A stretch of DNA of 64,000 nt from a bacterium (GTDB taxonomy: Bacteria > Elusimicrobiota > Elusimicrobia > UBA1565 > UBA9628). The notes below the pieces were generated by a model that was not told the origin of the DNA, did no database searches, and was given only the letters and a program-made list of their open reading frames with translations. Location of the stretch: the NCBI GenBank assembly GCA_021822495.1, contig JAKAQO010000005.1, forward strand, positions 42,548 through 106,547. Direction: 5' to 3'. Shown here piece by piece: positions 1 to 64,000 of this stretch; position 1 is the first letter of the stretch; every line of letters begins with the position of its first letter. The position numbers and the translations under genes were made by a program.

Positions 1-2
1 CC

Positions 3-803
3 TTGGCCTTGGTGCGTTTCGGGTTAAGAGCTCCTAATGACCCCAAAATTCTAGATACTGTCAAAGTCATTGACGCTCTTCTCAAAAGTGAGACCAAAAC
101 GGGAGTTTCCTGGAGAAGATACAACGGAGATGGTTACGGCGAACACGAAGACGGAACTCCGTTTAATGGCACCGGAGTAGGCCGTCCGTGGCCTCTTTTA
201 GCTTTGGAGCGCGCGATGTATGAGTTGGCCTTAGGCCGCAAAGAGGCGGTTCAAGAGATAGTTAAAGCCGTAACCGCCCAAACCAGCGCCGGCGGGCTCA
301 TTCCTGAACAAATTTGGGACGAAAAAGACATTCCGGAGCGGGAACTTTTTAACGGGCGCCCCGCGGGGTCTGCCATGCCGCTAGTCTGGGCCCATGCGGA
401 ATACATCAAACTGATGAGGTCTCTGAGAGACGGAAAAGTTTTTGATATGCCGCCTCAGCCGGTTGAACGCTATCAGAAAAAACCGATGCGCCCTTGGGGG
501 CGAATGTGGAGGCTCAACCATCGTCTAAGAAGGCTTCCCGTCGGAAGAATATTGAGAATCGGCCTTTTTGACCCCGCCGTCATTCGTTATTCCTTTAATG
601 AAGGAAAAACCTGGTCTGAAATCACCGCTAAGGACTGCGGCTTGGGCATTTATTGCGCCGACCTTGAAAGCAAAGACCTTCCCATTGGTTCTAAAATTTC
701 ATTTACTTTCTTTTGGACTGAATCTCAAAAACAAGATGACCAAAATTTCGAGGTTGAAATCGTGACGGAAAAATCTTTTTCCTCCGATTGGACTCATTCA
801 TGA
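3..803 (+). CDS. Glucoamylase/glucodextranase (GH15) C-terminal fragment; the 5' end lies outside the window
   Basis: The motifs RYNGDGYGE..DGTPF..GRPWPLL..ERAMYEL and LIPEQIWDE are typical of bacterial GH15 catalytic domain C-terminal halves. The ORF is open to the window edge. Confidence 0.45.
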   Translation: MALVRFGLRAPNDPKILDTVKVIDALLKSETKTGVSWRRYNGDGYGEHEDGTPFNGTGVGRPWPLLALERAMYELALGRKEAVQEIVKAVTAQTSAGGLIPEQIWDEKDIPERELFNGRPAGSAMPLVWAHAEYIKLMRSLRDGKVFDMPPQPVERYQKKPMRPWGRMWRLNHRLRRLPVGRILRIGLFDPAVIRYSFNEGKTWSEITAKDCGLGIYCADLESKDLPIGSKISFTFFWTESQKQDDQNFEVEIVTEKSFSSDWTHS

Positions 804-1591
804 AAAGTCTTCTTAACGCTTTGCAAGAAGGCCGCCTGGTTGAACTCCCTGAAACCGATAAAGCCAAAGCCCTTGAGTATCTCGCGCATCTTATCGAGGC
901 GGTTCCCGACTTGGGAGTGCGCCCGGAACTGGCGGAAATGATGATTGCACGGGAAAAAGCTCAAAACACGGGAATCGGCCTTGGAGTCGCTTGTCCCCAT
1001 GTGCGAACCGATGGAGAAGGAGAACTTTTGTGTTCTCTCGGTTGGAGCCCGCAAGGAATTGAATACGGCTCTTCCGATGGCAAAAAAGTTCACCTGGTCG
1101 CGATGTATTATATTCCGGTTTCTCAAAAAGGCGCCTATTTAAAGGAAGTGTCTTCTTTGGTCGCATCCGTTCGCCGGGAAGGCTGGATTCAAGAAATCGC
1201 CAATGCCGCCGATATCGCGAGCGTTCGGGAAAGGCTTTTGGACTGGGTCTCAAATTCCATTGACCAAAGCGCTCCGGATACCAAAGCGCGCATGATTCGT
1301 CTGGAAGCCAAGCAAGCGGAAGCTTTTGCCGCGTCCTCGGCCTCTCCTGCCGTCGCGGAAGGACGCCCTTTATCGGTGGCGACGGTTCTTATTTTGATCG
1401 TGGCCGATAAAGCGTTCGCCTTAAGCGAAAAAAATGATTTAGTCGCGGCTTTGGAAAGCGACCGCTCTCTCAAAGAAATGGTTCTTCAAAAACAGCCTTT
1501 TTCAAAAGCCGGGTATTCTCTCACTTTCAGATCCGTGACCCACTACGGAGAGCGCTCGCTTTACGAATATCTCGCCGTCAAACCCGTCTAA
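800..1591 (+). CDS. PTS EIIA type-2 (EIIA-Ntr/PtsN-like) domain protein with a roughly 110-aa C-terminal extension
   Basis: GIGLGVACPHVRTDG contains the phospho-His consensus of PTS_EIIA_2. The ATG at 800 overlaps the upstream TGA (ATGA coupling). The ORF tracker's ATG at 788 is the alternative start. Confidence 0.5.
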   Translation: MKSLLNALQEGRLVELPETDKAKALEYLAHLIEAVPDLGVRPELAEMMIAREKAQNTGIGLGVACPHVRTDGEGELLCSLGWSPQGIEYGSSDGKKVHLVAMYYIPVSQKGAYLKEVSSLVASVRREGWIQEIANAADIASVRERLLDWVSNSIDQSAPDTKARMIRLEAKQAEAFAASSASPAVAEGRPLSVATVLILIVADKAFALSEKNDLVAALESDRSLKEMVLQKQPFSKAGYSLTFRSVTHYGERSLYEYLAVKPV

Positions 1592-1618
1592 AAAAGGGGA
1601 CTGTCCCCTTTTTTTTTC
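1590..1618. terminator. REP palindrome (core GGGGACTGTCCCC, 1596-1608) flanked by A- and T-tracts; bidirectional intrinsic-terminator-like
   Basis: A perfect 6-bp stem GGGGAC/GTCCCC with a 1-nt loop, A-run 5' and T-run 3', sits immediately after the TAA of the EIIA gene. Confidence 0.6.
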
Positions 1619-1656
1619 TGGAAAAGTAAAAAATTGGTAAAAACGGGAAAAACCCC

Positions 1657-1685
1657 TTGACAGCGGGGCCTTCGCGCTTTACACT
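1657..1685 (+). promoter_or_regulatory. Possible sigma70-like promoter: TTGACA, 17 bp spacer, TACACT
   Basis: TTGACA lies at 1657-1662 and TACACT at 1680-1685. The ORF tracker's TTG start at 1657 is in fact this -35 hexamer. If the promoter is real, the mRNA is leaderless or nearly so (ATG at 1693). Confidence 0.25.
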
Positions 1686-1692
1686 TAAGGGT

Positions 1693-4086
1693 ATGAGAAC
1701 AAAGTATTTTCTCGGGGCGTTTTTTTTAGCGACTCTTGAATTGGCAACGCTTTCTTCCTTTACGTTCGCGGATTCGGATTCAGATAACAACCAATATCTT
1801 CCGCCCCAGGTAGTTCAAAAAGAAGAGCTTAAAATTGCCGCCAAAAATGATGACATGGCGCCCATCGTGCTCCAGGTTAAAAACGACTATCAAGGCCGCC
1901 TAACGCCTGGCCAACTTCATAGTTTTGATCAATATGTCGCGTCTAGGGAAACTATTCGGGACAGTATCCGAAAATACATTCCTAATATTGATTTCAGCCA
2001 TCCCAATCAAGATCATCCTGAAATTTTGCAAGCCATTCAACAACATCCTGACCTCTATCAAAAAATGAACGTTTTTGGAAAAGAAAGCGCGCGGAATTTA
2101 GAAGCCATACAAGAAAACCCAAAAACAGGAGACCCTTTTCTTTCGGCGATTTTTAAAGCCGATGGTTTTGGACGAGATATCCTGAAGATTTACGCTCCCG
2201 GAGGCTCTCACAGTTCCGCCTCGCCGACAGCCGCCGATTACGTCCTTCAAGGGCGTTTAGCTTCTTCTTCCGGAGACAATAAGGCCGCGCTCAAAGACGC
2301 CAAGGCGGCAACGAAAATGGATCCCCAAAACGCCTCCGCCCAAACTTTACTCGCCCAGTCAGCCTTTCAAACCGGCAACTATCCCGAGGCGGCCTCCGCC
2401 GCCCAAGAAGTGTTGCAAAACCATCCCAAGGATAAAACCGCTTTGGCTATTTACGGACTCTCGGAAGGAAGAAATCCAAGAGTGGATGAACCTTCAACCT
2501 CTAACGCCGCGCCAAATTCCGCCATGCCTTTTCAATCCAACAGCTACGCCGCCGCGCAAGGCATCGCCTCTCCCGGAGATTCTCCTGCGGCATTGCCCAC
2601 AGCGCCCTCTTCCGTGCCCTTGGACGCCAATCTCGCTTTTCACATGGGAAATTACCGGGACGCCTTGGCCGGGGCCGATCAGGCGCTTAAGGCCAATCCG
2701 GCGGATATCGCGGCCAACCTCCTCGCCGCTGAGTCCTATGCGGGAATGGGAGATTACGGCAATGCCTTGAACATGGTCAAGGCGGGACTTCAGACCTCCC
2801 CGAACAGCCCCAGGCTTCTGAACCTGCGCTCGCAATATCTTTCAAGACAAGGGCGTTATCGCAAAGCTCTCGCATCTTCTGATGTAGTTCTCGAGGGGAA
2901 TCCCCAGAATGCCGAGGGATACTACAGCCGCGCCATGGCTTTAGCGGGAGTGGGAGACAGAAATGGGGTCATTGATTCTCTCAAAAGAGCCGCCGAGCTG
3001 GACATGAAATATCAGAAGCTTGCTCAAAAAGCCGCGAGCCTGCCCCTTAACTCAGACCTCAGGCTTTTATTTAACGGCCCCGGTAAAAAAGGATATTCTA
3101 GACTGGGCTTCTTGGGTCTTCCTTGGATTCCCAGGGTTAACACGCGGGGAAAAATGATTTTAGGAATTATTCTTTTGTCCTTGTCTGGCTTCATGTTTTT
3201 TGGAAGCAAAAAAACTTTTGCTCGTGCCAAATCTGAAATGCCCTTGCCTGAGTCCGAGGGAAAAACGATAATTCTCTCCGCCAATCGCATCGCCGGGCAA
3301 TATCAAATCGTTCGCCGAATTGGATCTGGAGGAATGGGCCTTGTGTATGAGGGGACCGACGTCAATTTGGGACGAAAGGTGGCCATTAAACATTTAAGAG
3401 AAGATTTAGCGGGCAACCCCCAGGAAAAAGCGCGTTTCTTGTCCGAAGCGCGTTTAGTTGCCTCCTTGGACCACCCCAATATTCTTCGCATTTATTCGAT
3501 TGCCGAGGAAAAAAATGAGGTCTATCTTATTTTTGAGTTCATCGAAGGGAAAACCTTGGAGGAATGGACTCAAGGACGCAAACTCAGTCTTTCCCAGACT
3601 TTTCAAGTCTTTAAGCCAGTAGCCCAGGCCTTGGATTATGCGCATGAAAAAGGCATTATCCACCGCGATATGAAGCCTTCCAATATCATGATTGGAAATA
3701 ACGGAGTCGTTCACGTGATGGATTTTGGAGTGGCCCGAGTAGCCAAAGACCCGTCGATGACCTCACAAATGACCAAAACCATCGTCGGCACTCCGGCTTA
3801 CATGGCGCCGGAAACCCAAGACGGGTTTGTCTCCAGGGAATCGGATATTTACGGCCTGGCGGTCTGCGTCTATGAATCTCTGACCGGCCAACTGCCTTTT
3901 GCCGCGACTCCCACGGGAACGGTCAATAAAATCAAACGCGTCTATCCCTTGCTTTCAGGCTTGGGCCTTCCCAAAACGATGGACCCTATTTTTAACCGCG
4001 CCTTTGACCCCAACCCCGCTTCGCGTTTTAAAAGCGCCAAGGAATTTATGTCGGAACTGGAGAAAACGGACGGAGTCGCGGTTTAG
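1693..4086 (+). CDS. Hanks-type Ser/Thr protein kinase with an N-terminal signal peptide and TPR periplasmic domain, one TM helix, and a C-terminal kinase domain
   Basis: Kinase motifs are all present: GSGGMGLVYEG, VAIKHL, HRDMKPSNIM, DFGVAR and GTPAYMAPE. TPR-like repeats occur upstream of the TM segment ILGIILLSLSGFMFF. The signal-peptide-like N-terminus is MRTKYFLGAFFLATLELATLSS. Confidence 0.8.
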   Translation: MRTKYFLGAFFLATLELATLSSFTFADSDSDNNQYLPPQVVQKEELKIAAKNDDMAPIVLQVKNDYQGRLTPGQLHSFDQYVASRETIRDSIRKYIPNIDFSHPNQDHPEILQAIQQHPDLYQKMNVFGKESARNLEAIQENPKTGDPFLSAIFKADGFGRDILKIYAPGGSHSSASPTAADYVLQGRLASSSGDNKAALKDAKAATKMDPQNASAQTLLAQSAFQTGNYPEAASAAQEVLQNHPKDKTALAIYGLSEGRNPRVDEPSTSNAAPNSAMPFQSNSYAAAQGIASPGDSPAALPTAPSSVPLDANLAFHMGNYRDALAGADQALKANPADIAANLLAAESYAGMGDYGNALNMVKAGLQTSPNSPRLLNLRSQYLSRQGRYRKALASSDVVLEGNPQNAEGYYSRAMALAGVGDRNGVIDSLKRAAELDMKYQKLAQKAASLPLNSDLRLLFNGPGKKGYSRLGFLGLPWIPRVNTRGKMILGIILLSLSGFMFFGSKKTFARAKSEMPLPESEGKTIILSANRIAGQYQIVRRIGSGGMGLVYEGTDVNLGRKVAIKHLREDLAGNPQEKARFLSEARLVASLDHPNILRIYSIAEEKNEVYLIFEFIEGKTLEEWTQGRKLSLSQTFQVFKPVAQALDYAHEKGIIHRDMKPSNIMIGNNGVVHVMDFGVARVAKDPSMTSQMTKTIVGTPAYMAPETQDGFVSRESDIYGLAVCVYESLTGQLPFAATPTGTVNKIKRVYPLLSGLGLPKTMDPIFNRAFDPNPASRFKSAKEFMSELEKTDGVAV

Positions 4087-4101
4087 AGTTGAGAGGAAAT
4101 T

Positions 4102-5697
4102 ATGTCTAAGGTTGATGTCATAGAAGCGAGACGAGCCCTGCGCCGAAAAAAGCGCGACAAGAAAGGCGGCGGGTTCTGGCTTTTGTGGAATAAAATTCGC
4201 TCTGCTTTGGGACTTGCCTCGGAAGAAGCGGGGGCTGGCGGCGCTTCAGCCGGAGGAAGTGCCCTATCCGGCGGTGGCGCGGCGGCCTCTGCCGCGTCAA
4301 GAGGAGCGGCGGAAGCTTTAGAAGCCGGACAAGGGCTCGGACGGGTTTCGGTTCTGAGTTCTGGCATGGCCACGCCCGCCTCTCAAAGTTCCATTTGGGC
4401 CACGCGCGCGGCTCTGGCGGCGGCGGGAATGGGGGTCGTCGCCGCGGGAGCGATTGGCTTTTCTCGCGCATTTTCAAATTCATCCGCCAAGGCCGGCCCG
4501 CATTTTGGCCCCATTGCGTCCCTAATTCATATTTTTAGGCCGCAATATGGAGCCTCAAAATCCTCCGCGAATTCCCTAGCCTCGGGAAATTCCGCCTCTT
4601 CCTTGGCTTCGCGCGCGGGCCAATCAAATTCCCCTAACTCCGGCAAAGCGGGAAAGGCCTCTTCCGCCAAAGACTCCGGAAAGACTGCGGCCTTTCCTTC
4701 CGCTTTCAACGGACTTCCTTCCGCCAAATTGAGCACGGATTTAAATGACGGCGGTCCCGTGGCCGCGCAATCTCTCAAAGAGGCAGGCCAAGGGGCGCAG
4801 GAAGCGGCCTTGGTTAAAAACGGTCAATTTAGCGCGAATAATAAAATTGCGGTCACCCCGATGGCGGCAGCGGCCTTATCGCCCTATCTTGTCGCCGGTG
4901 TCTCTATTGGAACCAAGGGCCGCGGCTTTAGCCGCTCTTACGGCGGCCTTCGCGGAATGTCGGAGTACGTTCACCCCATGGACGCTTCCGCCTCCGGATG
5001 CGCCTCGGGAGATTCTTCCTGCGATTCCGCCGCCGGGAACGCCATCAATCAATGGCAAAACGCGCCTATTGTCGAAAGCGGTCAAGGAATTTCAATGGGC
5101 GGCGCCAACGCTGGAACTTCGGATAATCCTCCACCGGCCAATTCTTCAAGCGGAGGCGGAGGGGGAAACACTGCCGGTAATTACGGCAACATGGCGGGAG
5201 ATATTTCCAATGTCTGTTCGGCCGATCAAATTCAAAAGGGATATGTCTCAAATGGCAATTCTTGCGTGCCCGGGTTTACGCCGGGTCAGAAAAATTCCAC
5301 CCCATGGCAAGCCCAGGTTGATTTAAGCAGACTTTTAACACAAATTGCCAGTGGCATTGTTATGGCAGCAGCGATTTATTTCCTACTTGCGGATATCTTA
5401 TTTGGTTCTGGATTTGGACCGCAAACCCTCATGGCAACTTATTTCCGTATGACTGCAAAGATTTTGGCCTGGGTCGCAGCCGCCATGGGAGTAGCAGTTA
5501 TTGGCCTTGGTGGATATATCGTTGCACAGGGTGGTGGAATGCAAGGTTGGACAAGCGTTATTACGGGTGGTATCATTACGACTTCGAGTGTTGTTGAAGC
5601 CATTGATCCTGCTGGTTTTACAAGCATGAATGAAACGATGCTCTTAACTTCTATCGCCTTGGGATCTGTTGTAACGATGCTCGCAAACTTACTATAG
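4102..5697 (+). CDS. Low-complexity Gly/Ala/Ser-rich membrane protein, paralog A
   Basis: A GAGAGG RBS precedes the start. The N-terminus is basic with a WLLWNKI motif, followed by a TM helix and a long G/A/S/N-rich region. A two-Cys motif GDISNVCSADQIQKGYVSNGNSCV is followed by three C-terminal TM helices. Confidence 0.6.
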   Translation: MSKVDVIEARRALRRKKRDKKGGGFWLLWNKIRSALGLASEEAGAGGASAGGSALSGGGAAASAASRGAAEALEAGQGLGRVSVLSSGMATPASQSSIWATRAALAAAGMGVVAAGAIGFSRAFSNSSAKAGPHFGPIASLIHIFRPQYGASKSSANSLASGNSASSLASRAGQSNSPNSGKAGKASSAKDSGKTAAFPSAFNGLPSAKLSTDLNDGGPVAAQSLKEAGQGAQEAALVKNGQFSANNKIAVTPMAAAALSPYLVAGVSIGTKGRGFSRSYGGLRGMSEYVHPMDASASGCASGDSSCDSAAGNAINQWQNAPIVESGQGISMGGANAGTSDNPPPANSSSGGGGGNTAGNYGNMAGDISNVCSADQIQKGYVSNGNSCVPGFTPGQKNSTPWQAQVDLSRLLTQIASGIVMAAAIYFLLADILFGSGFGPQTLMATYFRMTAKILAWVAAAMGVAVIGLGGYIVAQGGGMQGWTSVITGGIITTSSVVEAIDPAGFTSMNETMLLTSIALGSVVTMLANLL

Positions 5698-5718
5698 AAT
5701 TTTAATCTTGGAGGCTCT

Positions 5719-7302
5719 ATGAAAAAAGCCACGATTAATTTAAAAGAAATGCCGGGAAAAGTGATCAGTTCTCCGGCGAAAAAAGAGAAAAAAAGAGCCG
5801 GGCTTGCCTGGCTTTGGAGTAAAATTAAAGCCCCCTTTGTCGGCGCGACCGGCGGTGACGGCGCGGCCGGAGGTCTTGCATCCGCCTCTCGTGCGGGCGG
5901 AGTGTTGGAAGAAATCGGCAGTTCCGCCGCGGAAGAAGCCGGAGGCTTGGCCCGCGGAGCCGGAGAACTTGCGGAAGAAGCCGGAGGCTTAGGTCAACAA
6001 TTTGATGAACTCGCCGCGAGAGTCGCGGCCCGCTTAGGAGCGGAGGCTTCTCCCTGGGTCGGAAAAGCGATTATGGCGGCAATTACCGCCGGAGTCGTGG
6101 CAACCGGGGTTTTGGCCGCCCATCATTTAATGAGTGCCTCTGGAAGTTTAAAAACGCCTTACGGCGGCCCTATCGCTTCGGGAATTAACGCCCATCCATC
6201 GGGTCCCAATGCTATCGGAAACACCCCAACCGGTTATGTCGCTTCCAGAGCCAATACCGTAGCCGGAAATAATACCGCTACGCCCCAATCCGCCAAAACG
6301 CCCACTTCAGGAAAAACAGCGGTCCCCAATGTTCCTACTCCCTCAGGTGGGAAAACTCCAAATCTTGGGAGTCTCGCCATGCCTTCAAACGCCTCTTTTG
6401 GAGGCGGAGCTCCCATTGGGGGGGCGGGGGCCGCTCCTCAGTATATGGGTCAAGCCGCACAGGAAGCGGCGATGCAGAAAATTGCCTGGAAGCCTCAAGC
6501 AACAGTCACGGCCATGACTTCTCAAAACGCTAACATTAACAGGGGAAGCATGGGTTTTAGAGGCGGGCGGGCATTCAGGAATGGTCAAAGCTTGGCGGCC
6601 TTGCGCTCGGCGGTCGGCTATAATGCCGCGATGAACGGATACAGCAATGGCAATTCAGGTGCCGCGCAAAACGCCATCAATCAATTCGACAATCAGATGA
6701 CCTCGGGCGGCGGGATTTCCGCAGGAGGCATCACGACCGGAAGCGCGGATTCCGCCAATTCCGTAGGCGGACAAACTCCATCCATGATGGGGGGAGGCGG
6801 CGGAGGGAGCGGCTATGGCACGTCAAGCGCCGGAGATATCGGCCAAGTTTGCACGGCCGACCAACTTAGCAAGGGTTGGATTAGCAATGGGAGCGCTTGC
6901 GTTCAGCCGCCGGGCGCTGGTGGAGGCAACAATGCTTCCCCATGGCAATGGGCGCTTAACCTAGCTAATATGCTTCTTGGAATTGCGGGTTCACTCGTTA
7001 TCGTTGCTGGCATTCTTGTAGCGACTGGGTATGCAGACCCCGTTTTTCAAGGATGGCAAATACCAATTGGCGACATATTGGCAGGAATAGCGATTGGAAT
7101 GGGTGTTGCCGCTGCTTATTTGGCGACAAGGATCGGCTCAGCAGGCGGACATCAACAAGCTTTGATGGTTGGTCTTGAATCCATATCCGTCATCGCAGGC
7201 GGAGTTATGGTTTTCTTTGGTGGGACAGGTTGGGGTCTTTTCAATCTTGCCACGATAGCTCTTGGCGCCATGGCTGTGTTAGGGCCTCTGTTAGGTGGAT
7301 GA
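5719..7302 (+). CDS. Low-complexity Gly/Ala/Ser-rich membrane protein, paralog B
   Basis: A GGAGG RBS precedes the start. The architecture matches the upstream gene: WLWSKIK, GPIAS, NAINQF, the two-Cys motif GDIGQVCTADQLSKGWISNGSACV, and C-terminal TM helices. Confidence 0.6.
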   Translation: MKKATINLKEMPGKVISSPAKKEKKRAGLAWLWSKIKAPFVGATGGDGAAGGLASASRAGGVLEEIGSSAAEEAGGLARGAGELAEEAGGLGQQFDELAARVAARLGAEASPWVGKAIMAAITAGVVATGVLAAHHLMSASGSLKTPYGGPIASGINAHPSGPNAIGNTPTGYVASRANTVAGNNTATPQSAKTPTSGKTAVPNVPTPSGGKTPNLGSLAMPSNASFGGGAPIGGAGAAPQYMGQAAQEAAMQKIAWKPQATVTAMTSQNANINRGSMGFRGGRAFRNGQSLAALRSAVGYNAAMNGYSNGNSGAAQNAINQFDNQMTSGGGISAGGITTGSADSANSVGGQTPSMMGGGGGGSGYGTSSAGDIGQVCTADQLSKGWISNGSACVQPPGAGGGNNASPWQWALNLANMLLGIAGSLVIVAGILVATGYADPVFQGWQIPIGDILAGIAIGMGVAAAYLATRIGSAGGHQQALMVGLESISVIAGGVMVFFGGTGWGLFNLATIALGAMAVLGPLLGG

Positions 7303-7412
7303 TTGGAGTCTCGGGGGAGTCTTAGGAGTCTTAGGGACACATCACCTAATTGAATGTCCTGTCGCCGGGTTGCCGGGATTAAGTATTGTGTCCCTAGAAT
7401 TTCCCCAGAAAC

Positions 7413-7447
7413 ATGTTATACTAAAGTATAACTTTAATATAACATGT
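7413..7447. promoter_or_regulatory. Palindromic operator/promoter overlapping the start codon of the DUF4143 ATPase gene
   Basis: The sequence is CATGTTATACTAAAGTATAACTTTAATATAACATG. It contains inverted repeats CATGTTATA/TATAACATG and an inner GTTATAC/GTATAAC pair, with TATAAT-like elements. Confidence 0.4.
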
Positions 7448-8589
7448 ATAAAAGAATCCAGACTTTAAAAAATTTGGGGCGGGATTCTTGTTTTCTTTGG
7501 GGAGCCAGGCAAACCGGAAAAAGCACGCTTTTGGGACGTCTCTTTCCGGATTCTCGAAAATACGATCTCCTTCTTTCCGATGAATTCGCGCGCTTGTCGA
7601 CCCGCCCTTCGCTTCTCAGGGAAGAAATTCTGGAGTCTCCGCTCCCACATAAGCCGGTCATTATTGATGAGGCGCAGAAAATTCCATCTCTTCTTGATGA
7701 GGCTCAATGGCTCATCGTCAATAAAGGCATTCAATTTATTTTTTGCGGCTCAAGCGCTAGAAAACTTAAAAGGGGCGGGGCCAATCTTTTAGGCGGACGC
7801 GCCCTTCGTTATGATCTTTTTCCTCTTGTCTATCCGGAAATTCCGGATTTCGACCTCTTGCGCGCGCTCAATAACGGCCTCATTCCAAGGCATTACCAAT
7901 CCGATCACGCCCCGGATCTTTTGCGCTCCTATGTCGGCGATTATTTGAAAGAAGAGATTTACGCTGAAGCCGCGGTTCGGCGAATTCCGGCTTTTTCGCG
8001 TTTTCTGGAAGCCTCGGCATTCAGCAACGGAGAAATAGTTAATTTTCAGAATATCGCCGCCGAATGCGGCGTCAGCGGCCCGACCGTCAAACAATATTTT
8101 CAAATTCTTGAAGACACGCTGTTGGCGAGATTTATTTCCTCATTTCGGAAAAAGCCCAAACGACGCGTGGTGCAAGCGCCGAAGTTTTATTTTTTCGATG
8201 TCGGACTCGCCAACTTCCTTCTTAATCGCGGAAAAATCTTGCCCAAAAGCGAGTCGTTTGGAAAGGCTTTCGAACATTTTATCTGCCAGGAAATCTCGGC
8301 TCACAGCCATTACTCGGGGCTCCATTACCCAATTTATTATTGGCGAACCTCCTCTCAATTCGAAGTCGATTTTATCCTGGGAGATCATCAAGTCGCCGTG
8401 GAGATTAAGGCGGCGGAGCGGGCGGAAGAGCGGCATCTAAAGGGCATTCGCGCATTTCGAGAAGAATATAAAACCCAGAAGGCGATTCTCGTCTCCTTGG
8501 ATCCAAGGCCGCGCGTCATTGATGGGGTTTCCATTCTCCCTTGGAAAGAATTTCTCTCCCGGCTTTGGGCCGAAGAAATTATTTATTAA
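7444..8589 (+). CDS. AAA+ ATPase of the AAA_14 + DUF4143 family
   Basis: Walker A is GARQTGKST and Walker B-like is IIDEAQKIP. The C-terminal region is typical of DUF4143. Confidence 0.65.
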   Translation: MYKRIQTLKNLGRDSCFLWGARQTGKSTLLGRLFPDSRKYDLLLSDEFARLSTRPSLLREEILESPLPHKPVIIDEAQKIPSLLDEAQWLIVNKGIQFIFCGSSARKLKRGGANLLGGRALRYDLFPLVYPEIPDFDLLRALNNGLIPRHYQSDHAPDLLRSYVGDYLKEEIYAEAAVRRIPAFSRFLEASAFSNGEIVNFQNIAAECGVSGPTVKQYFQILEDTLLARFISSFRKKPKRRVVQAPKFYFFDVGLANFLLNRGKILPKSESFGKAFEHFICQEISAHSHYSGLHYPIYYWRTSSQFEVDFILGDHQVAVEIKAAERAEERHLKGIRAFREEYKTQKAILVSLDPRPRVIDGVSILPWKEFLSRLWAEEIIY

Positions 8590-8608
8590 AAAAGGGACAG
8601 TCCCTTTC
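8589..8608. terminator. REP short-stem variant (GGGACAGTCCC, 8594-8604) directly after the ATPase TAA
   Basis: The A-tract/palindrome/T-tract structure is present. Confidence 0.5.
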
Positions 8609-8649
8609 CAAACCCTAAGTCTTGTGTCCCCAGAATTTCAGAATTCCCA

Positions 8650-9828
8650 TTACAGATCAATCAGCAGGGAAGGCTGAGAGAGAATCTTCTCAACTGAAAG
8701 AACCGCAACTCCATTTCCAAGAGAATAATCTTCTTTCCCGGGGTAAAGAACATACCCCTGATCCAACTTTAAGTCCCGCATACAGGCAAAAATTCCCGGG
8801 ACATCTTCCCTGCGCGGATTTCCGTTCAATTTAATCTCAAAAGGAAGAAGGCGACTCCCATGGGCAAGAAGGAGATCAACCTCATAACTGGCCGTTCTTA
8901 AAAAATAGGCTTGTCTTGAGGGAGCGTTGAGTTGAAAGAAAGATAAAATTTCCTCGATGACGAAGGATTCCCAGCTGGATCCCCGGGCGGGGTGCGAAAA
9001 AAGAGATTCCGAACCCGCGATTCCCAGGAAATAATGCAGAAGACCGGTGTCTCGAAAATAGATTTTTGGGCTTTTGACCAAACGCTTTCCAATATTGGCG
9101 AAATAAGGCCTAAGAACGCGAATCATGAAGGCTTGCTCTAAAATTCCAACGTAGCGGTTGACGGTGTGGTAGCTGACGCCGAGACTTGAAGCCAGTTGAG
9201 ACGCGTTCCAAATCCCGCCGTTGACATGGGCCAGCATGGTCCATAACCGCCGCATATCCAAGGAAGAAACTTCGACTTTGAGAGCGGACAAGTCCCTCTC
9301 AATCCATGTGCGCGTATAAGCCTCGAACCAATCCATCCGAGCGGAAGACGACCGGCTTAAGAAAACGTCAGGAAAGCCGCCGCGAAACCAGAGATTTTCT
9401 AATGTAAAATCGCGCCTTTGCCCGCGCACCTCATCCCAGCGAAATGGAGTCAGATCAAGAAAGCCAACGCGGCCGGCCAAACTCTCGGAAATTCCGCGAA
9501 CCAAGGCCGGAGAAGCCGAGCCCAGTAAAATTAGGCGTCCGTTTTGGCGATGGCCTGAATCCAAGAAGCTTCTCAAAACGGGAAAAAGGTTGGGCTGACG
9601 CTGAGCCTCGTCCAGGATAAAACGGGAGCCAAGACGGTTTAAGGCGTCTTCCGGATCGGCAATGAAGCGAGCGGCGTCGGAGGGTTTTTCCAAATCAAAA
9701 TAAGACCAGCGCGGAAAGGCAGAACGGATAAAGGTCGTTTTTCCGCATTGACGCGGACCAAGAAGACATACGGCGGGAAATTCCCGCAGGAGTTTTTTAA
9801 GGCGCCCCTCGAAATGACGCTCAATCAT
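8650..9828 (-). CDS. AAA+ ATPase of the AAA_14 + DUF4143 family; divergent paralog, convergent with the 7444 gene
   Basis: Walker A is GPRQCGKTT and Walker B-like is ILDEAQRQP. Confidence 0.65.
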   Translation of the reverse strand: MIERHFEGRLKKLLREFPAVCLLGPRQCGKTTFIRSAFPRWSYFDLEKPSDAARFIADPEDALNRLGSRFILDEAQRQPNLFPVLRSFLDSGHRQNGRLILLGSASPALVRGISESLAGRVGFLDLTPFRWDEVRGQRRDFTLENLWFRGGFPDVFLSRSSSARMDWFEAYTRTWIERDLSALKVEVSSLDMRRLWTMLAHVNGGIWNASQLASSLGVSYHTVNRYVGILEQAFMIRVLRPYFANIGKRLVKSPKIYFRDTGLLHYFLGIAGSESLFSHPARGSSWESFVIEEILSFFQLNAPSRQAYFLRTASYEVDLLLAHGSRLLPFEIKLNGNPRREDVPGIFACMRDLKLDQGYVLYPGKEDYSLGNGVAVLSVEKILSQPSLLIDL

Positions 9829-9832
9829 ATCT

Positions 9833-9861
9833 GCATTATAGAATTTACACTTCTATAATGC
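9833..9861. promoter_or_regulatory. Perfect 11-bp inverted repeat GCATTATAGAA-N7-TTCTATAATGC immediately upstream of the minus-strand ATPase start
   Basis: The palindrome contains TATAAT on both strands, making it a candidate operator overlapping the -10 element. Confidence 0.4.
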
Positions 9862-10056
9862 AAAACGGAAGGGGGGGGGCCGCTTCTCTTACGGAATCTG
9901 GAAGCGGCACTTCCTCGCCTAGGCTCGGTCGGATTCTCGCTCATCCGTCGCTTCGCTCCTCCCTTGCGACCCGCCAGTCGCGCTGTCGCGAAATTTCATT
10001 TCGCTTTTCGTCCCCCGGACGCGCGCGACTTGGCTTCGAATCCCTTCCCATAAAAA

Positions 10057-10143
10057 CGGAAGGGGGGGGATTCGAACCCCCGATACCCTTGCAGGTATGG
10101 CAGTTTTCGAGACTGCTCGTTTCAACCGCTCACGCACCCTTCC
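10057..10143 (-). tRNA. tRNA-Ser (anticodon CGA)
   Basis: The reverse complement reads GGAAGGG TG CGTG AGCGGTTGAAA CGAG-CAGT CTCGAAA ACTGC-long variable arm-CGGGGG TTCGAAT CCCCC-CCTTCC. The anticodon loop is CTCGAAA and the long variable arm is typical of Ser tRNAs. Confidence 0.8.
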
Positions 10144-10146
10144 TTA

Positions 10147-10172
10147 AAAAAAAGGGGACTGTCCCCTTTTAA
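10147..10172. terminator. REP (core GGGGACTGTCCCC, 10154-10166) between the vapC stop and the tRNA-Ser 5' end
   Basis: The A8/palindrome/T4 structure is present. Confidence 0.55.
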
Positions 10173-10177
10173 TAAAT

Positions 10178-10606
10178 TCAAGACGGAAAAGCGAATCCTT
10201 TCGTTTCAAAGCCCATCGCCTGAGCCGCAAGGCCCATTCGAACGTCATGAGTTAAAATCGTGAGCTTATCTTTAATTTTCTGCTCGCAAAGAAGAGCGCT
10301 GGCCAAATGAATGGCGTCCAAAGAGCCGACGATGGTCGGAAAAGCCCGAGACGCCGCCTTGAGGACCGCTTCATTCAGAGAAATCGTCGAAGTTGAATCA
10401 AGAACCATCCCCAATAAGCGCGTTTTTTCCGAGACTTCCTCATCTTTTAGTTTTCCTTCCAGCCTCAGCCGGTCCAAGGTTCTTAAAGACTCAAGGCGAG
10501 TGATAGCGCTGGTGTAGCCTTCCTCCCAGCGTCCCCATTCTTTAATCGCCTCCGGTTGCCCCAGAAGTTTTCTTAGGATGACTGATGAATCTAAATAGGC
10601 CTTCAC
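10178..10606 (-). CDS. vapC: PIN-domain ribonuclease toxin VapC
   Basis: MKAYLDSSVIL..DAIHLASAL..ILTHD gives the PIN acidic residues. The start overlaps the upstream antitoxin stop by 4 bp. Confidence 0.65.
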   Translation of the reverse strand: MKAYLDSSVILRKLLGQPEAIKEWGRWEEGYTSAITRLESLRTLDRLRLEGKLKDEEVSEKTRLLGMVLDSTSTISLNEAVLKAASRAFPTIVGSLDAIHLASALLCEQKIKDKLTILTHDVRMGLAAQAMGFETKGFAFPS

Positions 10607-10863
10607 CTGCGACCCCGCTCCTCCCTCAAAAGATTGGTTACGTCAATTCTTTGCTTAACGGGCTTAATTTTAAGATTTCTAATCCGGGCGGGAGTTTTGA
10701 CAGCCGGAATTAAAACCGCCTCAAAGCCATTTCCGCCTCTAAAGGGTTCCACTTTGGCGACGGAAGTTTTTCTGTCCATGACGATCAATTCGTCCCCTTC
10801 TTTAACCCGGCTCAAATAAAAGCTAAGCCGGGCTTTTAAATCGGCAATATTAACCCAAATCAT
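10603..10863 (-). CDS. Antitoxin partner of VapC, Phd/YefM-like
   Basis: A short ORF, MIWVNIADLKARLSFYLSRVKEGDELIVMDRKTSVAKVEP, resembles the Phd/YefM N-terminus. I prefer the internal Met at 10863 over the ORF tracker's start at 10953. Confidence 0.45.
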   Translation of the reverse strand: MIWVNIADLKARLSFYLSRVKEGDELIVMDRKTSVAKVEPFRGGNGFEAVLIPAVKTPARIRNLKIKPVKQRIDVTNLLREERGRR

Positions 10864-10929
10864 GACTATAGGATAGTCATAAATAGACATATTGTCAATG
10901 GGGAGGTCCAAATTTAGTAAAATGAAAAA

Positions 10930-11703
10930 ATGTTCCGAATCGGCATCATCCAAAATAGTCCCCGCTTTCTCAAGGTCAAGGAAAACATCCTTGACGCCTT
11001 TTCCTTAATGGAAAAAAGCCGGGCGGATTTATGGGTTTTGCCGGAATTTTTCGCGACGGGATATAATTTTAAAACGAGAAAAGAAGTCTCTTCCGTGGCC
11101 GAGCCCATTTCCGGCGGGATGACTTGCGGCCTCTTAAGTTCCTGGGCGAAAAAAAACAACTGCGCCGTGGCCGCGGGTCTGCCTGAAAAATCGGGCAGCC
11201 GAATTTATAATTCAGCGATCTTGATTACCCCGTCTTCTCTCCATGTTTACCGAAAAACACACCTTTTCGGAGACGAGAAAAAATTCTTTTCTCCCGGAAA
11301 CACCGGTTTTTGGGTTAAGCCTTTTAAGAATGTCAAAATTGGAGTCATGATCTGTTTTGACTGGTTTTTTCCGGAATCCGCCCGAACCTTGGCCTTAAAA
11401 GGCGCCCAAATCATCGCCCATCCCGCCAACCTTGTTTTGCCCTGGGCGCCGGACGGAATGAAAATTCGCAGTCTTGAAAACCGGGTTTTTGCGGCCACAG
11501 CCAACCGCGTTGGAAATGAAAGAGGTCTTCGCTATATCGGCTCATCCCAAGTAACCACCCCCAGGGGAGAAGTTGTGTTTCGCCTCGGCGCAAATAAAGC
11601 CGGGATGTCGGTGGCCACAATTGACGAAAAACTCGCTCTTCAAAAAAATATCAACAAGAAAAATAATCTCTTTAAAGACCGGAGGCCGAAGTTTTATGCC
11701 TGA
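10930..11703 (+). CDS. Carbon-nitrogen hydrolase (nitrilase superfamily)
   Basis: The E-K-C triad context is present: LPEFF, RKTHLF and MICFDWFFPE. Confidence 0.7.
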   Translation: MFRIGIIQNSPRFLKVKENILDAFSLMEKSRADLWVLPEFFATGYNFKTRKEVSSVAEPISGGMTCGLLSSWAKKNNCAVAAGLPEKSGSRIYNSAILITPSSLHVYRKTHLFGDEKKFFSPGNTGFWVKPFKNVKIGVMICFDWFFPESARTLALKGAQIIAHPANLVLPWAPDGMKIRSLENRVFAATANRVGNERGLRYIGSSQVTTPRGEVVFRLGANKAGMSVATIDEKLALQKNINKKNNLFKDRRPKFYA

Positions 11704-12169
11704 AATTAAACCCAAGCCCGTGCGCGCATCCCTAACTCAAATATCGGATTTGACCAGCCCCGTCAACGCCAACATCAACGGTTCTGTTTTTGGAGGCGTC
11801 ATTTTGGCGATCGTCGATAAAGCGGCGGCTGTCTGCGCGATGCGGCATGCGGAAAAGCCCTGCGTCACCGTCGCGATGGAGAGAGTTGAATTTCTGGTGC
11901 CCCTTTATATCGGCGACTACATTATCGCGGAAGCCCAGATTAATTTCGCCGGAAAAAGTTCGATGGAGGTCGGAGTCGAGGTTTACGCCGAAAATTTAAC
12001 CAGCGGGGTTCGAAGGCATACTAACTCTTGTCTCGTCACCATGGTCGCGGTCAGTTCAGATGGGCGCCCGGCCCTGATTCCACCCCTTTTAGTCGAAACC
12101 CCGGAAGAAAAAACGCGGTTTGAAGAGGCCAAAACGCGCTACCAGCTCCGGCGCGCGCAAAAAAATTAA
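11696..12169 (+). CDS. Acyl-CoA thioesterase (hotdog fold, YciA-like)
   Basis: GGAGG lies 10 nt upstream of the ATG at 11696. NGSVFGGVILAIVDKAAAVCA is typical of hotdog thioesterases. The gene overlaps the upstream stop by 8 bp. Confidence 0.6.
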   Translation: MPEIKPKPVRASLTQISDLTSPVNANINGSVFGGVILAIVDKAAAVCAMRHAEKPCVTVAMERVEFLVPLYIGDYIIAEAQINFAGKSSMEVGVEVYAENLTSGVRRHTNSCLVTMVAVSSDGRPALIPPLLVETPEEKTRFEEAKTRYQLRRAQKN

Positions 12170-12684
12170 TTTTTTAGAGTGAGGACTTGGGTCTTCAAGG
12201 TTTTTCCCGTCTCAAGATAGGTCTTTAGCTTCGCCAGGCAGTCTTCCCATCCCGCGCGCGCGCCTATTAAATATTTAGCGAGTCTTGGACGAGTTGAAAA
12301 ACCGGGGTGAACGAGAGTCACCTCGCAATATCGGCCCTTGGCCTCGATAAAAATCGTCGAGAGAGGGGGATGTTTCCACTTGGGCTTGACCTCCCAAATC
12401 CATGAGATTTTTTTTCCGGATTCGAGATCGATAAAAACGCCTCGGACCTCTCCTTGAGCGGTGTGAGGGGGGAAAGCCCGTCGAACCTCGCCGTCTTTCA
12501 TCTTAATCCTGGGCCAAACGAGCCTCATCTTGCCCATGTTTTTCGCGTTGGTTTCCGCGCCTTCCAGCCACCAGCGGCACAAGGCCCGCGCGGAAGTCAG
12601 CGCCTCATAAATTTTTTTAGGGGTCGCCTTGATTTTGACCGTCAAGCGAATATCTTGCGTTTTAGACAAATTTTTATTTTTCAT
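12166..12684 (-). CDS. SRPBCC/Aha1-domain protein
   Basis: LTSARALCRWW, together with the size and pattern, resembles the AHSA1/SRPBCC family. Confidence 0.45.
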   Translation of the reverse strand: MKNKNLSKTQDIRLTVKIKATPKKIYEALTSARALCRWWLEGAETNAKNMGKMRLVWPRIKMKDGEVRRAFPPHTAQGEVRGVFIDLESGKKISWIWEVKPKWKHPPLSTIFIEAKGRYCEVTLVHPGFSTRPRLAKYLIGARAGWEDCLAKLKTYLETGKTLKTQVLTLKN

Positions 12685-12727
12685 AAATTATGGAACCCAA
12701 ACCGGAACCCGCTCAGACGGAAAAAAA

Positions 12728-12800
12728 AGCCCACGGGGAGAATCGAACTCCCGACCTACCGCTTACAAGGCGGTTGCTCTGCCCCTGAGCTACGTGGGCG
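12728..12800 (-). tRNA. tRNA-Thr (anticodon TGT)
   Basis: The reverse complement reads GCCCACG TA GCTC AGGGGC AGAGC A ACCGC CTTGTAA GCGGT AGGTC GGGAG TTCGATT CTCCC CGTGGGC. Confidence 0.8.
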
Positions 12801-12813
12801 ATAGTCATTTATT

Positions 12814-14319
12814 TTACCGTATTTTCAGCGATATTTCTCGAATAAGAAGAGCTTTTGCGTCTGAATCAATGAGAAGATAAGAAATTCCTAAATAAATGAG
12901 TCCTCCAATAAGAGCAAAACTAAAAAGTCCCAACCAGGTTCCAATCATTGCGTGAAAAATAAAAGCAAAGAGGCCCAAAGCCAAAGCGGCGATCAAAGGG
13001 CGCATCACCGAACTTAAAGCAAACTCAAAAACCCCAAGTTCAAGCGTCCGGCGATGAATGTAAATGAGAAATGGAATGGCCGCCAATATTTCAGCAATCA
13101 ACATCCCAATCGCCGCGCCCGTCATTTGCCAGCGGGGAATGAGAAGAATCCATAAAGGTAAAACCAGGGAAAATTTAAAAATCCAGGCATAAGCGCCCCA
13201 ATGAGGATTTCCTCTTGCGGAAGCGATTTGATTGGGCATATAGATGGAAAGGTTCAGCAAATTAGCGATGACAAGTATGCGAAAAGGCCAAGTGCAAACC
13301 TCGCTAAAAGCCGGTCCCAGCCACAAACTCATAAACTGCGGAATCAGGACAAAAGAAAATATTGACAGCGGCAAAAGCGCGAAAAAAGCGAGTTCCGAGG
13401 TTCTTAAATAAATTCTCTTTAGGCGTTCTTCATCTCCTCGTCCAACCAGTTCGGATAGAATGGGAAAAGAAACAGCGGCCACCGAAGCGGAAACTGAATT
13501 GAATTTTTGGGCGAGGCTCGCGGAAAGAGAATAATACCCCAGCTGCGTCAAGGAAAGCCAAAACCCCACCGCCGCGCGATCCCCTTGAGAGACCAAGGTG
13601 ACAAAGATTAAAGGCGCGGCGCTTTTAGCGGCAAAGGAAACAAAAGCTTTTTTGTCTTGAGAAGAAACACCAAGAGAGGGATTAAGAAAAAGCGGATAAA
13701 CCATTTTGAGTCCCAAAGCGCTCAAACACAACTGCGAAAAGACAAAAAGGAGCGCGATCGCTTTAAGCCCTAAGCCGAAATAGAGCAGCATCGAAGCGCC
13801 GCCCGTCATCAAAAGAGCCTGAACAGCGGTCAAGGCGTTGGCAAGGGAAAAACGTTTCAGGCCCCACAAAATGTTGTTTGAAAATTGCGCCGTAAAATAA
13901 AAGGGAATGGATAAAGAAAGAAGCGCAAAGACCCCCGGCCCCTCTTGGGATAAAGAGCCGTGCAAAAAGTGATGCGCGAGAAAATACCGGCTATTCCAAA
14001 CAGCCAAGGCAACCACAAACCCCGCGCCCCAGACGTAAAGAATGGTCTTTCTCAACAAAAGGGCTAAATCGCCTCGGCGCTCCTGAATTTCCTGCCATTT
14101 GGAGACAAAGTGCTGCGCGGCATAAAAACTTCCCAGATTAGCTATAAGGGCATAGCTTAAAACGCTCCACAAAAGCGTGTAAAAGCCGTATCCATCGACG
14201 CCCAATTTTTTTACGATCCAGGGAGTGAGAAGAAAAGACAGGATAAAAACCGCGCCCTGCCCTAAGAGATTGCTGAGAACGCCTCTTAGTATTTTGCGGC
14301 CAAGGGAGGATGAACTCAT
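12814..14319 (-). CDS. Polysaccharide/O-antigen flippase (Wzx, MOP superfamily)
   Basis: About 12 TM helices, with the size and N-terminal pattern of oligosaccharide flippases. Confidence 0.6.
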   Translation of the reverse strand: MSSSSLGRKILRGVLSNLLGQGAVFILSFLLTPWIVKKLGVDGYGFYTLLWSVLSYALIANLGSFYAAQHFVSKWQEIQERRGDLALLLRKTILYVWGAGFVVALAVWNSRYFLAHHFLHGSLSQEGPGVFALLSLSIPFYFTAQFSNNILWGLKRFSLANALTAVQALLMTGGASMLLYFGLGLKAIALLFVFSQLCLSALGLKMVYPLFLNPSLGVSSQDKKAFVSFAAKSAAPLIFVTLVSQGDRAAVGFWLSLTQLGYYSLSASLAQKFNSVSASVAAVSFPILSELVGRGDEERLKRIYLRTSELAFFALLPLSIFSFVLIPQFMSLWLGPAFSEVCTWPFRILVIANLLNLSIYMPNQIASARGNPHWGAYAWIFKFSLVLPLWILLIPRWQMTGAAIGMLIAEILAAIPFLIYIHRRTLELGVFEFALSSVMRPLIAALALGLFAFIFHAMIGTWLGLFSFALIGGLIYLGISYLLIDSDAKALLIREISLKIR

Positions 14320-14483
14320 GGAACCGGTCGCTAATTCCCTATTAATTGAATACCGGTCAACCCGTAAGGATTGCTGGAAGAAGGAAAATCAAATTTTCCC
14401 CGGATTTGTTGCTCTGTCGCTGATTTTATTCTTACACTTTATTAATTCAAATTAAACAAGTCAATTTATCTTATTCAAAATTT

Positions 14484-15797
14484 ATGCGATTTTTTATTGA
14501 TTGCACGCAAACCTACTTTGATGGAGGAACGACTGGAATTCCTCATGTGACCCGCGCAATAGCAAACGCATGCGCTCAAGCTGGACAAGAAACAGGATTT
14601 GAATGTTATCCTGTTGCGCGCATCAGCGACCGCGTCTTCAAAATCACAGTCATTAAAGATAAGAACGACCTGATATCTCTCTTGCGCAAAAAAAGACTCG
14701 CACTGCGAAAAAAACTTAAAACATTAATGCCATCTTCAAAAGACCGCATAATGAAGAGTAAAAATGAATTTGTAGTCACCCCGGCGCCCAGCATCATTAA
14801 AACCCTGATAGCCGGATTAAAAAAATACCAACGCAATCTAAAAAAACACATTCTCACAATTTTTGGAATGAAAATTGAATTTCAAGCGGGAGATGTTTTT
14901 TTACTGCTTGAACCAAATTGCGATCAATCTCTCCTTGATGTTGTCGACAAGGCTAAATTAAACGGCGCCAAGGTCGGATTTGTGCTGTATGATTTAATCC
15001 CACTAAAACGTCCGGAATGGCTTGACGCATCTTTTGTAGCTGAATTTAAAGACTGTTTCCAAAAAATGCTTGAAATCGCCGACTTCTGCTTGGCCATATC
15101 CGAAAGTTCTCGAAAGGAACTAGAATCCTATCTCTCCGAAGAAACAAGACTGGTCTCTCAAAAATCCCTTAAAATAGGGGCTTTCAGTCTTGGGGTGATG
15201 CGAAACAAACAGAAATATTCCAAGATTCGTTCCAGCCTTAAAGATGTTTTCTCAACCGCATCGAAACCAAAGCCTTATCTTTGCGTATCAACTCTGGAGC
15301 CTCGCAAAAACCAATCGCTTCTGCTGGATGTTTTTGAGGAATTATGGAGTAGGGATATCCATGCCAGGCTTTGCCTTGTTGGAGGAGTATGGTGGAGAGC
15401 CGATGCTCTTTTAAATCGAATCCTCCATCACCCGCAATGGCAGAAAAATTTATTTATGTTTAATGATTTGTCGGATGATGAAATCGTTTTCTGCTACCAA
15501 AACGCCAAAGCCTTGATATCCGCGTCCCTGGCCGAGGGCTTCGGTCTTCCGGTGGTTGAAGGTCTTAGCTTAGGATTACCGGTATTTGCAAGCGACATTC
15601 CGTCTCATCGAGAAATCGGGCAAGATTATTGCGCCTTTTTTGATCCAAAGGCGAGAGAACCCCTTTTCAAACTACTTGAGAATTTCGAGTTATCGGGGCG
15701 CTTTCCAAGCACTCAACCCACTTCTGGTTTTAGCTGGCCTGATTGGCTCCAAAGCGCGAAAGAACTCATCGATCAAATGCGCATCTGCGCCTCATAG
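14484..15797 (+). CDS. Glycosyltransferase family 4
   Basis: The C-terminal motif EGFGLPVVEGLSLGLPVFASDIPSHREIG is the GT-B E-x7-E region. Confidence 0.65.
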   Translation: MRFFIDCTQTYFDGGTTGIPHVTRAIANACAQAGQETGFECYPVARISDRVFKITVIKDKNDLISLLRKKRLALRKKLKTLMPSSKDRIMKSKNEFVVTPAPSIIKTLIAGLKKYQRNLKKHILTIFGMKIEFQAGDVFLLLEPNCDQSLLDVVDKAKLNGAKVGFVLYDLIPLKRPEWLDASFVAEFKDCFQKMLEIADFCLAISESSRKELESYLSEETRLVSQKSLKIGAFSLGVMRNKQKYSKIRSSLKDVFSTASKPKPYLCVSTLEPRKNQSLLLDVFEELWSRDIHARLCLVGGVWWRADALLNRILHHPQWQKNLFMFNDLSDDEIVFCYQNAKALISASLAEGFGLPVVEGLSLGLPVFASDIPSHREIGQDYCAFFDPKAREPLFKLLENFELSGRFPSTQPTSGFSWPDWLQSAKELIDQMRICAS

Positions 15798-15907
15798 GCT
15801 CTATGACTCTAAACTTTAGCGCCTTCATGAGTTGGAAAATGCAAAACTTTTGATAATATCTAAACATAAATGTCGTCTACCGTAAAATATGCCGCGTCTG
15901 CGGCTCT

Positions 15908-17017
15908 TTGGCCTTAAGCAAGGTGTTAGACCTTGGCAATCAATGTCTCCAAGGCTCCTTTGTAAAGCCCGGCATCGAGCAACCGCCTACCCGAAAAATT
16001 GCGACGACTCTTGTGCGTTGCGATCCGACAAAAGACGAGAAGGCATGCGGCCTGTTGCAAATGTCTCTTACGCTTCCGCCGGAGATACTCTATTCCGCCT
16101 ATTGGTACCGCTCTGGAACTAATCAGACCATGCGCGATCACCTGCGAAACATCGCCAGCGAAGCCACGGCAATGGTCAATAAACCCCGAGCGCGGGTTCT
16201 CGACATTGGGGCTAACGACGGCACGCTGCTTCAGAGTTATCCACCAGATTTCGTCAAATACGGCATCGATCCATCCGACGCCGCGCAAAATATCAGCGGC
16301 GATATTGCCATCATCCATGATCTATTCCCATCGGAAGAATTGTTGAAGGAAATGAAGGGGGGGAAATTCGACATTGTCACGGCAATTGCCATGTTTTACG
16401 ATCTAGAGGACCCTGTGCGCTTTGTGCGCGAAATTAAGCGCGTACTCGCCCAAGACGGGCTTTGGGTCTTTGAGATGTCTTATATGCCCTCCATGTTGCG
16501 AATGAACTCCTATGACACAATTTGTCATGAACACCTTGAATATTACAGCCTCGCGGTCATTGAAAACACCCTCAGGCGCCTACGGCAGGAGGAGTTCGAT
16601 GCGGCGTTTGACACAGATAAGCCCTACCGAAACTTCCAGGACCGCATCAATACTCACAAGCGCGAGCTGGTAGCGCTCATTAAGAAGATAAAACGACAGG
16701 GCAAGAAGATTCACATCTACGGAGCTTCAACCAAAGGAAACACGATCCTTCAGTTTTGCGGCATCGATAAAACGCTCATCCCTTATGCAGCCGACCGAAA
16801 CCCCGATAAATACGGCGCTCGAACGTTGGGAATCGATATCTCCATCATTAGCGAAACAGAATCAAGGGCCATGCAACCGGATTACTACTTGGTATTGCCC
16901 TGGCATTTTAAAAGCGAATTCGTTCAAAGAGAGCGCGAATCGTTGGAACGGGGAATCAAGTTCATCTTCCCCTTCCCTAAAATAGAAATTGTCGGCGCGA
17001 AAAAAAACAACGCTTAG
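15908..17017 (+). CDS. SAM-dependent sugar C-methyltransferase (TylC3-like) with a zinc-finger domain; 5' start unresolved
   Basis: The C-terminal methyltransferase domain is present. The conserved N-terminal CxxC (KICRVCGS) is encoded in frame upstream of the tracker's TTG start at 15908, with no canonical start after the stop at 15851. Confidence 0.55.
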   Translation: MALSKVLDLGNQCLQGSFVKPGIEQPPTRKIATTLVRCDPTKDEKACGLLQMSLTLPPEILYSAYWYRSGTNQTMRDHLRNIASEATAMVNKPRARVLDIGANDGTLLQSYPPDFVKYGIDPSDAAQNISGDIAIIHDLFPSEELLKEMKGGKFDIVTAIAMFYDLEDPVRFVREIKRVLAQDGLWVFEMSYMPSMLRMNSYDTICHEHLEYYSLAVIENTLRRLRQEEFDAAFDTDKPYRNFQDRINTHKRELVALIKKIKRQGKKIHIYGASTKGNTILQFCGIDKTLIPYAADRNPDKYGARTLGIDISIISETESRAMQPDYYLVLPWHFKSEFVQRERESLERGIKFIFPFPKIEIVGAKKNNA

Positions 17018-18072
17018 CTCAAACGACGATAGAGTTCGACAACTTGAGGAACGACTTTGTCCCAAGAAAACATTTCCATGGCGCGGGCGCGCGCTTTATA
17101 TCCTCGAACAACGCATTGTTCCTTGAAATTCCGATCTCTTAATATGTCTATGGCTTCCTCGATATTTTCATAAAGCCAACCAGCGTCTCCAACATAAAAT
17201 GAAGGCCCCTCTCCGCCATTTGTGACGACTGGAAGACCGCAGGCCATCGCTTCTAAAACAGCGGTGTTCGCCGCTCCATCCAGGAGAGGGAGAAAGAGGG
17301 CGTCTGAACCCTGAAGAAGATCAAGATATTCCTCATAAGAAAGTCTCGGCAGGATTCGGCAATGAGGATACGCTGAAAACCGGCGCGTCTCATCTTTTGG
17401 TCCCAAGATTAAAAACTCCATGACCTTTTTTTTATCCTCATTCGCCTTGACCGCCCTTTCTAATGCGGCAAAATCGCGCAAATAGGAACCTACAACGGCC
17501 AACCTTAGGATCCCCGGATTTTTTAATCGAGAATTTTTCGCCGGAAAAAAGGCCTCCGTATTAATTCCTGATGGAATAAGCGCAACATCCTTAATTTCTA
17601 GACGTAAATAAGCCGCTTCATCAGGGGTTAAAGCGATCGCGGCGCGCACGTGTTTCATGGCTTCCTTGTTCAAAAGGTATTTTTCGCGATCCCGCAGGGT
17701 AGCATGAAATGTGCAGACGATGTTTGGATGCCGAAAAAAGGAAAAAGAATTTTCCGCGCTTAGAAAATGAACGATTGAATTTTTCTTAACAATCGAGGAT
17801 AATCTTCTTTCGTCTAAAAACATGCTCGCTCCGTAGTAAGATGAAAGTCTTTTCCTCCAGAGACCAGTAGATTGCAGCCAGAAGCGGCCCATAAGGCGCG
17901 CAAGCACGGAATGAGGTTGAGGTTCCACGATGCGCGCGCCAAGAAATCTTAATCGTTCCGCCAAAACATCATAGCCGGAATTCTCGGAATGATTTTTCCA
18001 ACCTCCAGGGATGCAGATGACATTCTCGCGCAACCACTCTTCAACGGCGGCATGTCCGCTTGTCATAATCAA
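17014..18072 (-). CDS. Glycosyltransferase family 4
   Basis: VLEAMACGLPVVTNGGEGPSFYVGD matches the GT4 pattern. Confidence 0.65.
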   Translation of the reverse strand: MIMTSGHAAVEEWLRENVICIPGGWKNHSENSGYDVLAERLRFLGARIVEPQPHSVLARLMGRFWLQSTGLWRKRLSSYYGASMFLDERRLSSIVKKNSIVHFLSAENSFSFFRHPNIVCTFHATLRDREKYLLNKEAMKHVRAAIALTPDEAAYLRLEIKDVALIPSGINTEAFFPAKNSRLKNPGILRLAVVGSYLRDFAALERAVKANEDKKKVMEFLILGPKDETRRFSAYPHCRILPRLSYEEYLDLLQGSDALFLPLLDGAANTAVLEAMACGLPVVTNGGEGPSFYVGDAGWLYENIEEAIDILRDRNFKEQCVVRGYKARARAMEMFSWDKVVPQVVELYRRLS

Positions 18073-18100
18073 TTAGACTCGATCTTTAAAGGAGGTCTAT

Positions 18101-18772
18101 TTATTCCTTTCTTGCGATGAGCGCAATATTGTCAGCGAAATCACAACCCAGAACGCGCGTAATAAAAAAAGCCCTGAAGATATATCCAAACAAGGAAATC
18201 GGGTTTCTGGGCGAATCCCCAAAAACAACGCGGTAGCCTTCAACCTTCATATTGAGCGTCGTCAAATAAGCCCATAAATCAGAAATATTATAGCAGTGCA
18301 CATGCGTCATATCCCACGATAATGGATTTCGTACGCACCGCGCATTCGGGGTTTGAATGACAAGGATGCCGCCAGGCAACAAGATATCTCTGAGGCGAGT
18401 CATGAGATTGAGTCCTTCTTCGAGAGGCAAGTGTTCAATAACGTCAAGACACAAAACGGCGCCATAAGGGCGCCTAACTTCCGATAGCTCGGTATAATCG
18501 TATTCATGCTCTTTACCGATGTCTAAAGTGTGATAAACGCCGGCATAACCCGCTTTCTTTAACTTATAGAACATCCGAAAATTTCCAGCGCCAAAATCAA
18601 GCAAAGATTCCGATTTGCGTATTGCGTCAAAATATATATTTTCGATTTCGCTGAGCCCCTCTGTTGCCCACCAACGGCGCGTGGGAAAACGCGGAACATT
18701 GCCTGATAAAATCTCCTTGCGTCGCCAAAAGCTCAAATAACCGAGCTTGTTTTTCACGCCGTCTTTTTGCAT
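18101..18772 (-). CDS. Class I SAM-dependent methyltransferase
   Basis: LDFGAGNF and VLCLDVIEHLP are the expected motifs. Starting at the internal Met abuts the stop of the upstream response regulator; the longest ORF would start at 18844. Confidence 0.5.
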   Translation of the reverse strand: MQKDGVKNKLGYLSFWRRKEILSGNVPRFPTRRWWATEGLSEIENIYFDAIRKSESLLDFGAGNFRMFYKLKKAGYAGVYHTLDIGKEHEYDYTELSEVRRPYGAVLCLDVIEHLPLEEGLNLMTRLRDILLPGGILVIQTPNARCVRNPLSWDMTHVHCYNISDLWAYLTTLNMKVEGYRVVFGDSPRNPISLFGYIFRAFFITRVLGCDFADNIALIARKE

Positions 18773-18773
18773 C

Positions 18774-19490
18774 TCATATTCCGCGCGGAGACTTCCCAAG
18801 AGAAGCATCCGCTTGCGGCGCCGGAGCCAAGAGGCCGAGTTCAATGCCCTTGACTACGGCTTCCGTGCGGTTGGTCACGCGCAATTTCTGAAACATATTA
18901 TTGAGATGATTTTTAATCGTTTTAACCGCGCAGCCCATGTTCGCGGCCATCTCTTTGTTAGAAAGCCCCTGACTTAAATAAAGAAGAGCCTTGATTTCTG
19001 ATTGGGTCAGGGCCGCGGAGGAGGGACGCTTAAGCCCCTCGGAAAGTTGACGAAGGCCTTGCAAAATAATTTTAACAATTGAATGGGGAATGAAAACTCC
19101 GTCTTTGGCGAAAATTCTCAGAGCCGCCAATAGTTCGGATGCGGGAAGCATCTTTGAAAGATATCCGTTCGCCCCGGCCTGAACCGCTTCCAAAACATGC
19201 TCTTCATCTTCGTAGCTTGAAAGCATCATGACCAGCGCCTGCGGACAAGACTTTCGCACTTCCCGGGTGGCGGCGATTCCGTCCAGAAGCGGAAGCTTGA
19301 TGTCCATCAAAATAATATCGGGGTTGAGTTTTTTAGCCAGACGCACCGCTTCATGCCCATCAGAAGCCGTTCCAACGACTTGAAGGGTTTTGTCATTGGC
19401 CAAAACGTCCTCGATGCCTTCCCTAAAGAGGGTTTGATCATCCGCGATAAGAACCCGGACTCTTTTTCCAGTCTGATTTTCATTTGCCAT
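18774..19490 (-). CDS. Response regulator, NarL/FixJ family (REC + LuxR-type HTH)
   Basis: VLIADDQ and ILMDIKLP give the receiver Asp residues. The C-terminal LuxR helix is EMAANMGCAVKTIKNHLNNMFQKL. Confidence 0.75.
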   Translation of the reverse strand: MANENQTGKRVRVLIADDQTLFREGIEDVLANDKTLQVVGTASDGHEAVRLAKKLNPDIILMDIKLPLLDGIAATREVRKSCPQALVMMLSSYEDEEHVLEAVQAGANGYLSKMLPASELLAALRIFAKDGVFIPHSIVKIILQGLRQLSEGLKRPSSAALTQSEIKALLYLSQGLSNKEMAANMGCAVKTIKNHLNNMFQKLRVTNRTEAVVKGIELGLLAPAPQADASLGKSPRGI

Positions 19491-19536
19491 AACCCTAACA
19501 GGATGCCATATCCTTTTAAAAAAAACAAGGGGTGAG

Positions 19537-21714
19537 TTACGGAATGGAAATCCGGCCGCCAGAAAGGGTTAATCCAGCTGGAATAATTTTAAAGGGATGA
19601 ACGGAATCAGCTTCCAAGGGGAATTTCTCTTTCGCCCACATCTCAAGCAAAAAATGGGGTATCGGCGCCCGCCACAAGCGCAACGACTCCAACGAAACAA
19701 TTAAATCTTGCCCGCCTTGCGCCGAATCTCCTGAAATCCTTGCGCTCACTTTGGCCTGGATTGGAATTTTTCCCCACTGAGCGCTTAAATTTAAATTTTT
19801 GTCAATGGACAAACTCTTCACAGCCATATTCGGGAGGAGGCCTTGGATAAAGCCGGATAAATCAGCGGATGAGATTTGGGCCGAGGAAATGTCTGCCTCA
19901 TTCATCTTCAGAAAACGAAAATCCCCGTTCCATTTTTCTTTCTCATTGAGGACTGGAATGAGAGAAAGGTCTTTCATCTCGATTCTCAAATTCGAAACAG
20001 CAACCCCCTTGACGCGAATGAGCGCGGCCGAAAGTTCCGCATGAGGATAAGAAGCGCTTTGAAAGTCCCAATCTCCTAAGTTCAGCGTCACATCTTCAGC
20101 TTCCGCGTTCTTGGTGGAATAAAGTTGAAAGTGAATCTTTTTTTCGCGAAAAGGCGGCGCTTTGAGCTGCTTTTGCTTAAACAAAATAGCCAGGCTGTCA
20201 TCTGGAAGCCGCCACTGAGCGGCCTGTTCATAATTTAAGAGAAACCAGCCGTCCGGATCAAAAACAGTTTTTCGCGCGTCTTTAAGCCCGCCAGACGCAG
20301 GCCCTAAATGTCCATTCTTAAGCAAAAGAAATTCCGAGAATTCGCATAATCTTTTTTGAGGGAGAACGACGCTCATCTGTTTAAGCCCCAAAACGTCTTT
20401 CATCCATTTCAGATTAAACTCGTTAAAATAAGCGGCATTGGAAACGAGGGTTATGGGGTTGATAATTCGTTTTGAATCTGAAAGCTGGGCGGCGGTTTCC
20501 AAGACGCTTTTGAGATACCAGCGCTGATTAAGCGGCGGGTTCTGGGGAAAAAGAGAAATTTCGTGGATTGGGGTCGGAATATCCAAGGGCGAGACCCAAT
20601 GCGTATTAAAATTGGCGATGGTCAGAATTTGAAACCCGGCGGCAAGCCATAAAACCGTATTGGGCCAAGCGGATACCGCGGCAACCACAAGGCCTGAAAG
20701 CCCTGGAAGCAAAAACCCCAATTCTTTATCAGGAACGAGCGTCCAGAAAATATAGGAAGAAACGACCATCGCTAAAATCACCCAGCCCCAATCCCGGTGG
20801 CGCTTATATTGCGCCGTTAAAATTCCTGCCAGTCCCAAGGCCCAAACCAGAGGGCCCAAGCCGTCCATCATTTTAAAAAGATAAGCGATGACCCCGCCGT
20901 TTAGAAAAGGAATCGCTAAAGAATGAGCGGCTTCAAAAAAGCCAGATATGACAAACGGAAAATGGTAGAGATACCAAGGCGAAAAAAAGAGAAGAGACAG
21001 CGCCATGGCGGAGGTAATTTTCCAGCGCTTATTTGGGAATTTAAGATTCCCCGCAGCCGCCACAAGAATGGGGATGAAATAAGAAAAAAAGCTTTCCTTC
21101 ATCAACATCCCGGCGGCAAAGAGAACGCCGAAAAGAAGGCTTCCAACCCATTTTGAAAAACCCTCCGAAACCAGAAACGCCCATAACGCCGCCGCGGCCA
21201 AAGCCGACACCGGCAAGTCCCAAACCCGGGTTGTCATCATTCTCCAAATAACAGGAGAAGCGCAAAAAGAAACGACGGCCAAAACCGCGGTATAATCTGG
21301 CCTAAAAAAATAGGAGGAAGCAAAAATTGAAAGGCACAAGAGGATAAAGTAAGCGTAATTGACCCACAAGGCCGCCTGCGCGGGATGGGCGCCAGAACAA
21401 GCGAAAATCAAGCTGAGAGGATAAAGCGGGGGAGTTTCGCCGCCCGCAGATGGAGACAAGGAAATAACTTTTTTAAGGCTGAGATTTCCGTTCTGATAGT
21501 CCCGCCAGTAGTTCCAGGCAAAGTCCAGCTGCCGCGATTCAGTCCAAGAGGGGGGAAGCGAGTCTTCGGCGATAAAAGACTTAAGAAGAAGGCCCTCCCA
21601 AAAAATAAAGGCGAAAAGCCCGGCAAGGCTCAGGCCCAGCATTAGAATTTTTTTGTTGCGGGCTTTCTTAAGGGCGACTAAGTCTTCCTCATACCCGGCT
21701 ATTGAGTTGGACAT
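19537..21714 (-). CDS. Polytopic membrane glycosyltransferase (GT39/GT83 ArnT/PMT_2-like) with a C-terminal soluble domain
   Basis: About 11 N-terminal TM helices in a PMT_2-like arrangement, followed by a roughly 330-aa soluble C-terminal region. Confidence 0.4.
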   Translation of the reverse strand: MSNSIAGYEEDLVALKKARNKKILMLGLSLAGLFAFIFWEGLLLKSFIAEDSLPPSWTESRQLDFAWNYWRDYQNGNLSLKKVISLSPSAGGETPPLYPLSLIFACSGAHPAQAALWVNYAYFILLCLSIFASSYFFRPDYTAVLAVVSFCASPVIWRMMTTRVWDLPVSALAAAALWAFLVSEGFSKWVGSLLFGVLFAAGMLMKESFFSYFIPILVAAAGNLKFPNKRWKITSAMALSLLFFSPWYLYHFPFVISGFFEAAHSLAIPFLNGGVIAYLFKMMDGLGPLVWALGLAGILTAQYKRHRDWGWVILAMVVSSYIFWTLVPDKELGFLLPGLSGLVVAAVSAWPNTVLWLAAGFQILTIANFNTHWVSPLDIPTPIHEISLFPQNPPLNQRWYLKSVLETAAQLSDSKRIINPITLVSNAAYFNEFNLKWMKDVLGLKQMSVVLPQKRLCEFSEFLLLKNGHLGPASGGLKDARKTVFDPDGWFLLNYEQAAQWRLPDDSLAILFKQKQLKAPPFREKKIHFQLYSTKNAEAEDVTLNLGDWDFQSASYPHAELSAALIRVKGVAVSNLRIEMKDLSLIPVLNEKEKWNGDFRFLKMNEADISSAQISSADLSGFIQGLLPNMAVKSLSIDKNLNLSAQWGKIPIQAKVSARISGDSAQGGQDLIVSLESLRLWRAPIPHFLLEMWAKEKFPLEADSVHPFKIIPAGLTLSGGRISIP

Positions 21715-21792
21715 GGATAAAAGTATACCAATCTTTTTTTAAAAATTTTTGTAGAATGAACCCAGTGGATCATAAATTAAGGGGTTTAAATC

Positions 21793-23202
21793 ATGGAAAA
21801 AGTCTTTGAGATTAGATTTGGCACCGATGGTTGGAGAGGCGTTATCGCAAGAGAATTCACCTTTCAGAATGTGCGCCGCGTTTCCCAGGCGATGGCGCAA
21901 TATATGAAGGAAGAAGCCCAAAAGGACAAAAAATCCGTGCCGCCCATTATCATTGGGTACGACCGCAGGTTCCAGTCGGAAATTTTCGCCAAGGAAGCGG
22001 CGAAAGTCTTTGCTGGCAATAAAATTAAAACCATTCTCTCTTCCGAGGTTCTGACGACTCCGGCCGTGAGTTTCTTGACTCACAAGCTCAAATCTTGGGG
22101 CATGGTCATTACCGCCAGCCATAACCCGCCGAATTACAACGGAATTAAAATCAAGCATGACGGCCGCGGGGCGATGGAAACCATTACCCGGTCGGTCGAA
22201 GAATACATCGACAAGGATTCTCCAGCTTATGGAACTGACTTTGAAGAGAAATCTTTTAAAAAAGAATATTTGGCCTATCTTAAATCCCGCGTTAATTTAG
22301 CCAAGATAAAAAAAATTAAAAAGCCCATCGTCATTGATTATATGCACGGAGCGGCAGGGGGGCTTCTGGAAGAGATTTTATCTGGAAACAAAATCATATC
22401 CCTCCGCAGCCAAAGAGACCCGCTTTTTGGCGGGCAAGCCCCGGAACCGGTTGAAAGCCATCTCAAAGAATTGTCGGAAACTGTCGTTTCCCAAAAAGCT
22501 GTTTTAGGGATCGCCGTGGACGGAGACGCGGACCGCTTCGCTCTCGTTGACGACAAGGGAAAATATTTGACTCCGTGTCAGATATTTCCGCTGATCATTC
22601 GCTATTTAGTGGAGAAAAAAAAGATTAAGGGAAAAATCGTTCAATCGGTCTCCATGGGATATTTGGCCGAGCGCATGGCCAAAGATTACGGCGTTGAGTT
22701 TGAGGAATTGCCGGTCGGCTTTAAGCATGTCGCGGAAGCTCTAGCCGTCGGCGGCGCCGCGATCGGAGGCGAGGAATCCGGGGGATATTCCTGGACCAAG
22801 ACCATCGCGGAAAGAGACGGACTTTTGACCGCTCTCCTTTTTCTTGAGATGATCGCAACCGAAAACAAATCCATTTCTCAAATGTGGAATGAAATTTCGG
22901 CGAAACACGGAAAATCTTTCTTTAAACGGGTTGATTTTCACCTTCACAAACCCGTGGCGGACAAAAATCTTTTTGTTTCCCGCTTAATTAAAAAATTGCC
23001 AAAAAAGATATTAGGGTCTGAAATTAAGAACTTAATCCAGATTGACGGGCTTAAGATTTCCCTGGATGGGGGGCACTGGCTTCTCATGCGCCCTTCTGGG
23101 ACGGAATCCTTAATGCGGGTTTACGCGGAATCAGATTCTGCCGAGCGCACGCAATCTCTCTTGGAATTGGCCAAAAAATGGGTCGCCCCCAATCTGAACT
23201 AA
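21793..23202 (+). CDS. Phosphoglucomutase/phosphomannomutase (alpha-D-phosphohexomutase)
   Basis: GTDGWRG, the active-site Ser loop TASHNPPNYNGIK, the metal site DGDADR and GEESGG are all present. Confidence 0.8.
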   Translation: MEKVFEIRFGTDGWRGVIAREFTFQNVRRVSQAMAQYMKEEAQKDKKSVPPIIIGYDRRFQSEIFAKEAAKVFAGNKIKTILSSEVLTTPAVSFLTHKLKSWGMVITASHNPPNYNGIKIKHDGRGAMETITRSVEEYIDKDSPAYGTDFEEKSFKKEYLAYLKSRVNLAKIKKIKKPIVIDYMHGAAGGLLEEILSGNKIISLRSQRDPLFGGQAPEPVESHLKELSETVVSQKAVLGIAVDGDADRFALVDDKGKYLTPCQIFPLIIRYLVEKKKIKGKIVQSVSMGYLAERMAKDYGVEFEELPVGFKHVAEALAVGGAAIGGEESGGYSWTKTIAERDGLLTALLFLEMIATENKSISQMWNEISAKHGKSFFKRVDFHLHKPVADKNLFVSRLIKKLPKKILGSEIKNLIQIDGLKISLDGGHWLLMRPSGTESLMRVYAESDSAERTQSLLELAKKWVAPNLN

Positions 23203-23252
23203 AAAAGGGGACAGTCCCTTTTTTTGAGGGAAAAGGGGACTGTCCCCTTTTG
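23201..23252. repeat. REP inverted doublet (REPIN-like); cores 23207-23218 and 23235-23247
   Basis: GGGGACAGTCCC, an 18-bp spacer, then GGGGACTGTCCCC. The doublet follows the TAA of the phosphohexomutase. Confidence 0.6.
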
Positions 23253-23257
23253 TTTTT

Positions 23258-24295
23258 ATGAAAGCCATGCTTCTGGCCGCGGGCGCGGGAACGCGGCTTC
23301 GGCCGCTCACCTATCAAATCCCCAAGCCCCTTATTCCCGTCGTCAACCGCCCGGTCATTCATTTTGTTCTGGACAATTTAGCCCGCCATGGGATTAAAGA
23401 AATCATGATTAACCTGTTCGCCCACGCCGATCAAATTCGCTCTTATTGCGGAGACGGATCCAAGTGGGGGCTTAAACTTCAATACTCGCAAGAGCCGACT
23501 CTTCTGGGAACCGCCGGCGGAGTTAAAAGAGTGGAATCCTTTTTCAAAGGCGCGCCCTTTTTAATCATGTCGGGGGACGGCCTTTCCGATATTGATTTAT
23601 CCGCCATGATCGCTTTTCATAAAAAAAAGCGCGCGATGGGAACGATTGCGGTCAAAAAGGTCGACTCCCGTTTTGAATACGGAATCACGCTTCTTAAACC
23701 TTCCGGGCGCATCACGCAGTTCGTCGAAAAACCTTCCTGGGGGGAAATTTTCTCCAATACCGCCAATACCGGAATTTATCTCTTTGAGCCGGAGGTTTTG
23801 AAATATATCCCTAAGGGAAAACCTTATGATTTCGGGCATGAGCTTTGGCCCAAACTTTTGAAACTTAAAAAGCCCATCTTCGCCTATCCCCTCAAATCCT
23901 ATTGGACCGACGTCGGAAATCTCGCGGAATACCGCAAAAGCCAAATTGACTGTTTGGACGGAAAAGTCAATATCGCTCTTCCCGGACGGCAAATTTCCAA
24001 GGGAATCTGGATTGAGGAACCGGTCTCTATTTCTCACGACGCGGTTTTAAAAGCGCCTTGCCTTATCGGCAAAAACGTCCAAATTGCCGCCTTCGCGGAA
24101 ATCGGCCCCTACAGCGTGATTGGAGCCGACTCAAAAATATCCTCGCGCGCCGTGCTTAAAAATTGTATGCTTTTTGATAACGTGATCGTGGAAAAAGAAG
24201 CTCATTTATCCAACTGCATTCTAGGCCCTAAAAGCGTGGTCAAGGAAAGCATTACCGCTTATGAAGCCGCTGTTCTCAATATGCCGCAACAATAG
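23258..24295 (+). CDS. Sugar-1-phosphate nucleotidyltransferase (mannose-1-P guanylyltransferase-like) with a C-terminal hexapeptide beta-helix
   Basis: LLAAGAGTRLRPLT is the NTP_transferase signature. Confidence 0.65.
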   Translation: MKAMLLAAGAGTRLRPLTYQIPKPLIPVVNRPVIHFVLDNLARHGIKEIMINLFAHADQIRSYCGDGSKWGLKLQYSQEPTLLGTAGGVKRVESFFKGAPFLIMSGDGLSDIDLSAMIAFHKKKRAMGTIAVKKVDSRFEYGITLLKPSGRITQFVEKPSWGEIFSNTANTGIYLFEPEVLKYIPKGKPYDFGHELWPKLLKLKKPIFAYPLKSYWTDVGNLAEYRKSQIDCLDGKVNIALPGRQISKGIWIEEPVSISHDAVLKAPCLIGKNVQIAAFAEIGPYSVIGADSKISSRAVLKNCMLFDNVIVEKEAHLSNCILGPKSVVKESITAYEAAVLNMPQQ

Positions 24296-24304
24296 GAGAA
24301 AATC

Positions 24305-25516
24305 ATGGAACGAAAGGGAAGACATTTTTTCACCTCGGAATCAGTCACCGAAGGCCATCCGGACAAAGTTTGCGATCAGATTTCCGACGCCGTTTTAGAC
24401 GCCGTCCTTAAAGAAGATCCCATGGGGCGCGTCGCCTGCGAGACCTTTGTGACGAGGGGAATGGTGATTGTCGGCGGAGAAATCACGACTAAAAGCTATA
24501 TTGACATTGATGAACTGGCCCGCAAGGTTATTCGCGGAATTGGCTACGATCATCCCAAATACGGCTTTGACGCCACTTCCTGCGCGGTCTTAAACGCCAT
24601 CGGAAGGCAATCCCCCGACATCGCCCAAGGAGTGGACACCGGCGGCGCCGGAGACCAGGGCCTCATGTTTGGATATGCCTGCCGGGAAACGCCGGAACTG
24701 ATGCCGCTTCCCATCATGCTCGCCCACAAACTCATTCGCCGCCTTTCCATGGCCCGCCGGGAAAATATTTTGCCCTATCTCGGGCCCGACGGCAAAAGCC
24801 AGGTCACGGTTGAGTATCTGGACGGACGCCCCTTGCGTGTCGACACGGTCGTTTTGTCCACTCAACACACGGAAGAAATTTTAGACAAAACCGGAAAACA
24901 AATTACGGCGAAAGCCAAGGAAGAAATCATTAACGCCGTCATTCGCCCGGTTTTGGGAAAACGCCTTTTGGATGAAAAGACGCGCTTTTTCGTCAACCCC
25001 ACCGGAAAATTTGTGGTCGGCGGCCCGGCCTCGGACACCGGAGTGACGGGGCGGAAAATTATCGTTGACACCTACGGTGGATACGCTCCGCACGGCGGGG
25101 GGGCCTTCTCCGGAAAAGATCCGACGAAAGTGGACCGCTCGGCTTGCTACATGGCCCGCTATATCGCCAAAAACGTGGTCGCGGCGGGTCTTGCCGAAAG
25201 ATGCACGGTGCAGTTGGCTTACGCGATCGGGGTCGCTGAACCGGTGGGTGTTTATTTTGACACTCATGGAACCGGGGTTTGCGAGGAGTCAAAAATCGAA
25301 GCGGCGGTTCGCAAACATTTCTCCTTGACTCCGAAGGGGATTATCCAAACCCTGAAACTTCGGCGCCCCATTTATCAAAAAACGGCGGCCTACGGGCATT
25401 TTGGACGCGAGGAAGAAGGCTTTGATTGGGAAAAAACCGACCGGGCGGAAAACCTCAAGGCCGAGGTCGTTGGGCGTTCAAGCGCAAGGCCCAAACGCTC
25501 GGCTGTTTTGGCTTAA
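24305..25516 (+). CDS. metK: S-adenosylmethionine synthetase
   Basis: [16 protein letters not shown] and [17 protein letters not shown] are the MetK signatures. AGGAG lies 8 nt upstream. Confidence 0.9.
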
Positions 25517-25522
25517 GAGATT

Positions 25523-26284
25523 GTGAACAAAACAATCAAGAATGCCCCAGAAGCCTTATCCGGCCTTTTTGATGGGGCCACGATCATGATCGGCGGGTTT
25601 GGTTTATGCGGGCTTCCAGAAAAAATGCTGGAAGAAATTCAAAACATCAGCGCTAAAAATCTCACCATCATTTCCAACAACGCGGGAACCGACAACTACG
25701 GAATTGGGCTTCTCATCAAAAAAGGCCGGGTCAAAAAAATGATCATGTCTTACGGCGGAGAATGCAAGGCTTTTGAGGAAGCGGCTCTCAAGGGCTTAAT
25801 TGAAGTTGAGTGGACGCCGCAAGGGACCTTGGCCGAGAGAATCCGCGCGGCGGGGGCCGGAATCGGCGGTTTTTTTACGCCTACGGGATACGGCACGGTC
25901 GTCGCCGAAAGAAAAGAGACCCGCAACATTGACGGAAAAAATTATGTCTTTGAAAAACCGCTCTTTGCTGATTTCGCCTTGATTAAAGCCTGGAAGGGGG
26001 ATACGCTCGGAAATCTCATTTACCGTAAAACCGCGCGCAACTTTAATCAGGCCATGGCCACCGCCGCGAAAACGGTCATCGCGGAAGTTGAGACCTTGGT
26101 CAAACCCGGCGATCTTGAACCCGACGCCGTTCACACGCCGGGAATTTATGTTGATAAGATTTTCCAAGGCGCAAGCTACTTAAAACCCATTGAGAAACTA
26201 ACCGTCCAAGAGCCCTCCGAAAAAGGGGACAGTCCCCTTTTTCATGAAAATGGAGGAAAAAGGGGACTGTCCCCTTTTCTATAA
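25523..26284 (+). CDS. 3-oxoacid CoA-transferase subunit A (ScoA/AtoD-like), with a repeat-encoded C-terminal extension
   Basis: GTG start. MIGGFGLCGLPE is characteristic. The ORF has no stop before 26282 and reads in frame through both REPs (tail ..KGDSPLFHENGGKRGLSPFL). Confidence 0.7.
   Translation: MNKTIKNAPEALSGLFDGATIMIGGFGLCGLPEKMLEEIQNISAKNLTIISNNAGTDNYGIGLLIKKGRVKKMIMSYGGECKAFEEAALKGLIEVEWTPQGTLAERIRAAGAGIGGFFTPTGYGTVVAERKETRNIDGKNYVFEKPLFADFALIKAWKGDTLGNLIYRKTARNFNQAMATAAKTVIAEVETLVKPGDLEPDAVHTPGIYVDKIFQGASYLKPIEKLTVQEPSEKGDSPLFHENGGKRGLSPFL
26221..26280. repeat. REP inverted doublet; cores 26225-26237 and 26262-26274
   Basis: GGGGACAGTCCCC, a 24-bp spacer, then GGGGACTGTCCCC. The doublet lies inside the 3' end of the scoA reading frame. 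Confidence 0.6.
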
Positions 26285-26941
26285 ATGGATAAACGAATCG
26301 TCATCGCCAAAGCCGCGGCCAAACTTCTTAAGGATGGAGATTACGTCAATCTCGGCATCGGAATTCCGACTCTCATTCCCAATTTTCTGCCGCAAAAGGT
26401 TCATATCGTTTTACATACTGAGAATGGAATGCTCGGCTACGGCCCTTACCCCATTCGCGGCACGGAAGACCCCGATATCATTAACGCAGGAAAAGAAACG
26501 GTAACCGAAATGGAGGGTTGTTCTTATTTCGGATCTCACGAGTCTTTCGCCATGGTCCGCGGCGGACACATTGACGCCAGCGTCCTTGGCGCGATGGAAG
26601 TCTCTGAAAAAGGGGATATCGCCAACTGGATGATTCCGGGAAAAAAGGTCAAGGGAATGGGCGGCGCCATGGACATGGTAGCCGGCGCCAAAAAAGTCAT
26701 TGTCGCGATGGAACATGTGAGCAAAGAAGGCGCGCCCAAGATTTTAAAAAATTGCCAGCTGCCTCTCACTGGAAAAGGGGTGGTTTCCGCAATCGTGACC
26801 GATCTTGCCGTTTTTGAGATTACGCCCGAAGGACTTCTCTTAAAAGCCCATCATCCGGAGACGACGATTTCTCAAATTCAGAATTTGACGGACGCGAGTT
26901 TTAAAATCGCGCCTCAACTGGACGCTTCCTTTTTTCAATGA
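26285..26941 (+). CDS. 3-oxoacid CoA-transferase subunit B (ScoB/AtoA-like)
   Basis: NLGIGIPTL and the ENG catalytic Glu context (HTENGMLG) are present. Confidence 0.75.
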
Positions 26942-27321
26942 GAAGAGCCTCTTTTTGGATGTTTGTTATTGGATCAGCAGCCCTTTTCGCCTATTTGTTT
27001 GATTTAGTTTTTCTCTCAACGCCTAAACTTTCAAGCGCGGTTCCTCGCCCGCTTTCCAAAGCCCCCGGAATCCCCATTTTTTCTCCGCTAAAAATGCCCG
27101 CCCCGCCAAATAAAAATGAGCGCAATTACACCAACGAAGAACTTTACCACAATCTCCAAAAACAGACCGTCAAAATGGGAATCCAAGATATCGTCAGCCC
27201 TAATGAAAAAAATTCCCAAAATGATTCGCTCCCGCCTTGGCTCAAGAAAGAAGACAAGGGCGTCTATTTGGAGGGGAAAACGCCTTCCCTTTTGAAGGAC
27301 AAGACCAAGAAACCTCAATAA
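26938..27321 (+). CDS. Hypothetical small secreted protein
   Basis: An N-terminal TM/signal segment is present. The ATGA start overlaps the scoB stop. No recognisable domain. Confidence 0.3.
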
Positions 27322-27340
27322 TTGAGGGCAGTCACAAGCC

Positions 27341-28495
27341 CTAACTATTTAAAATCGCCTGCTCCAAATCCGCAGTTAAATCTTCGGCGTCTTCAATGCC
27401 GATGGAGAGGCGAATGAGACCATCGGTGAGGCCGCGCTTGAGCCTTTCTTCCCTGGGGATGGCCGCATGGGTCATGGTGGCGGGATGCCCGATCAGGGAC
27501 TCGACGCCGCCGAGACTTTCGGCTAAGGAAAATACTTTCATTTGAGAGGCCATTTTCTTAGCCGCCTCAAAGCCGGCTTTGAGTTCAAAAGAAATCATCC
27601 CGCCAAAAGCGCGCATCTGTTTTTTGGCCAGCGCATGGCCCGGGTGAGATTCAAGCCCCGGATAATAAACCTTGGAAACCTGGGAATGATTCGAAAGAAA
27701 GCGCGCGATTTTAAGGGCATTCTCCGAATGCCTCTCCATTCTTAAAGCGAGGGTTTTGGTTCCGCGCAAAAGAAGGAAACAATCCATCGGCCCCGGAACG
27801 GCTCCCACCGAATTTTGAATGAATTTAAGCCGTTCATGCCAGGATTTATCCGATGTAATGACCGCGCCTCCCACGACATCGGAATGCCCGCCGATATATT
27901 TAGTGCTCGAATGAACCACCAAATCAGCCCCGAGGCTCAAGGGTTCTTGAAGATAAGGCGTTGCGAAGGTGTTGTCCACCGCGACCGCGACATTTTTTTC
28001 GTGGGCTAGTTTTGAAATTTCAGCGATATCAGTGATATTTAAAAGAGGGTTAGTCGGAGTTTCCAGCCATAAAAGCTTGGTCTTGGGCGTAAGCGCTTGA
28101 GAGACGGCCTCGGCATCCGTCGTATCCACAAAATCAAAAGAAATCCCAAAACGCTCAAACACTTTTGTAAAAACCCGGTAGGTCCCGCCGTAGAGATCGT
28201 TTCCACTCACGACGTGATCGCCGGAGTTGAGCGTGGAAATAACGGCGCTGATGGCGGCCATGCCGCTGGCAAAGCAAAGACCGTAATCTCCGCCTTCCAA
28301 GGCCGCGAGATTTTCTTCAAGAGCCTTTCGGGTCGGGTTTTGAGTCCTGGAATATTCAAAGCCCTTGTGAACCCCCGGGGCTTCCTGGACATAAGTCGAG
28401 GTCAGATAAACCGGGGTCATGACGGCCCCGGTTGAGGGATCCGGCTTTTGACCGGCATGAACGGCGCGGGTTGCGAACTTTCCTTTCGTATTCAT
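27341..28495 (-). CDS. Cys/Met-metabolism PLP-dependent enzyme (cystathionine gamma-synthase/beta-lyase or O-acetylhomoserine sulfhydrylase family)
   Basis: AVHAGQ, the PLP-Lys region VVHSSTKYIGGHSD, and size about 384 aa. Confidence 0.75.
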   Translation of the reverse strand: MNTKGKFATRAVHAGQKPDPSTGAVMTPVYLTSTYVQEAPGVHKGFEYSRTQNPTRKALEENLAALEGGDYGLCFASGMAAISAVISTLNSGDHVVSGNDLYGGTYRVFTKVFERFGISFDFVDTTDAEAVSQALTPKTKLLWLETPTNPLLNITDIAEISKLAHEKNVAVAVDNTFATPYLQEPLSLGADLVVHSSTKYIGGHSDVVGGAVITSDKSWHERLKFIQNSVGAVPGPMDCFLLLRGTKTLALRMERHSENALKIARFLSNHSQVSKVYYPGLESHPGHALAKKQMRAFGGMISFELKAGFEAAKKMASQMKVFSLAESLGGVESLIGHPATMTHAAIPREERLKRGLTDGLIRLSIGIEDAEDLTADLEQAILNS

Positions 28496-28502
28496 GATTG
28501 AT

Positions 28503-28566
28503 AAAAAAAGGGGACAGTCCCCTTTTCTTCCATTCTACAAAAAAAAGGGGACTGTCCCCTTTTTTA
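28503..28566. repeat. REP inverted doublet; cores 28510-28522 and 28547-28559
   Basis: The doublet sits between the mgtA stop and the start of the PLP-enzyme gene. Confidence 0.6.
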
Positions 28567-31212
28567 AGCGTCGGCTTGATGAAGGTTGAGAAAACGCATC
28601 TTGACCTGATGAGCCAGCATCGCATACGCCAAAAGAGTCAAAAGAAGCCAGGGCCAAAAAGCCCAGGGAAGCGGCACAAGGCCGATGTAGGAAGCGATGG
28701 GGGAATACGGAAGAAGGGCCGCGATGGCGGCAATGCCGCCGGTCGTCAAAAAGAGCCCGGGACTGGCCCAACTTTGAATAAAGGGAATATGGCGAGTTCG
28801 AATAATATGAACCACCAAGGTCTGAGTAATCAAGGATTCCACAAACCATCCCGTATGAAACAGGCGTTCTAAATATTCCTTAGTCGCCTGCGGGGTTCCG
28901 GGAACGGAAAAAAGGTGACAACCAAAAAACCACATCATCAAGGCAAAAGTCGTGTAATCAAAAAGAGAACTCACCGGTCCTAACCACAGCATGAATTTTT
29001 TAATGAGCGAAATATCCCATTTTCGGGGTTTTTTCAAATAATCCTCATCCACGCGGTCAAAAGGAATTCCGACCTGGGAAAAATCATAAAGAAGATTGTT
29101 GACAAGGATTTGAATGGGTTCCATGGGAAGAAAGGGGAGAAGATAAATCGCTCCCAGCATGCTAAACATATTCCCAAAGTTAGAGCTTGCCCCCATGCGG
29201 ATGTATTTGATGATGTTTCCAAAAACCTTCCGGCCTTCAATGATCCCATCGTCCAAGACCATGAGGCTTTTTTCAAGCAAAACGATGTGGGCCGATTCCT
29301 TGGCGACGTCTGAAGCGGTGTCGACCGAAATTCCCACGTCCGCGCTTTTAAGGGCGGAAGCGTCGTTAATTCCGTCGCCTAAAAAGCCGACTACATGTCC
29401 ATTCTCTCTTAAGGTCGTGATGATTTCTTCTTTTTGAGTCGGAGACAAGCGGGCGAAAACTGAATGTTTTAAAACCATCTCCTTAAATTCCTGGGGTTCC
29501 ATTTTTTGAAGAACGTCTCCCGTCATAATTTCAGAAACCTCAAGCCCGACGTCCTTGCAGACTTTTTTGGTCACGAGAGAATTGTCTCCGGTCAGAACCT
29601 TAACCGCGACCCCGGCCCGGTTGAGAGCCTCAATGGCGACCGCGGCCGAATCTTTCGGCGGATCAAAGAAGGCGATATATCCCAAGAGAATCAAATCTTT
29701 CTCGTCAGCGGATGAGAAATTTTCCTTGGCGGTGGAAAAATCTCGGTAGGCGACGGCCAAAACGCGGTAGCCGTCCGCGCTGAGGCTTTCATACTCCTCC
29801 AACAAATCGCGCTTGAGCATATCGATTAGAGGATAAACGGCGTCATCGACTTGATAGCGGTTGCAAACGCTAAAAATTTCTTCGACCGCGCCCTTGCAGA
29901 TAAGAACGTGATCTCCCTCGTAATCGATAACCACCGACATTCTCCGGCGCACGAAATCAAAGGGAATTTCATCTACTTTTCGGCAGCTACGCTCAACATC
30001 TAAATCCGAGTGGGCCAAAATCGCCTTGTCGAGCAGATTGCGAAGCCCGGTCTGATAAAAGCTGTTCATGTAGGCGTATCTTAAGACGTCGTCTGATTCG
30101 CGATTAGTAACATCCACATGTTTTTCAAGAATAATGCGGTCTTGAGTTAAAGTCCCCGTCTTGTCGGTGCAGAGAACATCCATCGCGCCCAGATTTTGGA
30201 TGGAGCTTAAGCGTTTGACGATGACTTTTTTTGAGGACATCATTAAAGCGCCCTTGGACAAATTGACGGTGACAATCATCGGAAGCATTTCAGGAGTAAG
30301 TCCCACGGCGACGGCCAGCCCAAACATCAAGGCGTCCAACCATCCGCCGCGGGTAATTCCAACCAGGAAAAAAACGACCGCGACCATCACGATCATGAAG
30401 CGAATCATCAGCCAGGTAAAATCCGATATGCCGCGGTCAAAGCTGGTCAAAACTTTTTGCGCGCCCAATTTTTTGGATATTTCGCCAAAATAAGTTTTTC
30501 CTCCGGTCACGACCACAACGCCCTTGGCGCTGCCGCTAAGAACATTCGAGCCCTGAAAGCAAAGGTTTCCCAACTCAAGGCTGGTCTTGCCCGCCGAATC
30601 ACAAGGCAAGGTATTTTTTTCAACCGGCATCGATTCGCCGGTCAAGGCCGCCTGGCTGACGAAAAAATCCTTGGCGGAGACGAGCCTCAAATCGGCCGGG
30701 ATAATCGAACCCGCGGCCAAAACGACAACGTCTCCGGGGACCAGGTTTTCTGGGGGAATGGAATGTTCCTGCCCGTTTCTCAAAATAAGGCAAGTGGTCT
30801 TCACCATCGCGATCAGTTTTTCGACCGCGTTATTGGAACGAGTTTCCTGGACATAGGACAAAATGACGCTCAAAAAAAGCATTCCAAAAACGACTACGGC
30901 GGACCTCAAGTCTCCCATGAAAAGAGAAATGGCGGCAATAACCGTTAGCTGGATAATGAGAGGATTTTTAAAACGCGCGAGAAAATCAAGAACTAAATTT
31001 TTTTTCCGGGGGTCTTGCGCGAGATTGGGTCCAAAAAATTCGAGACGTTTTTGCGCCTCTTCTTCCGTCAGACCTTGTTCGCTGGAATTAATTTGGTTTA
31101 AAAACTCAGGCGCCGGAAGAGAGGCCGCCTCCGCAAGCGATGGATAATGTGGAAGAGCCTCTTGTTCCGCATTTAACATTTGGGAACTTTCGCTTATTTC
31201 CAATGAATTCAT
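28564..31212 (-). CDS. mgtA: Magnesium-importing P-type ATPase (MgtA/MgtB family)
   Basis: The P-type ATPase motifs are present: the phosphorylation site CTDKTGTLT, TGDN, and GDGINDASAL. The long N-terminus matches the MgtA type. Confidence 0.8.
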   Translation of the reverse strand: MNSLEISESSQMLNAEQEALPHYPSLAEAASLPAPEFLNQINSSEQGLTEEEAQKRLEFFGPNLAQDPRKKNLVLDFLARFKNPLIIQLTVIAAISLFMGDLRSAVVVFGMLFLSVILSYVQETRSNNAVEKLIAMVKTTCLILRNGQEHSIPPENLVPGDVVVLAAGSIIPADLRLVSAKDFFVSQAALTGESMPVEKNTLPCDSAGKTSLELGNLCFQGSNVLSGSAKGVVVVTGGKTYFGEISKKLGAQKVLTSFDRGISDFTWLMIRFMIVMVAVVFFLVGITRGGWLDALMFGLAVAVGLTPEMLPMIVTVNLSKGALMMSSKKVIVKRLSSIQNLGAMDVLCTDKTGTLTQDRIILEKHVDVTNRESDDVLRYAYMNSFYQTGLRNLLDKAILAHSDLDVERSCRKVDEIPFDFVRRRMSVVIDYEGDHVLICKGAVEEIFSVCNRYQVDDAVYPLIDMLKRDLLEEYESLSADGYRVLAVAYRDFSTAKENFSSADEKDLILLGYIAFFDPPKDSAAVAIEALNRAGVAVKVLTGDNSLVTKKVCKDVGLEVSEIMTGDVLQKMEPQEFKEMVLKHSVFARLSPTQKEEIITTLRENGHVVGFLGDGINDASALKSADVGISVDTASDVAKESAHIVLLEKSLMVLDDGIIEGRKVFGNIIKYIRMGASSNFGNMFSMLGAIYLLPFLPMEPIQILVNNLLYDFSQVGIPFDRVDEDYLKKPRKWDISLIKKFMLWLGPVSSLFDYTTFALMMWFFGCHLFSVPGTPQATKEYLERLFHTGWFVESLITQTLVVHIIRTRHIPFIQSWASPGLFLTTGGIAAIAALLPYSPIASYIGLVPLPWAFWPWLLLTLLAYAMLAHQVKMRFLNLHQADA

Positions 31213-31237
31213 CGCTCATTAGCTTAGCAAAATAATT

Positions 31238-31249
31238 GGGGACTGTCCC
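31238..31249. repeat. Degenerate solitary REP core (GGGGACTGTCCC) without A/T tracts, in the divergent region between mgtA and the 31256 gene
   Basis: A 12/13 match to the REP core. Confidence 0.4.
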
Positions 31250-31255
31250 TGATTA

Positions 31256-32233
31256 TTGATAGAATTACCTAGCATGACGAAAGAACAGAAGACCTCTTAT
31301 ATCCTTTTTGGACTGTGGGCCGCGCTGATTGTTTGGCTTCAACTGGGAGCGGCATTGCTGGCGGGTCTCATTTCCCTGATGATTTTGGAAGCCGCCAAGA
31401 AACCTTGGTCAAAAAAGTTGGGAGAGACCTCTTCTAAAACCCTGGCTTTATTTATTTTTATCGTCATTTCCCTGGCCTTTTTCTGGGTGCTGGCCGCTTT
31501 CGTGCGCCTGGCCGCCATTCGCGCTCCCATGATTGCGTCCCTCTTTATTCCAAAGATTAAAGCCTTGGCGGATTACTGGGGGATTTCTCTCCCGTTTGAC
31601 AACCTTGACGACATTCGCGCCTTGATCGCCAATTCCGCGAAAGACAATCTCAGGCAGATTACCCATGCCAGTTCTCTTCTTACGAAAGGTTTTCTCCAAA
31701 TCGCTCTTTCAATTTTCGCCGCCATCGCGGCCTTTTGGAGAAATCCAAATAAAGAATCGTCCCACGCCACGTTTAACGACAAGCTCCGCGCGGAAATGTC
31801 CAAGCGAATGGAACTCTTCATGGACGGTTTTAAAAGAGCCTTCGGAGCGCAATTTACGATTTCCCTCATCAACACCGGGCTGGTTTCTTTTTTACTTTTA
31901 ATTCTCCAAATTCCTTACATCCGTTTTTTAATGACGGCAACTTTCGTTTTGGGGCTTTTACCCGTCATTGGAGGCGCGATCACCAACGCCGCGATTTTAG
32001 CGGCAGCCTTGACTGTTTCAACCCGAACCGCGATTTTAGCCTTGATCTCTCTCTTGGTTTTACATCACGCGCAGTATCCCATCCAAGGCCAAGTTCTCGG
32101 CGAACAAATGAAGGTTCCCGCTTGGGAAATTCTCGTGGGTCTAATTTTAGGAGAAGCGATTTTGGGAGTCGCCGGAATGGTTTTGGCTCCGGCTTTGGTT
32201 TTTTATCTTCACTCGGAGTTAAGCCAGTCGTAA
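31256..32233 (+). CDS. Polytopic membrane protein, possibly an AI-2E/PerM-like transporter
   Basis: Eight or more TM helices. The family assignment is weak. Confidence 0.3.
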   Translation: MIELPSMTKEQKTSYILFGLWAALIVWLQLGAALLAGLISLMILEAAKKPWSKKLGETSSKTLALFIFIVISLAFFWVLAAFVRLAAIRAPMIASLFIPKIKALADYWGISLPFDNLDDIRALIANSAKDNLRQITHASSLLTKGFLQIALSIFAAIAAFWRNPNKESSHATFNDKLRAEMSKRMELFMDGFKRAFGAQFTISLINTGLVSFLLLILQIPYIRFLMTATFVLGLLPVIGGAITNAAILAAALTVSTRTAILALISLLVLHHAQYPIQGQVLGEQMKVPAWEILVGLILGEAILGVAGMVLAPALVFYLHSELSQS

Positions 32234-32260
32234 AAAAGGGGACTGTCCCCTTTTTTAGTT
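32233..32260. terminator. REP (core 32238-32250) between convergent genes
   Basis: taAAAAAGGGGACTGTCCCCTTTTTT directly follows the TAA. Confidence 0.55.
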
Positions 32261-32848
32261 GCCGCGGAGAAAAAGCTTGATCATCTCCGCTCCCGCGTAA
32301 AAATAAAGCTCGCAGCGAATGGTAAAATCAGATTTAGACATTACGACATTGGAGACCACCAGCAAATTAGCGCCGTCGACTTTCTTGAATCCCTGTTCAA
32401 TAAGGTTTCGGCGATTTCCCTCCGATATCTCCGGCACGGACAAGATTAGAAGAGTCGAAAATAATTCCCCCAACTCCCCGCAAAAGCCGTGCGCGACGAT
32501 GTTCGATATCTCCTTGACCACGTCCTGGGGGGGAAACTGAGCGCTTGCGCCCACCTGCCGGTAATTTTTGCTCCAAGCCTGCCCTAGCAAAGCGACGCTG
32601 TCAGGAGACATAATCATATGGACGCCCAGGGGAATCCCATCTTGAAGGGGAAGATACGCCGACCAATACGGCTTGTCAGATTCCGGAAAAGTTGAAAAAA
32701 GCGGGGTCGCGAAATTGTGATAAATGGAGGAAGCCGTACATTTCCAGGGTTCTTGGCTTAATTTAGAAAGGTAATCCGCTGTTTTTTGCGCGCCCATATC
32801 CAAGGCGCTTAAAAGCAACTTCTGTTCTCTTGCCGAGAGAGCGTCCAT
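32255..32848 (-). CDS. CheC/CheX/FliY-family CheY-P phosphatase-like protein
   Basis: It contains the phosphatase consensus E-x2-N-x22-P: EISNIVAHGFCGELGELFSTLLILSVP. Confidence 0.55.
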   Translation of the reverse strand: MDALSAREQKLLLSALDMGAQKTADYLSKLSQEPWKCTASSIYHNFATPLFSTFPESDKPYWSAYLPLQDGIPLGVHMIMSPDSVALLGQAWSKNYRQVGASAQFPPQDVVKEISNIVAHGFCGELGELFSTLLILSVPEISEGNRRNLIEQGFKKVDGANLLVVSNVVMSKSDFTIRCELYFYAGAEMIKLFLRGN

Positions 32849-32851
32849 GAC

Positions 32852-33214
32852 TTAAGGGAAAACTTGCGCCAAAGCGGCCTTAATATCATCAACCACAAAG
32901 GGTTTGAGCAAAATTCCTGAAGCTCCCATTAACAAGGCCTGCTTTTGGAGCATTTTTTGATCATTGGCGGTCACGATCAAAATTTTTGCTTGGGGATGTT
33001 TGAGCCGCAATTCTTTTAGAACGAAAAGACCGTCCATATCTGGAAGGGAAATATCCAGGGTCATTAAATCCGGGTTGTGCTTGGCGTAATTGGCGATGGC
33101 GTCTTTGCCATTTTCGGCAAAGCCGACCACCGTGTGCCCCAAGCCTTCAAGAGTCGTAGTTAATAGGTCTCGCATCATCGGCAAGTCTTCGACGACGAAA
33201 ATATTTTTTCCCAT
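32852..33214 (-). CDS. CheY-like single-domain response regulator
   Basis: VVEDLP, the phospho-Asp context LMTLDISLPDMDG, T in LIVTAN, and K in LLKPF. Confidence 0.75.
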   Translation of the reverse strand: MGKNIFVVEDLPMMRDLLTTTLEGLGHTVVGFAENGKDAIANYAKHNPDLMTLDISLPDMDGLFVLKELRLKHPQAKILIVTANDQKMLQKQALLMGASGILLKPFVVDDIKAALAQVFP

Positions 33215-33273
33215 GACTTTTTCTTTTTGATTTCCTCTCTGAACGCCTTATTCTATGCAAAACCCCGCGAAAG

Positions 33274-33651
33274 TCAAGCGTTCAAACGGCGTTCCAGCGC
33301 CTTGACCCGCGCCAGAAGAACTTCTCGTTCAAAGGGCTTGGTCACGTATTCATCCGCGCCCCGGTTGTATCCGCGAATTTGCTCGACAAGCAAAGCCCGG
33401 ACGGTCAGCATGAGAATCGGCAATTGGGCAAAACGAGGATCTGTGCGAATGCGCTCGGTGAGTTGAAGTCCGTCAAGCCTCGGCATATTAAGGTCAAATA
33501 TTCCCATGTCAATTTTATTTTTTTCCAGCTTTTCCCAGCCTTCCTGGCCGTCCACGGCCTCGACCACCTCATAGCCGTCTTCTTCAAGCATCATGCGAAG
33601 GATGTCCCGCACGCTCGCATCGTCATCCGCGATTAGAATTTTTTTAGCCAT
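33274..33651 (-). CDS. Single-domain receiver (CheY-like) response regulator
   Basis: ILIADDD, GIFDLNMPRLDG and VTKPF. Confidence 0.75.
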   Translation of the reverse strand: MAKKILIADDDASVRDILRMMLEEDGYEVVEAVDGQEGWEKLEKNKIDMGIFDLNMPRLDGLQLTERIRTDPRFAQLPILMLTVRALLVEQIRGYNRGADEYVTKPFEREVLLARVKALERRLNA

Positions 33652-33653
33652 CG

Positions 33654-34346
33654 CTATTTTTTCCTCCGCTGGATGACATTGGCGCTGTCCAACTCCCAGA
33701 CATAACCAATGCCGTGAACGGTCTTGATATAGAAGCCTGATTCCCCCAGCTTTTTACGCAGGGCCTCGATATGTTTGTCAACGGTCGAGGCTTGAACGCT
33801 ATCGGAGTCAGAACGAATCATCTGAAGGAGAGTTCTTCTTTCCAAGGCAACCCCGGGGCGTTCCAGGATAAACGCGAGGAGATCAAACTCCGTTTTCGTC
33901 AAATCGAGGGGTTTTTGATTTAAAACCGCAATTCGCCCCAGGCGGTCGATTTCGATTTTTCCGTCTTGAGATTTCAGCGTTCCAACAGCTTCCGGTTTAA
34001 CGAAGCGTCGAAACACCGCCTCAAGCTTAGCCGACAAAAGCTCTCCCGGCATATCCGGAGAAACCACGTCATCGGCCCCGGCGTTTAAAAGTTCGATGAG
34101 GCGCGCCGCATTTTGAAGACGGGAAGAAACTAAAAGAGAAAGCCGTGTTTCTTTCTCCCGAATAAGGTTTAAGCTTTGGGCATCGGGCAAAATTGATTCG
34201 AAGATAATGACGGTTCCCGGGGGCTTCGGCAAAAGGGCCAAAGCGCTTTTAAAATCCGTGCTTCTTAAAACTTTCCAGCCCCGGAGTAAAAATGCCTCCT
34301 CCCAGTTTTTTCCCAGCAATTCCGGCCCCGCGATTAGGATTTCCAT
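33654..34346 (-). CDS. OmpR-family winged-helix regulator with a degenerate (pseudo-)receiver domain
   Basis: The C-terminal trans_reg_C domain is intact (LTKTEFDLLAFILERPG...HGIGYVWE). In the N-terminal receiver, the acidic pocket is replaced (ILIAGPE instead of DD), the phospho-acceptor position is Glu (IIFESILPD), and the conserved Lys is absent. Confidence 0.55.
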   Translation of the reverse strand: MEILIAGPELLGKNWEEAFLLRGWKVLRSTDFKSALALLPKPPGTVIIFESILPDAQSLNLIREKETRLSLLVSSRLQNAARLIELLNAGADDVVSPDMPGELLSAKLEAVFRRFVKPEAVGTLKSQDGKIEIDRLGRIAVLNQKPLDLTKTEFDLLAFILERPGVALERRTLLQMIRSDSDSVQASTVDKHIEALRKKLGESGFYIKTVHGIGYVWELDSANVIQRRKK

Positions 34347-34372
34347 TTATTTAAATTAATCTAGCAAATTGC

Positions 34373-34497
34373 GGAAGAAAAAAAAGGGGACAGTCCCCTT
34401 TTCCTCATAAACTTAAGGTCGGGGACAGTGCCGTCCCTAAGAATTATGAAGAAGAGGCACAGTCCCCTTTTTTCTTCGTTATTTCTTCGTGATTGAT
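34373..34497. repeat. Composite 120-bp REP-containing leader element (copy 1), near-identical to 47086-47210
   Basis: Three REP-like cores (34386-34398; the variant GGGGACAGTGCCGTCCC at 34421-34437; GGCACAGTCCCC at 34456-34467) plus conserved flanks TTCTTCGTYATTTCTTCRTGATT. Confidence 0.6.
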
Positions 34498-34524
34498 CCC
34501 GGCATTTAGACTACACTCTTAAGG

Positions 34525-37500
34525 ATGCGAAAAAAGAACATTTGTGAACTCGTCTCCGAAGGCGCCCAACAAAAACGTTCCCAAAAATTAGGAAGATGGG
34601 GACTCTCCCTAACTCTCCTCATTTTTCTCGCCGCCCAAGCAAAAGCACAGGTGCAAAATATTATCTCGACGCCGACCTATCCAGCCAACGGCTCTTATTT
34701 TAATCTGCAAAACCAAACGCCGAACTTTAACTGGTTCGGCCCTTCCACAACGACAATTCAATTAGCGACTTCTCCTGTTTACAATCTTCAGGTCGGCACT
34801 GACCCCACCTTTGCCGCCGGCCTTGTTATTAACGTGCAAATTGCCGCCGTGATCCCAAGCACCGGCCTCCCAAACGCTTATGGCTCCTACCTGTCTGGAA
34901 CTTCTCTAACCAATAACACCACTTATTATTGGCGCGTCTATGCGACAGATAGCTCCGGAGGCGAAAGTATGTCTTGGAGCACATTTAGCTTTGTGACTGA
35001 TTTTGCCCCTGATTCTAACCTTTCAGCATCTTACTCGGGAACGTTGAACTCTTTAGGACAGACTACTCCAGAAAACCAGTTTGTTTCTTTATCCAATGGC
35101 GCGACATCTCAATTATCCGTTTCGGCTTCATTCAGTGGGATTGCGGTTTCAAGCTCCGCCGTACCGTTAACCGGGGATAGCGCTAGTTTTACACAAGGAA
35201 CCAGCGGCTACGGTGTCCTCTATTCGACCAATTCCGGCACGACCTGGGAGGATTACTCCTCATTAGGCATAAATGTTCCAGCAGCTGGCGGTGGAGCTAC
35301 GATCTGGAATTTAGCTGTTTTTAACGGTTTTCTCTACGCTGGTCTAAGCAACGGTTCTATCATTCACACAAATAATGGAACGAGTTGGAATACGGATTAT
35401 ACTGGTTCAAATTATGGAATTGGTGGTTTTACCATATATAAAAACACTCTTTACGCCTCAAACCACGACGGTAGTAATGCGTATATGGTCTCAATTACCA
35501 ACGCTGGAACGGTCAACCGAGCCACTGTATTCAACTCTGGAGCGGGTGTGAGTAAACCAGTCGTTCTTAATAATACTCTTTTCGTCGAAGCTTCTTATAC
35601 TGGAATCCCCGCAGGAGATCCTGGAGCTGGCAACGCTGGAGGCGGAATTTTTGCGTCACAAGACGGCATCCATTGGGTTCAAACGTCCGGTGTTGGCGTA
35701 TGTAGCGACAACTTTGACCAGCTTTTTACATTTAATGGAGAGCTTTATGCAAATGTACAATCAGGGGGTTTTGGATGCAGCGGGTTATTCGTAAGCCCAG
35801 ATGGGGTCAATTGGACAACAATTGACAATCAAAGCGTTCCAGGAACTGTTAATACCGCCACAGTTTTTAATGGAAAACTTTATATTGGAGTAAACAATGG
35901 AGGCTCAAACCCGCTCCTCTATTCATCCACTAATGGGCAAAGCTGGTCAGCGGACAATGGAACACTGACCCAACCTTCCTTGGGGGGCAGTGTCAACGAT
36001 CTTAATGTGGTCAATGGCAAGCTTTACGCCGGTATTTCCACGACCACTGCCAGAATATATGTGACCGAGGATGGAAACAACTGGTTTCCATCAATTTCAG
36101 GCGGCACAGGACAAACAGGAGCAGGAGCGCCCGTTTATTTTAATGGGAATTTTTATGCCGCCGCTGGTCCCGATATCATCACCATCTCGCCCTTTAGCGC
36201 CTCTCTACCTGGTTCTAATGGAGAGCCTTCTGGAACGCTTTCTGCCGTCAGTCCGCAACTTGCCGCTTCAACCACGACAACTACTTGCGGCGGAGTGTCT
36301 CCTTGCAACGCAACCAACCAAGTCATATTTACCGCAAGCGATATGGCAGGAAACACCCTCATGTCTGGTCCTTATGCTATTTTAGTTGACACCGAGGTCG
36401 GGGTCGCCATTTCAACGCCCAGCTATCCGGGAACGCCGACAGTGGGACAGTCTCCTCCGGGGACAGTCCCTTACGTGAACGTTCAGCCCAATTTCGACTG
36501 GATTGGGCCTTCAACCGGGGTCGCTTCGGCTTTGCAGCAGCCCGCCAATTTTTTTCTTGAGGTCTCATCCAACGATCCAACTTTTTCGCCTTCTAATATT
36601 GTGATTAGCACCTCGACTCCGGTCGTCGTTTATTCCACCAATGTCCCCACCGCCAACGGAGCCTACCTTTCGCCTTACGTGCTGGGAAATAACACCACTT
36701 ACTATTGGCGCATCTATATAAAGGATAATCTGGGCGGAACCAGCCCCACATCCCCAACCTATAAATTTATCACGGATTTTGCTCAACCCGCAGTGTCCAC
36801 CTCCAGCTTTCAGAGCATCAATGCCCAAAGCTCGCTCTTACCGGAAAATCAGTTTAACGATCTCGCTTCGGGCGTCACCGCCCAAATTACGGTCCAAGAT
36901 ACTAATTCAGGCCTTGCCGTTTCGACCAGCGCGCTTTCTTTCGCGGGGGATGGACATGATGACCCTCCAATAACCTCGGGGTTTGGAATTATCTATTCCA
37001 CAAATGCCGGGTTCTCATGGATAGTGCAGTCCACCTCCGCTGAAGCCAACAACGGCAGCGCGGTGGGAACGGGAATTCGCTCATTAGCTGTATTTAATGG
37101 GGATATCTACGCTGGGGATTACAGCGGTCATGTCTATTACAGCGCCGACGGCAACACCTGGAGCGCGGGAACTCCCGGGACAAACCCCATTCAATCTTTA
37201 AGCGTCTTCAATGGAATCTTATACGCCGGAGACGGCGGAGGATATATTTACTCAAGTTCAAACGGCAGCACTTGGAGTACAACTAATGGCGGCTCTGCCG
37301 TTGGGGCAGGCATACTCGCAATGACCGTCTTTAACGGACAACTTTATGCCGGAGATAATTTTGCCCGCGTTTTTGTCATGGATGCAAGTGGAAATTGGCA
37401 TAACGTAGACGGCGGAACTGTTGGAACGAGTTCCATTGAATCCTTGGCCGCGTTCAACGGCCAACTCTATGCCGGAGATTATTATGGAAATATCTATGCC

Positions 37501-40500
37501 AGCACAAACGGAAGCTCTTGGAACAGTCTTGGAACTATCGGCAACTCCGGCTCTCTAATTGAGACCATGGCTGTTTTCAATGGAAAGCTTTACGCTGGAG
37601 ACAGTAATGGGTTTATTCATTTTAGCGCTAATGGAGCGTCATGGACCACCAGTAATAATGGAAGCGCTGTTGGATCTGGAATTACCGCTTTAACTGTCTT
37701 TAACGGCCAACTTTACGCTGTAGACGCTCTTGGTTATGTTCATATCAGCGCAGACGGAGTTCATTGGAACTCAATCAAGGTCGCTACGCAAGGAACGGGA
37801 TTAGCTGGATTTAATGGAAACCTCTATGTTGGCGACTATTACGGCGCCGTCTACAGAGCCATCCCTCTTGCCGCGACGCTTTCCGGGTCCGACGGGACAA
37901 CGGCCAGCCAAACCTTGTCGGCAAACAACCTCAATCTCGTTCAATCCACCACAACCGCGACCTGTGGCGGGACTTCGCCTTGCAGCGCGACCGATCAAAT
38001 CATATTTACCGCCTCTGATTTAGCAGGAAATGTCGTCGAAAGCGGGCCGTACGCGATTTTGGTAGACACCACCGTGGCGCCGGCGATTTCGACGCCTTCC
38101 TATCCTTTAAACGGAGCTTACCTCAATTTCAACCCTAATTTTAACTGGACCGGACCCTCAACCAGCATCGTCTCCGGGCTTTTGGCCCCTTCCTATTATC
38201 AACTTGAGGTTTCAAGCAATGATCCCACCTTCGCGACGGTCTTCGTCAATATTTCCACGCCCATTCCGCCGGTCAATACCGGTCTTTCCACCGATAACGG
38301 CGCCTATATTTCTACTTATACGTTTGCCAATCTGACCACTTATTATTGGCGCGTAAGAACTATTGATGGGTTCGGCGGAACCAGCCCCTGGTCCACAACC
38401 TTTAGTTTTACCACTGATTTCTCAAGTCCAACGGCCGTCGGCGGAAGTTTCGCGACGCTCAACAGTCTCGGGGGGCTTGTTCCAGAAAATCAGGTCACGG
38501 TTCTCCAGTCAGGCGTCACTGCTCAGATTAATATTACCGATATCGGTAGCGGGTTCTCCGCCTTTAATTCCTCAAATTATTCCGTCAGGTATTCCACCAA
38601 CGCCGGCCTCTCCTGGATTTCAGAACCCTTTTCCGCGCTCGCTTTTACGGGCTCTATCGGCCAAACCTCGACTCAAACCTTCACGGCCTACGGTCTTAAT
38701 CTCGCCGCCTCAACCAATTCTTATGTCTGCGGGGGAATTTCTCCTTGCGGCGCAACCAACCAAGTTGAATTTACTTTTTCCGATCAGGCCCTCAATTTCA
38801 GCACGGCCGGCCCTTTTGCCGTCATTGTAGATACTCATTCAACCGATGTTTTGGTCTCCACGGCCAATGTCGCGCCTTTGGGAATCCCCCAAAACACCTC
38901 GGTTGCCTTTATCCGCCTGACCTTGAACAGTCTCACTGGAACCGCACCCTGGACCGGGCTCACGGTTCAAAGGCTCGGCAGTGGAACGGACGCGGATGTT
39001 CAAAACGTCGCCATCTACCGTGATAACGCGGGAACCGGAATATTTTCTCCCTCGGATACTCAAATCACCCAAAATGCGGTCTTTTCGGGGGGAATCGTCA
39101 ATTTAACAATGACCAATCCCGAGAGTATTACGACCTCGACCAAGACCTATTTCCTTGTCTATACCGCGGCCCCGGGGGCGCTGGTCGGAGATGGGCTCGC
39201 GGCGGAAATTACATCAACCGCCTCTTTTACCTTCAGCAACGGATACCAGATGAGTTCGGCCCAGACGACGATTTATCCCTTGATCTCCAGCACCGCCACC
39301 GTGGTCGACGGTCCCAATTATCTCTACATCACTCCGGCGAGCCAAGCCCCCAACGATGCCCCGCCCGGAACAGCCAACATCGAGATGCTTTCTTTAAAAG
39401 CCTATACGAATACTGGAACAAGCACTCTTTCCAAAATTGTATTTCATCTCCTAGGAACCGGGGCTTCTAATGACATCAGCTCCATCTCCATCTACAGAGA
39501 CTCAAACGGCACTGGGGTTTATGCCCCCAATGACAGTTTGGTGACCAGCGGCTCGGACTCCTTTTTTAACGGAGTCTCAACCGTCGCTTTCACGACCACC
39601 ATCGCCTCCGAAACCGTGACCACCTCTCCCATTTATTATTTCGTCCTCATCAGCTTGTCTCCGAACGCGCCATTAGGAGATACCTTAGGAATATCTATTT
39701 CCACTACCTCGGACGTCGAGCTGATAGACGTCTTAGATACGACTACTTTTACGACCAGCCCCGCGGCCTCCTCTCTTTTGACCATTGAATACATCAATAC
39801 CTTGAACGTTCAGGGAGTCAACCAAATCCCGTCCTCCCTTTTACAGGGTCAGCAATACGCCATTTTAAAAGCGAGTTTTACGGTTTCGACTGGGGAAACT
39901 TCGTTTAACGGAATCACTATCACGCGCATAGGACTCGGCCATGATTCGGATGTTTCGGCCGTCAGGGTGTGGCAGGACCCCGCTCCACCCGAGACCTTTA
40001 ACCCCGCGACCTTTTTGCAGTTGAGTTCAGGAACCTTTGTGAACGGAAACGCGCAGCTAAACTTCCCGCTTCAAACCTTGTCCGCCGGAACCACCTACGT
40101 CTATTACGTGACCTATAACATTAGTCCCACCGCCCTTCAGGGAGACACCTTGGGCGGAAGAATTACCAGTAATCTCGATATCTCAGACACCAATCCCGGA
40201 ACGACGATTGTCGGCAATTTCTCGATTAATTCGGCCACTTCCCCCGTGGTTCCAACAACCGCAGGGCTTTTTGTCAGCGCTCAAAATGTCGCCCCGAGTG
40301 ATCTCTTGCAAGGCGCGACCAATCAACAAATGCTCAATTTGACGATGGATACCACTCAATACTCAGTTCTTTTGGGAGCTTTGACCTTTAATTCCTTGGG
40401 AACGGCTTCTTCTTCCGATATTTCGCGGGTGGAAGTCTACCAAGACCTCGTGGGAAACGGAATTTTAAATACATCGACCGACCCGCTTTTAAGCGCGGTT

Positions 40501-42159
40501 TCATACCCCTTTATCTCGGGAACCGGCATCATTCCCTTTTCGCCGGGAATCACCATCAGCACTATTCCCATCCGGCTTCTGGTCGCGGTAGACGTTTCAA
40601 CCGGAGCCAATTATCTCAACAATGATTTTGGAATCGGAATTTCAACTCCCGCCAATATCTCAATCAACGCGCCCAATTTTGTCGTTCCCTCAACCACCAC
40701 ATTCCCGGCCGATTCAAGTATTATTCCCATTACGAAAGCCCCGGATGTCATGAGCGTTTTCCCGACTTCCTTGATGGATGTCAACGGCGTCGTTCAAGGC
40801 CAAAACGCGCCGGCGGCGAAACTGAGTTTAGTCACCCAGCACAGTTCCGTGACCTGGACGACGATTTCCGTTCAAAGAAGCGGCACCCTGCCGGATTCGG
40901 GAGTTGATTCCGTCAATATTTATGACGACGTAGATCAAAATGGTGTTCTTGACTCTTCGGATGTCCTAGTGGGAAGCGCGCCCTTTGTTTCCGGAACAGC
41001 CAATATTTCTTTCTCCACCGCGCAACTGGTCAGCCCCGCAGGAGCGGATTATCTCATTACGCTTCAAATTGACCCTAACGCTACTCCGGGAGACACCATT
41101 GGAATTTCCTTGTCCGGCGTGTCCAACTTTACCGTGTTGCCCCCGGACACCGTCTCGGGTTCAAGCCTTCCGTTTAACTCGGCCTTAGGGCCGGTTCTCA
41201 ATATTAAAACTCCCACTCAACCCATCGTCACTTTCCCGAACGGAGATTATTCCAGCTCCTTTGATTCGGTCGGCTTTATCTGGTATTCAACGGTCGCCGT
41301 CGGTTCCATTTCCAGCGCGGCCTATGCCGTGGGAACGACTCCCGGGGGAACCGATATCGCGCCGTATACCGCCATTCCTTTTGCGGCGTCTAGTTTCACC
41401 GCGACCAATCTTCTCCTCTCTAACGGGGCCACTTATTATGTCTCGGTGGAAGCCACCTCTAACTACGGCTTTACCAGCCCGCCGGGAATCAGCCCCGGGT
41501 TTTTGGTTGATTTAATCACCCCAGGGTCGCCGACCAATCTCAGCGCCAATGTCGGCGTAAGCTCGATTTATCTGACCTGGGATCCGGGAACAGTCGGGCC
41601 CTCAGGCGCTTCGGGATATCTTCTCGAATATTCAGACGTCGAACATCCGACCTGGTATAACGCCAAGACCGGAGCGGTCACCGCCCTGGCCGCCGGCCCC
41701 CATGGAACTCTTTCGGCCAATTTCATTCCCTCTTCGCCGTTTTTGTTCAACAATCCGCCGCAAGGAACCCTTCTTTTCCGCGTTAGTTTAGTCAACGGCG
41801 CGGGGGTTCAAAGCGCCCCGTCCAATTCGATCAGGGTTCTCTTTGGAACGCAGTCAAACGCTGGAATATCGAACGTCTCATCCTATCCCAATCCCTTTAA
41901 CTCAAATTCCGGAGTCGCGACTATCGTCTACACCTTGGATACTCCGGGGAATGTCTCCATTCAAATCTACAGCGTCTTTGGGAGTCTCGTCAAAAGCCTC
42001 TCTTATTCTGGTGGAAGCGTGGGGGGGCAAGCCGGCGTCAATACCGTGACCTGGGACGGAACCGACTCAGGCGGACGCAAAGTCTCCAAGGGCATCTACA
42101 TCGCCGTCCTCAAAGCCAATGGTATGAGCGTCCAATACAAAATCGGGGTCAATCACTGA
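34525..42159 (+). CDS. Giant (2544 aa) secreted repeat-rich surface protein with Asp-box/BNR-like beta-propeller repeats, FN3/Ig-like modules and a T9SS-type C-terminal sorting domain
   Basis: A signal peptide is present. There are three super-repeats of about 560 aa, each with TTYYWR(V/I), S-x-(D/N)-G-x-(S/T)-W propeller repeats and the Cys motif CGG.SPC.AT.Q..FT.SD. Five repeats of about 125 aa follow (..IYRD.NGTG..). An FN3 domain is next (IYLTWDPG), and the protein ends in a C-terminal domain of type PNPFN..ATI.Y.L....V.I.IY...G.LV..L..G..WDG.D..G..V..GIY. Confidence 0.75.
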   Translation: MRKKNICELVSEGAQQKRSQKLGRWGLSLTLLIFLAAQAKAQVQNIISTPTYPANGSYFNLQNQTPNFNWFGPSTTTIQLATSPVYNLQVGTDPTFAAGLVINVQIAAVIPSTGLPNAYGSYLSGTSLTNNTTYYWRVYATDSSGGESMSWSTFSFVTDFAPDSNLSASYSGTLNSLGQTTPENQFVSLSNGATSQLSVSASFSGIAVSSSAVPLTGDSASFTQGTSGYGVLYSTNSGTTWEDYSSLGINVPAAGGGATIWNLAVFNGFLYAGLSNGSIIHTNNGTSWNTDYTGSNYGIGGFTIYKNTLYASNHDGSNAYMVSITNAGTVNRATVFNSGAGVSKPVVLNNTLFVEASYTGIPAGDPGAGNAGGGIFASQDGIHWVQTSGVGVCSDNFDQLFTFNGELYANVQSGGFGCSGLFVSPDGVNWTTIDNQSVPGTVNTATVFNGKLYIGVNNGGSNPLLYSSTNGQSWSADNGTLTQPSLGGSVNDLNVVNGKLYAGISTTTARIYVTEDGNNWFPSISGGTGQTGAGAPVYFNGNFYAAAGPDIITISPFSASLPGSNGEPSGTLSAVSPQLAASTTTTTCGGVSPCNATNQVIFTASDMAGNTLMSGPYAILVDTEVGVAISTPSYPGTPTVGQSPPGTVPYVNVQPNFDWIGPSTGVASALQQPANFFLEVSSNDPTFSPSNIVISTSTPVVVYSTNVPTANGAYLSPYVLGNNTTYYWRIYIKDNLGGTSPTSPTYKFITDFAQPAVSTSSFQSINAQSSLLPENQFNDLASGVTAQITVQDTNSGLAVSTSALSFAGDGHDDPPITSGFGIIYSTNAGFSWIVQSTSAEANNGSAVGTGIRSLAVFNGDIYAGDYSGHVYYSADGNTWSAGTPGTNPIQSLSVFNGILYAGDGGGYIYSSSNGSTWSTTNGGSAVGAGILAMTVFNGQLYAGDNFARVFVMDASGNWHNVDGGTVGTSSIESLAAFNGQLYAGDYYGNIYASTNGSSWNSLGTIGNSGSLIETMAVFNGKLYAGDSNGFIHFSANGASWTTSNNGSAVGSGITALTVFNGQLYAVDALGYVHISADGVHWNSIKVATQGTGLAGFNGNLYVGDYYGAVYRAIPLAATLSGSDGTTASQTLSANNLNLVQSTTTATCGGTSPCSATDQIIFTASDLAGNVVESGPYAILVDTTVAPAISTPSYPLNGAYLNFNPNFNWTGPSTSIVSGLLAPSYYQLEVSSNDPTFATVFVNISTPIPPVNTGLSTDNGAYISTYTFANLTTYYWRVRTIDGFGGTSPWSTTFSFTTDFSSPTAVGGSFATLNSLGGLVPENQVTVLQSGVTAQINITDIGSGFSAFNSSNYSVRYSTNAGLSWISEPFSALAFTGSIGQTSTQTFTAYGLNLAASTNSYVCGGISPCGATNQVEFTFSDQALNFSTAGPFAVIVDTHSTDVLVSTANVAPLGIPQNTSVAFIRLTLNSLTGTAPWTGLTVQRLGSGTDADVQNVAIYRDNAGTGIFSPSDTQITQNAVFSGGIVNLTMTNPESITTSTKTYFLVYTAAPGALVGDGLAAEITSTASFTFSNGYQMSSAQTTIYPLISSTATVVDGPNYLYITPASQAPNDAPPGTANIEMLSLKAYTNTGTSTLSKIVFHLLGTGASNDISSISIYRDSNGTGVYAPNDSLVTSGSDSFFNGVSTVAFTTTIASETVTTSPIYYFVLISLSPNAPLGDTLGISISTTSDVELIDVLDTTTFTTSPAASSLLTIEYINTLNVQGVNQIPSSLLQGQQYAILKASFTVSTGETSFNGITITRIGLGHDSDVSAVRVWQDPAPPETFNPATFLQLSSGTFVNGNAQLNFPLQTLSAGTTYVYYVTYNISPTALQGDTLGGRITSNLDISDTNPGTTIVGNFSINSATSPVVPTTAGLFVSAQNVAPSDLLQGATNQQMLNLTMDTTQYSVLLGALTFNSLGTASSSDISRVEVYQDLVGNGILNTSTDPLLSAVSYPFISGTGIIPFSPGITISTIPIRLLVAVDVSTGANYLNNDFGIGISTPANISINAPNFVVPSTTTFPADSSIIPITKAPDVMSVFPTSLMDVNGVVQGQNAPAAKLSLVTQHSSVTWTTISVQRSGTLPDSGVDSVNIYDDVDQNGVLDSSDVLVGSAPFVSGTANISFSTAQLVSPAGADYLITLQIDPNATPGDTIGISLSGVSNFTVLPPDTVSGSSLPFNSALGPVLNIKTPTQPIVTFPNGDYSSSFDSVGFIWYSTVAVGSISSAAYAVGTTPGGTDIAPYTAIPFAASSFTATNLLLSNGATYYVSVEATSNYGFTSPPGISPGFLVDLITPGSPTNLSANVGVSSIYLTWDPGTVGPSGASGYLLEYSDVEHPTWYNAKTGAVTALAAGPHGTLSANFIPSSPFLFNNPPQGTLLFRVSLVNGAGVQSAPSNSIRVLFGTQSNAGISNVSSYPNPFNSNSGVATIVYTLDTPGNVSIQIYSVFGSLVKSLSYSGGSVGGQAGVNTVTWDGTDSGGRKVSKGIYIAVLKANGMSVQYKIGVNH

Positions 42160-42827
42160 TATGAAAAAAAGGGGACAGTCCCCTTTTTGGGGGAAATCTC
42201 GAAAAAGGGGACTGTCCCCTTTTTTGGCCGCCCGATGCGGCGCTCAAGCCCCATTTCCTCTCTTATCTCTTGCTCACGCTCACCACCATACACTATTTCT
42301 TTATAAAAATAAGCCCTCTCCTGGGCAGAATTTCCAAGAGATAAATAACCTGGGCTTTCCTCCAGAAAAGGGGACTGTCCCCTTTTTCCTGTATAGAATC
42401 CATAGCTGGACCAAGAGTAATCTTCCGGTTTTTTCACGATGGCTGCGCGAACGGGGTTTAACTCAATATAACGGCCACAGAAAAGCAGGCTTCTCTCCGT
42501 TGGCAACAAGACGCTTTTATAACGCCCCTGCCAGAGATGACCCACCAGAGAATTTTTTCCTCGGAAATAATCGGAATATCCCTGCAAAAGTCTTTGCATC
42601 GCCTTACCCAGGTCTTCCGCTTTTTGAACTTGAGCTAAGAAATGAACATGATTTGGCATTAGGACATAATGATACAGGTGAAAAGGATTTTTTTTCTTCG
42701 CCCATTTCAGAAGAGCTAAGAATTTTTCATAATCTAAATCTTCCTGAAATATCTTCTGTCGGTTATTCCCACGAGCCATCAGATGATAAAACATTCCCTC
42801 AAGCACATTTCTCCTCTGTCTTGGCAT
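42153..42827 (-). CDS. IS200/IS605-family Y1 tyrosine transposase of the REP-associated type (RAYT)
   Basis: The HuH motif is MPNHVHFL and the catalytic Tyr context is GHLWQGRYKS. One REP (42370-42382) is inserted in frame, giving GKRGQSPF. The ORF has no stop until it has read through the downstream REP doublet (..KKGTVPFFEISPKKGTVPFF). Confidence 0.7.
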   Translation of the reverse strand: MPRQRRNVLEGMFYHLMARGNNRQKIFQEDLDYEKFLALLKWAKKKNPFHLYHYVLMPNHVHFLAQVQKAEDLGKAMQRLLQGYSDYFRGKNSLVGHLWQGRYKSVLLPTERSLLFCGRYIELNPVRAAIVKKPEDYSWSSYGFYTGKRGQSPFLEESPGYLSLGNSAQERAYFYKEIVYGGEREQEIREEMGLERRIGRPKKGTVPFFEISPKKGTVPFFSYQ

Positions 42828-42960
42828 ATCACCCCTCCTTTCCGCCTAGATTCTCTGCTATATTTCATACGGCAGAAACACAAAAAAAGTTCCCTCAAAA
42901 AAAGGGACAGTCCCTTTCTCGGTTAAAATTCCTAAAAAAAGGGACTGTCCCTTTTTTCTT
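42161..42960. mobile_element. RAYT-REPIN unit: RAYT gene flanked by inverted REP doublets (42165-42235 and 42897-42960)
   Basis: Downstream doublet cores are at 42171-42183 and 42207-42219. Upstream doublet cores are at 42904-42914 and 42941-42951. This is the classical genomic context of REP-associated tyrosine transposases. Confidence 0.6.
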
Positions 42961-44485
42961 ATTTCTACTTCTCTCTTCCATATCGGCTTCCGCAGCCAGC
43001 AGCTTCTATGCCGGTTCTCCTAACGAAATTTTCCAGTTCGGAGCTGACGCCAGGGCCATGGGAATGGGAAACGCTTATACCGCAATCGCTGGCGGCGCGT
43101 CTTCTCTTTACTACAACCCCGCAGGACTCGGCCTTCTCAATGGTCCCGATATCAGCGCCATGCAGGCCAGTCTCATTGGCGGCGCGGCTTATGAAAATTT
43201 ATCCTATGCCCAGAATTTTTCAAAGATGCCTGGAGCTTGGGGAGTTGAAGCCCTCAACATGGGCGTTGGAGGGGCCGAGCAAAGGGACTCTCAAAATAAT
43301 TTGACCGGAAGTTTTGGCTTTCAAGAAACCGGATATGGAGCGGGATTTGGATTGCGAAATGTCGTCATTCCAGGTTTATCATTGGGAGGATCTTTCCAAG
43401 GGCTCAGCCGAAGCTTAGGTGGAAGTTCTTCCGACATGCTCTATGGAGCCAATCTCGGCGCCCAATACGGCCCTTTTTTTGATAATATGGTGACCGCCGG
43501 ACTCGTTCTCCAAAACGGCTTTAACGGAGCGCAAAACACCTTTGACCGGTTGCCTACGGTTCTACGCGCGGGCCTGGCCGTCACTCCCATCGACAATCTT
43601 CTTATCTCCGCGGACTATGGAAACGACGGAGATTATGGAATAGGCGCGGAATATAGAATATGGATGTTCGCCCTGCGAGCCGGATATATGCCGGAAGGCC
43701 TCACCTTTGGCGCTGGAATCTATTATAAATCAATGGAAGCCGATGTCGCGATGGTCAATGATCCGATTTTTGGAATGGGGGAGCGGTTTTCGATCAACTA
43801 CCGATTCGCGGGGAAGAAAAAAGAAAAGCCTCTCCAGACTTATACCAACAGTTATCTTGACGCCGCGAAAAAAGAACTTAATATTCGCAATTACCTCAGC
43901 GCGCAACTGGCTCTTGAAGAAGCGATGGGGATTGATCCAACCCAGATTCCCCAAATATGGAAGGAAAAACTCAAACTTCTTCAAGCGTTCAATCAATATT
44001 TAGATCTCAAGAATCGACCGGATGAGGTTAAGACTCTTCTCGCTAATGATCCGGCGGCGATACTCGCCCAAAAATCGATTTTTTCTTATTTAGAGGGGCG
44101 TGACGGCGATGCGATGATTTGGGCCTCCGTGGCCGCTGGAACGGCTCATAAATCCATGCCCTATATTGACTTTATCAAGACAATGGCTTATCTTACGAGT
44201 ATGAAGGTTTCGGAAGGAGATTTGTTGCCGCCGGCCGAATATGTTTCCAAAAAAATGGAGACTGCTCTTCAGGACATTTATCAAAAACGCTTCGCGAATT
44301 CAGTCAGAGATTGCCAACAGGCCATTGTGGTCAACCCGAAAGAATCTTCCGCCTGGACTCGTCTTGGCAGCGCTTATTTTGCCTGGGGACACAAACAAGA
44401 AGCCAAAAAGGCTTATCAAAAAGCCCTGGAGCTCGATCCCAAGGATGAAAATCTTAAGAAATTCATGGAGATCTATATCAAATGA
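42956..44485 (+). CDS. Outer-membrane beta-barrel protein with a PorV/PorQ-like N-terminal motif and C-terminal TPR; 5' start unresolved
   Basis: The signal-peptide-like segment KKGTVPFFLFLLLSSISASAASS is partly encoded by a REP. It is followed by FGADARAMGMGNAYTAIAGGASSLYYNPAGLG and Gly-rich beta-strands, with TPR at the C-terminus. No ATG/GTG/TTG start exists between the REP doublet and this segment. The frame is open back to 42161, antisense to the RAYT gene. Confidence 0.45.
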   Translation, partial: FLFLLLSSISASAASSFYAGSPNEIFQFGADARAMGMGNAYTAIAGGASSLYYNPAGLGLLNGPDISAMQASLIGGAAYENLSYAQNFSKMPGAWGVEALNMGVGGAEQRDSQNNLTGSFGFQETGYGAGFGLRNVVIPGLSLGGSFQGLSRSLGGSSSDMLYGANLGAQYGPFFDNMVTAGLVLQNGFNGAQNTFDRLPTVLRAGLAVTPIDNLLISADYGNDGDYGIGAEYRIWMFALRAGYMPEGLTFGAGIYYKSMEADVAMVNDPIFGMGERFSINYRFAGKKKEKPLQTYTNSYLDAAKKELNIRNYLSAQLALEEAMGIDPTQIPQIWKEKLKLLQAFNQYLDLKNRPDEVKTLLANDPAAILAQKSIFSYLEGRDGDAMIWASVAAGTAHKSMPYIDFIKTMAYLTSMKVSEGDLLPPAEYVSKKMETALQDIYQKRFANSVRDCQQAIVVNPKESSAWTRLGSAYFAWGHKQEAKKAYQKALELDPKDENLKKFMEIYIK

Positions 44486-44552
44486 AAAAAAGGGGACAGT
44501 CCCCTTTTGGGGACATTTCTTTAAAAAAGGGGACAGTCCCCTTTTTTCTTTG
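44483..44552. repeat. REP doublet in direct orientation (cores 44492-44504 and 44529-44541, both GGGGACAGTCCCC)
   Basis: Both central bases are A, whereas the other doublets are inverted (A...T). The doublet follows the stop of the outer-membrane protein gene. Confidence 0.55.
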
Positions 44553-44561
44553 GAGGTTGTC

Positions 44562-47075
44562 ATGGACATATTAATGATTATTTTTATCCCAAGTCTTTTT
44601 CTTGTGTTGGGAGCCCTGATGTTTATCGTCAGCCGGGTCATGGAGTTTTCACAATCCAACCGTTATTTCGCAAAACAACGAGGAAACAGTCTTATGTTTA
44701 CACGTTTCATGACTCAAATCGCCATAGCGAAAAGCCAACTGGGAAAAAGGGCCCAGGAACTGGAAGCCCTCTCCATGCGTCTTCAAATGAACAATGAAGA
44801 GCTCGCGAGGCTCAACAATCTCAAGATGAAATTTCTTTCCATGGCGGTTCATGATATTCGAAACCCCTTGACCGCCATTACCGGCTATAGCGATATCCTG
44901 TCTCGCAACAAAAATATTGGTCCGAAAGAACAAGTCCTCTCGAAAATGATCTTGACCGCGACGCGGCAAATCAACCACCTCATGGGCGACTTGACCGATC
45001 TGGCCGTCATCGAAGCGGGAAAATTCAAGATGGAAATGGCGCCCTTTGATCTGGCCGGACTCATCCAAGAAGTCGGCGCGACGCTGGCTCCTGGAGCCTC
45101 TAACAAAGGCGTCATTCTTTCTGTTCTGGAACCTCCGTCGGGAATCATCATCACCGCCGACCGCTACCGCATTTGGCGCGTTTTGACGAATCTTTTAGGC
45201 AACGCCGTCAAATTTACTCCCTCGGGCGGCCGCGTTGAACTGAGAGCCGAAGTCGCGGCGGGAATGGCCATGATTTCCGTTCAAGATAATGGTCCCGGAA
45301 TTCATCCCACCGAACGCCGAAAAATTTTTGAAAAATTCTACCAGTCAAAGCACATCAAGGATGAAAAGGCCCGCAAGGGCGGCTGGGGGCTGGGACTCGC
45401 CATCGCCCAAGAAATTGTTCAAGCTCACGGAGGGGAAATTGGGGTTGACAGCCGCGGTCTCGGGCATGGATCCACTTTTTGGGTTCGCATTCCTCTTAAA
45501 GCTCGGCGCCCCATTCGCTCTAGCCCCATGCGCCTTTCTCTTGCTTTAATCGGGTTTTTAGCTCTTTCTTTTATTCCGAAAAAAACTGGGGCTCAAACTG
45601 TTCCCTTTCTTGAAAAATCCAAGTTCGAGAAATCCCTAGAAACCAAGGTGGACGGGGTTCTCCTCAATATCCTGGGGCCCAATCGGGCCAAGGTCATCAT
45701 CAACGCGACCTTAAACTTTACCAAGACGGAAAGTTTTCAAACCGAAGGCGCAAGCGTCACAACCACAAAAACCTCGGGGCTACCTTATCTCTGGCAAGAG
45801 CCCAGCAAAACGGCGCAGCCCGAAGAACTTCTTCCTGGAGTGCCGCTTGATTCCGGAGGCCCTGCTCTTCCCATGCCACCGCCGTCAATTAAGGGATATA
45901 AAAAAGAAGATTCCTTTCCCGCCGAATTTATCAAGAGGTTGGATGTCACTCTCATTTTGGACAATTCCGTTAAGGGAAATCGCAGCGCCGAAATCGGCAA
46001 AATTACATCCGACCTTCTCAATCTCAATCCCAAACGGGGGGATTCTTTAACCGTGGTCCACACCGAGTTTTCTCCTATTTGGAAAACCGTCTGGTATTCT
46101 CCGGCCACTGCGGGCATGCTTCTTAAATATATTTTGACCGGGTTTCTCTTTTTCATGGCCTTGATCGTCATCGCTATCGGATTCATAAAAATCGCCAACG
46201 CCATGCGCATGATGGCTAACGCCCAAGCTCAGCAAATTTCCATGGAAATGAAGGGACTCGATGGCGAGGGGGGAAGCGGACCAGGAGGGCTTTTAGGACA
46301 CAATACGCTCATGATTGGGGATCAAAAATCAGGAGAAAACGTCCCTGAGAATAAAAATGAACCCGTCATGTTCGACGTAGGGATGGATCAGGTAGAAACC
46401 CTGGCTCAAATGCTTCTCCCCGAACCGGCCAATAACATTGCCATTGTCGCGTCCCGCCTAACCCCGGATGTTTCGAAAAGACTCATTGAGGCCCTTCCCC
46501 CGGAACTGGCGACGCAAGTCATCAGCCAACTCGCTCGTCCGCGCTTTATCGATCCGGAAATTATCGTCAACTTAAAGGAAGAGCTGGAACGGCGTCTTTC
46601 CGGCGCGGTGGGAGGCGTTCATTATCTCTCGGAACTCATGTCGGCCGCCAGCCAAAAGAGGCGCCATGAGATGCTCGAAGCCGTTCGCGCGCAAAACCCG
46701 AACCTCGCGGAAGAACTTAGAAAAAGAGTCTTTTTCATCGAGGATCTTTCAAAGCTGAGCCAACAGGAATGGTCATACCTCTTATCCTTGGTCACCTATC
46801 AAGAATGGAGTGCGGCCCTTCATGAGGGACCCCAAGTGGTCGTCGAAGCCATTAAGCAAAATCTATCGGAAAAAGCCTGGGGGGTTCTTAGCGAAATGAT
46901 TGAAACGGCTTCTCCCAGCATAGAACAAGCGGAAATAGCGCAAGACAAAATCGGTCAAAGCGTCTCGGAACTCATCAAGGAACAGAGAATCAAGACCATC
47001 GCACCACAATTGGGACTTCAGGTTCATGAATCTCCAATTGAGGAAGAAAAAGGCGCAGAAAGCAACAAAAAGTAA
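44562..47075 (+). CDS. Multidomain fusion of a membrane histidine kinase (HisKA + HATPase_c), a FliF/SctJ-like periplasmic ring-building segment with a TM anchor, and a FliG (rotor/switch protein) middle + C-terminal domain
   Basis: GGAGG lies 6 nt upstream of the ATG at 44562. The kinase motifs are the H-box AVHDIRNPLTAITGYSDIL, the N-box LLGNAVKFT, and the G-boxes DNGPGI and GWGLGLAIA. There is no stop after the kinase. A signal/TM-like segment MRLSLALIGFLALSF (ATG 45528) is followed by about 200 periplasmic residues, then the TM segment LLKYILTGFLFFMALIVIAIGF. The FliG-like region is LPPELATQVISQLA...EELERRLSG.VGG...NPNLAEELRKRVFFIEDLSKLS..E..YLLS.V....AL......V.EAIKQNLSEKAW.VL.E.....SIEQAEIAQ. 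Alternatively these are two genes, with the second starting at 45528. Confidence 0.6.
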   Translation: MDILMIIFIPSLFLVLGALMFIVSRVMEFSQSNRYFAKQRGNSLMFTRFMTQIAIAKSQLGKRAQELEALSMRLQMNNEELARLNNLKMKFLSMAVHDIRNPLTAITGYSDILSRNKNIGPKEQVLSKMILTATRQINHLMGDLTDLAVIEAGKFKMEMAPFDLAGLIQEVGATLAPGASNKGVILSVLEPPSGIIITADRYRIWRVLTNLLGNAVKFTPSGGRVELRAEVAAGMAMISVQDNGPGIHPTERRKIFEKFYQSKHIKDEKARKGGWGLGLAIAQEIVQAHGGEIGVDSRGLGHGSTFWVRIPLKARRPIRSSPMRLSLALIGFLALSFIPKKTGAQTVPFLEKSKFEKSLETKVDGVLLNILGPNRAKVIINATLNFTKTESFQTEGASVTTTKTSGLPYLWQEPSKTAQPEELLPGVPLDSGGPALPMPPPSIKGYKKEDSFPAEFIKRLDVTLILDNSVKGNRSAEIGKITSDLLNLNPKRGDSLTVVHTEFSPIWKTVWYSPATAGMLLKYILTGFLFFMALIVIAIGFIKIANAMRMMANAQAQQISMEMKGLDGEGGSGPGGLLGHNTLMIGDQKSGENVPENKNEPVMFDVGMDQVETLAQMLLPEPANNIAIVASRLTPDVSKRLIEALPPELATQVISQLARPRFIDPEIIVNLKEELERRLSGAVGGVHYLSELMSAASQKRRHEMLEAVRAQNPNLAEELRKRVFFIEDLSKLSQQEWSYLLSLVTYQEWSAALHEGPQVVVEAIKQNLSEKAWGVLSEMIETASPSIEQAEIAQDKIGQSVSELIKEQRIKTIAPQLGLQVHESPIEEEKGAESNKK

Positions 47076-47085
47076 AAGAAGAAAA

Positions 47086-47210
47086 AAAAGGGGACAGTCC
47101 CCTTTTCCTCATAAACTTAAGGTCGGGGACAGTGCCGTCCCTAAGAATTATGAAGAAGAGGCACAGTCCCCTTTTTTTCTTCGTCATTTCTTCATGATTA
47201 AATGCCGCTT
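47086..47210. repeat. Composite 120-bp REP-containing leader element (copy 2), near-identical to 34373-34497
   Basis: About 115 bp are near-identical to copy 1, including the variant core GGGGACAGTGCCGTCCC (47125-47141). Confidence 0.6.
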
Positions 47211-47228
47211 TTGTTCTACCCTATAACT

Positions 47229-48173
47229 ATGAGTGAAAGTCCAAAAGGTTCTATCTTTTCCTCATTAAGGGCATTAGAGGAAGTTCTGGAAGAAACTCCC
47301 ACTGCAATACCTACTCCGCAAAACGTTTCTCCCGCTCCTGTTCAAGCCGCACCACCGCCACCCACTCCCACGCCCATGAGTTCAACGCCGCCCGTTGATT
47401 CTTCAAGCGAAGCTCTCAAATCCGTGGAAGCAAAGATTGAAAAAATCGATCAAAAAATTCAGGAATTAGGAAATCTCCCAATCTCGCCAAATCTTGATCG
47501 CATTGAAGCTCTTGAGAAAAACCTACAACAGATGCAGGAGCGGGCCATCCAGGCAGAAGTTGCGCTCAGAGAACGAGAAAAATCCCAAGAAGCCGCAAGA
47601 CGTGAGACAGAATCTCTTCTTCAAAATCTAGCATCCCAAAGACGACTCGAAGAATCCGACAGGCAAATGAAGGAGAACCTGTCCTACTGCCGGCACCGCA
47701 TCGAGGAATTAGAAGAGCGGCAAGCCTCTCTCAAAATTTCAGATACGCAACAGTCGGAGCATGAGTTTAAATCGCTCTTAAAAAATTTTATGGAACAAAT
47801 CGACCTTAAAACAGCCCCGATTTTAACGTCTCTCCTTGAACTCAAGAAAGAGAATCAAAACCGCGAAAAAGAGAGTCTCAATATGGAAAAAAGGATAGGC
47901 CATCTTGAAACCAAAACCGCTAATAAAAGCCAAGTTGACGCTCTGCGCGAAGACTTCCTCCATTTAAAACAGTCCGTGGAAAAAATTAATTTGGAAACAT
48001 CGGAAAAGCTCGATAAAATAACCGCGGCATTAAGCCTATTGTCGCTTAAACTCCACAAAGATAAGGCAACAGAAGAATTAATCATTCTCGATAAAGAGTT
48101 TCAAAAAATACACTCTATTCTCAACGCCAATATTTCCAACTCTCCCAAACAAACAGGAATAGCCCCTGATTGA
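47229..48173 (+). CDS. Pro-rich N-terminus plus long coiled-coil protein (function unknown; placed in the motor-like cluster)
   Basis: A PAPVQAAPPPPTPTP segment is followed by heptad-rich sequence with abundant E/K/L/Q. The start at 47229 is the second in-frame Met; the ORF tracker starts at 47202. Confidence 0.4.
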   Translation: MSESPKGSIFSSLRALEEVLEETPTAIPTPQNVSPAPVQAAPPPPTPTPMSSTPPVDSSSEALKSVEAKIEKIDQKIQELGNLPISPNLDRIEALEKNLQQMQERAIQAEVALREREKSQEAARRETESLLQNLASQRRLEESDRQMKENLSYCRHRIEELEERQASLKISDTQQSEHEFKSLLKNFMEQIDLKTAPILTSLLELKKENQNREKESLNMEKRIGHLETKTANKSQVDALREDFLHLKQSVEKINLETSEKLDKITAALSLLSLKLHKDKATEELIILDKEFQKIHSILNANISNSPKQTGIAPD

Positions 48174-48211
48174 TTTGGAATTCTCTTTTCTTTCCTTATA
48201 TAATAGGCATC

Positions 48212-48949
48212 ATGGAACTGACATCGATTATCGGCCTTGGAGCAATTTTAACTCTAACCGCAATTGGGCTCGCCACGGGAGGGCTCCCGGCGGTTTTCAT
48301 CAACTGGCACGGAATCGGCATCGTCCTGGGCGGCACTTTTTGCGCCTTGATGATTAACACTCCCCTGGATATCTTGCTCAGAACTGGAGCGGCTATAACA
48401 GATTTAGTTTCAGCCGATCCTTACGTCGATCGCATCGCCCTTGTGGACGCGATCATGGCCTTGGCTCAAGAGGTTCAATCCCGAGGAATCAGCGCCTTTA
48501 ACAACGTCAACAAAACGGTTGCCGCTGGGTATCTCGCTTATGCCGCTCAAATTGCCGTCGAATACAATAATCCTGAAACCCTCCGGCAGGTCCTGGAAAA
48601 TGAGATTATTCAAAACTCCGATTTACAAAATGAAGCGGTCAACGTTTTTAGAACCGCAGGAATTTTGGCGCCGATGTTTGGGCTTTTAGGGACCTTGATC
48701 GGAATTGTCGAAGTTCTGCGCCAAATCGCCAACCCCGCTCAAGTAGGCTCCGCCATGGCAGTCGCCATTACTACCGCTTTTTATGGTATTGCGACGGCTA
48801 ACGTTTTTTGCGTGCCAATAGCTGGGAAATTGAGAATCAGGTATTGGAGAGAAACGCAGGCTAAAACCATGGTTTTAGAAGGCGTCTATGAAATTCTTCA
48901 ACGAACGCCCACCGTCATCATCTCCAGGAAACTAAAATCTTATTTATGA
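48212..48949 (+). CDS. motA: MotA/PomA-type proton-channel stator subunit
   Basis: Four TM helices with a large cytoplasmic loop. The TM3-TM4 core is APMFGLLGTLIGIVEVL...AMAVAITTAFYGIATAN. I chose the ATG at 48212; the ORF tracker's TTG is at 48170. Confidence 0.65.
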   Translation: MELTSIIGLGAILTLTAIGLATGGLPAVFINWHGIGIVLGGTFCALMINTPLDILLRTGAAITDLVSADPYVDRIALVDAIMALAQEVQSRGISAFNNVNKTVAAGYLAYAAQIAVEYNNPETLRQVLENEIIQNSDLQNEAVNVFRTAGILAPMFGLLGTLIGIVEVLRQIANPAQVGSAMAVAITTAFYGIATANVFCVPIAGKLRIRYWRETQAKTMVLEGVYEILQRTPTVIISRKLKSYL

Positions 48950-48975
48950 TAAAAAAGGGACAGTCCCCTTTTTCT
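48950..48975. repeat. REP (core GGGACAGTCCCC, 48957-48968) between motA and motB
   Basis: An intra-operon copy, so perhaps an attenuator rather than a full terminator. Confidence 0.5.
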
Positions 48976-48980
48976 TGATT

Positions 48981-49673
48981 ATGAGACGATCACGGCACGA
49001 AGACCTCGAAAATCAACTCGCGAAATCCGCCCAATGGGCTATTACCTACGGCGATTTCATGAGCTATCTCATGATTTTCTTTCTCATCATGTTCTCTTTT
49101 ACGCTCTCCAAATCCGGAGGGAAAACCACGGAAAACGTTAAATATCAGGAATCCTTGATTAAAATCCAGAAAGTCTTTGGGGGAAAAGGAAGCTCCCTGG
49201 ATTACGATCGCCTCATTAAGCGCGAAAAAGAAGAGTCCATGGTGACCCAACTCAAACAGGCTCTGGACAAGAAAGACTTGTCCAAATACGCGAAAATAGA
49301 AACCTGGGATAAAAAAATTCGATTAATTCTCGCTAGCGCGGTTCTTTTCGATTCAGGGCGAGCGACCTTGGCCCCGCGCTCGGAAAAAATTCTGGCCGCC
49401 GTCGCCCAACAGCTTAAGACTTTGGACAACCCCATTCAAATTGAAGGCCATACCGACAACGTGCCAGTTCGCGGCGGACGTTATAAGTCCAACTGGGAAC
49501 TTTCGATGGCGCGGGCTTATTCCGTGCTGGTCTTTTTGGAAAAGCAGGGCATCGCGCCTCAGCGCTTATCCGCGATTGGCTACGGCAAGTATCATCCCAT
49601 TGCCGACAACAACACCGCGGAAGGACGCGCTAAAAATCGTAGAATCGAGATAGATTTATTACGGACAGAATGA
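48981..49673 (+). CDS. motB: MotB-type stator subunit (single TM with a conserved Asp plus an OmpA-like peptidoglycan-binding domain)
   Basis: AITYGDFMSYLMIFFLIMF carries the channel Asp. The C-terminal OmpA-like region is ILASAVLFDSGRATL...IQIEGHTDN...NWELSMARA...NRRIEI. Confidence 0.7.
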   Translation: MRRSRHEDLENQLAKSAQWAITYGDFMSYLMIFFLIMFSFTLSKSGGKTTENVKYQESLIKIQKVFGGKGSSLDYDRLIKREKEESMVTQLKQALDKKDLSKYAKIETWDKKIRLILASAVLFDSGRATLAPRSEKILAAVAQQLKTLDNPIQIEGHTDNVPVRGGRYKSNWELSMARAYSVLVFLEKQGIAPQRLSAIGYGKYHPIADNNTAEGRAKNRRIEIDLLRTE

Positions 49674-49686
49674 GGAGAAATTAAAT

Positions 49687-50706
49687 ATGAAAAAGTCATT
49701 TGCGGTTCTATCTTTGAGCCTAGTTTTGTCGACGCTCGCTTTTTCAGCAGTCTCATCGCAAGCGAATAATTCAACAAGCTCTCCCGCCCAAGGGGCCACG
49801 GTCCCACATCCAAAAATTCCTCAGGATCCTTATCTGACAGCTCTTGACGATATCAAAAGTCCCATTCCCTCGGTTCGCTTAGCAGCCGTTCAAGTCTTGT
49901 CCCAAAACCGCAATCCCGCCTCTATCGCGCCTTTGACAAAAGCCCTTTCCGATAAAAGTCCGGCTGTCTGCGCCGCCGCGATTCACGCCTTGGGCCTTTT
50001 GAGGGTTAAAGCCGTGGCTCCAAAAATCGCGCAACTGCTCGCCACTTCCCCGTCTTCCCAAGTGAGGCAAAATGCGGCCGTCGCCTTGGCTTATCTGGCT
50101 GACCCGGCGGCCATCCCCACTTTAATTTCCGCCATATCCGATTCGCATCAAAGCGTTCGCTATGCGGCAATCAAAACTTTGGGCAGTCTCCACGCCCAGG
50201 CCGCGGTACCCGCCCTCATCAACACGCTCAAAAGTTCCAACGCTAATATTCGAGAGACTGCCGCCGCGGCCTTGGGGCAAATTCAATCTCCTCAAGCCTC
50301 CTCCGCTCTTGCCGGTTTGACGACCAATCCCAACATCCAGGTCCGGGAAGCCGCCGTCATCGCGCTGGGCTCGACCGGAGGCAAGGCCGCTATTTCTCCA
50401 CTTCTCAAGGCGCTTAAAGACGCGAATTTTTCCGTCAGCCTTGACGCAGCGCGTTCTCTTTCAAAACTGGGAAATTTTAAGGGAAAAAGCGTCGCTCTCA
50501 AAGGACTTAGCCAAAAAGATCCCTTTCTTAGGCAAGAAGCCGTTACAATTTTAGGAATGACCGGAGGGAAAAAATCTCTCCGGGCTATTGAAAAGCTCTC
50601 TAAAAAAGAAAAGGATCCCGCGACGATTAGCCTGATTGGCTTTGCCGAAGCCCAGATTAAGGGACGCCTCGGAATCAAACCCGCACCGCAATCGCGTAAG
50701 AAATGA
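49687..50706 (+). CDS. Secreted HEAT/PBS-lyase-like repeat protein
   Basis: A signal peptide is present, followed by about nine repeats of type VR..A..AL....A...L...L.D.... Confidence 0.55.
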   Translation: MKKSFAVLSLSLVLSTLAFSAVSSQANNSTSSPAQGATVPHPKIPQDPYLTALDDIKSPIPSVRLAAVQVLSQNRNPASIAPLTKALSDKSPAVCAAAIHALGLLRVKAVAPKIAQLLATSPSSQVRQNAAVALAYLADPAAIPTLISAISDSHQSVRYAAIKTLGSLHAQAAVPALINTLKSSNANIRETAAAALGQIQSPQASSALAGLTTNPNIQVREAAVIALGSTGGKAAISPLLKALKDANFSVSLDAARSLSKLGNFKGKSVALKGLSQKDPFLRQEAVTILGMTGGKKSLRAIEKLSKKEKDPATISLIGFAEAQIKGRLGIKPAPQSRKK

Positions 50707-52718
50707 GACGCCTCTTTGGCCTTTTCTTTTCGTTGGCCCTGAGTTTCCTTTTTATTTTTCTTTATCGGCCGCCCTTATTTAGAATCCAGGCCAACGATGT
50801 CTTCAATAATTTGGAGAATTCCTGGCAGGATTTTCTTTTTCGCCTTAACAAGGATCATTTAAGACGCGGAGACCCCCGCATTATCATTGCCGCTATTGAT
50901 GACCCGACCCTCCATCAGTACGGATATCCTCTCCCTCGAATAGTGTACGCGAAACTCCTAGATCGTCTTCGCGAACTTAAAGTCAAAACCGTGGCCTTTG
51001 ACGTTCTTTTTCCCGAGCACAGAAAGGGAGATTTTGAATTCGCTCAAGCTCTAGGAAAATTTAAAGAAAACGTTCTCGCTTATGCTTATGATAAAAATAG
51101 TTCCCAACATTTCGTTTTGCCCGCGCCTCCGCTTTATCAAGCCGCAAAAAGTCTTGGGTATGTCAATGTAGGAGATTCCATAGACCCTGATGGGCATATC
51201 CGACAGTTTCAGATTTTTCAATCTTCTTTTAAAAACCCGAAAAAAAATTCCATGGGAGAAGCTCTCTCGGTTCCGACGCTCGCCTATTTTACCGGGCAAC
51301 TCTTTCAAAAGACGACCGGCATCGCCCCAACGGATGCGCATTTCTATCTTAATGTCAGGCCTCCAACTTATGCCAATGATCAGAACGTGTTTTTTTCTTA
51401 TCCCGTTTTTTCCATCGCTAAGATTTTAAACAATAAGCTTCCGCAAAAAGAGAAAGACGCCTTGAAAGGCTCTTTGGTTTTAGTCGGTTCAACCGCTCTT
51501 TCCGCTTTCGATCATTATCCATCTCCCTTTAGCGACGTCAGCCCCGGAGTGGAATATCACGCTAACATTCTGGATAATCTTCTTCATCGCGACTGGATGC
51601 GCTTCTTTTCTCCTTTCTATCAGATTCTCATCATCCTCTTATTTATCTGGATTCCCTTTTTCCTAAGACGCGCGCCAACGCAGTGGGAAACGCTCTCGGT
51701 TTTCGGAGTTTTTCTGGCCTGGACTGGTTTTTGCGAATGGCAATTTCTGAAAGGCGTTCGCGTGGAATTCGTCCTTCCCTCCACAGCTCTTCTAACCTCT
51801 TTTATCGGCGAAACTATCCATCAGGCCTTGACCGAGGGGCGCGAGAAAAAATTCATCAAGAACTTATTCGCTCAATTTGTTTCTCCCGAAGTAGTCGAGG
51901 ATCTCGCAAAGAATCCGGATAAAATCAAGCTAGGGGGAGAGAAAAAAGACATGACGGTTCTTTTTCTCGATATCGCCCATTTTACCAGCATCTCGGAAAA
52001 GATGTCGCCGGAAGAGCTCATCAAATTTCTCAACCGCTATCTTTCGCGTTTAAGCCAGGTCATTCACGATCACGGCGGTGTCGTTGACAAATACATTGGA
52101 GATTCCATCATGGCTTTTTGGAACGCGCCCCTTGAGGTCAAATCCCATCGCGTCAAGGCCTGTCTTGCGGCCCTGTCTCTTCAAGACGCCGTTTTGGAAC
52201 TCAATAAGAACCTTCCTTCAAGCATCCCTCATCCGCCTCAAGTCAGAATTGGAATAAACTCCGGCTTTGTCACCGTGGGCCTCACTGGAAGCGAACACAA
52301 ACTTCAATATACCGTTATCGGAGACGAGGTTAATTTAGCCTCTCGCCTTGAAGGAGCCAATAAGTTCTTCAAATCACAGACGATGATCAGCGAAGCCGTT
52401 TACGCCGAAGCCAAAGCAGAAATTGAAGTCCGGGAAATCGGAATTATCCGCGTTCTGGGTAAGGAAACTCCCATCAAGACTTATCAGATTTTAGCTCGAA
52501 AAGGGGCGTTGTCTCGCGCCTGGAAAACAGCTCTTCCTATCTACAATCAAGCGCTTCAGGATGTCCGCAATAAAGAATACGTCAATGCCATCGCCCTCTT
52601 TGAGACTTTCCTTAAAATTATTCCCAATGATGGGACCGCTTCGTTTTATCTCTCCGCATGTAAAAAAGCTCAAGAGAGCACTCCCTGGGACGGAATTATT
52701 CATTTGACCGCCAAATAA
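50703..52718 (+). CDS. CHASE2-sensor class III adenylate/guanylate cyclase
   Basis: An N-terminal periplasmic CHASE2-like domain is followed by TM helices. The cyclase motifs are TVLFLDIAHFT, YIGDSIMAFWNAP, RIGINSGFVTVG and VIGDEVNLASRLEG. Confidence 0.75.
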   Translation: MRRLFGLFFSLALSFLFIFLYRPPLFRIQANDVFNNLENSWQDFLFRLNKDHLRRGDPRIIIAAIDDPTLHQYGYPLPRIVYAKLLDRLRELKVKTVAFDVLFPEHRKGDFEFAQALGKFKENVLAYAYDKNSSQHFVLPAPPLYQAAKSLGYVNVGDSIDPDGHIRQFQIFQSSFKNPKKNSMGEALSVPTLAYFTGQLFQKTTGIAPTDAHFYLNVRPPTYANDQNVFFSYPVFSIAKILNNKLPQKEKDALKGSLVLVGSTALSAFDHYPSPFSDVSPGVEYHANILDNLLHRDWMRFFSPFYQILIILLFIWIPFFLRRAPTQWETLSVFGVFLAWTGFCEWQFLKGVRVEFVLPSTALLTSFIGETIHQALTEGREKKFIKNLFAQFVSPEVVEDLAKNPDKIKLGGEKKDMTVLFLDIAHFTSISEKMSPEELIKFLNRYLSRLSQVIHDHGGVVDKYIGDSIMAFWNAPLEVKSHRVKACLAALSLQDAVLELNKNLPSSIPHPPQVRIGINSGFVTVGLTGSEHKLQYTVIGDEVNLASRLEGANKFFKSQTMISEAVYAEAKAEIEVREIGIIRVLGKETPIKTYQILARKGALSRAWKTALPIYNQALQDVRNKEYVNAIALFETFLKIIPNDGTASFYLSACKKAQESTPWDGIIHLTAK

Positions 52719-52719
52719 C

Positions 52720-53433
52720 ATGATTATATTTTGGCGCCTCTTATTTGGGCATTTATTGGCGGATTTTACGCTCCAAACCAATGCCGTCAATCGCTGGAAA
52801 AGAAAAAATATTTTTGGGATGCTGTTTCACTGCGCCATGCACCCCGTTCTCTACGCGCTTTTAACCTATCCCTATCTTTCCCGTCCCTGGATTGAATGGA
52901 AAAGTTTCAGTCTAAACGGATGGGCTTGCGTAATCATTCTTTTTTTAGTTCATTGGCTTGAGGATGAATGGCGGGTTTTCACTATCTTTAAATACCGCAC
53001 TCCGGACAATACGCTTTACTTTCTCTGGGATCAAGTCATCCACGTCGCGCTGATTTTCGCGGTAGCGCCTCTTTTGGCCTTTTCCAACCCTTCCCAAGGG
53101 TTTATCCCCGAGAAATGGCCTATCCTAGGATGCCTGTTTGTTATCGCGACTCATTTCAGCGCCATTCTGATTTATTTCATCGAACAAGATTTTTTCGGGA
53201 CGCCCTTTCCAGGAACTTTCAAAAAATATTCCCAGATGGCCGAACGCCTGGGGCTTGTCCTTTGTTTTTTCGCGCCTCATGATCTCTGGCCTGTATTAGC
53301 CTCGGCTTGGATCGGAAGCATGGCTTTTCTCCGCATAAAAAAACGCGATCAATTCTCATGGACCAGCTTCTTGATTGGCGCTCCTCTCGCCGGGATTTGC
53401 GGTTTTCTCTCCAGAATCTTGTATTATCATTAG
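52720..53433 (+). CDS. DUF3307-family membrane protein
   Basis: The N-terminal HLLADFTLQ signature is present, with multiple TM helices. Confidence 0.5.
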   Translation: MIIFWRLLFGHLLADFTLQTNAVNRWKRKNIFGMLFHCAMHPVLYALLTYPYLSRPWIEWKSFSLNGWACVIILFLVHWLEDEWRVFTIFKYRTPDNTLYFLWDQVIHVALIFAVAPLLAFSNPSQGFIPEKWPILGCLFVIATHFSAILIYFIEQDFFGTPFPGTFKKYSQMAERLGLVLCFFAPHDLWPVLASAWIGSMAFLRIKKRDQFSWTSFLIGAPLAGICGFLSRILYYH

Positions 53434-53439
53434 TAGGAA

Positions 53440-53462
53440 AAAGGGGACAGTCCCCTTTTTCA
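53440..53462. terminator. REP (core 53443-53455)
   Basis: It lies between the DUF3307 gene stop and the thiolase RBS. Confidence 0.55.
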
Positions 53463-53473
53463 AGGAGGCATTT

Positions 53474-54619
53474 ATGGAAGATATTTTTATTCTCTCAGCC
53501 GCAAGAACACCGATTGGCTCATTAAACGGTTCTCTCGCCGCCTACAGCGCGCCGCAACTAGGAGGAAAAATTTTAGCTGAGGCGGTCAAACGAGCCGGAA
53601 TTTCGCCGGAAGTTTTAAGCGAAGTCGTCATGGGAAACGTATTATCCGGAGGAGTCGGTCAAGCCCCGGCCAGGCAAGCGATGATGGCGGCCCAATTTCC
53701 CGTTTCGGTGGGGGCGACAACTGTCAATAAGGTTTGCGGTTCCGGACTTAAGGCGGTCATGATGGCTGCCCAATCCATCGCCTTGGGCGAAGAAGATTAT
53801 GCCGCCGCGGGAGGAATGGAATCCATGTCCCAATCTCCCTTCCTGCTTGAAAAAGCTCGAAGCGGATACCGTTATGGAAACGGGGTTTTGATCGATTCCA
53901 TTTTAAAAGACGGTCTCATCGATCCCTATTCCAATTGGCACATGGGGGAATGCGGAGAATTGTGCGCGGAAACCCACTCCATCAGCCGTGAAATGCAGGA
54001 CGCTCACGCCGCCGAAAGTTACGCGCGGGCTCTTAAGGCTCAGCAAAGCGGCGCTTTTTCAGAGGAAATTTTCGCCATTGACGGAATCGCCTTGGATGAG
54101 GAGCCGGGCCGGGGAAAGCCGGAAAAAATAGCGCGTCTTAAACCCGCCTTTAAATCCGGCGGAACCATTACCGCGGCTAACGCCTCAAAACTCAACGACG
54201 GCGCCGCGGCTCTCGTTTTGGCCAGCGTCAAAGGCGCCGCCGGGAAAAAACCTTTAGCCCGCATCGCGGGATGGGCCACTTTTTCGCAAGAGCCCAAATG
54301 GTTTACGACCGCGCCAGCCGGAGCCATCGAAAAACTTCTCAAAAAGACGGGCTGGCCCAAGGAATCAGTTGATCTTTTAGAGGTGAACGAAGCCTTTAGC
54401 GTGGTCGCTTTAGCCGTTCAAAAGCTCGCGGGCCTTCAACCAGAAAAAATCAATGTCAACGGCGGGGCGGTCGCTTTAGGACATCCCCTGGGAGCCAGCG
54501 GAGCGCGAATTTTAGTCACGCTCTTATACGCTTTGAAAGCGCGGCAAGGAAAACGCGGAATTGCGGCCATTTGTCTGGGAGGGGGAGAATCCGTTGCCGT
54601 CGCCATCGAAAGAATTTAA
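53474..54619 (+). CDS. Acetyl-CoA C-acetyltransferase (thiolase II)
   Basis: AAGGAGG lies 6 nt upstream of the ATG at 53474. The active-site Cys region is NKVCGSGLKA and the C-terminal region is GHPLGASGARI...CLGGGESVA. The ORF tracker's upstream ATG at 53375 would translate through a REP. Confidence 0.85.
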   Translation: MEDIFILSAARTPIGSLNGSLAAYSAPQLGGKILAEAVKRAGISPEVLSEVVMGNVLSGGVGQAPARQAMMAAQFPVSVGATTVNKVCGSGLKAVMMAAQSIALGEEDYAAAGGMESMSQSPFLLEKARSGYRYGNGVLIDSILKDGLIDPYSNWHMGECGELCAETHSISREMQDAHAAESYARALKAQQSGAFSEEIFAIDGIALDEEPGRGKPEKIARLKPAFKSGGTITAANASKLNDGAAALVLASVKGAAGKKPLARIAGWATFSQEPKWFTTAPAGAIEKLLKKTGWPKESVDLLEVNEAFSVVALAVQKLAGLQPEKINVNGGAVALGHPLGASGARILVTLLYALKARQGKRGIAAICLGGGESVAVAIERI

Positions 54620-56096
54620 GCTTCCAAAAAAACTTTCGCTTTTCGATTTGAGGCTTTTGGACGGTTCGGTTCGGGCCGCCTTAGACCCTTTAAGCGCAAA
54701 AAAAATCAAAAAATCGCGCGCCATCGTCGAAAAAATTGCCGCTGGCCAAAACCCGGTCTATGGAATAAACACTGGTTTTGGCAGTCTCGCCTCCCAAAAA
54801 ATCCCCAAAGAAAACCTCCTCGAACTTCAAAAAAATCTCGTTCTCAGCCACGCCTGCGGGGTTGGGGAAATTTTAAGCGAAAAAGAAGCTAAGGCCATTC
54901 TGTTTTTACGGCTTAACGAGCTTTGCCGGGGTTATTCCGGCGTCAGAATGAATCTTGTCGAACATATGCTTCGAATTTTCAATTCCCCGGCTTCTCCGCG
55001 AATTCCCTCTCAAGGTTCCGTCGGGGCAAGCGGAGATTTGGCTCCTCAGGCGCACATGGCGATTCTTCTTCTTGGAGAGGGAGACGCATTTTTCAATGGG
55101 AAACTCATGCCCAGTAGGGAAATTTTGCGCGCGCTCAAACTATCGCCGCTCCAACTGGAAGCAAAAGAAGGCCTTTCTTTGATTAACGGAACGCAGGCCA
55201 TGCAAGCCGTGGGGGGACTGGCCCTATCCTCCGCCTATCGAATTTTTGAGACCGCGCAAAAAACCGCCGCGCTCAGCCTTGAGGCTCTCACCGGAAGCCC
55301 GGTTCCCTTTGAAGAGAAAATTCAAAAACTCAAACCCCACCCGGGTCAAATTGAAACGGGACGAACACTCACACAACTTTTGAAAGACAGCCCTCTCCGG
55401 AAATCTCACCTGCTCAACGATCTGCGCGTTCAGGACCCTTACAGTCTTCGTTGTCTTCCTCAAGTCCACGGCGCGGTCTTAGACGCGCTTGAGTTTTCCA
55501 GAAAAACCGTCGAGCGCGAAATGGAGAGCGTGACCGATAATCCTCTCGTCTTTCCTGACGGCAAAATTATTTCCGCCGGAAACTTTCATGGGCAAGCCTT
55601 GAGCTTCGCTTTTGATTTCGCGGCCATGGCCCTGACCTCCCTGGGAAACATCTCCGAACGAAGAACTTTCCAACTAATTTTAGGTCAAGCTCCGCGGCTT
55701 AAGCCTTTTTTGGCCCAAAGACCCGGACTTGAGTCTGGTTGGATGATTGCCCAAGTCGCGGCGGCGGCCCTGGCCTCTGAAAACAAAACCCTCGCCCACC
55801 CCGCCTCCTCCGATTCAATACCGACCTCGGCCAATCAGGAAGACTTTGTCAGCATGGGAATGAACGCGGCGCTCAAACTTAAGCGAATTCTCCAAAACGT
55901 TTCCCGCATCGTCGCTATTGAAATGCTTTGCGCGGCCTGCGCGATGGAATCGCATAAACCCCTCAAGCCCGGAAAAGGAATTCGCGATTTTATCAAGAAA
56001 CTGAACGCTCAAATAGACACCTCGCCCAGAGAGCGCCCTTTATCTCCTGAAATTGAAAAAGCCCATCTTTTAATTTTAGATGGATATTTCGATTGA
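54561..56096 (+). CDS. hutH: Histidine ammonia-lyase
   Basis: The MIO-forming ASG triad is in GSVGASGDLAPQAH, and YGINTGFG is present. The ATG start at 54561 overlaps the thiolase by 59 nt. An alternative TTG at 54648 gives an N-terminus (M-RLLDGS) that aligns better with known HutH N-termini. Confidence 0.7.
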   Translation: MRPFVWEGENPLPSPSKEFKLPKKLSLFDLRLLDGSVRAALDPLSAKKIKKSRAIVEKIAAGQNPVYGINTGFGSLASQKIPKENLLELQKNLVLSHACGVGEILSEKEAKAILFLRLNELCRGYSGVRMNLVEHMLRIFNSPASPRIPSQGSVGASGDLAPQAHMAILLLGEGDAFFNGKLMPSREILRALKLSPLQLEAKEGLSLINGTQAMQAVGGLALSSAYRIFETAQKTAALSLEALTGSPVPFEEKIQKLKPHPGQIETGRTLTQLLKDSPLRKSHLLNDLRVQDPYSLRCLPQVHGAVLDALEFSRKTVEREMESVTDNPLVFPDGKIISAGNFHGQALSFAFDFAAMALTSLGNISERRTFQLILGQAPRLKPFLAQRPGLESGWMIAQVAAAALASENKTLAHPASSDSIPTSANQEDFVSMGMNAALKLKRILQNVSRIVAIEMLCAACAMESHKPLKPGKGIRDFIKKLNAQIDTSPRERPLSPEIEKAHLLILDGYFD

Positions 56097-56127
56097 CAAA
56101 AGACTCAAACTTCTCTAAGATAAAACC

Positions 56128-56802
56128 ATGAACGCCTATACAAGCTTGATCCTTGATCCGTTAAGCGACGCCTTAACACGTTTTGCGTCGCATCTGCCGC
56201 AGCTCGCGGCGGCGATTGTCTTATTGATTATCGGAATGTTCGTGGCCAGAGCTTTGCGCACGGTCGTTGACAAGCTCTTTGAGCGCGCTCATCTTGACGA
56301 GTATACCAGCAGAATCGGGCTCAACGAGGTTTTCTCGCATTTGGGCTTTGGGAAATCTCCCGCTTATGTGGCCTCGTTTCTGATCTACTGGTTTATTTTG
56401 TTTATCTTCATTATTTCCGCGGCCAATGCGGTGAACATGACGGTGGTTTCAAATCTCCTTGAGAAATTCGCGCTTTTCCTGCCCACACTGGTCGCAGCCC
56501 TTCTCATTCTGTTTGGAGGACTTTTTTTCGCGCGTTTTCTCTCGACCGTCGTTGAGAACGCGGCAAAGTCAAACGGCATAGCCGGAAGCGCTTTTATCGC
56601 TGAGATTGCCTATACCTTCGTTCTTGTATTCACGGCGATGACCGCTCTTCAACAGTTGGGATTTAAAATGGAACTCTTAACAGTCGCAATCGAAATTATT
56701 TTTGCCTCGGTAGGCCTGGCTGCGGCCATCGCTTTTGGTTTGGGCGGAAAAGAAGCGGCGGCTGATTTAATCCGCGATTTTGTCAAGAAATCAAAAGGTT
56801 AA
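56128..56802 (+). CDS. Membrane protein with repeated conserved TM-helix motifs (TM_helix/MscS-N-like)
   Basis: Four or five TM helices. The family assignment is weak. Confidence 0.3.
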   Translation: MNAYTSLILDPLSDALTRFASHLPQLAAAIVLLIIGMFVARALRTVVDKLFERAHLDEYTSRIGLNEVFSHLGFGKSPAYVASFLIYWFILFIFIISAANAVNMTVVSNLLEKFALFLPTLVAALLILFGGLFFARFLSTVVENAAKSNGIAGSAFIAEIAYTFVLVFTAMTALQQLGFKMELLTVAIEIIFASVGLAAAIAFGLGGKEAAADLIRDFVKKSKG

Positions 56803-56807
56803 AAGAT

Positions 56808-56880
56808 TGGGCCGTAGAGGATTTGAACCTCTGACATCTGTCGTGTGAGGACAGCGCTCTACCGCTGAGCTAACGGCCCG
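56808..56880 (-). tRNA. tRNA-Val (anticodon CAC)
   Basis: The reverse complement reads GGGCCGT TA GCTC AGCGGTA GAGC G CTGTC CTCACAC GACAG ATGTC AGAGG TTCAAAT CCTCT ACGGCCC A. Confidence 0.8.
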
Positions 56881-56904
56881 ATTTTCTAATTTTACAAAAT
56901 TTAG

Positions 56905-56925
56905 ATAGTTAGGGACAGTCCCTAA
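56905..56925. repeat. REP variant with an extended 8-bp stem, TTAGGGAC-A-GTCCCTAA (56910-56926)
   Basis: The core GGGACAGTCCC lies upstream of the tRNA-Val 5' end and the next gene. Confidence 0.45.
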
Positions 56926-56933
56926 TTCTCATT

Positions 56934-57971
56934 ATGAAGCTTTTAAGTTTTGAAATTTCAACGCCATTAGGACCTCAGGAGCGCCTCGGGGTTTTATGGG
57001 GCGTTCATATCGTCGATCTCAACCTCGCCGCCCGTCTTAGATTTAAAGCGGAAGAGAAATCCAATCCTGAAAGACTGGCCAATGCCTTCGTTCCGCCGGA
57101 AATCATCGCTTTTTTAGAGATGGGAAATGAATCTTTCTTGGCCGCAAAGGAAACGCTTAAATTTTTGGAGACTCAATTTTCCCAAAAAACGCCTTTGGGG
57201 ACGAAAGGCGAAAAGATATTTTATTTAGAGACGGAAATCCGTTATCTTCCGCCCGTTCCTCATCCCGGCGCGCTAAGAGATTTTTTCGCTTTTGAAGATC
57301 ACGCCCTTAAGGCCTCCGAGCGCCGCAACGAGCCCCTGAGCCAATCTTGGTATGATCAACCCATTTATTATAAAGGAAATCACCGGGAAATTTATGGGCA
57401 TAGGGCGATGATTCCCTGGCCTAGTTATACCCGGCGTTTTGATTTTGAACTTGAAATCGCCTGCATCATTAAAAAGAAGGGCCGCGACATTCCGGTTGAA
57501 AAAGCGGGCGACTATATCGCCGGATATTCGATTTTAAACGATTTTTCCGCCCGCGATATTCAAAAAAACGAGATGGTTTGCCGCATGGGCCCCGCCAAGG
57601 GCAAAGATTTCGCGACCGGCCTCGGGCCTTATCTGGTGACGCCTGATGAAATCAAAAACCAAAATAATCTCCCGATGTCTGTTTCCATCAACGGGGAAAA
57701 ATGGAGCGAGGGAAATTCCGGCGGCCGGTATTGGAGTTTTGAGACCATGATTTCCCACATCTCCCAGGAAGAAACGATTTATCCCGGAGACATTCTGGGA
57801 TCGGGCACCTATTACCGCGGTTGCGGGCTGGATTTAGACCGTTGGGTCAAAGCTGGCGACATCATCGAACTTGAAGTCGAAGGCCTTGGAAAACTCATCA
57901 ACACCGTTGGAACGCCCAAAGAGCAAAAACAGCTAAAATACCCGAGAAAAGAACATGCCCTTGATCGTTAA
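56934..57971 (+). CDS. Fumarylacetoacetate hydrolase (FAH) family protein
   Basis: The FAH-fold C-terminal region: GYSILNDFSARDIQ...MGPAKGKDF...PGDILGSGT. Confidence 0.6.
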   Translation: MKLLSFEISTPLGPQERLGVLWGVHIVDLNLAARLRFKAEEKSNPERLANAFVPPEIIAFLEMGNESFLAAKETLKFLETQFSQKTPLGTKGEKIFYLETEIRYLPPVPHPGALRDFFAFEDHALKASERRNEPLSQSWYDQPIYYKGNHREIYGHRAMIPWPSYTRRFDFELEIACIIKKKGRDIPVEKAGDYIAGYSILNDFSARDIQKNEMVCRMGPAKGKDFATGLGPYLVTPDEIKNQNNLPMSVSINGEKWSEGNSGGRYWSFETMISHISQEETIYPGDILGSGTYYRGCGLDLDRWVKAGDIIELEVEGLGKLINTVGTPKEQKQLKYPRKEHALDR

Positions 57972-59163
57972 GCGCGGAGAAGTTCCCAAAACCCCGCACA
58001 CCGAATTTTACGGGCGGAAAAATATTTTATCCCTTGAAGAGATTCATGGAACCTATGGTTTTTCCGGGGCCTTTTCAAGAAAAATGCACTTGCGCCGCTA
58101 TCCTACGGTTCAAACGGAAAGCCCAAAACTTTTGCCTTTAAGTCTCACAAGTCCGCTTCTTCAAAACGCCCCGCTCAGCCCTTATCATCTCCTGACCGGT
58201 AAAATTCCCTATCAAGAAACTTTCGAGTGTTCAAGGCATTGTCTTCTCAAAGGTCTCACCGCATCAATTTCAGTTTCCAAACCCCTCCTTTCATCCCCAG
58301 AAAACGAGTTTTTTAGGAACGCGGAAAGACATGAATGTCTTTTCGTCCAGGAGGGAAACGGGATTTTAGCCAGCGAATACGGAGAACTTAAATTTAAAGA
58401 AAGACAATATCTCGTGATTCCCAAGGGAACGACCTATCAATTCCGCCTTTCAACAAAGCGCGCTTTTTTTCTCATCATCGAATCTCTTTACCCCATTCGG
58501 TTCGCGCCGCACTACCTCAATTCCGACGGTCAGGCGACCTTGATGTCTCCGGTCATTGAAACTGAAATCGGAATTCCCGATTTTAAAGAGCCTTTAGATA
58601 TCTCGGGGAAATTTAACATTCTTTCCAAACACAACGATGGGCAAGTCACAAAAATCGTCTTGGGCCATCATCCCTTTGATCTCATCGGCTGGGAAGGGGC
58701 GCTTTACCCCTTTAGCTTTGACTCATCCGATCATCATTCCATCGCCCGGGAAATTCACACCGCGCCTCCAGTTCGGCAAACCTTTCAGGCTGGAAACGCG
58801 CCGCATAGCGGTTTTTCCATCTGCACCTTCCGAGCTCAAATTGAGGGTTGGAATCCCAAGGACGTGCCTGCGCCCTACGCGCATTATAACGTCGATTCCG
58901 ATGAAATGATGTTTTTTTCAAACACGACTTACGAAGCCAGAAAAGGAATTGTTGAACCGGGATCCATTACCTTTCATCCGGCCGGGCTTCCGCACAGCCC
59001 GCATGGAGACGCCGCCAAAAAATCGTTTAGCTCCCGCGGAAAGCTTTCGAATTATTTAGCCGTCATGTTGGATACTTTTTTTGAATCTCTTCAGCCTACC
59101 AAAGAAGCCCTCAAATACCACGACCCCCAATATCCGCTCAGTTGGGCTAGGGCGCAAATATGA
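57955..59163 (+). CDS. Cupin-type dioxygenase, homogentisate 1,2-dioxygenase-like
   Basis: The size, the C-terminal ITFHPAGLPHSPHG, and the adjacent FAH gene suggest the homogentisate branch of aromatic amino-acid catabolism. The N-terminus is atypical. Confidence 0.35.
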   Translation: MPLIVKRGEVPKTPHTEFYGRKNILSLEEIHGTYGFSGAFSRKMHLRRYPTVQTESPKLLPLSLTSPLLQNAPLSPYHLLTGKIPYQETFECSRHCLLKGLTASISVSKPLLSSPENEFFRNAERHECLFVQEGNGILASEYGELKFKERQYLVIPKGTTYQFRLSTKRAFFLIIESLYPIRFAPHYLNSDGQATLMSPVIETEIGIPDFKEPLDISGKFNILSKHNDGQVTKIVLGHHPFDLIGWEGALYPFSFDSSDHHSIAREIHTAPPVRQTFQAGNAPHSGFSICTFRAQIEGWNPKDVPAPYAHYNVDSDEMMFFSNTTYEARKGIVEPGSITFHPAGLPHSPHGDAAKKSFSSRGKLSNYLAVMLDTFFESLQPTKEALKYHDPQYPLSWARAQI

Positions 59164-59169
59164 AAACAG

Positions 59170-59222
59170 AAAAAGGGGACAGTCCCCTTTTTAGCAAAAA
59201 AAGGGGACTGTCCCCTTTTTTT
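59170..59222. repeat. REP inverted doublet; cores 59175-59187 and 59203-59215
   Basis: The doublet lies between the dioxygenase stop and the GTG start of the flavin reductase. Confidence 0.6.
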
Positions 59223-59225
59223 CCC

Positions 59226-59825
59226 GTGGATGTGGACAACTTAAGCGTCCGGGAGCGCTACCATCTTCTGGTTTCAACCGTTATTCCGCGCCCCATCGCC
59301 TGGGTTTCAAGCGTTAATCAAAAGGGGCAAACCAACCTCGCGCCGTTTAGTTTTTTTAATGCCATCGCGGCCAACCCCATGAGCGTCTGTTTTGCTCCCG
59401 TCAACGATCGGAACGGAAAGCCCAAGGATACGCTTCTCAATATCAAGGAAACCAGACAATTCGTCGTCAATATCGCCAATGAAGATAATGCGGAAAAGAT
59501 GAACGCGACTTCCGAAACCTATCCCTACGGAGTCAGCGAATTTGAAAAGGCGGGACTCACCCCGCTTCCATCTTTAAAGGTTAAGCCGCCGCGTGTTTTG
59601 GAATCGCCCGTCCAGATGGAATGCGAACTGCTCCAAATTGTCACTTTAAGCGAAGGCCCCTTGGGCGGGAATCTCGTTATCGGCAAAGTCGTTATGTTTC
59701 ACGCCGATGAAAAAATATGGAATAATGGGGATATTCGGCATCAAGATTTAAAAGCCGTGGGCCGCATGGCGGGAAATTGGTATGCGAGAACCCGAGACGC
59801 TTTTGAGCTGATAAGGCCCAAATAA
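59226..59825 (+). CDS. Flavin reductase-like FMN-binding domain protein
   Basis: RPIAWVSSVNQKGQTNLAPFSFFNAIAANP is typical of Flavin_Reduct. I chose the GTG start at 59226, after the REPs; the ORF tracker's ATG at 59160 would translate the REPs. Confidence 0.6.
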   Translation: MDVDNLSVRERYHLLVSTVIPRPIAWVSSVNQKGQTNLAPFSFFNAIAANPMSVCFAPVNDRNGKPKDTLLNIKETRQFVVNIANEDNAEKMNATSETYPYGVSEFEKAGLTPLPSLKVKPPRVLESPVQMECELLQIVTLSEGPLGGNLVIGKVVMFHADEKIWNNGDIRHQDLKAVGRMAGNWYARTRDAFELIRPK

Positions 59826-59840
59826 AGAGGAGAAACTTTA

Positions 59841-60599
59841 ATGAAAAAACCATTCATGAATTTTGTCGTGGACCACATGACTTTTCTGGTTGAACCTCGG
59901 TTTTATCCCGTAACCTACGCCCTCTTTAGAATTATCTTTGGGCTTGGAGATGAGGATATCATCTACAACAAACGCCGCAAATGGCCAGGGGAAAATCAGG
60001 AAAAATCCATGACCTTTGCCGCGCGCCTGGGGAAATACGAGGGAAAGCCCGGACTCGATCAATCCATCGTCGCCGTCGTTCAGCCTTCCGAGCCTGATTC
60101 CCAACCTTCTCATGTCCGGGAAATGCTCAAAACTCGGGGAGGCTCGGCCCATTGGCAGCATATCGCGCTCAGAACGCCGGATTTGATGGCCTTTCACAAA
60201 TACGCGCTTGAGCGGGGGGTCAATTTCATCACGCCCATTCTCAAGGACGCGGAAGAAGATTTAATTCAGGTTTTTAGCGGAGAGTGGAAGCTCCCCGGAA
60301 TGCCGCCGAGCGGCATCTTTTTTGAGTTCGTGCAAAGAAACCCTTCAAAAGAACTTCTTGAAAAGATTTCTTCCAACCGCGAGGCCTTTTTCCGCGATAA
60401 AACATTTTTGGGACTTTATCAAGAAAAAGAAGCTGAATATCAAAGCAAAAAAGTCCGTCCTTTCATTGACGACGAACTTTTCTTTGAAATCGAGAAATCG
60501 CTGGCGGGAAAACCCATCTGGGAATTGGGCGAAAAAGATTTTCGCGTGGTTGAAGAAAAAATGAAAAACTACGCGCGCGCCCTGCTTGCCCATTCCTAA
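59841..60599 (+). CDS. VOC/glyoxalase-fold protein with a 4-hydroxyphenylpyruvate dioxygenase-like C-terminal motif
   Basis: HIALRTPD...FFEFVQR resembles the HPPD C-terminal domain. Supporting context is the nearby homogentisate-dioxygenase-like and FAH genes. Confidence 0.3.
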   Translation: MKKPFMNFVVDHMTFLVEPRFYPVTYALFRIIFGLGDEDIIYNKRRKWPGENQEKSMTFAARLGKYEGKPGLDQSIVAVVQPSEPDSQPSHVREMLKTRGGSAHWQHIALRTPDLMAFHKYALERGVNFITPILKDAEEDLIQVFSGEWKLPGMPPSGIFFEFVQRNPSKELLEKISSNREAFFRDKTFLGLYQEKEAEYQSKKVRPFIDDELFFEIEKSLAGKPIWELGEKDFRVVEEKMKNYARALLAHS

Positions 60600-60611
60600 G
60601 AAAACCGTCGT

Positions 60612-61382
60612 TTATTTCCGCGGAGAGAGTAGGCCGCGCAAAGAGAACTCAGCGCTCACATCGCCTAAAATAGCGTCTTCTCCAAAGGCGGCCATTTCAA
60701 GCCTGGCCGAATTAAAAGTTTTTTTCCCTGGACGGATATCAAGACCAGCGATATAAATTTTTCCAGAACTCGCATAATTTTCGCCAAAGCTTATTTTTTG
60801 CCTATCTAGTTGATGAGAATCCAGGAACTTTTCCGCTTGGTTTTTATCGAGAATAGAAACAATGACCGGCTGAACCTTGATTAAGCGCTTTTGGGAAATA
60901 AAAAATCTCAATTCCAGATGTTTGCGCAATTCTTTCAATGATTTGGGAAACAGCGAAATAATGAGTTCTCCCTTGACTGGATTTCCGTAAAGCGCGGCAA
61001 GAACCTTGGCGGAAGACTCCTCACCCTTGAGAACCTTTTTAAGCGTCACTTTCTTAGTCTTTTTATTTTTAATTTTCTCAACCACATTTTGAATCTGGCG
61101 AATAAATAGCGCGGATTTAAACTTTTTCTTTTTTTCTTTAAAAACCGAAATAGGCTTCCAATGCGCTGAATCTTTTGGAATAAAAACACCTGAAGACGCT
61201 TTGTGTTTTTTCGCCTTTTTCTTTAATTTTTTTTTATTTTTTTTGTTTGAGCTCTTCGGCAAGGCCTTATGATGGGGTTTTGATTGCAGCGGAGCGTTTT
61301 GAGAGTTTTGAGCCGGCAAATTCATGGAAAACGCAGCCGATAAAAAAAGCCCAAGCGTCAAAAGCGAAAAAAGTTTTTTCAT
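60612..61382 (-). CDS. Secreted Lys-rich hypothetical protein
   Basis: A signal peptide is followed by a poly-K stretch (KKNKKKLKKKAKKHK). No recognisable domain. Confidence 0.3.
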   Translation of the reverse strand: MKKLFSLLTLGLFLSAAFSMNLPAQNSQNAPLQSKPHHKALPKSSNKKNKKKLKKKAKKHKASSGVFIPKDSAHWKPISVFKEKKKKFKSALFIRQIQNVVEKIKNKKTKKVTLKKVLKGEESSAKVLAALYGNPVKGELIISLFPKSLKELRKHLELRFFISQKRLIKVQPVIVSILDKNQAEKFLDSHQLDRQKISFGENYASSGKIYIAGLDIRPGKKTFNSARLEMAAFGEDAILGDVSAEFSLRGLLSPRK

Positions 61383-64000
61383 ACAAGAACCTTAATCAAA
61401 TCCTCAAGACGCGCTTTTTTAGACCGCGCCGTATCATAAAGCAAACGAGTTTCAGAGACGTCTTCCGGCGCCGCCTTTGAAAGGTAATTGGAATCGGAAA
61501 GCTTTTGAGACAATTTACTCAAGTCGCTTTCAACTTTTTGAAGCTCTTTTCCCAGGCGTTCGGCTTCTTTTTTAAAATCAATCAAACCCTCAAGCGGGAC
61601 ATAAAAGCTAAAGCTTGAGGAAACCGCGGAAGCGACCTTGGCGGACAACCCACCATTTGTGGAGTTAAGAAAAGAAACCTCTTTCCCACCGGTTAACGCG
61701 ACCAAATAAGAGAGGTTCTGTTTTAGGAATTTCAGCTCCAAGGAATGTTCGCCTTGACAGATGATTGGAATCTTAAGCCCCGGCGAAATCCCAAGTTGAG
61801 AGCGCAAAGATCTTAAAGAGGCAACCGCTTCAATTAAAGCGCTCATTCCTTTTTGAGTTTCTTCCGTAATTTTAGTTTCCGGAACGCTCGGGAAACGGGA
61901 ATTCATCAAAAAATCCGCCGGTTGAATATCCCATCTCTTTAAGACCGAATAAATTTCTTCCGTCACAAAAGGCATCAAGGGATGAAGCATTTTGACCACG
62001 CCAATCAAAATTGTCACTAAAACGCGAAAGGCCGTTTTTCGAGCGTTTAAATCAGAACCTTGAAGCCTGAGTTTGGCAAGCTCCACATACCAATCGCAGA
62101 ATTTATCCCACAAAAATTCATACATTTGCTCCGCCGCGCCGGCGAGATTGTAAGCTCCCACCTCTTCTCGAACAGAGGCAATCATCTTTTGATACTCCGA
62201 TAAAATCCAAAGATCCGCCGCCTCCAACGGAAAATCCTGGAGATCGCCCAATTCTTCCGGGCTCACCGCGTTCATCAAGGCAAAGCGCGCCGTATTCCAC
62301 AATTTGTTGGTGAAATTACGCCCAGCAATCAGCGAATCTTCCGAGAAAATGATGTCTTTCCCGGGACGGGCCTGGGAAATCAAGGAGAAACGAAGAGCAT
62401 CGGTTCCGTATTTCTCCATCATTTGGAGGGGATCCACCACATTCCCCAGGGATTTAGACATTTTTTTTCCCTTTTTATCACGGACAATGCCGTGAATAAA
62501 GGCTTCCGAAAAGGGAACCTTCCCGGTAAAATAGAGGCCCATCATCTGCATCCGGGCAACCCACAAATAGATAATTTCATAGCCCGTGACGAGAATTTGA
62601 GTCGGATAATAGCGCGCGAGATCATCAGTCTTATCCGGCCAGCCAAAAACTGAAAAAGGCCAGAGGGCGGAAGAAAACCAGGTGTCTAAAACATCGGGGT
62701 CCTGGATAAACTCAGAGCCTCCGCAAGCAGAACAGGTTTTTGGTTTTTCGCTCGCGACCACTCCCTTGAGATTAGGAATTTGATGGAAAGGAGTATCTTT
62801 CGAAATAGCGTTACATTTGAGGCAATACCAGACGGGAATTTCATGCCCCCACCAAATCTGGCGGGATACGCACCAATCGCGAATATCAAGCAACCAATCC
62901 CGATAAGGCTTTTCCCAGGACACAGGATAAATTTTAAATTGCCCGGCGTCCAGCGCCTTTAAAGCCTCTGCGGCCAAGTCCTTGGTTTTGACAAACCACT
63001 GCTGAGAGAGTAACGGCTCTATAATTTCCTGACAACGGTAGCAAACCCCGACCGCGTGGGGGTGGGGTTCGGTTTTTTCCAAAAGACCTTGGGATTCCAA
63101 GTCCTGAAGAATTTTTTTGCGCGCCTCTTCTCTGGATAAACCGGCATAAACACCGCATTCTTCCGTCATCTTTCCCGCGGGAGAAATGACTTTAAGGCGG
63201 GGAAGCTTGTGGCGAAGCCCCATTTCAAAGTCATTGGGATCATGGGCCGGAGTGACTTTAACTGCGCCTGTTCCAAAAGAGGAATCCACAAAACCATCAG
63301 CAATGACCGGAATTTCCCGGTTGACGAGAGGCAAGCGCAGTTTTTTTCCAATTAAGGCTTGATAGCGCCGATCGTCTGGATGAACGGCAACAGCCACGTC
63401 TCCCAGCATGGTTTCGGGCCGAGTCGTGGCCACGACTAACCCCGCGCCGCCTAAAACCTCCGGGTAGCGGATATGCCAGAGATTTCCCTTTCTTTCCTCA
63501 TGTTCTACTTCAATATCGGATAAAGCCGTTCCGCATCTCACGCACCAATTGACCAAACGCTCTCCGCGGTAAAGAAGTCCATCGTCCCACAATTTTTTAA
63601 ACGCATGAAAAACGGACGTTTTCCGTTTTTCATCCATGGTAAAAGCCTCGCGGCTAAAATCAAGCGAACACCCCAGTTTTTTCAGCTGGCCTAAAATTGT
63701 TTCTTTGCAATGAACCGTCCAATCTTCCATGCGACTGGTAAAAGCCTCGCGGCCAAGCCGAATCCGGGAGGTGTTTTCCGTCTTTAAAATTTTTTCCATC
63801 ACGGTTTGAGTCGCAATGCCGCCGTGATCGGTTCCGGGAACCCAGCAGAGGTCTTTCCCCGACATTCTCTTTGAGCGAGCCAAAAAATCCTGAATTGTGT
63901 TATTAAGCGCGTGCCCGATATGAAGCGCTCCCGTTACGTTCGGAGGGGGGATGACCAGGGAATACGGCTCTCGATTTAAATCGGAATGAGAGTTAAAAAT
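61379..64000 (-). CDS. valS: Valyl-tRNA synthetase; the N-terminal end lies beyond the window
   Basis: KMSKSLGNV is the class I KMSKS motif. The HIGH motif (NVTGALHIGHALNN) is encoded at 63900-63940, upstream of the tracker's ATG, so the ORF continues to the window edge. The C-terminal coiled coil is typical of ValRS. Confidence 0.85.
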   Translation of the reverse strand: MFNSHSDLNREPYSLVIPPPNVTGALHIGHALNNTIQDFLARSKRMSGKDLCWVPGTDHGGIATQTVMEKILKTENTSRIRLGREAFTSRMEDWTVHCKETILGQLKKLGCSLDFSREAFTMDEKRKTSVFHAFKKLWDDGLLYRGERLVNWCVRCGTALSDIEVEHEERKGNLWHIRYPEVLGGAGLVVATTRPETMLGDVAVAVHPDDRRYQALIGKKLRLPLVNREIPVIADGFVDSSFGTGAVKVTPAHDPNDFEMGLRHKLPRLKVISPAGKMTEECGVYAGLSREEARKKILQDLESQGLLEKTEPHPHAVGVCYRCQEIIEPLLSQQWFVKTKDLAAEALKALDAGQFKIYPVSWEKPYRDWLLDIRDWCVSRQIWWGHEIPVWYCLKCNAISKDTPFHQIPNLKGVVASEKPKTCSACGGSEFIQDPDVLDTWFSSALWPFSVFGWPDKTDDLARYYPTQILVTGYEIIYLWVARMQMMGLYFTGKVPFSEAFIHGIVRDKKGKKMSKSLGNVVDPLQMMEKYGTDALRFSLISQARPGKDIIFSEDSLIAGRNFTNKLWNTARFALMNAVSPEELGDLQDFPLEAADLWILSEYQKMIASVREEVGAYNLAGAAEQMYEFLWDKFCDWYVELAKLRLQGSDLNARKTAFRVLVTILIGVVKMLHPLMPFVTEEIYSVLKRWDIQPADFLMNSRFPSVPETKITEETQKGMSALIEAVASLRSLRSQLGISPGLKIPIICQGEHSLELKFLKQNLSYLVALTGGKEVSFLNSTNGGLSAKVASAVSSSFSFYVPLEGLIDFKKEAERLGKELQKVESDLSKLSQKLSDSNYLSKAAPEDVSETRLLYDTARSKKARLEDLIKVLV

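Follow-up and report, generated by a model that had tools for sequence, protein, structure and literature searches.

FliG and flagellar-type MotAB count as marker proteins for flagella; at the locus described here they belong to a set of genes conserved in a lineage that mostly has no flagella. Section 13 of one preprint states that motAB, flbD and fliG occur in most free-living Elusimicrobiota in the absence of structural flagellar genes, and calls the role of these genes "enigmatic" (10.1101/2022.07.08.499144). Apart from that mention of motAB/fliG in non-flagellated Elusimicrobiota, our literature search found no description of the module.

The flagellar basal body is one of the closest known systems. 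It shares with the module homologous FliF RBM3, FliG_M and FliG_C with the Gly-Gly hinge, a four-TM MotA and a MotB that has a plug, the channel Asp and an OmpA domain, and in one related locus (L129) a gene for FlbD precedes motA. Unlike the flagellum, the module has neither RBM1/2 nor FliG_N, and no FliM/FliN, export apparatus, rod, hook or filament is encoded close to it. Its FliF and FliG are one polypeptide, the EHPQR motif is altered, charges of the torque helix and MotA loop are partly replaced, and it has an outer-membrane barrel and a giant surface protein as its fixed partners. The kinase of the module has an apparent analogue in the FlgSR, FlrBC and FleSR checkpoints of polar flagellates, in which a histidine kinase whose activity requires the FliF/FliG ring (FlgS, FlrB or FleS) controls transcription of the later parts (PMC3760246, PMC7064773). 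Those kinases are free, cytoplasmic and T3SS-requiring and act via a sigma-54 activator, whereas the kinase here is membrane-anchored, is part of the ring protein or encoded next to it, and pairs with CheY-like receivers and an OmpR-type regulator with a pseudo-receiver.

The type IX secretion system (T9SS) and gliding machinery of Bacteroidota resembles the module in having a giant surface protein that bears a type-A sorting domain, a PorV-like barrel of the FadL type and an ion-driven 5:2 motor encoded alongside. The two also share a general plan, with a motor in the inner membrane at the service of a huge surface adhesin (SprB in Bacteroidota). The T9SS motor is GldLM with a periplasmic shaft, whereas that of the module would be MotAB on a cytoplasmic FliG ring; the module also has no SprA, PorK/N or PorU, and its barrel, which bears a TPR tail, falls short of the PorV family cut-off. 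To our knowledge, Elusimicrobiota lie outside the known range of the T9SS. The Agl-Glt gliding machinery of Myxococcus has a parts list of the same kind (an ion-driven motor in the inner membrane, the cytoplasmic coiled-coil scaffold AglZ, a TPR protein in the periplasm, barrels in the outer membrane and a surface adhesin), with a motor that is TolQR-like and has no FliG ring; we know of no homology between the coiled-coil or outer-membrane parts of the two systems. Slam/T11SS, BcsC and PgaA combine a periplasmic TPR scaffold and an outer-membrane barrel in one polypeptide with a surface-destined product. The domain order of Slam and BcsC is the reverse of that in the barrel-TPR protein of the module, which differs from all three in that the barrel is of the FadL/PorV type and the partner is a rotor-stator pair.

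Rotor and stator proteins

We ran Pfam on the complete set of 49 ORFs with 150 aa or more from the window (the whole 64-kb stretch of DNA analysed here), examined the gene tables of 12 fetched flanks, and compared 52 related loci whose rotor proteins are 25-90% identical to that of the window. Every gene listed in the preliminary description was present on the + strand where it had been placed and with the features ascribed to it, as judged by Pfam and NCBIfam (Table 1), and the ATGA overlap of the HEAT and CHASE2 genes (50703-50706) can be read straight from the sequence.

Table 1 Features of the locus in window coordinates, with the matches on which each assignment draws.
Feature	Position	Strand	Details
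Single-domain response regulator, CheY-like receiver	32852..33214	-	120 aa; Response_reg 3.7e-28
Second single-domain response regulator	33274..33651	-	125 aa; Response_reg 1.7e-29
OmpR/PhoB-type regulator, degenerate (pseudo-) receiver	33654..34346	-	Trans_reg_C 2.8e-19
Giant secreted or surface protein	34525..42159	+	2544 aa; Pfam DUF6242, Ig_Rha78A_N, fn3, FlgD_ig
C-terminal sorting domain of giant protein	41884..42144	+	TIGR04183 Por_Secre_tail; Pfam FlgD_ig
PorV-like barrel-TPR protein	about 42926..44485	+	~519 aa; start uncertain; NCBIfam, AlphaFold, PDB match
Kinase-rotor fusion protein	44562..47075	+	837 aa from ATG at 44562; Pfam
Histidine-kinase core (HisKA + HATPase_c) of fusion	44823..45500	+	HisKA 5.5e-12, HATPase_c 4.2e-27
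FliF RBM3 (S-ring-like), periplasmic part of fusion	45594..46106	+	Weak YscJ_FliF_C; structure match
FliG_M + FliG_C (torque) domains of fusion	46395..46991	+	Pfam, phmmer, Foldseek
Cytoplasmic coiled-coil protein	47202..48173	+	No Pfam match; E/K/L-rich; no TM segment
MotA, flagellar-type stator A subunit	48212..48949	+	245 aa; MotA_ExbB 2.4e-22; NCBIfam
MotB, stator B subunit	48981..49673	+	MotB_plug 1.2e-9, OmpA 1.6e-22
HEAT protein	49687-50706	+	Six HEAT_2 repeats; N-terminal signal-like sequence
CHASE2 cyclase	50703-52718	+	CHASE2 + Guanylate_cyc
DUF3307 protein	52720-53433	+	DUF3307

The start called for the fusion gene by the ORF finder (44241) overlaps the upstream gene, and we took the ATG given in Table 1. 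Pfam placed the domains of the fusion in the order TM1, HisKA, HATPase_c, TM2, YscJ_FliF_C, TM3, FliG_M (3.1e-10) and FliG_C (6.5e-14). The YscJ_FliF_C match is weak in the window and covers the full profile (1-147 of 147) in a relative from layout C, one of three gene layouts among the related loci. From profile matches and the structure model, the rotor protein is predicted to be a single FliF RBM3 joined via a membrane helix to FliG_M and FliG_C. The model matched the Salmonella FliF RBM3/S-ring chains 7cg7_A and 6sd1_A (E about 2e-5, TM-score 0.56 on the target), and the RBM3 segment carries a short conserved insertion at the position of the FliF beta-collar. RBM3 was the sole match by Pfam and by fold in the ~170-aa periplasmic segment, with no RBM1 or RBM2. 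The FliG part matched T. maritima FliG_MC 1lkv (3.5e-21 by phmmer, 2.8e-11 by Foldseek), and Foldseek superposed FliG_C of the rotor model on 1qc7 with an rmsd of 1.6 A and FliG_M on 4qrm with 2.3 A. The Gly-Gly hinge of FliG is invariant across all layouts. FliG_N gave only a Pfam match below the cut-off that overlaps FliG_M, and the covalent FliF-FliG link stands in for this domain, which normally docks FliG on FliF. The EHPQR FliM-binding motif is altered, EHPQ being replaced by PEPAN in the window and by E-D-P-E-N in the family. The claim that these are not canonical flagellar fliF and fliG genes is borne out by the lone RBM3, the missing FliG_N and the changed FliM site.

The histidine kinase lacks a sensor domain and makes up the segment from TM1 to TM2 of the ring protein. 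An alignment of 21 homologues shows no variation at its His97 or in its N, G1, F and G2 boxes, a set of residues that assigns it to the HisKA class by sequence. We found ~70 full-length fusion homologue clusters at 37-90% identity, and those with names were all from Elusimicrobiota except one partial sequence (candidate division NC10). A FliF-FliG profile matched 244 representative proteins at E <= 1e-30.

MotA has four TM segments with a cytoplasmic loop. Its NCBIfam matches were flagellar motor protein PRK09109 (2.8e-42), PomA (3.6e-36), TolQ (7.6e-6) and ExbB (9.3e-3), and it aligned end to end with solved MotA/PomA structures (8ucs_C, 8.8e-27), cytoplasmic loop included and both channel prolines aligned. 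MotB has a plug, an OmpA-type peptidoglycan-binding domain and channel Asp25 in the motif 'TYGDFMSY', and was assigned to MotD/MotB by NCBIfam. The four-TM MotA with its torque-generating loop and the plug, channel Asp and OmpA-type domain of MotB are the features of flagellar stators (the 'FIT' class, PMC12505986). We consider it barely credible that a Tol-Pal, ExbBD-TonB or Zorya-type system has been mistaken here for a flagellar stator. MotB does match ZorB models (1.4e-23) and OmpA-family models generally, but the ZorB matches are generic, no PADLOC model for ZorA matches MotA, and the TolQ and ExbB scores fall far behind the flagellar one. Also against such a system are the full-length alignment of MotA, the plug of MotB, the presence alongside of FliG, the specific partner of flagellar stators, and the lack of TolA or TonB nearby and of ZorC or ZorD. 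On these model scores the stator is flagellar in type, as the preliminary description had it.

The canonical charges at the MotA-FliG interface appear to be partly kept in the sequences. At the positions of E. coli MotA R90 and E98 the window has Q and N, and the family R/Q/H and K/R/Q, the E98 position being K or R in most relatives. FliG R281 (E. coli numbering) is usually K, and layouts A and B have D288, D289 and R297 either missing or displaced. The FliG acidic pair and MotA E98 persist in layout C.

Conserved partners and extent of the module

None of the 49 ORFs encodes FliM/FliN, FlhA/B, FliPQR, FliI, rod, hook or flagellin, so that the rotor-stator pair does lie outside a flagellar gene context in the 64-kb window, as first proposed. 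The gene tables of the 12 fetched flanks held no other flagellar genes except those for FlbD (L129) and a FlgO/CsgG-type lipoprotein (L001). The most conserved partners are instead upstream of the rotor gene, beyond the region originally described. A PorV-like barrel-TPR gene immediately precedes the rotor or kinase gene in 30/30 loci, and a giant or sorting-domain gene lies upstream of the rotor in 22 of the 27 loci that reach far enough upstream to serve as its denominator. MotA is present in 34/34 loci and MotB in 25/25. A histidine kinase is fused or adjacent in 23/36 loci, as part of the rotor protein in layout A and as a separate adjacent gene of ~315 aa in layout B, which upholds the proposed coupling of the rotor-stator pair to a kinase; the other 13, including all of layout C, have no kinase within the searched range. 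The linkage is kept at 25-28% rotor identity (L110-L124) and in the more distant L128, L129 and L133. The locus looks like one copy of a conserved non-flagellar module that is spread lineage-wide in Elusimicrobiota.

A small number of Elusimicrobiota genomes encode a full set of flagellar genes, and the rotor and stator genes could in principle be the ordinary fliF, fliG, motA and motB of a flagellated bacterium, set apart from the rest of the regulon. We regard this as very improbable, and the domain architecture predicted above already largely refutes it: the rotor lacks FliG_N and RBM1/2, which in FliF house the export gate, its FliM-binding motif is altered, and it is fused or adjacent to a kinase. 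Moreover, the fixed neighbor in all 30 loci is the PorV-like barrel, usually with a giant adhesin-like protein, and never fliM, fliN, flhA or flgB.

The 3' limit of the module was less well placed in the preliminary description. Its rotor, stator and kinase genes stand as members, but the HEAT, CHASE2 and DUF3307 genes do not. They follow MotB in only 1/52 loci (L130, 90% identical) and are absent from the other 51, among them one at 46% identity, and are thus local neighbors. Given this absence, the cyclic-nucleotide output suggested from the CHASE2 cyclase is not a property of the module.

Upstream, the listed ORF from 42161 over-extends the barrel gene, spanning an inserted transposase and REP region. 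The barrel scored below the cut-off for the NCBIfam PorV/PorQ family NF033709 (8.7e-20, 71.5 bits vs a cut-off of 90). Its AlphaFold model (pLDDT 86.7) has strands at 75-293 and helices at 302-518, and its best PDB match was PorV of the SprA translocon (8gl6_F, E 4.6e-11; 6h3i_F), ahead of FadL/TodX. We therefore model the protein as a putative PorV-like 14-strand outer-membrane beta-barrel with a C-terminal periplasmic TPR domain. The barrel family comprises ~48 clusters, found on the rotor gene's own contigs. The giant protein has a signal-like N-terminus, beta-propeller-like and Ig/fn3 repeats and a C-terminal sorting domain, an Ig fold like the T9SS type-A sorting domain by its TIGR04183 score (27.9 bits vs a cut-off of 23) that also matches Pfam FlgD_ig (27.8 vs 27). 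Giant proteins of four relatives carry the same type-A cargo signal at 23.4 to 34 bits (L003 34, L005 33.3, L119 27, L002 23.4). Homologous giant proteins of 2250 to 14454 aa are encoded upstream of the rotor in related loci; in L095 and L133 the giant gene is not adjacent.

These partners raise the possibility of a T9SS-like secretion or assembly machine, in which MotAB and the ring replace PorL/PorM as the energy source, the PorV-like barrel collects the sorting domain, and the giant protein is exported and anchored. The sorting domain above the cut-off, PorV as the best structural match of the barrel and the tight adjacency of the genes all favor it, and the T9SS is known to require a 5:2 motor (PMC8986121). 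We nevertheless judge it improbable. Neither the scanned ORFs of the window nor the fetched flanks contain a SprA/Sov-like translocon, the PorK/PorN ring, PorL/GldL, a PorM/GldM-like shaft or the PorU sortase; a FadL-type 14-strand barrel is too narrow for the folded giant protein; and the terminal part of MotB is a wall anchor rather than a shaft.

Candidate function and regulation

The reading we favor, at slightly under even confidence, is that the module reuses the rotor-stator core of the flagellar motor, that this motor acts on the giant surface protein, and that the kinase reads the ring. Judged from sequence and structure models, the function would most likely be that of a proton-driven envelope device acting on the giant protein. 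The rotor protein would polymerise into a ring, like FliF RBM3, and wall-anchored MotA5B2 units powered by the ion gradient would push on FliG_C, so that the ring is turned or loaded. The TPR tail of the barrel would couple the ring across the periplasm. Because the barrel would grip the sorting domain of the giant protein, the motor would act on that protein, moving, tensioning or deploying it. By analogy with FlgS in Campylobacter, the kinase probably reports ring assembly or load; embedded in the ring, it would fire on assembly or on a change of load, in the way that the free kinases FlgS, FlrB and FleS of polar flagellates respond to the FliF/FliG ring, and the receivers and OmpR-like regulator would then set expression of the very costly giant gene via the divergent promoter. 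The residues such a device would use are kept: the H, N, G1, F and G2 boxes of the kinase, the GG hinge of FliG, the Asp and plug of MotB, and the channel prolines of MotA. We count against this explanation the partial set of interface charges, the PorV score below the cut-off, a giant gene that is not always adjacent and the predicted pseudo-receiver of the OmpR-like regulator, with the doubt it casts on the phosphorelay, as well as two missing parts: the module has neither a rod or similar axial component that could transmit rotation across the peptidoglycan nor an outer-membrane translocon for a protein of 2500 to 14000 aa.

A bolder form of the same idea, which we consider doubtful, is a third kind of rotary envelope machine beside the flagellum and the T9SS gliding motor, a free-standing MotAB-driven FliF-FliG ring that moves or spins giant adhesins via a PorV-like barrel-TPR coupler.

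Alternatively, the FliF-FliG ring and MotAB could serve only as the input device of the kinase, doing no mechanical work outside the cell. The complex might gauge the ion-motive force, or detect contact with a surface by strain relayed inward through the giant protein and the barrel, and its output would be transcription via the receivers and the OmpR-like regulator. A kinase without its own sensor domain inside the ring protein, regulators conserved nearby, degraded torque-helix charges in layouts A and B, the lack of a rod and the precedent of kinases that read the FliF/FliG ring are all consistent with this. We still find it rather unlikely. The 13 loci with no kinase in the searched range retain the rotor, stator, barrel and, mostly, the giant protein, so signaling cannot be the core function, and the stator retains its plug, channel Asp, prolines and wall anchor, which argues for selection for regulated ion flow and hence for work.

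The regulator operon (32852-34346), likewise outside the region originally described, runs divergently from the giant gene. The second response regulator has the canonical acidic pocket, Asp, Thr and Lys in its sequence. The OmpR/PhoB-type regulator had no Pfam Response_reg match and an NCBIfam PhoB match below the cut-off (1.5e-24), and by eye the positions of its DD pair, phospho-Asp and Lys are GP, E and S. Its relatives adjoin the module in 6/52 loci by phmmer and in L001-L004 by Pfam, and a single-domain receiver also adjoins it in L001, L003, L004 and L132.

The locus points to an undescribed envelope machine, in which a rotor-stator core occurs without a secretion apparatus, switch, rod or filament and is tied instead to parts otherwise known from type IX secretion. 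Should it operate as a motor, the module would represent a new class of bacterial envelope machine and a natural experiment on the flagellar rotor-stator core alone. The bolder reading of a third rotary machine, if true, would give non-flagellated Elusimicrobiota an organelle for surface motility or for handling prey or particles, with a built-in kinase read-out; having rotor and stator without a type III export apparatus, such a machine could also show the flagellar motor core uncoupled from secretion, which would bear on the evolutionary assembly of the flagellum whether the module is a relic or a reduction. As a motor, the module would also provide the first functional context for the "enigmatic" motAB/fliG of Elusimicrobiota and for the unusually many huge proteins of the phylum, which have had no assigned role so far (PMC11573180; 10.1101/2023.11.21.568195). 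In the kinase-rotor fusion, nature offers a FlgS-type checkpoint in covalent form, which could serve to study how a kinase reads a ring.

The coiled-coil protein encoded between rotor and stator had no Pfam family, TM segment or signal peptide. Its gene is missing in L128 and L133, and a gene of like build (143 to 1121 aa) is found 3' of the rotor gene in all three layouts, the protein consisting of a short conserved N-terminal motif, a Pro-rich linker and a coiled coil of variable length.

Architecture of the rotor protein

The rotor gene encodes an 837-aa protein (N-terminus MDILMIIF) in which a first transmembrane helix (TM1) is followed by HisKA/HATPase_c, TM2, a periplasmic region that weakly matches the FliF C-terminus, TM3, FliG_M and FliG_C. 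Full-length homologues formed ~70 clusters at 37-90% identity, and those with organism names all belonged to Elusimicrobiota, except one partial sequence from candidate division NC10. An alignment of 21 homologues showed the His, N, G1, F and G2 boxes of the kinase, the FliF-like motif 'GPNRAKVVVDATLDFTR' and the Gly-Gly hinge of FliG to be invariant. A FliF-FliG profile searched against 1.84 billion representatives matched 244 proteins at E <= 1e-30, most of them 470-670 aa long and lacking a kinase.

Structure prediction for the C-terminal 493 residues gave a model with pLDDT 69.7 overall and 75-90 inside domains. This model matched FliG_MC (1lkv, E 2.8e-11; 1qc7, rmsd 1.6 A; 4qrm, rmsd 2.3 A) and also resembled ring-building motif 3 (RBM3)/S-ring of Salmonella FliF (7cg7, 6sd1; TM-score 0.56 on the target). 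The periplasmic segment spans only ~170 residues, and the protein contains neither RBM1 and RBM2, which in FliF enclose the export gate, nor FliG_N, the part that docks FliG onto FliF. Instead, a disordered linker and a transmembrane helix connect the FliF and FliG halves directly. At the FliM-binding EHPQR site the window has PEPAN, and the family has E-D-P-E-N. Given the missing domains, the direct linkage and the altered EHPQR site, the fusion therefore cannot be an ordinary fliF or fliG; it is a minimal ring-plus-torque-domain unit. This architecture excludes the explanation that these are ordinary flagellar genes.

The preliminary description had proposed an orphan rotor-stator module, and each gene it listed was recovered with Pfam and NCBIfam. 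Among the 49 window ORFs with a length of at least 150 aa, a Pfam scan turned up neither a further flagellar gene nor any T9SS core gene. The description was confirmed, and its reading as an orphan rotor-stator pair was right for the window. Most free-living Elusimicrobiota carry motAB, flbD and fliG without structural flagellar genes, in a role called "enigmatic", and complete flagellar sets occur in only a few members of the phylum (10.1101/2022.07.08.499144). A literature search, whose coverage left out most subscription journals, found no published account of the FliF-FliG fusion, nor of any association with a PorV-like barrel, a giant protein with a sorting domain or a kinase.

Composition of the module across related loci

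We fetched the flanks of distant homologues and mapped the window proteins onto all of their ORFs by phmmer, which resolved three layouts. Layout A, in the window and loci L001-L005, runs giant protein, barrel-TPR protein (a PorV-like outer-membrane barrel with a TPR tail), kinase-FliF-FliG fusion, coiled-coil protein, MotA, MotB. Layout B (L092, L095, L096, L101 and L108) has the barrel-TPR protein, a separate kinase of ~315 aa, MotA, a FliF-FliG protein of ~545 aa, the coiled-coil protein and MotB. Layout C (L110-L124, at 25-28% identity, and L129) is missing the kinase and consists of the giant protein, the barrel-TPR protein, FliF-FliG with a C-terminal TPR, a long Pfam-less protein, MotA and MotB. 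The names of neighboring proteins at NCBI identify L129 as an Elusimicrobiota genome, and its giant protein reaches 14454 aa. The smallest versions of the module retain barrel-TPR, FliF-FliG, MotA and MotB (L133). Assemblies with the module include GCA_016194745.1, GCA_002412545.1, GCA_040960315.1 and GCA_027319565.1. Genes downstream of layout B were considered as module parts and rejected, being IleRS and housekeeping genes.

Counted over loci that reach far enough, which are partly non-independent, the barrel-TPR gene lay upstream in 30/30, a giant gene or one bearing the T9SS type-A C-terminal sorting domain (CTD) in 22/27, MotA was present in 34/34 and MotB in 25/25, and a kinase was fused or adjacent in 23/36. 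The coupling to a kinase that had been suggested for the rotor stands, and so do rotor and stator as module members, while the upstream partners, the giant and barrel-TPR proteins, had been missed. The HEAT, CHASE2 cyclase and DUF3307 genes 3' of motB, earlier taken as module parts, occurred in 1/52 loci. That locus, L130, is a 90%-identical relative sharing its entire neighborhood with the window, and a relative at 46% identity (L132) is without the three genes. Synteny therefore rejects cyclic-nucleotide coupling as a property of the module. The trio is tightly packed and kept solely in L130, and the ATGA overlap of the cyclase gene can be seen directly in the sequence. Its cyclase domain matches Pycsar PycC models (1.2e-26), perhaps through mere generic class III cyclase similarity.

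Stator, surface partners and a proposed motor

Window MotA aligned over its full length with solved flagellar MotA and PomA, including both channel prolines, and MotB has a plug, an OmpA domain and the Asp within 'TYGDFMSY'. The best models for MotA were flagellar (2.8e-42 vs 7.6e-6 for TolQ), and no ZorA model matched it. This domain and profile evidence excludes a Tol/Exb or Zorya system. The window stator has the features that define flagellar stators (PMC12505986) and by these sequence features is assigned to the flagellar class. Of the charged residues through which MotA and FliG are known to interact, only some were retained. The interface is remodeled in the branch of the window, which neither proves nor excludes torque generation.

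Charged MotA-FliG interface residues (E. coli numbering) in the window and the three layouts
Residue	Window	Layouts A and B	Layout C
MotA R90	Q	B, R; A, Q, H or R	H, immediately followed by K and R
MotA E98	N	K or R in most, often with D next	E kept
FliG R281	K	usually K	lost (G)
FliG D288/D289	acidic pair missing or displaced by one residue	lost or shifted	kept

Giant protein. The C-terminal ~90 residues of the window protein pass the NCBI cut-off for the T9SS type-A sorting domain (27.9 bits vs 23), and giant proteins of four relatives score similarly. Elusimicrobiota are rich in huge proteins whose role is unassigned (PMC11573180; 10.1101/2023.11.21.568195). Several relatives carry a stand-alone CTD protein (89 to 137 aa), encoded between the giant and barrel genes and absent from the window; it could be a second barrel ligand or the end of a split gene.

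Barrel-TPR protein. The first 255 codons of the listed 774-aa ORF cross an inserted transposase gene and repeat elements, so the true protein is about 519 aa. It matched the NCBIfam PorV/PorQ family at 8.7e-20, under the cut-off. A model built with 21 homologues (pLDDT 86.7) placed ~220 residues of TPR helices C-terminal to a 14-strand barrel, and its best solved match was PorV of the Flavobacterium SprA translocon complex (8gl6_F, E 4.6e-11), with FadL and TodX next. The family comprises ~48 clusters, which share their contigs with the rotor gene.

Motor. Part identities, predicted topology and conserved linkage, all established here, frame a mechanism that we hold with moderate to low confidence. 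The rotor protein would form a ring in the manner of FliF RBM3, with wall-anchored MotA5B2 units acting on its FliG_C. In the periplasm, the TPR tail of the barrel would extend to this ring, and the barrel would hold the sorting domain of the giant protein, so that the ion-driven motor would act on that surface protein. The module contains no rod crossing the wall and no translocon for the giant protein. A pure signaling device is a weakened alternative given the kinase-less layouts, and a T9SS-like secretion energizer is weakened by the missing core parts. The module borrows parts from both the flagellum and the T9SS yet does not qualify as either, and we rate it a new kind of system whose parts are known.

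Kinase. The kinase lacks a sensor domain and occupies the part of the ring protein between TM1 and TM2; it most likely responds to ring assembly or load. Activity of the free kinases FlgS, FlrB and FleS of Campylobacter, Vibrio and Pseudomonas depends on the FliF/FliG ring (PMC3760246, PMC7064773), and the fusion resembles a covalent form of this checkpoint. It would be well placed to delay production of a protein of 2500 to 14000 aa until the base is complete.

Accessory genes and repeat elements

Three genes diverge from the giant gene, an OmpR-type regulator whose receiver is without the acidic pocket, Asp and Lys, and two canonical single-domain receivers. A Trans_reg_C protein and a single receiver adjoin the module in L001, L003 and L004 as in the window, and at L132 the single receiver has an unannotated 184-aa gene as its neighbor. 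The 197-aa ORF near the receivers was suspected to be a CheC-like phosphatase and rejected, having no Pfam or PDB sequence match. The coiled-coil protein is cytoplasmic, has no Pfam family or hydrophobic segment, and starts with a short conserved motif, after which come a Pro-rich linker and then a coiled coil (143 to 1121 aa); our guess is docking on FliG, with a role as scaffold or spacer.

Coordinates of features in the window and in related loci
Feature	Sequence	Position	Strand	Remark
TPR-containing Ser/Thr protein kinase, then two Pfam-less proteins	window	1657-7302		kinase 809 aa
Pfam-less proteins	window	4102-5697, 5719-7302		~530 aa each
Two convergent AAA_14 + DUF4143 ATPase genes	window	7444-9828		381 and 392 aa
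197-aa ORF	window	32255-32848	-	3' of two receiver genes, apparently same operon
Co-directional gene run	window	34.5 to 53.4 kb	+	
Y1 transposase (IS200-like, REP-associated type)	window	42153-42827	-	Pfam Y1_Tnp 2.9e-14; between giant and barrel genes
Barrel-TPR ORF as listed	window	from 42161		
Over-extended 5' end, barrel ORF	window	42161-42925		REP-rich non-coding DNA
Barrel-TPR gene	window	start near 42926		
Mechanical fusion ORF	window	from 44241		944 aa; start inside upstream gene
Over-extended 5' end, fusion ORF	window	44241-44561		REP-rich non-coding DNA
Fusion gene	window	ATG at 44562		
HEAT-repeat protein (secreted), CHASE2 class III cyclase, DUF3307 membrane protein	window	49687-53433	+	
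Palindrome, example sites	window	42171, 42207, 42370, 44492, 44529, 47090, 48956, 53443		
FlgO/CsgG-type lipoprotein gene	L001	16339-17190		directly 3' of motB; absent from other loci seen
Stand-alone CTD protein	L002	7983-8396		
Stand-alone CTD protein	L003	8166-8435		
Stand-alone CTD protein	L005	7664-8032		
FlbD (PF06289)	L129	14592-14810		5' of motA
Additional OmpA-domain protein	L129	15680-16306		between motA and motB

A scan for promoters and terminators returned nothing informative except REP hairpins. The palindrome GGGGAC[AT]GTCCCC occurs at 22 sites in the window vs 0.08 expected, flanked by A and T runs, mostly intergenic and in many cases paired, with copies in most intergenic gaps of the module. 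Together with the transposase it looks like a REP/RAYT system, and the recurrent peptides 'KGTVPFF' and 'GQSPFWG' are the translated REP hairpin.
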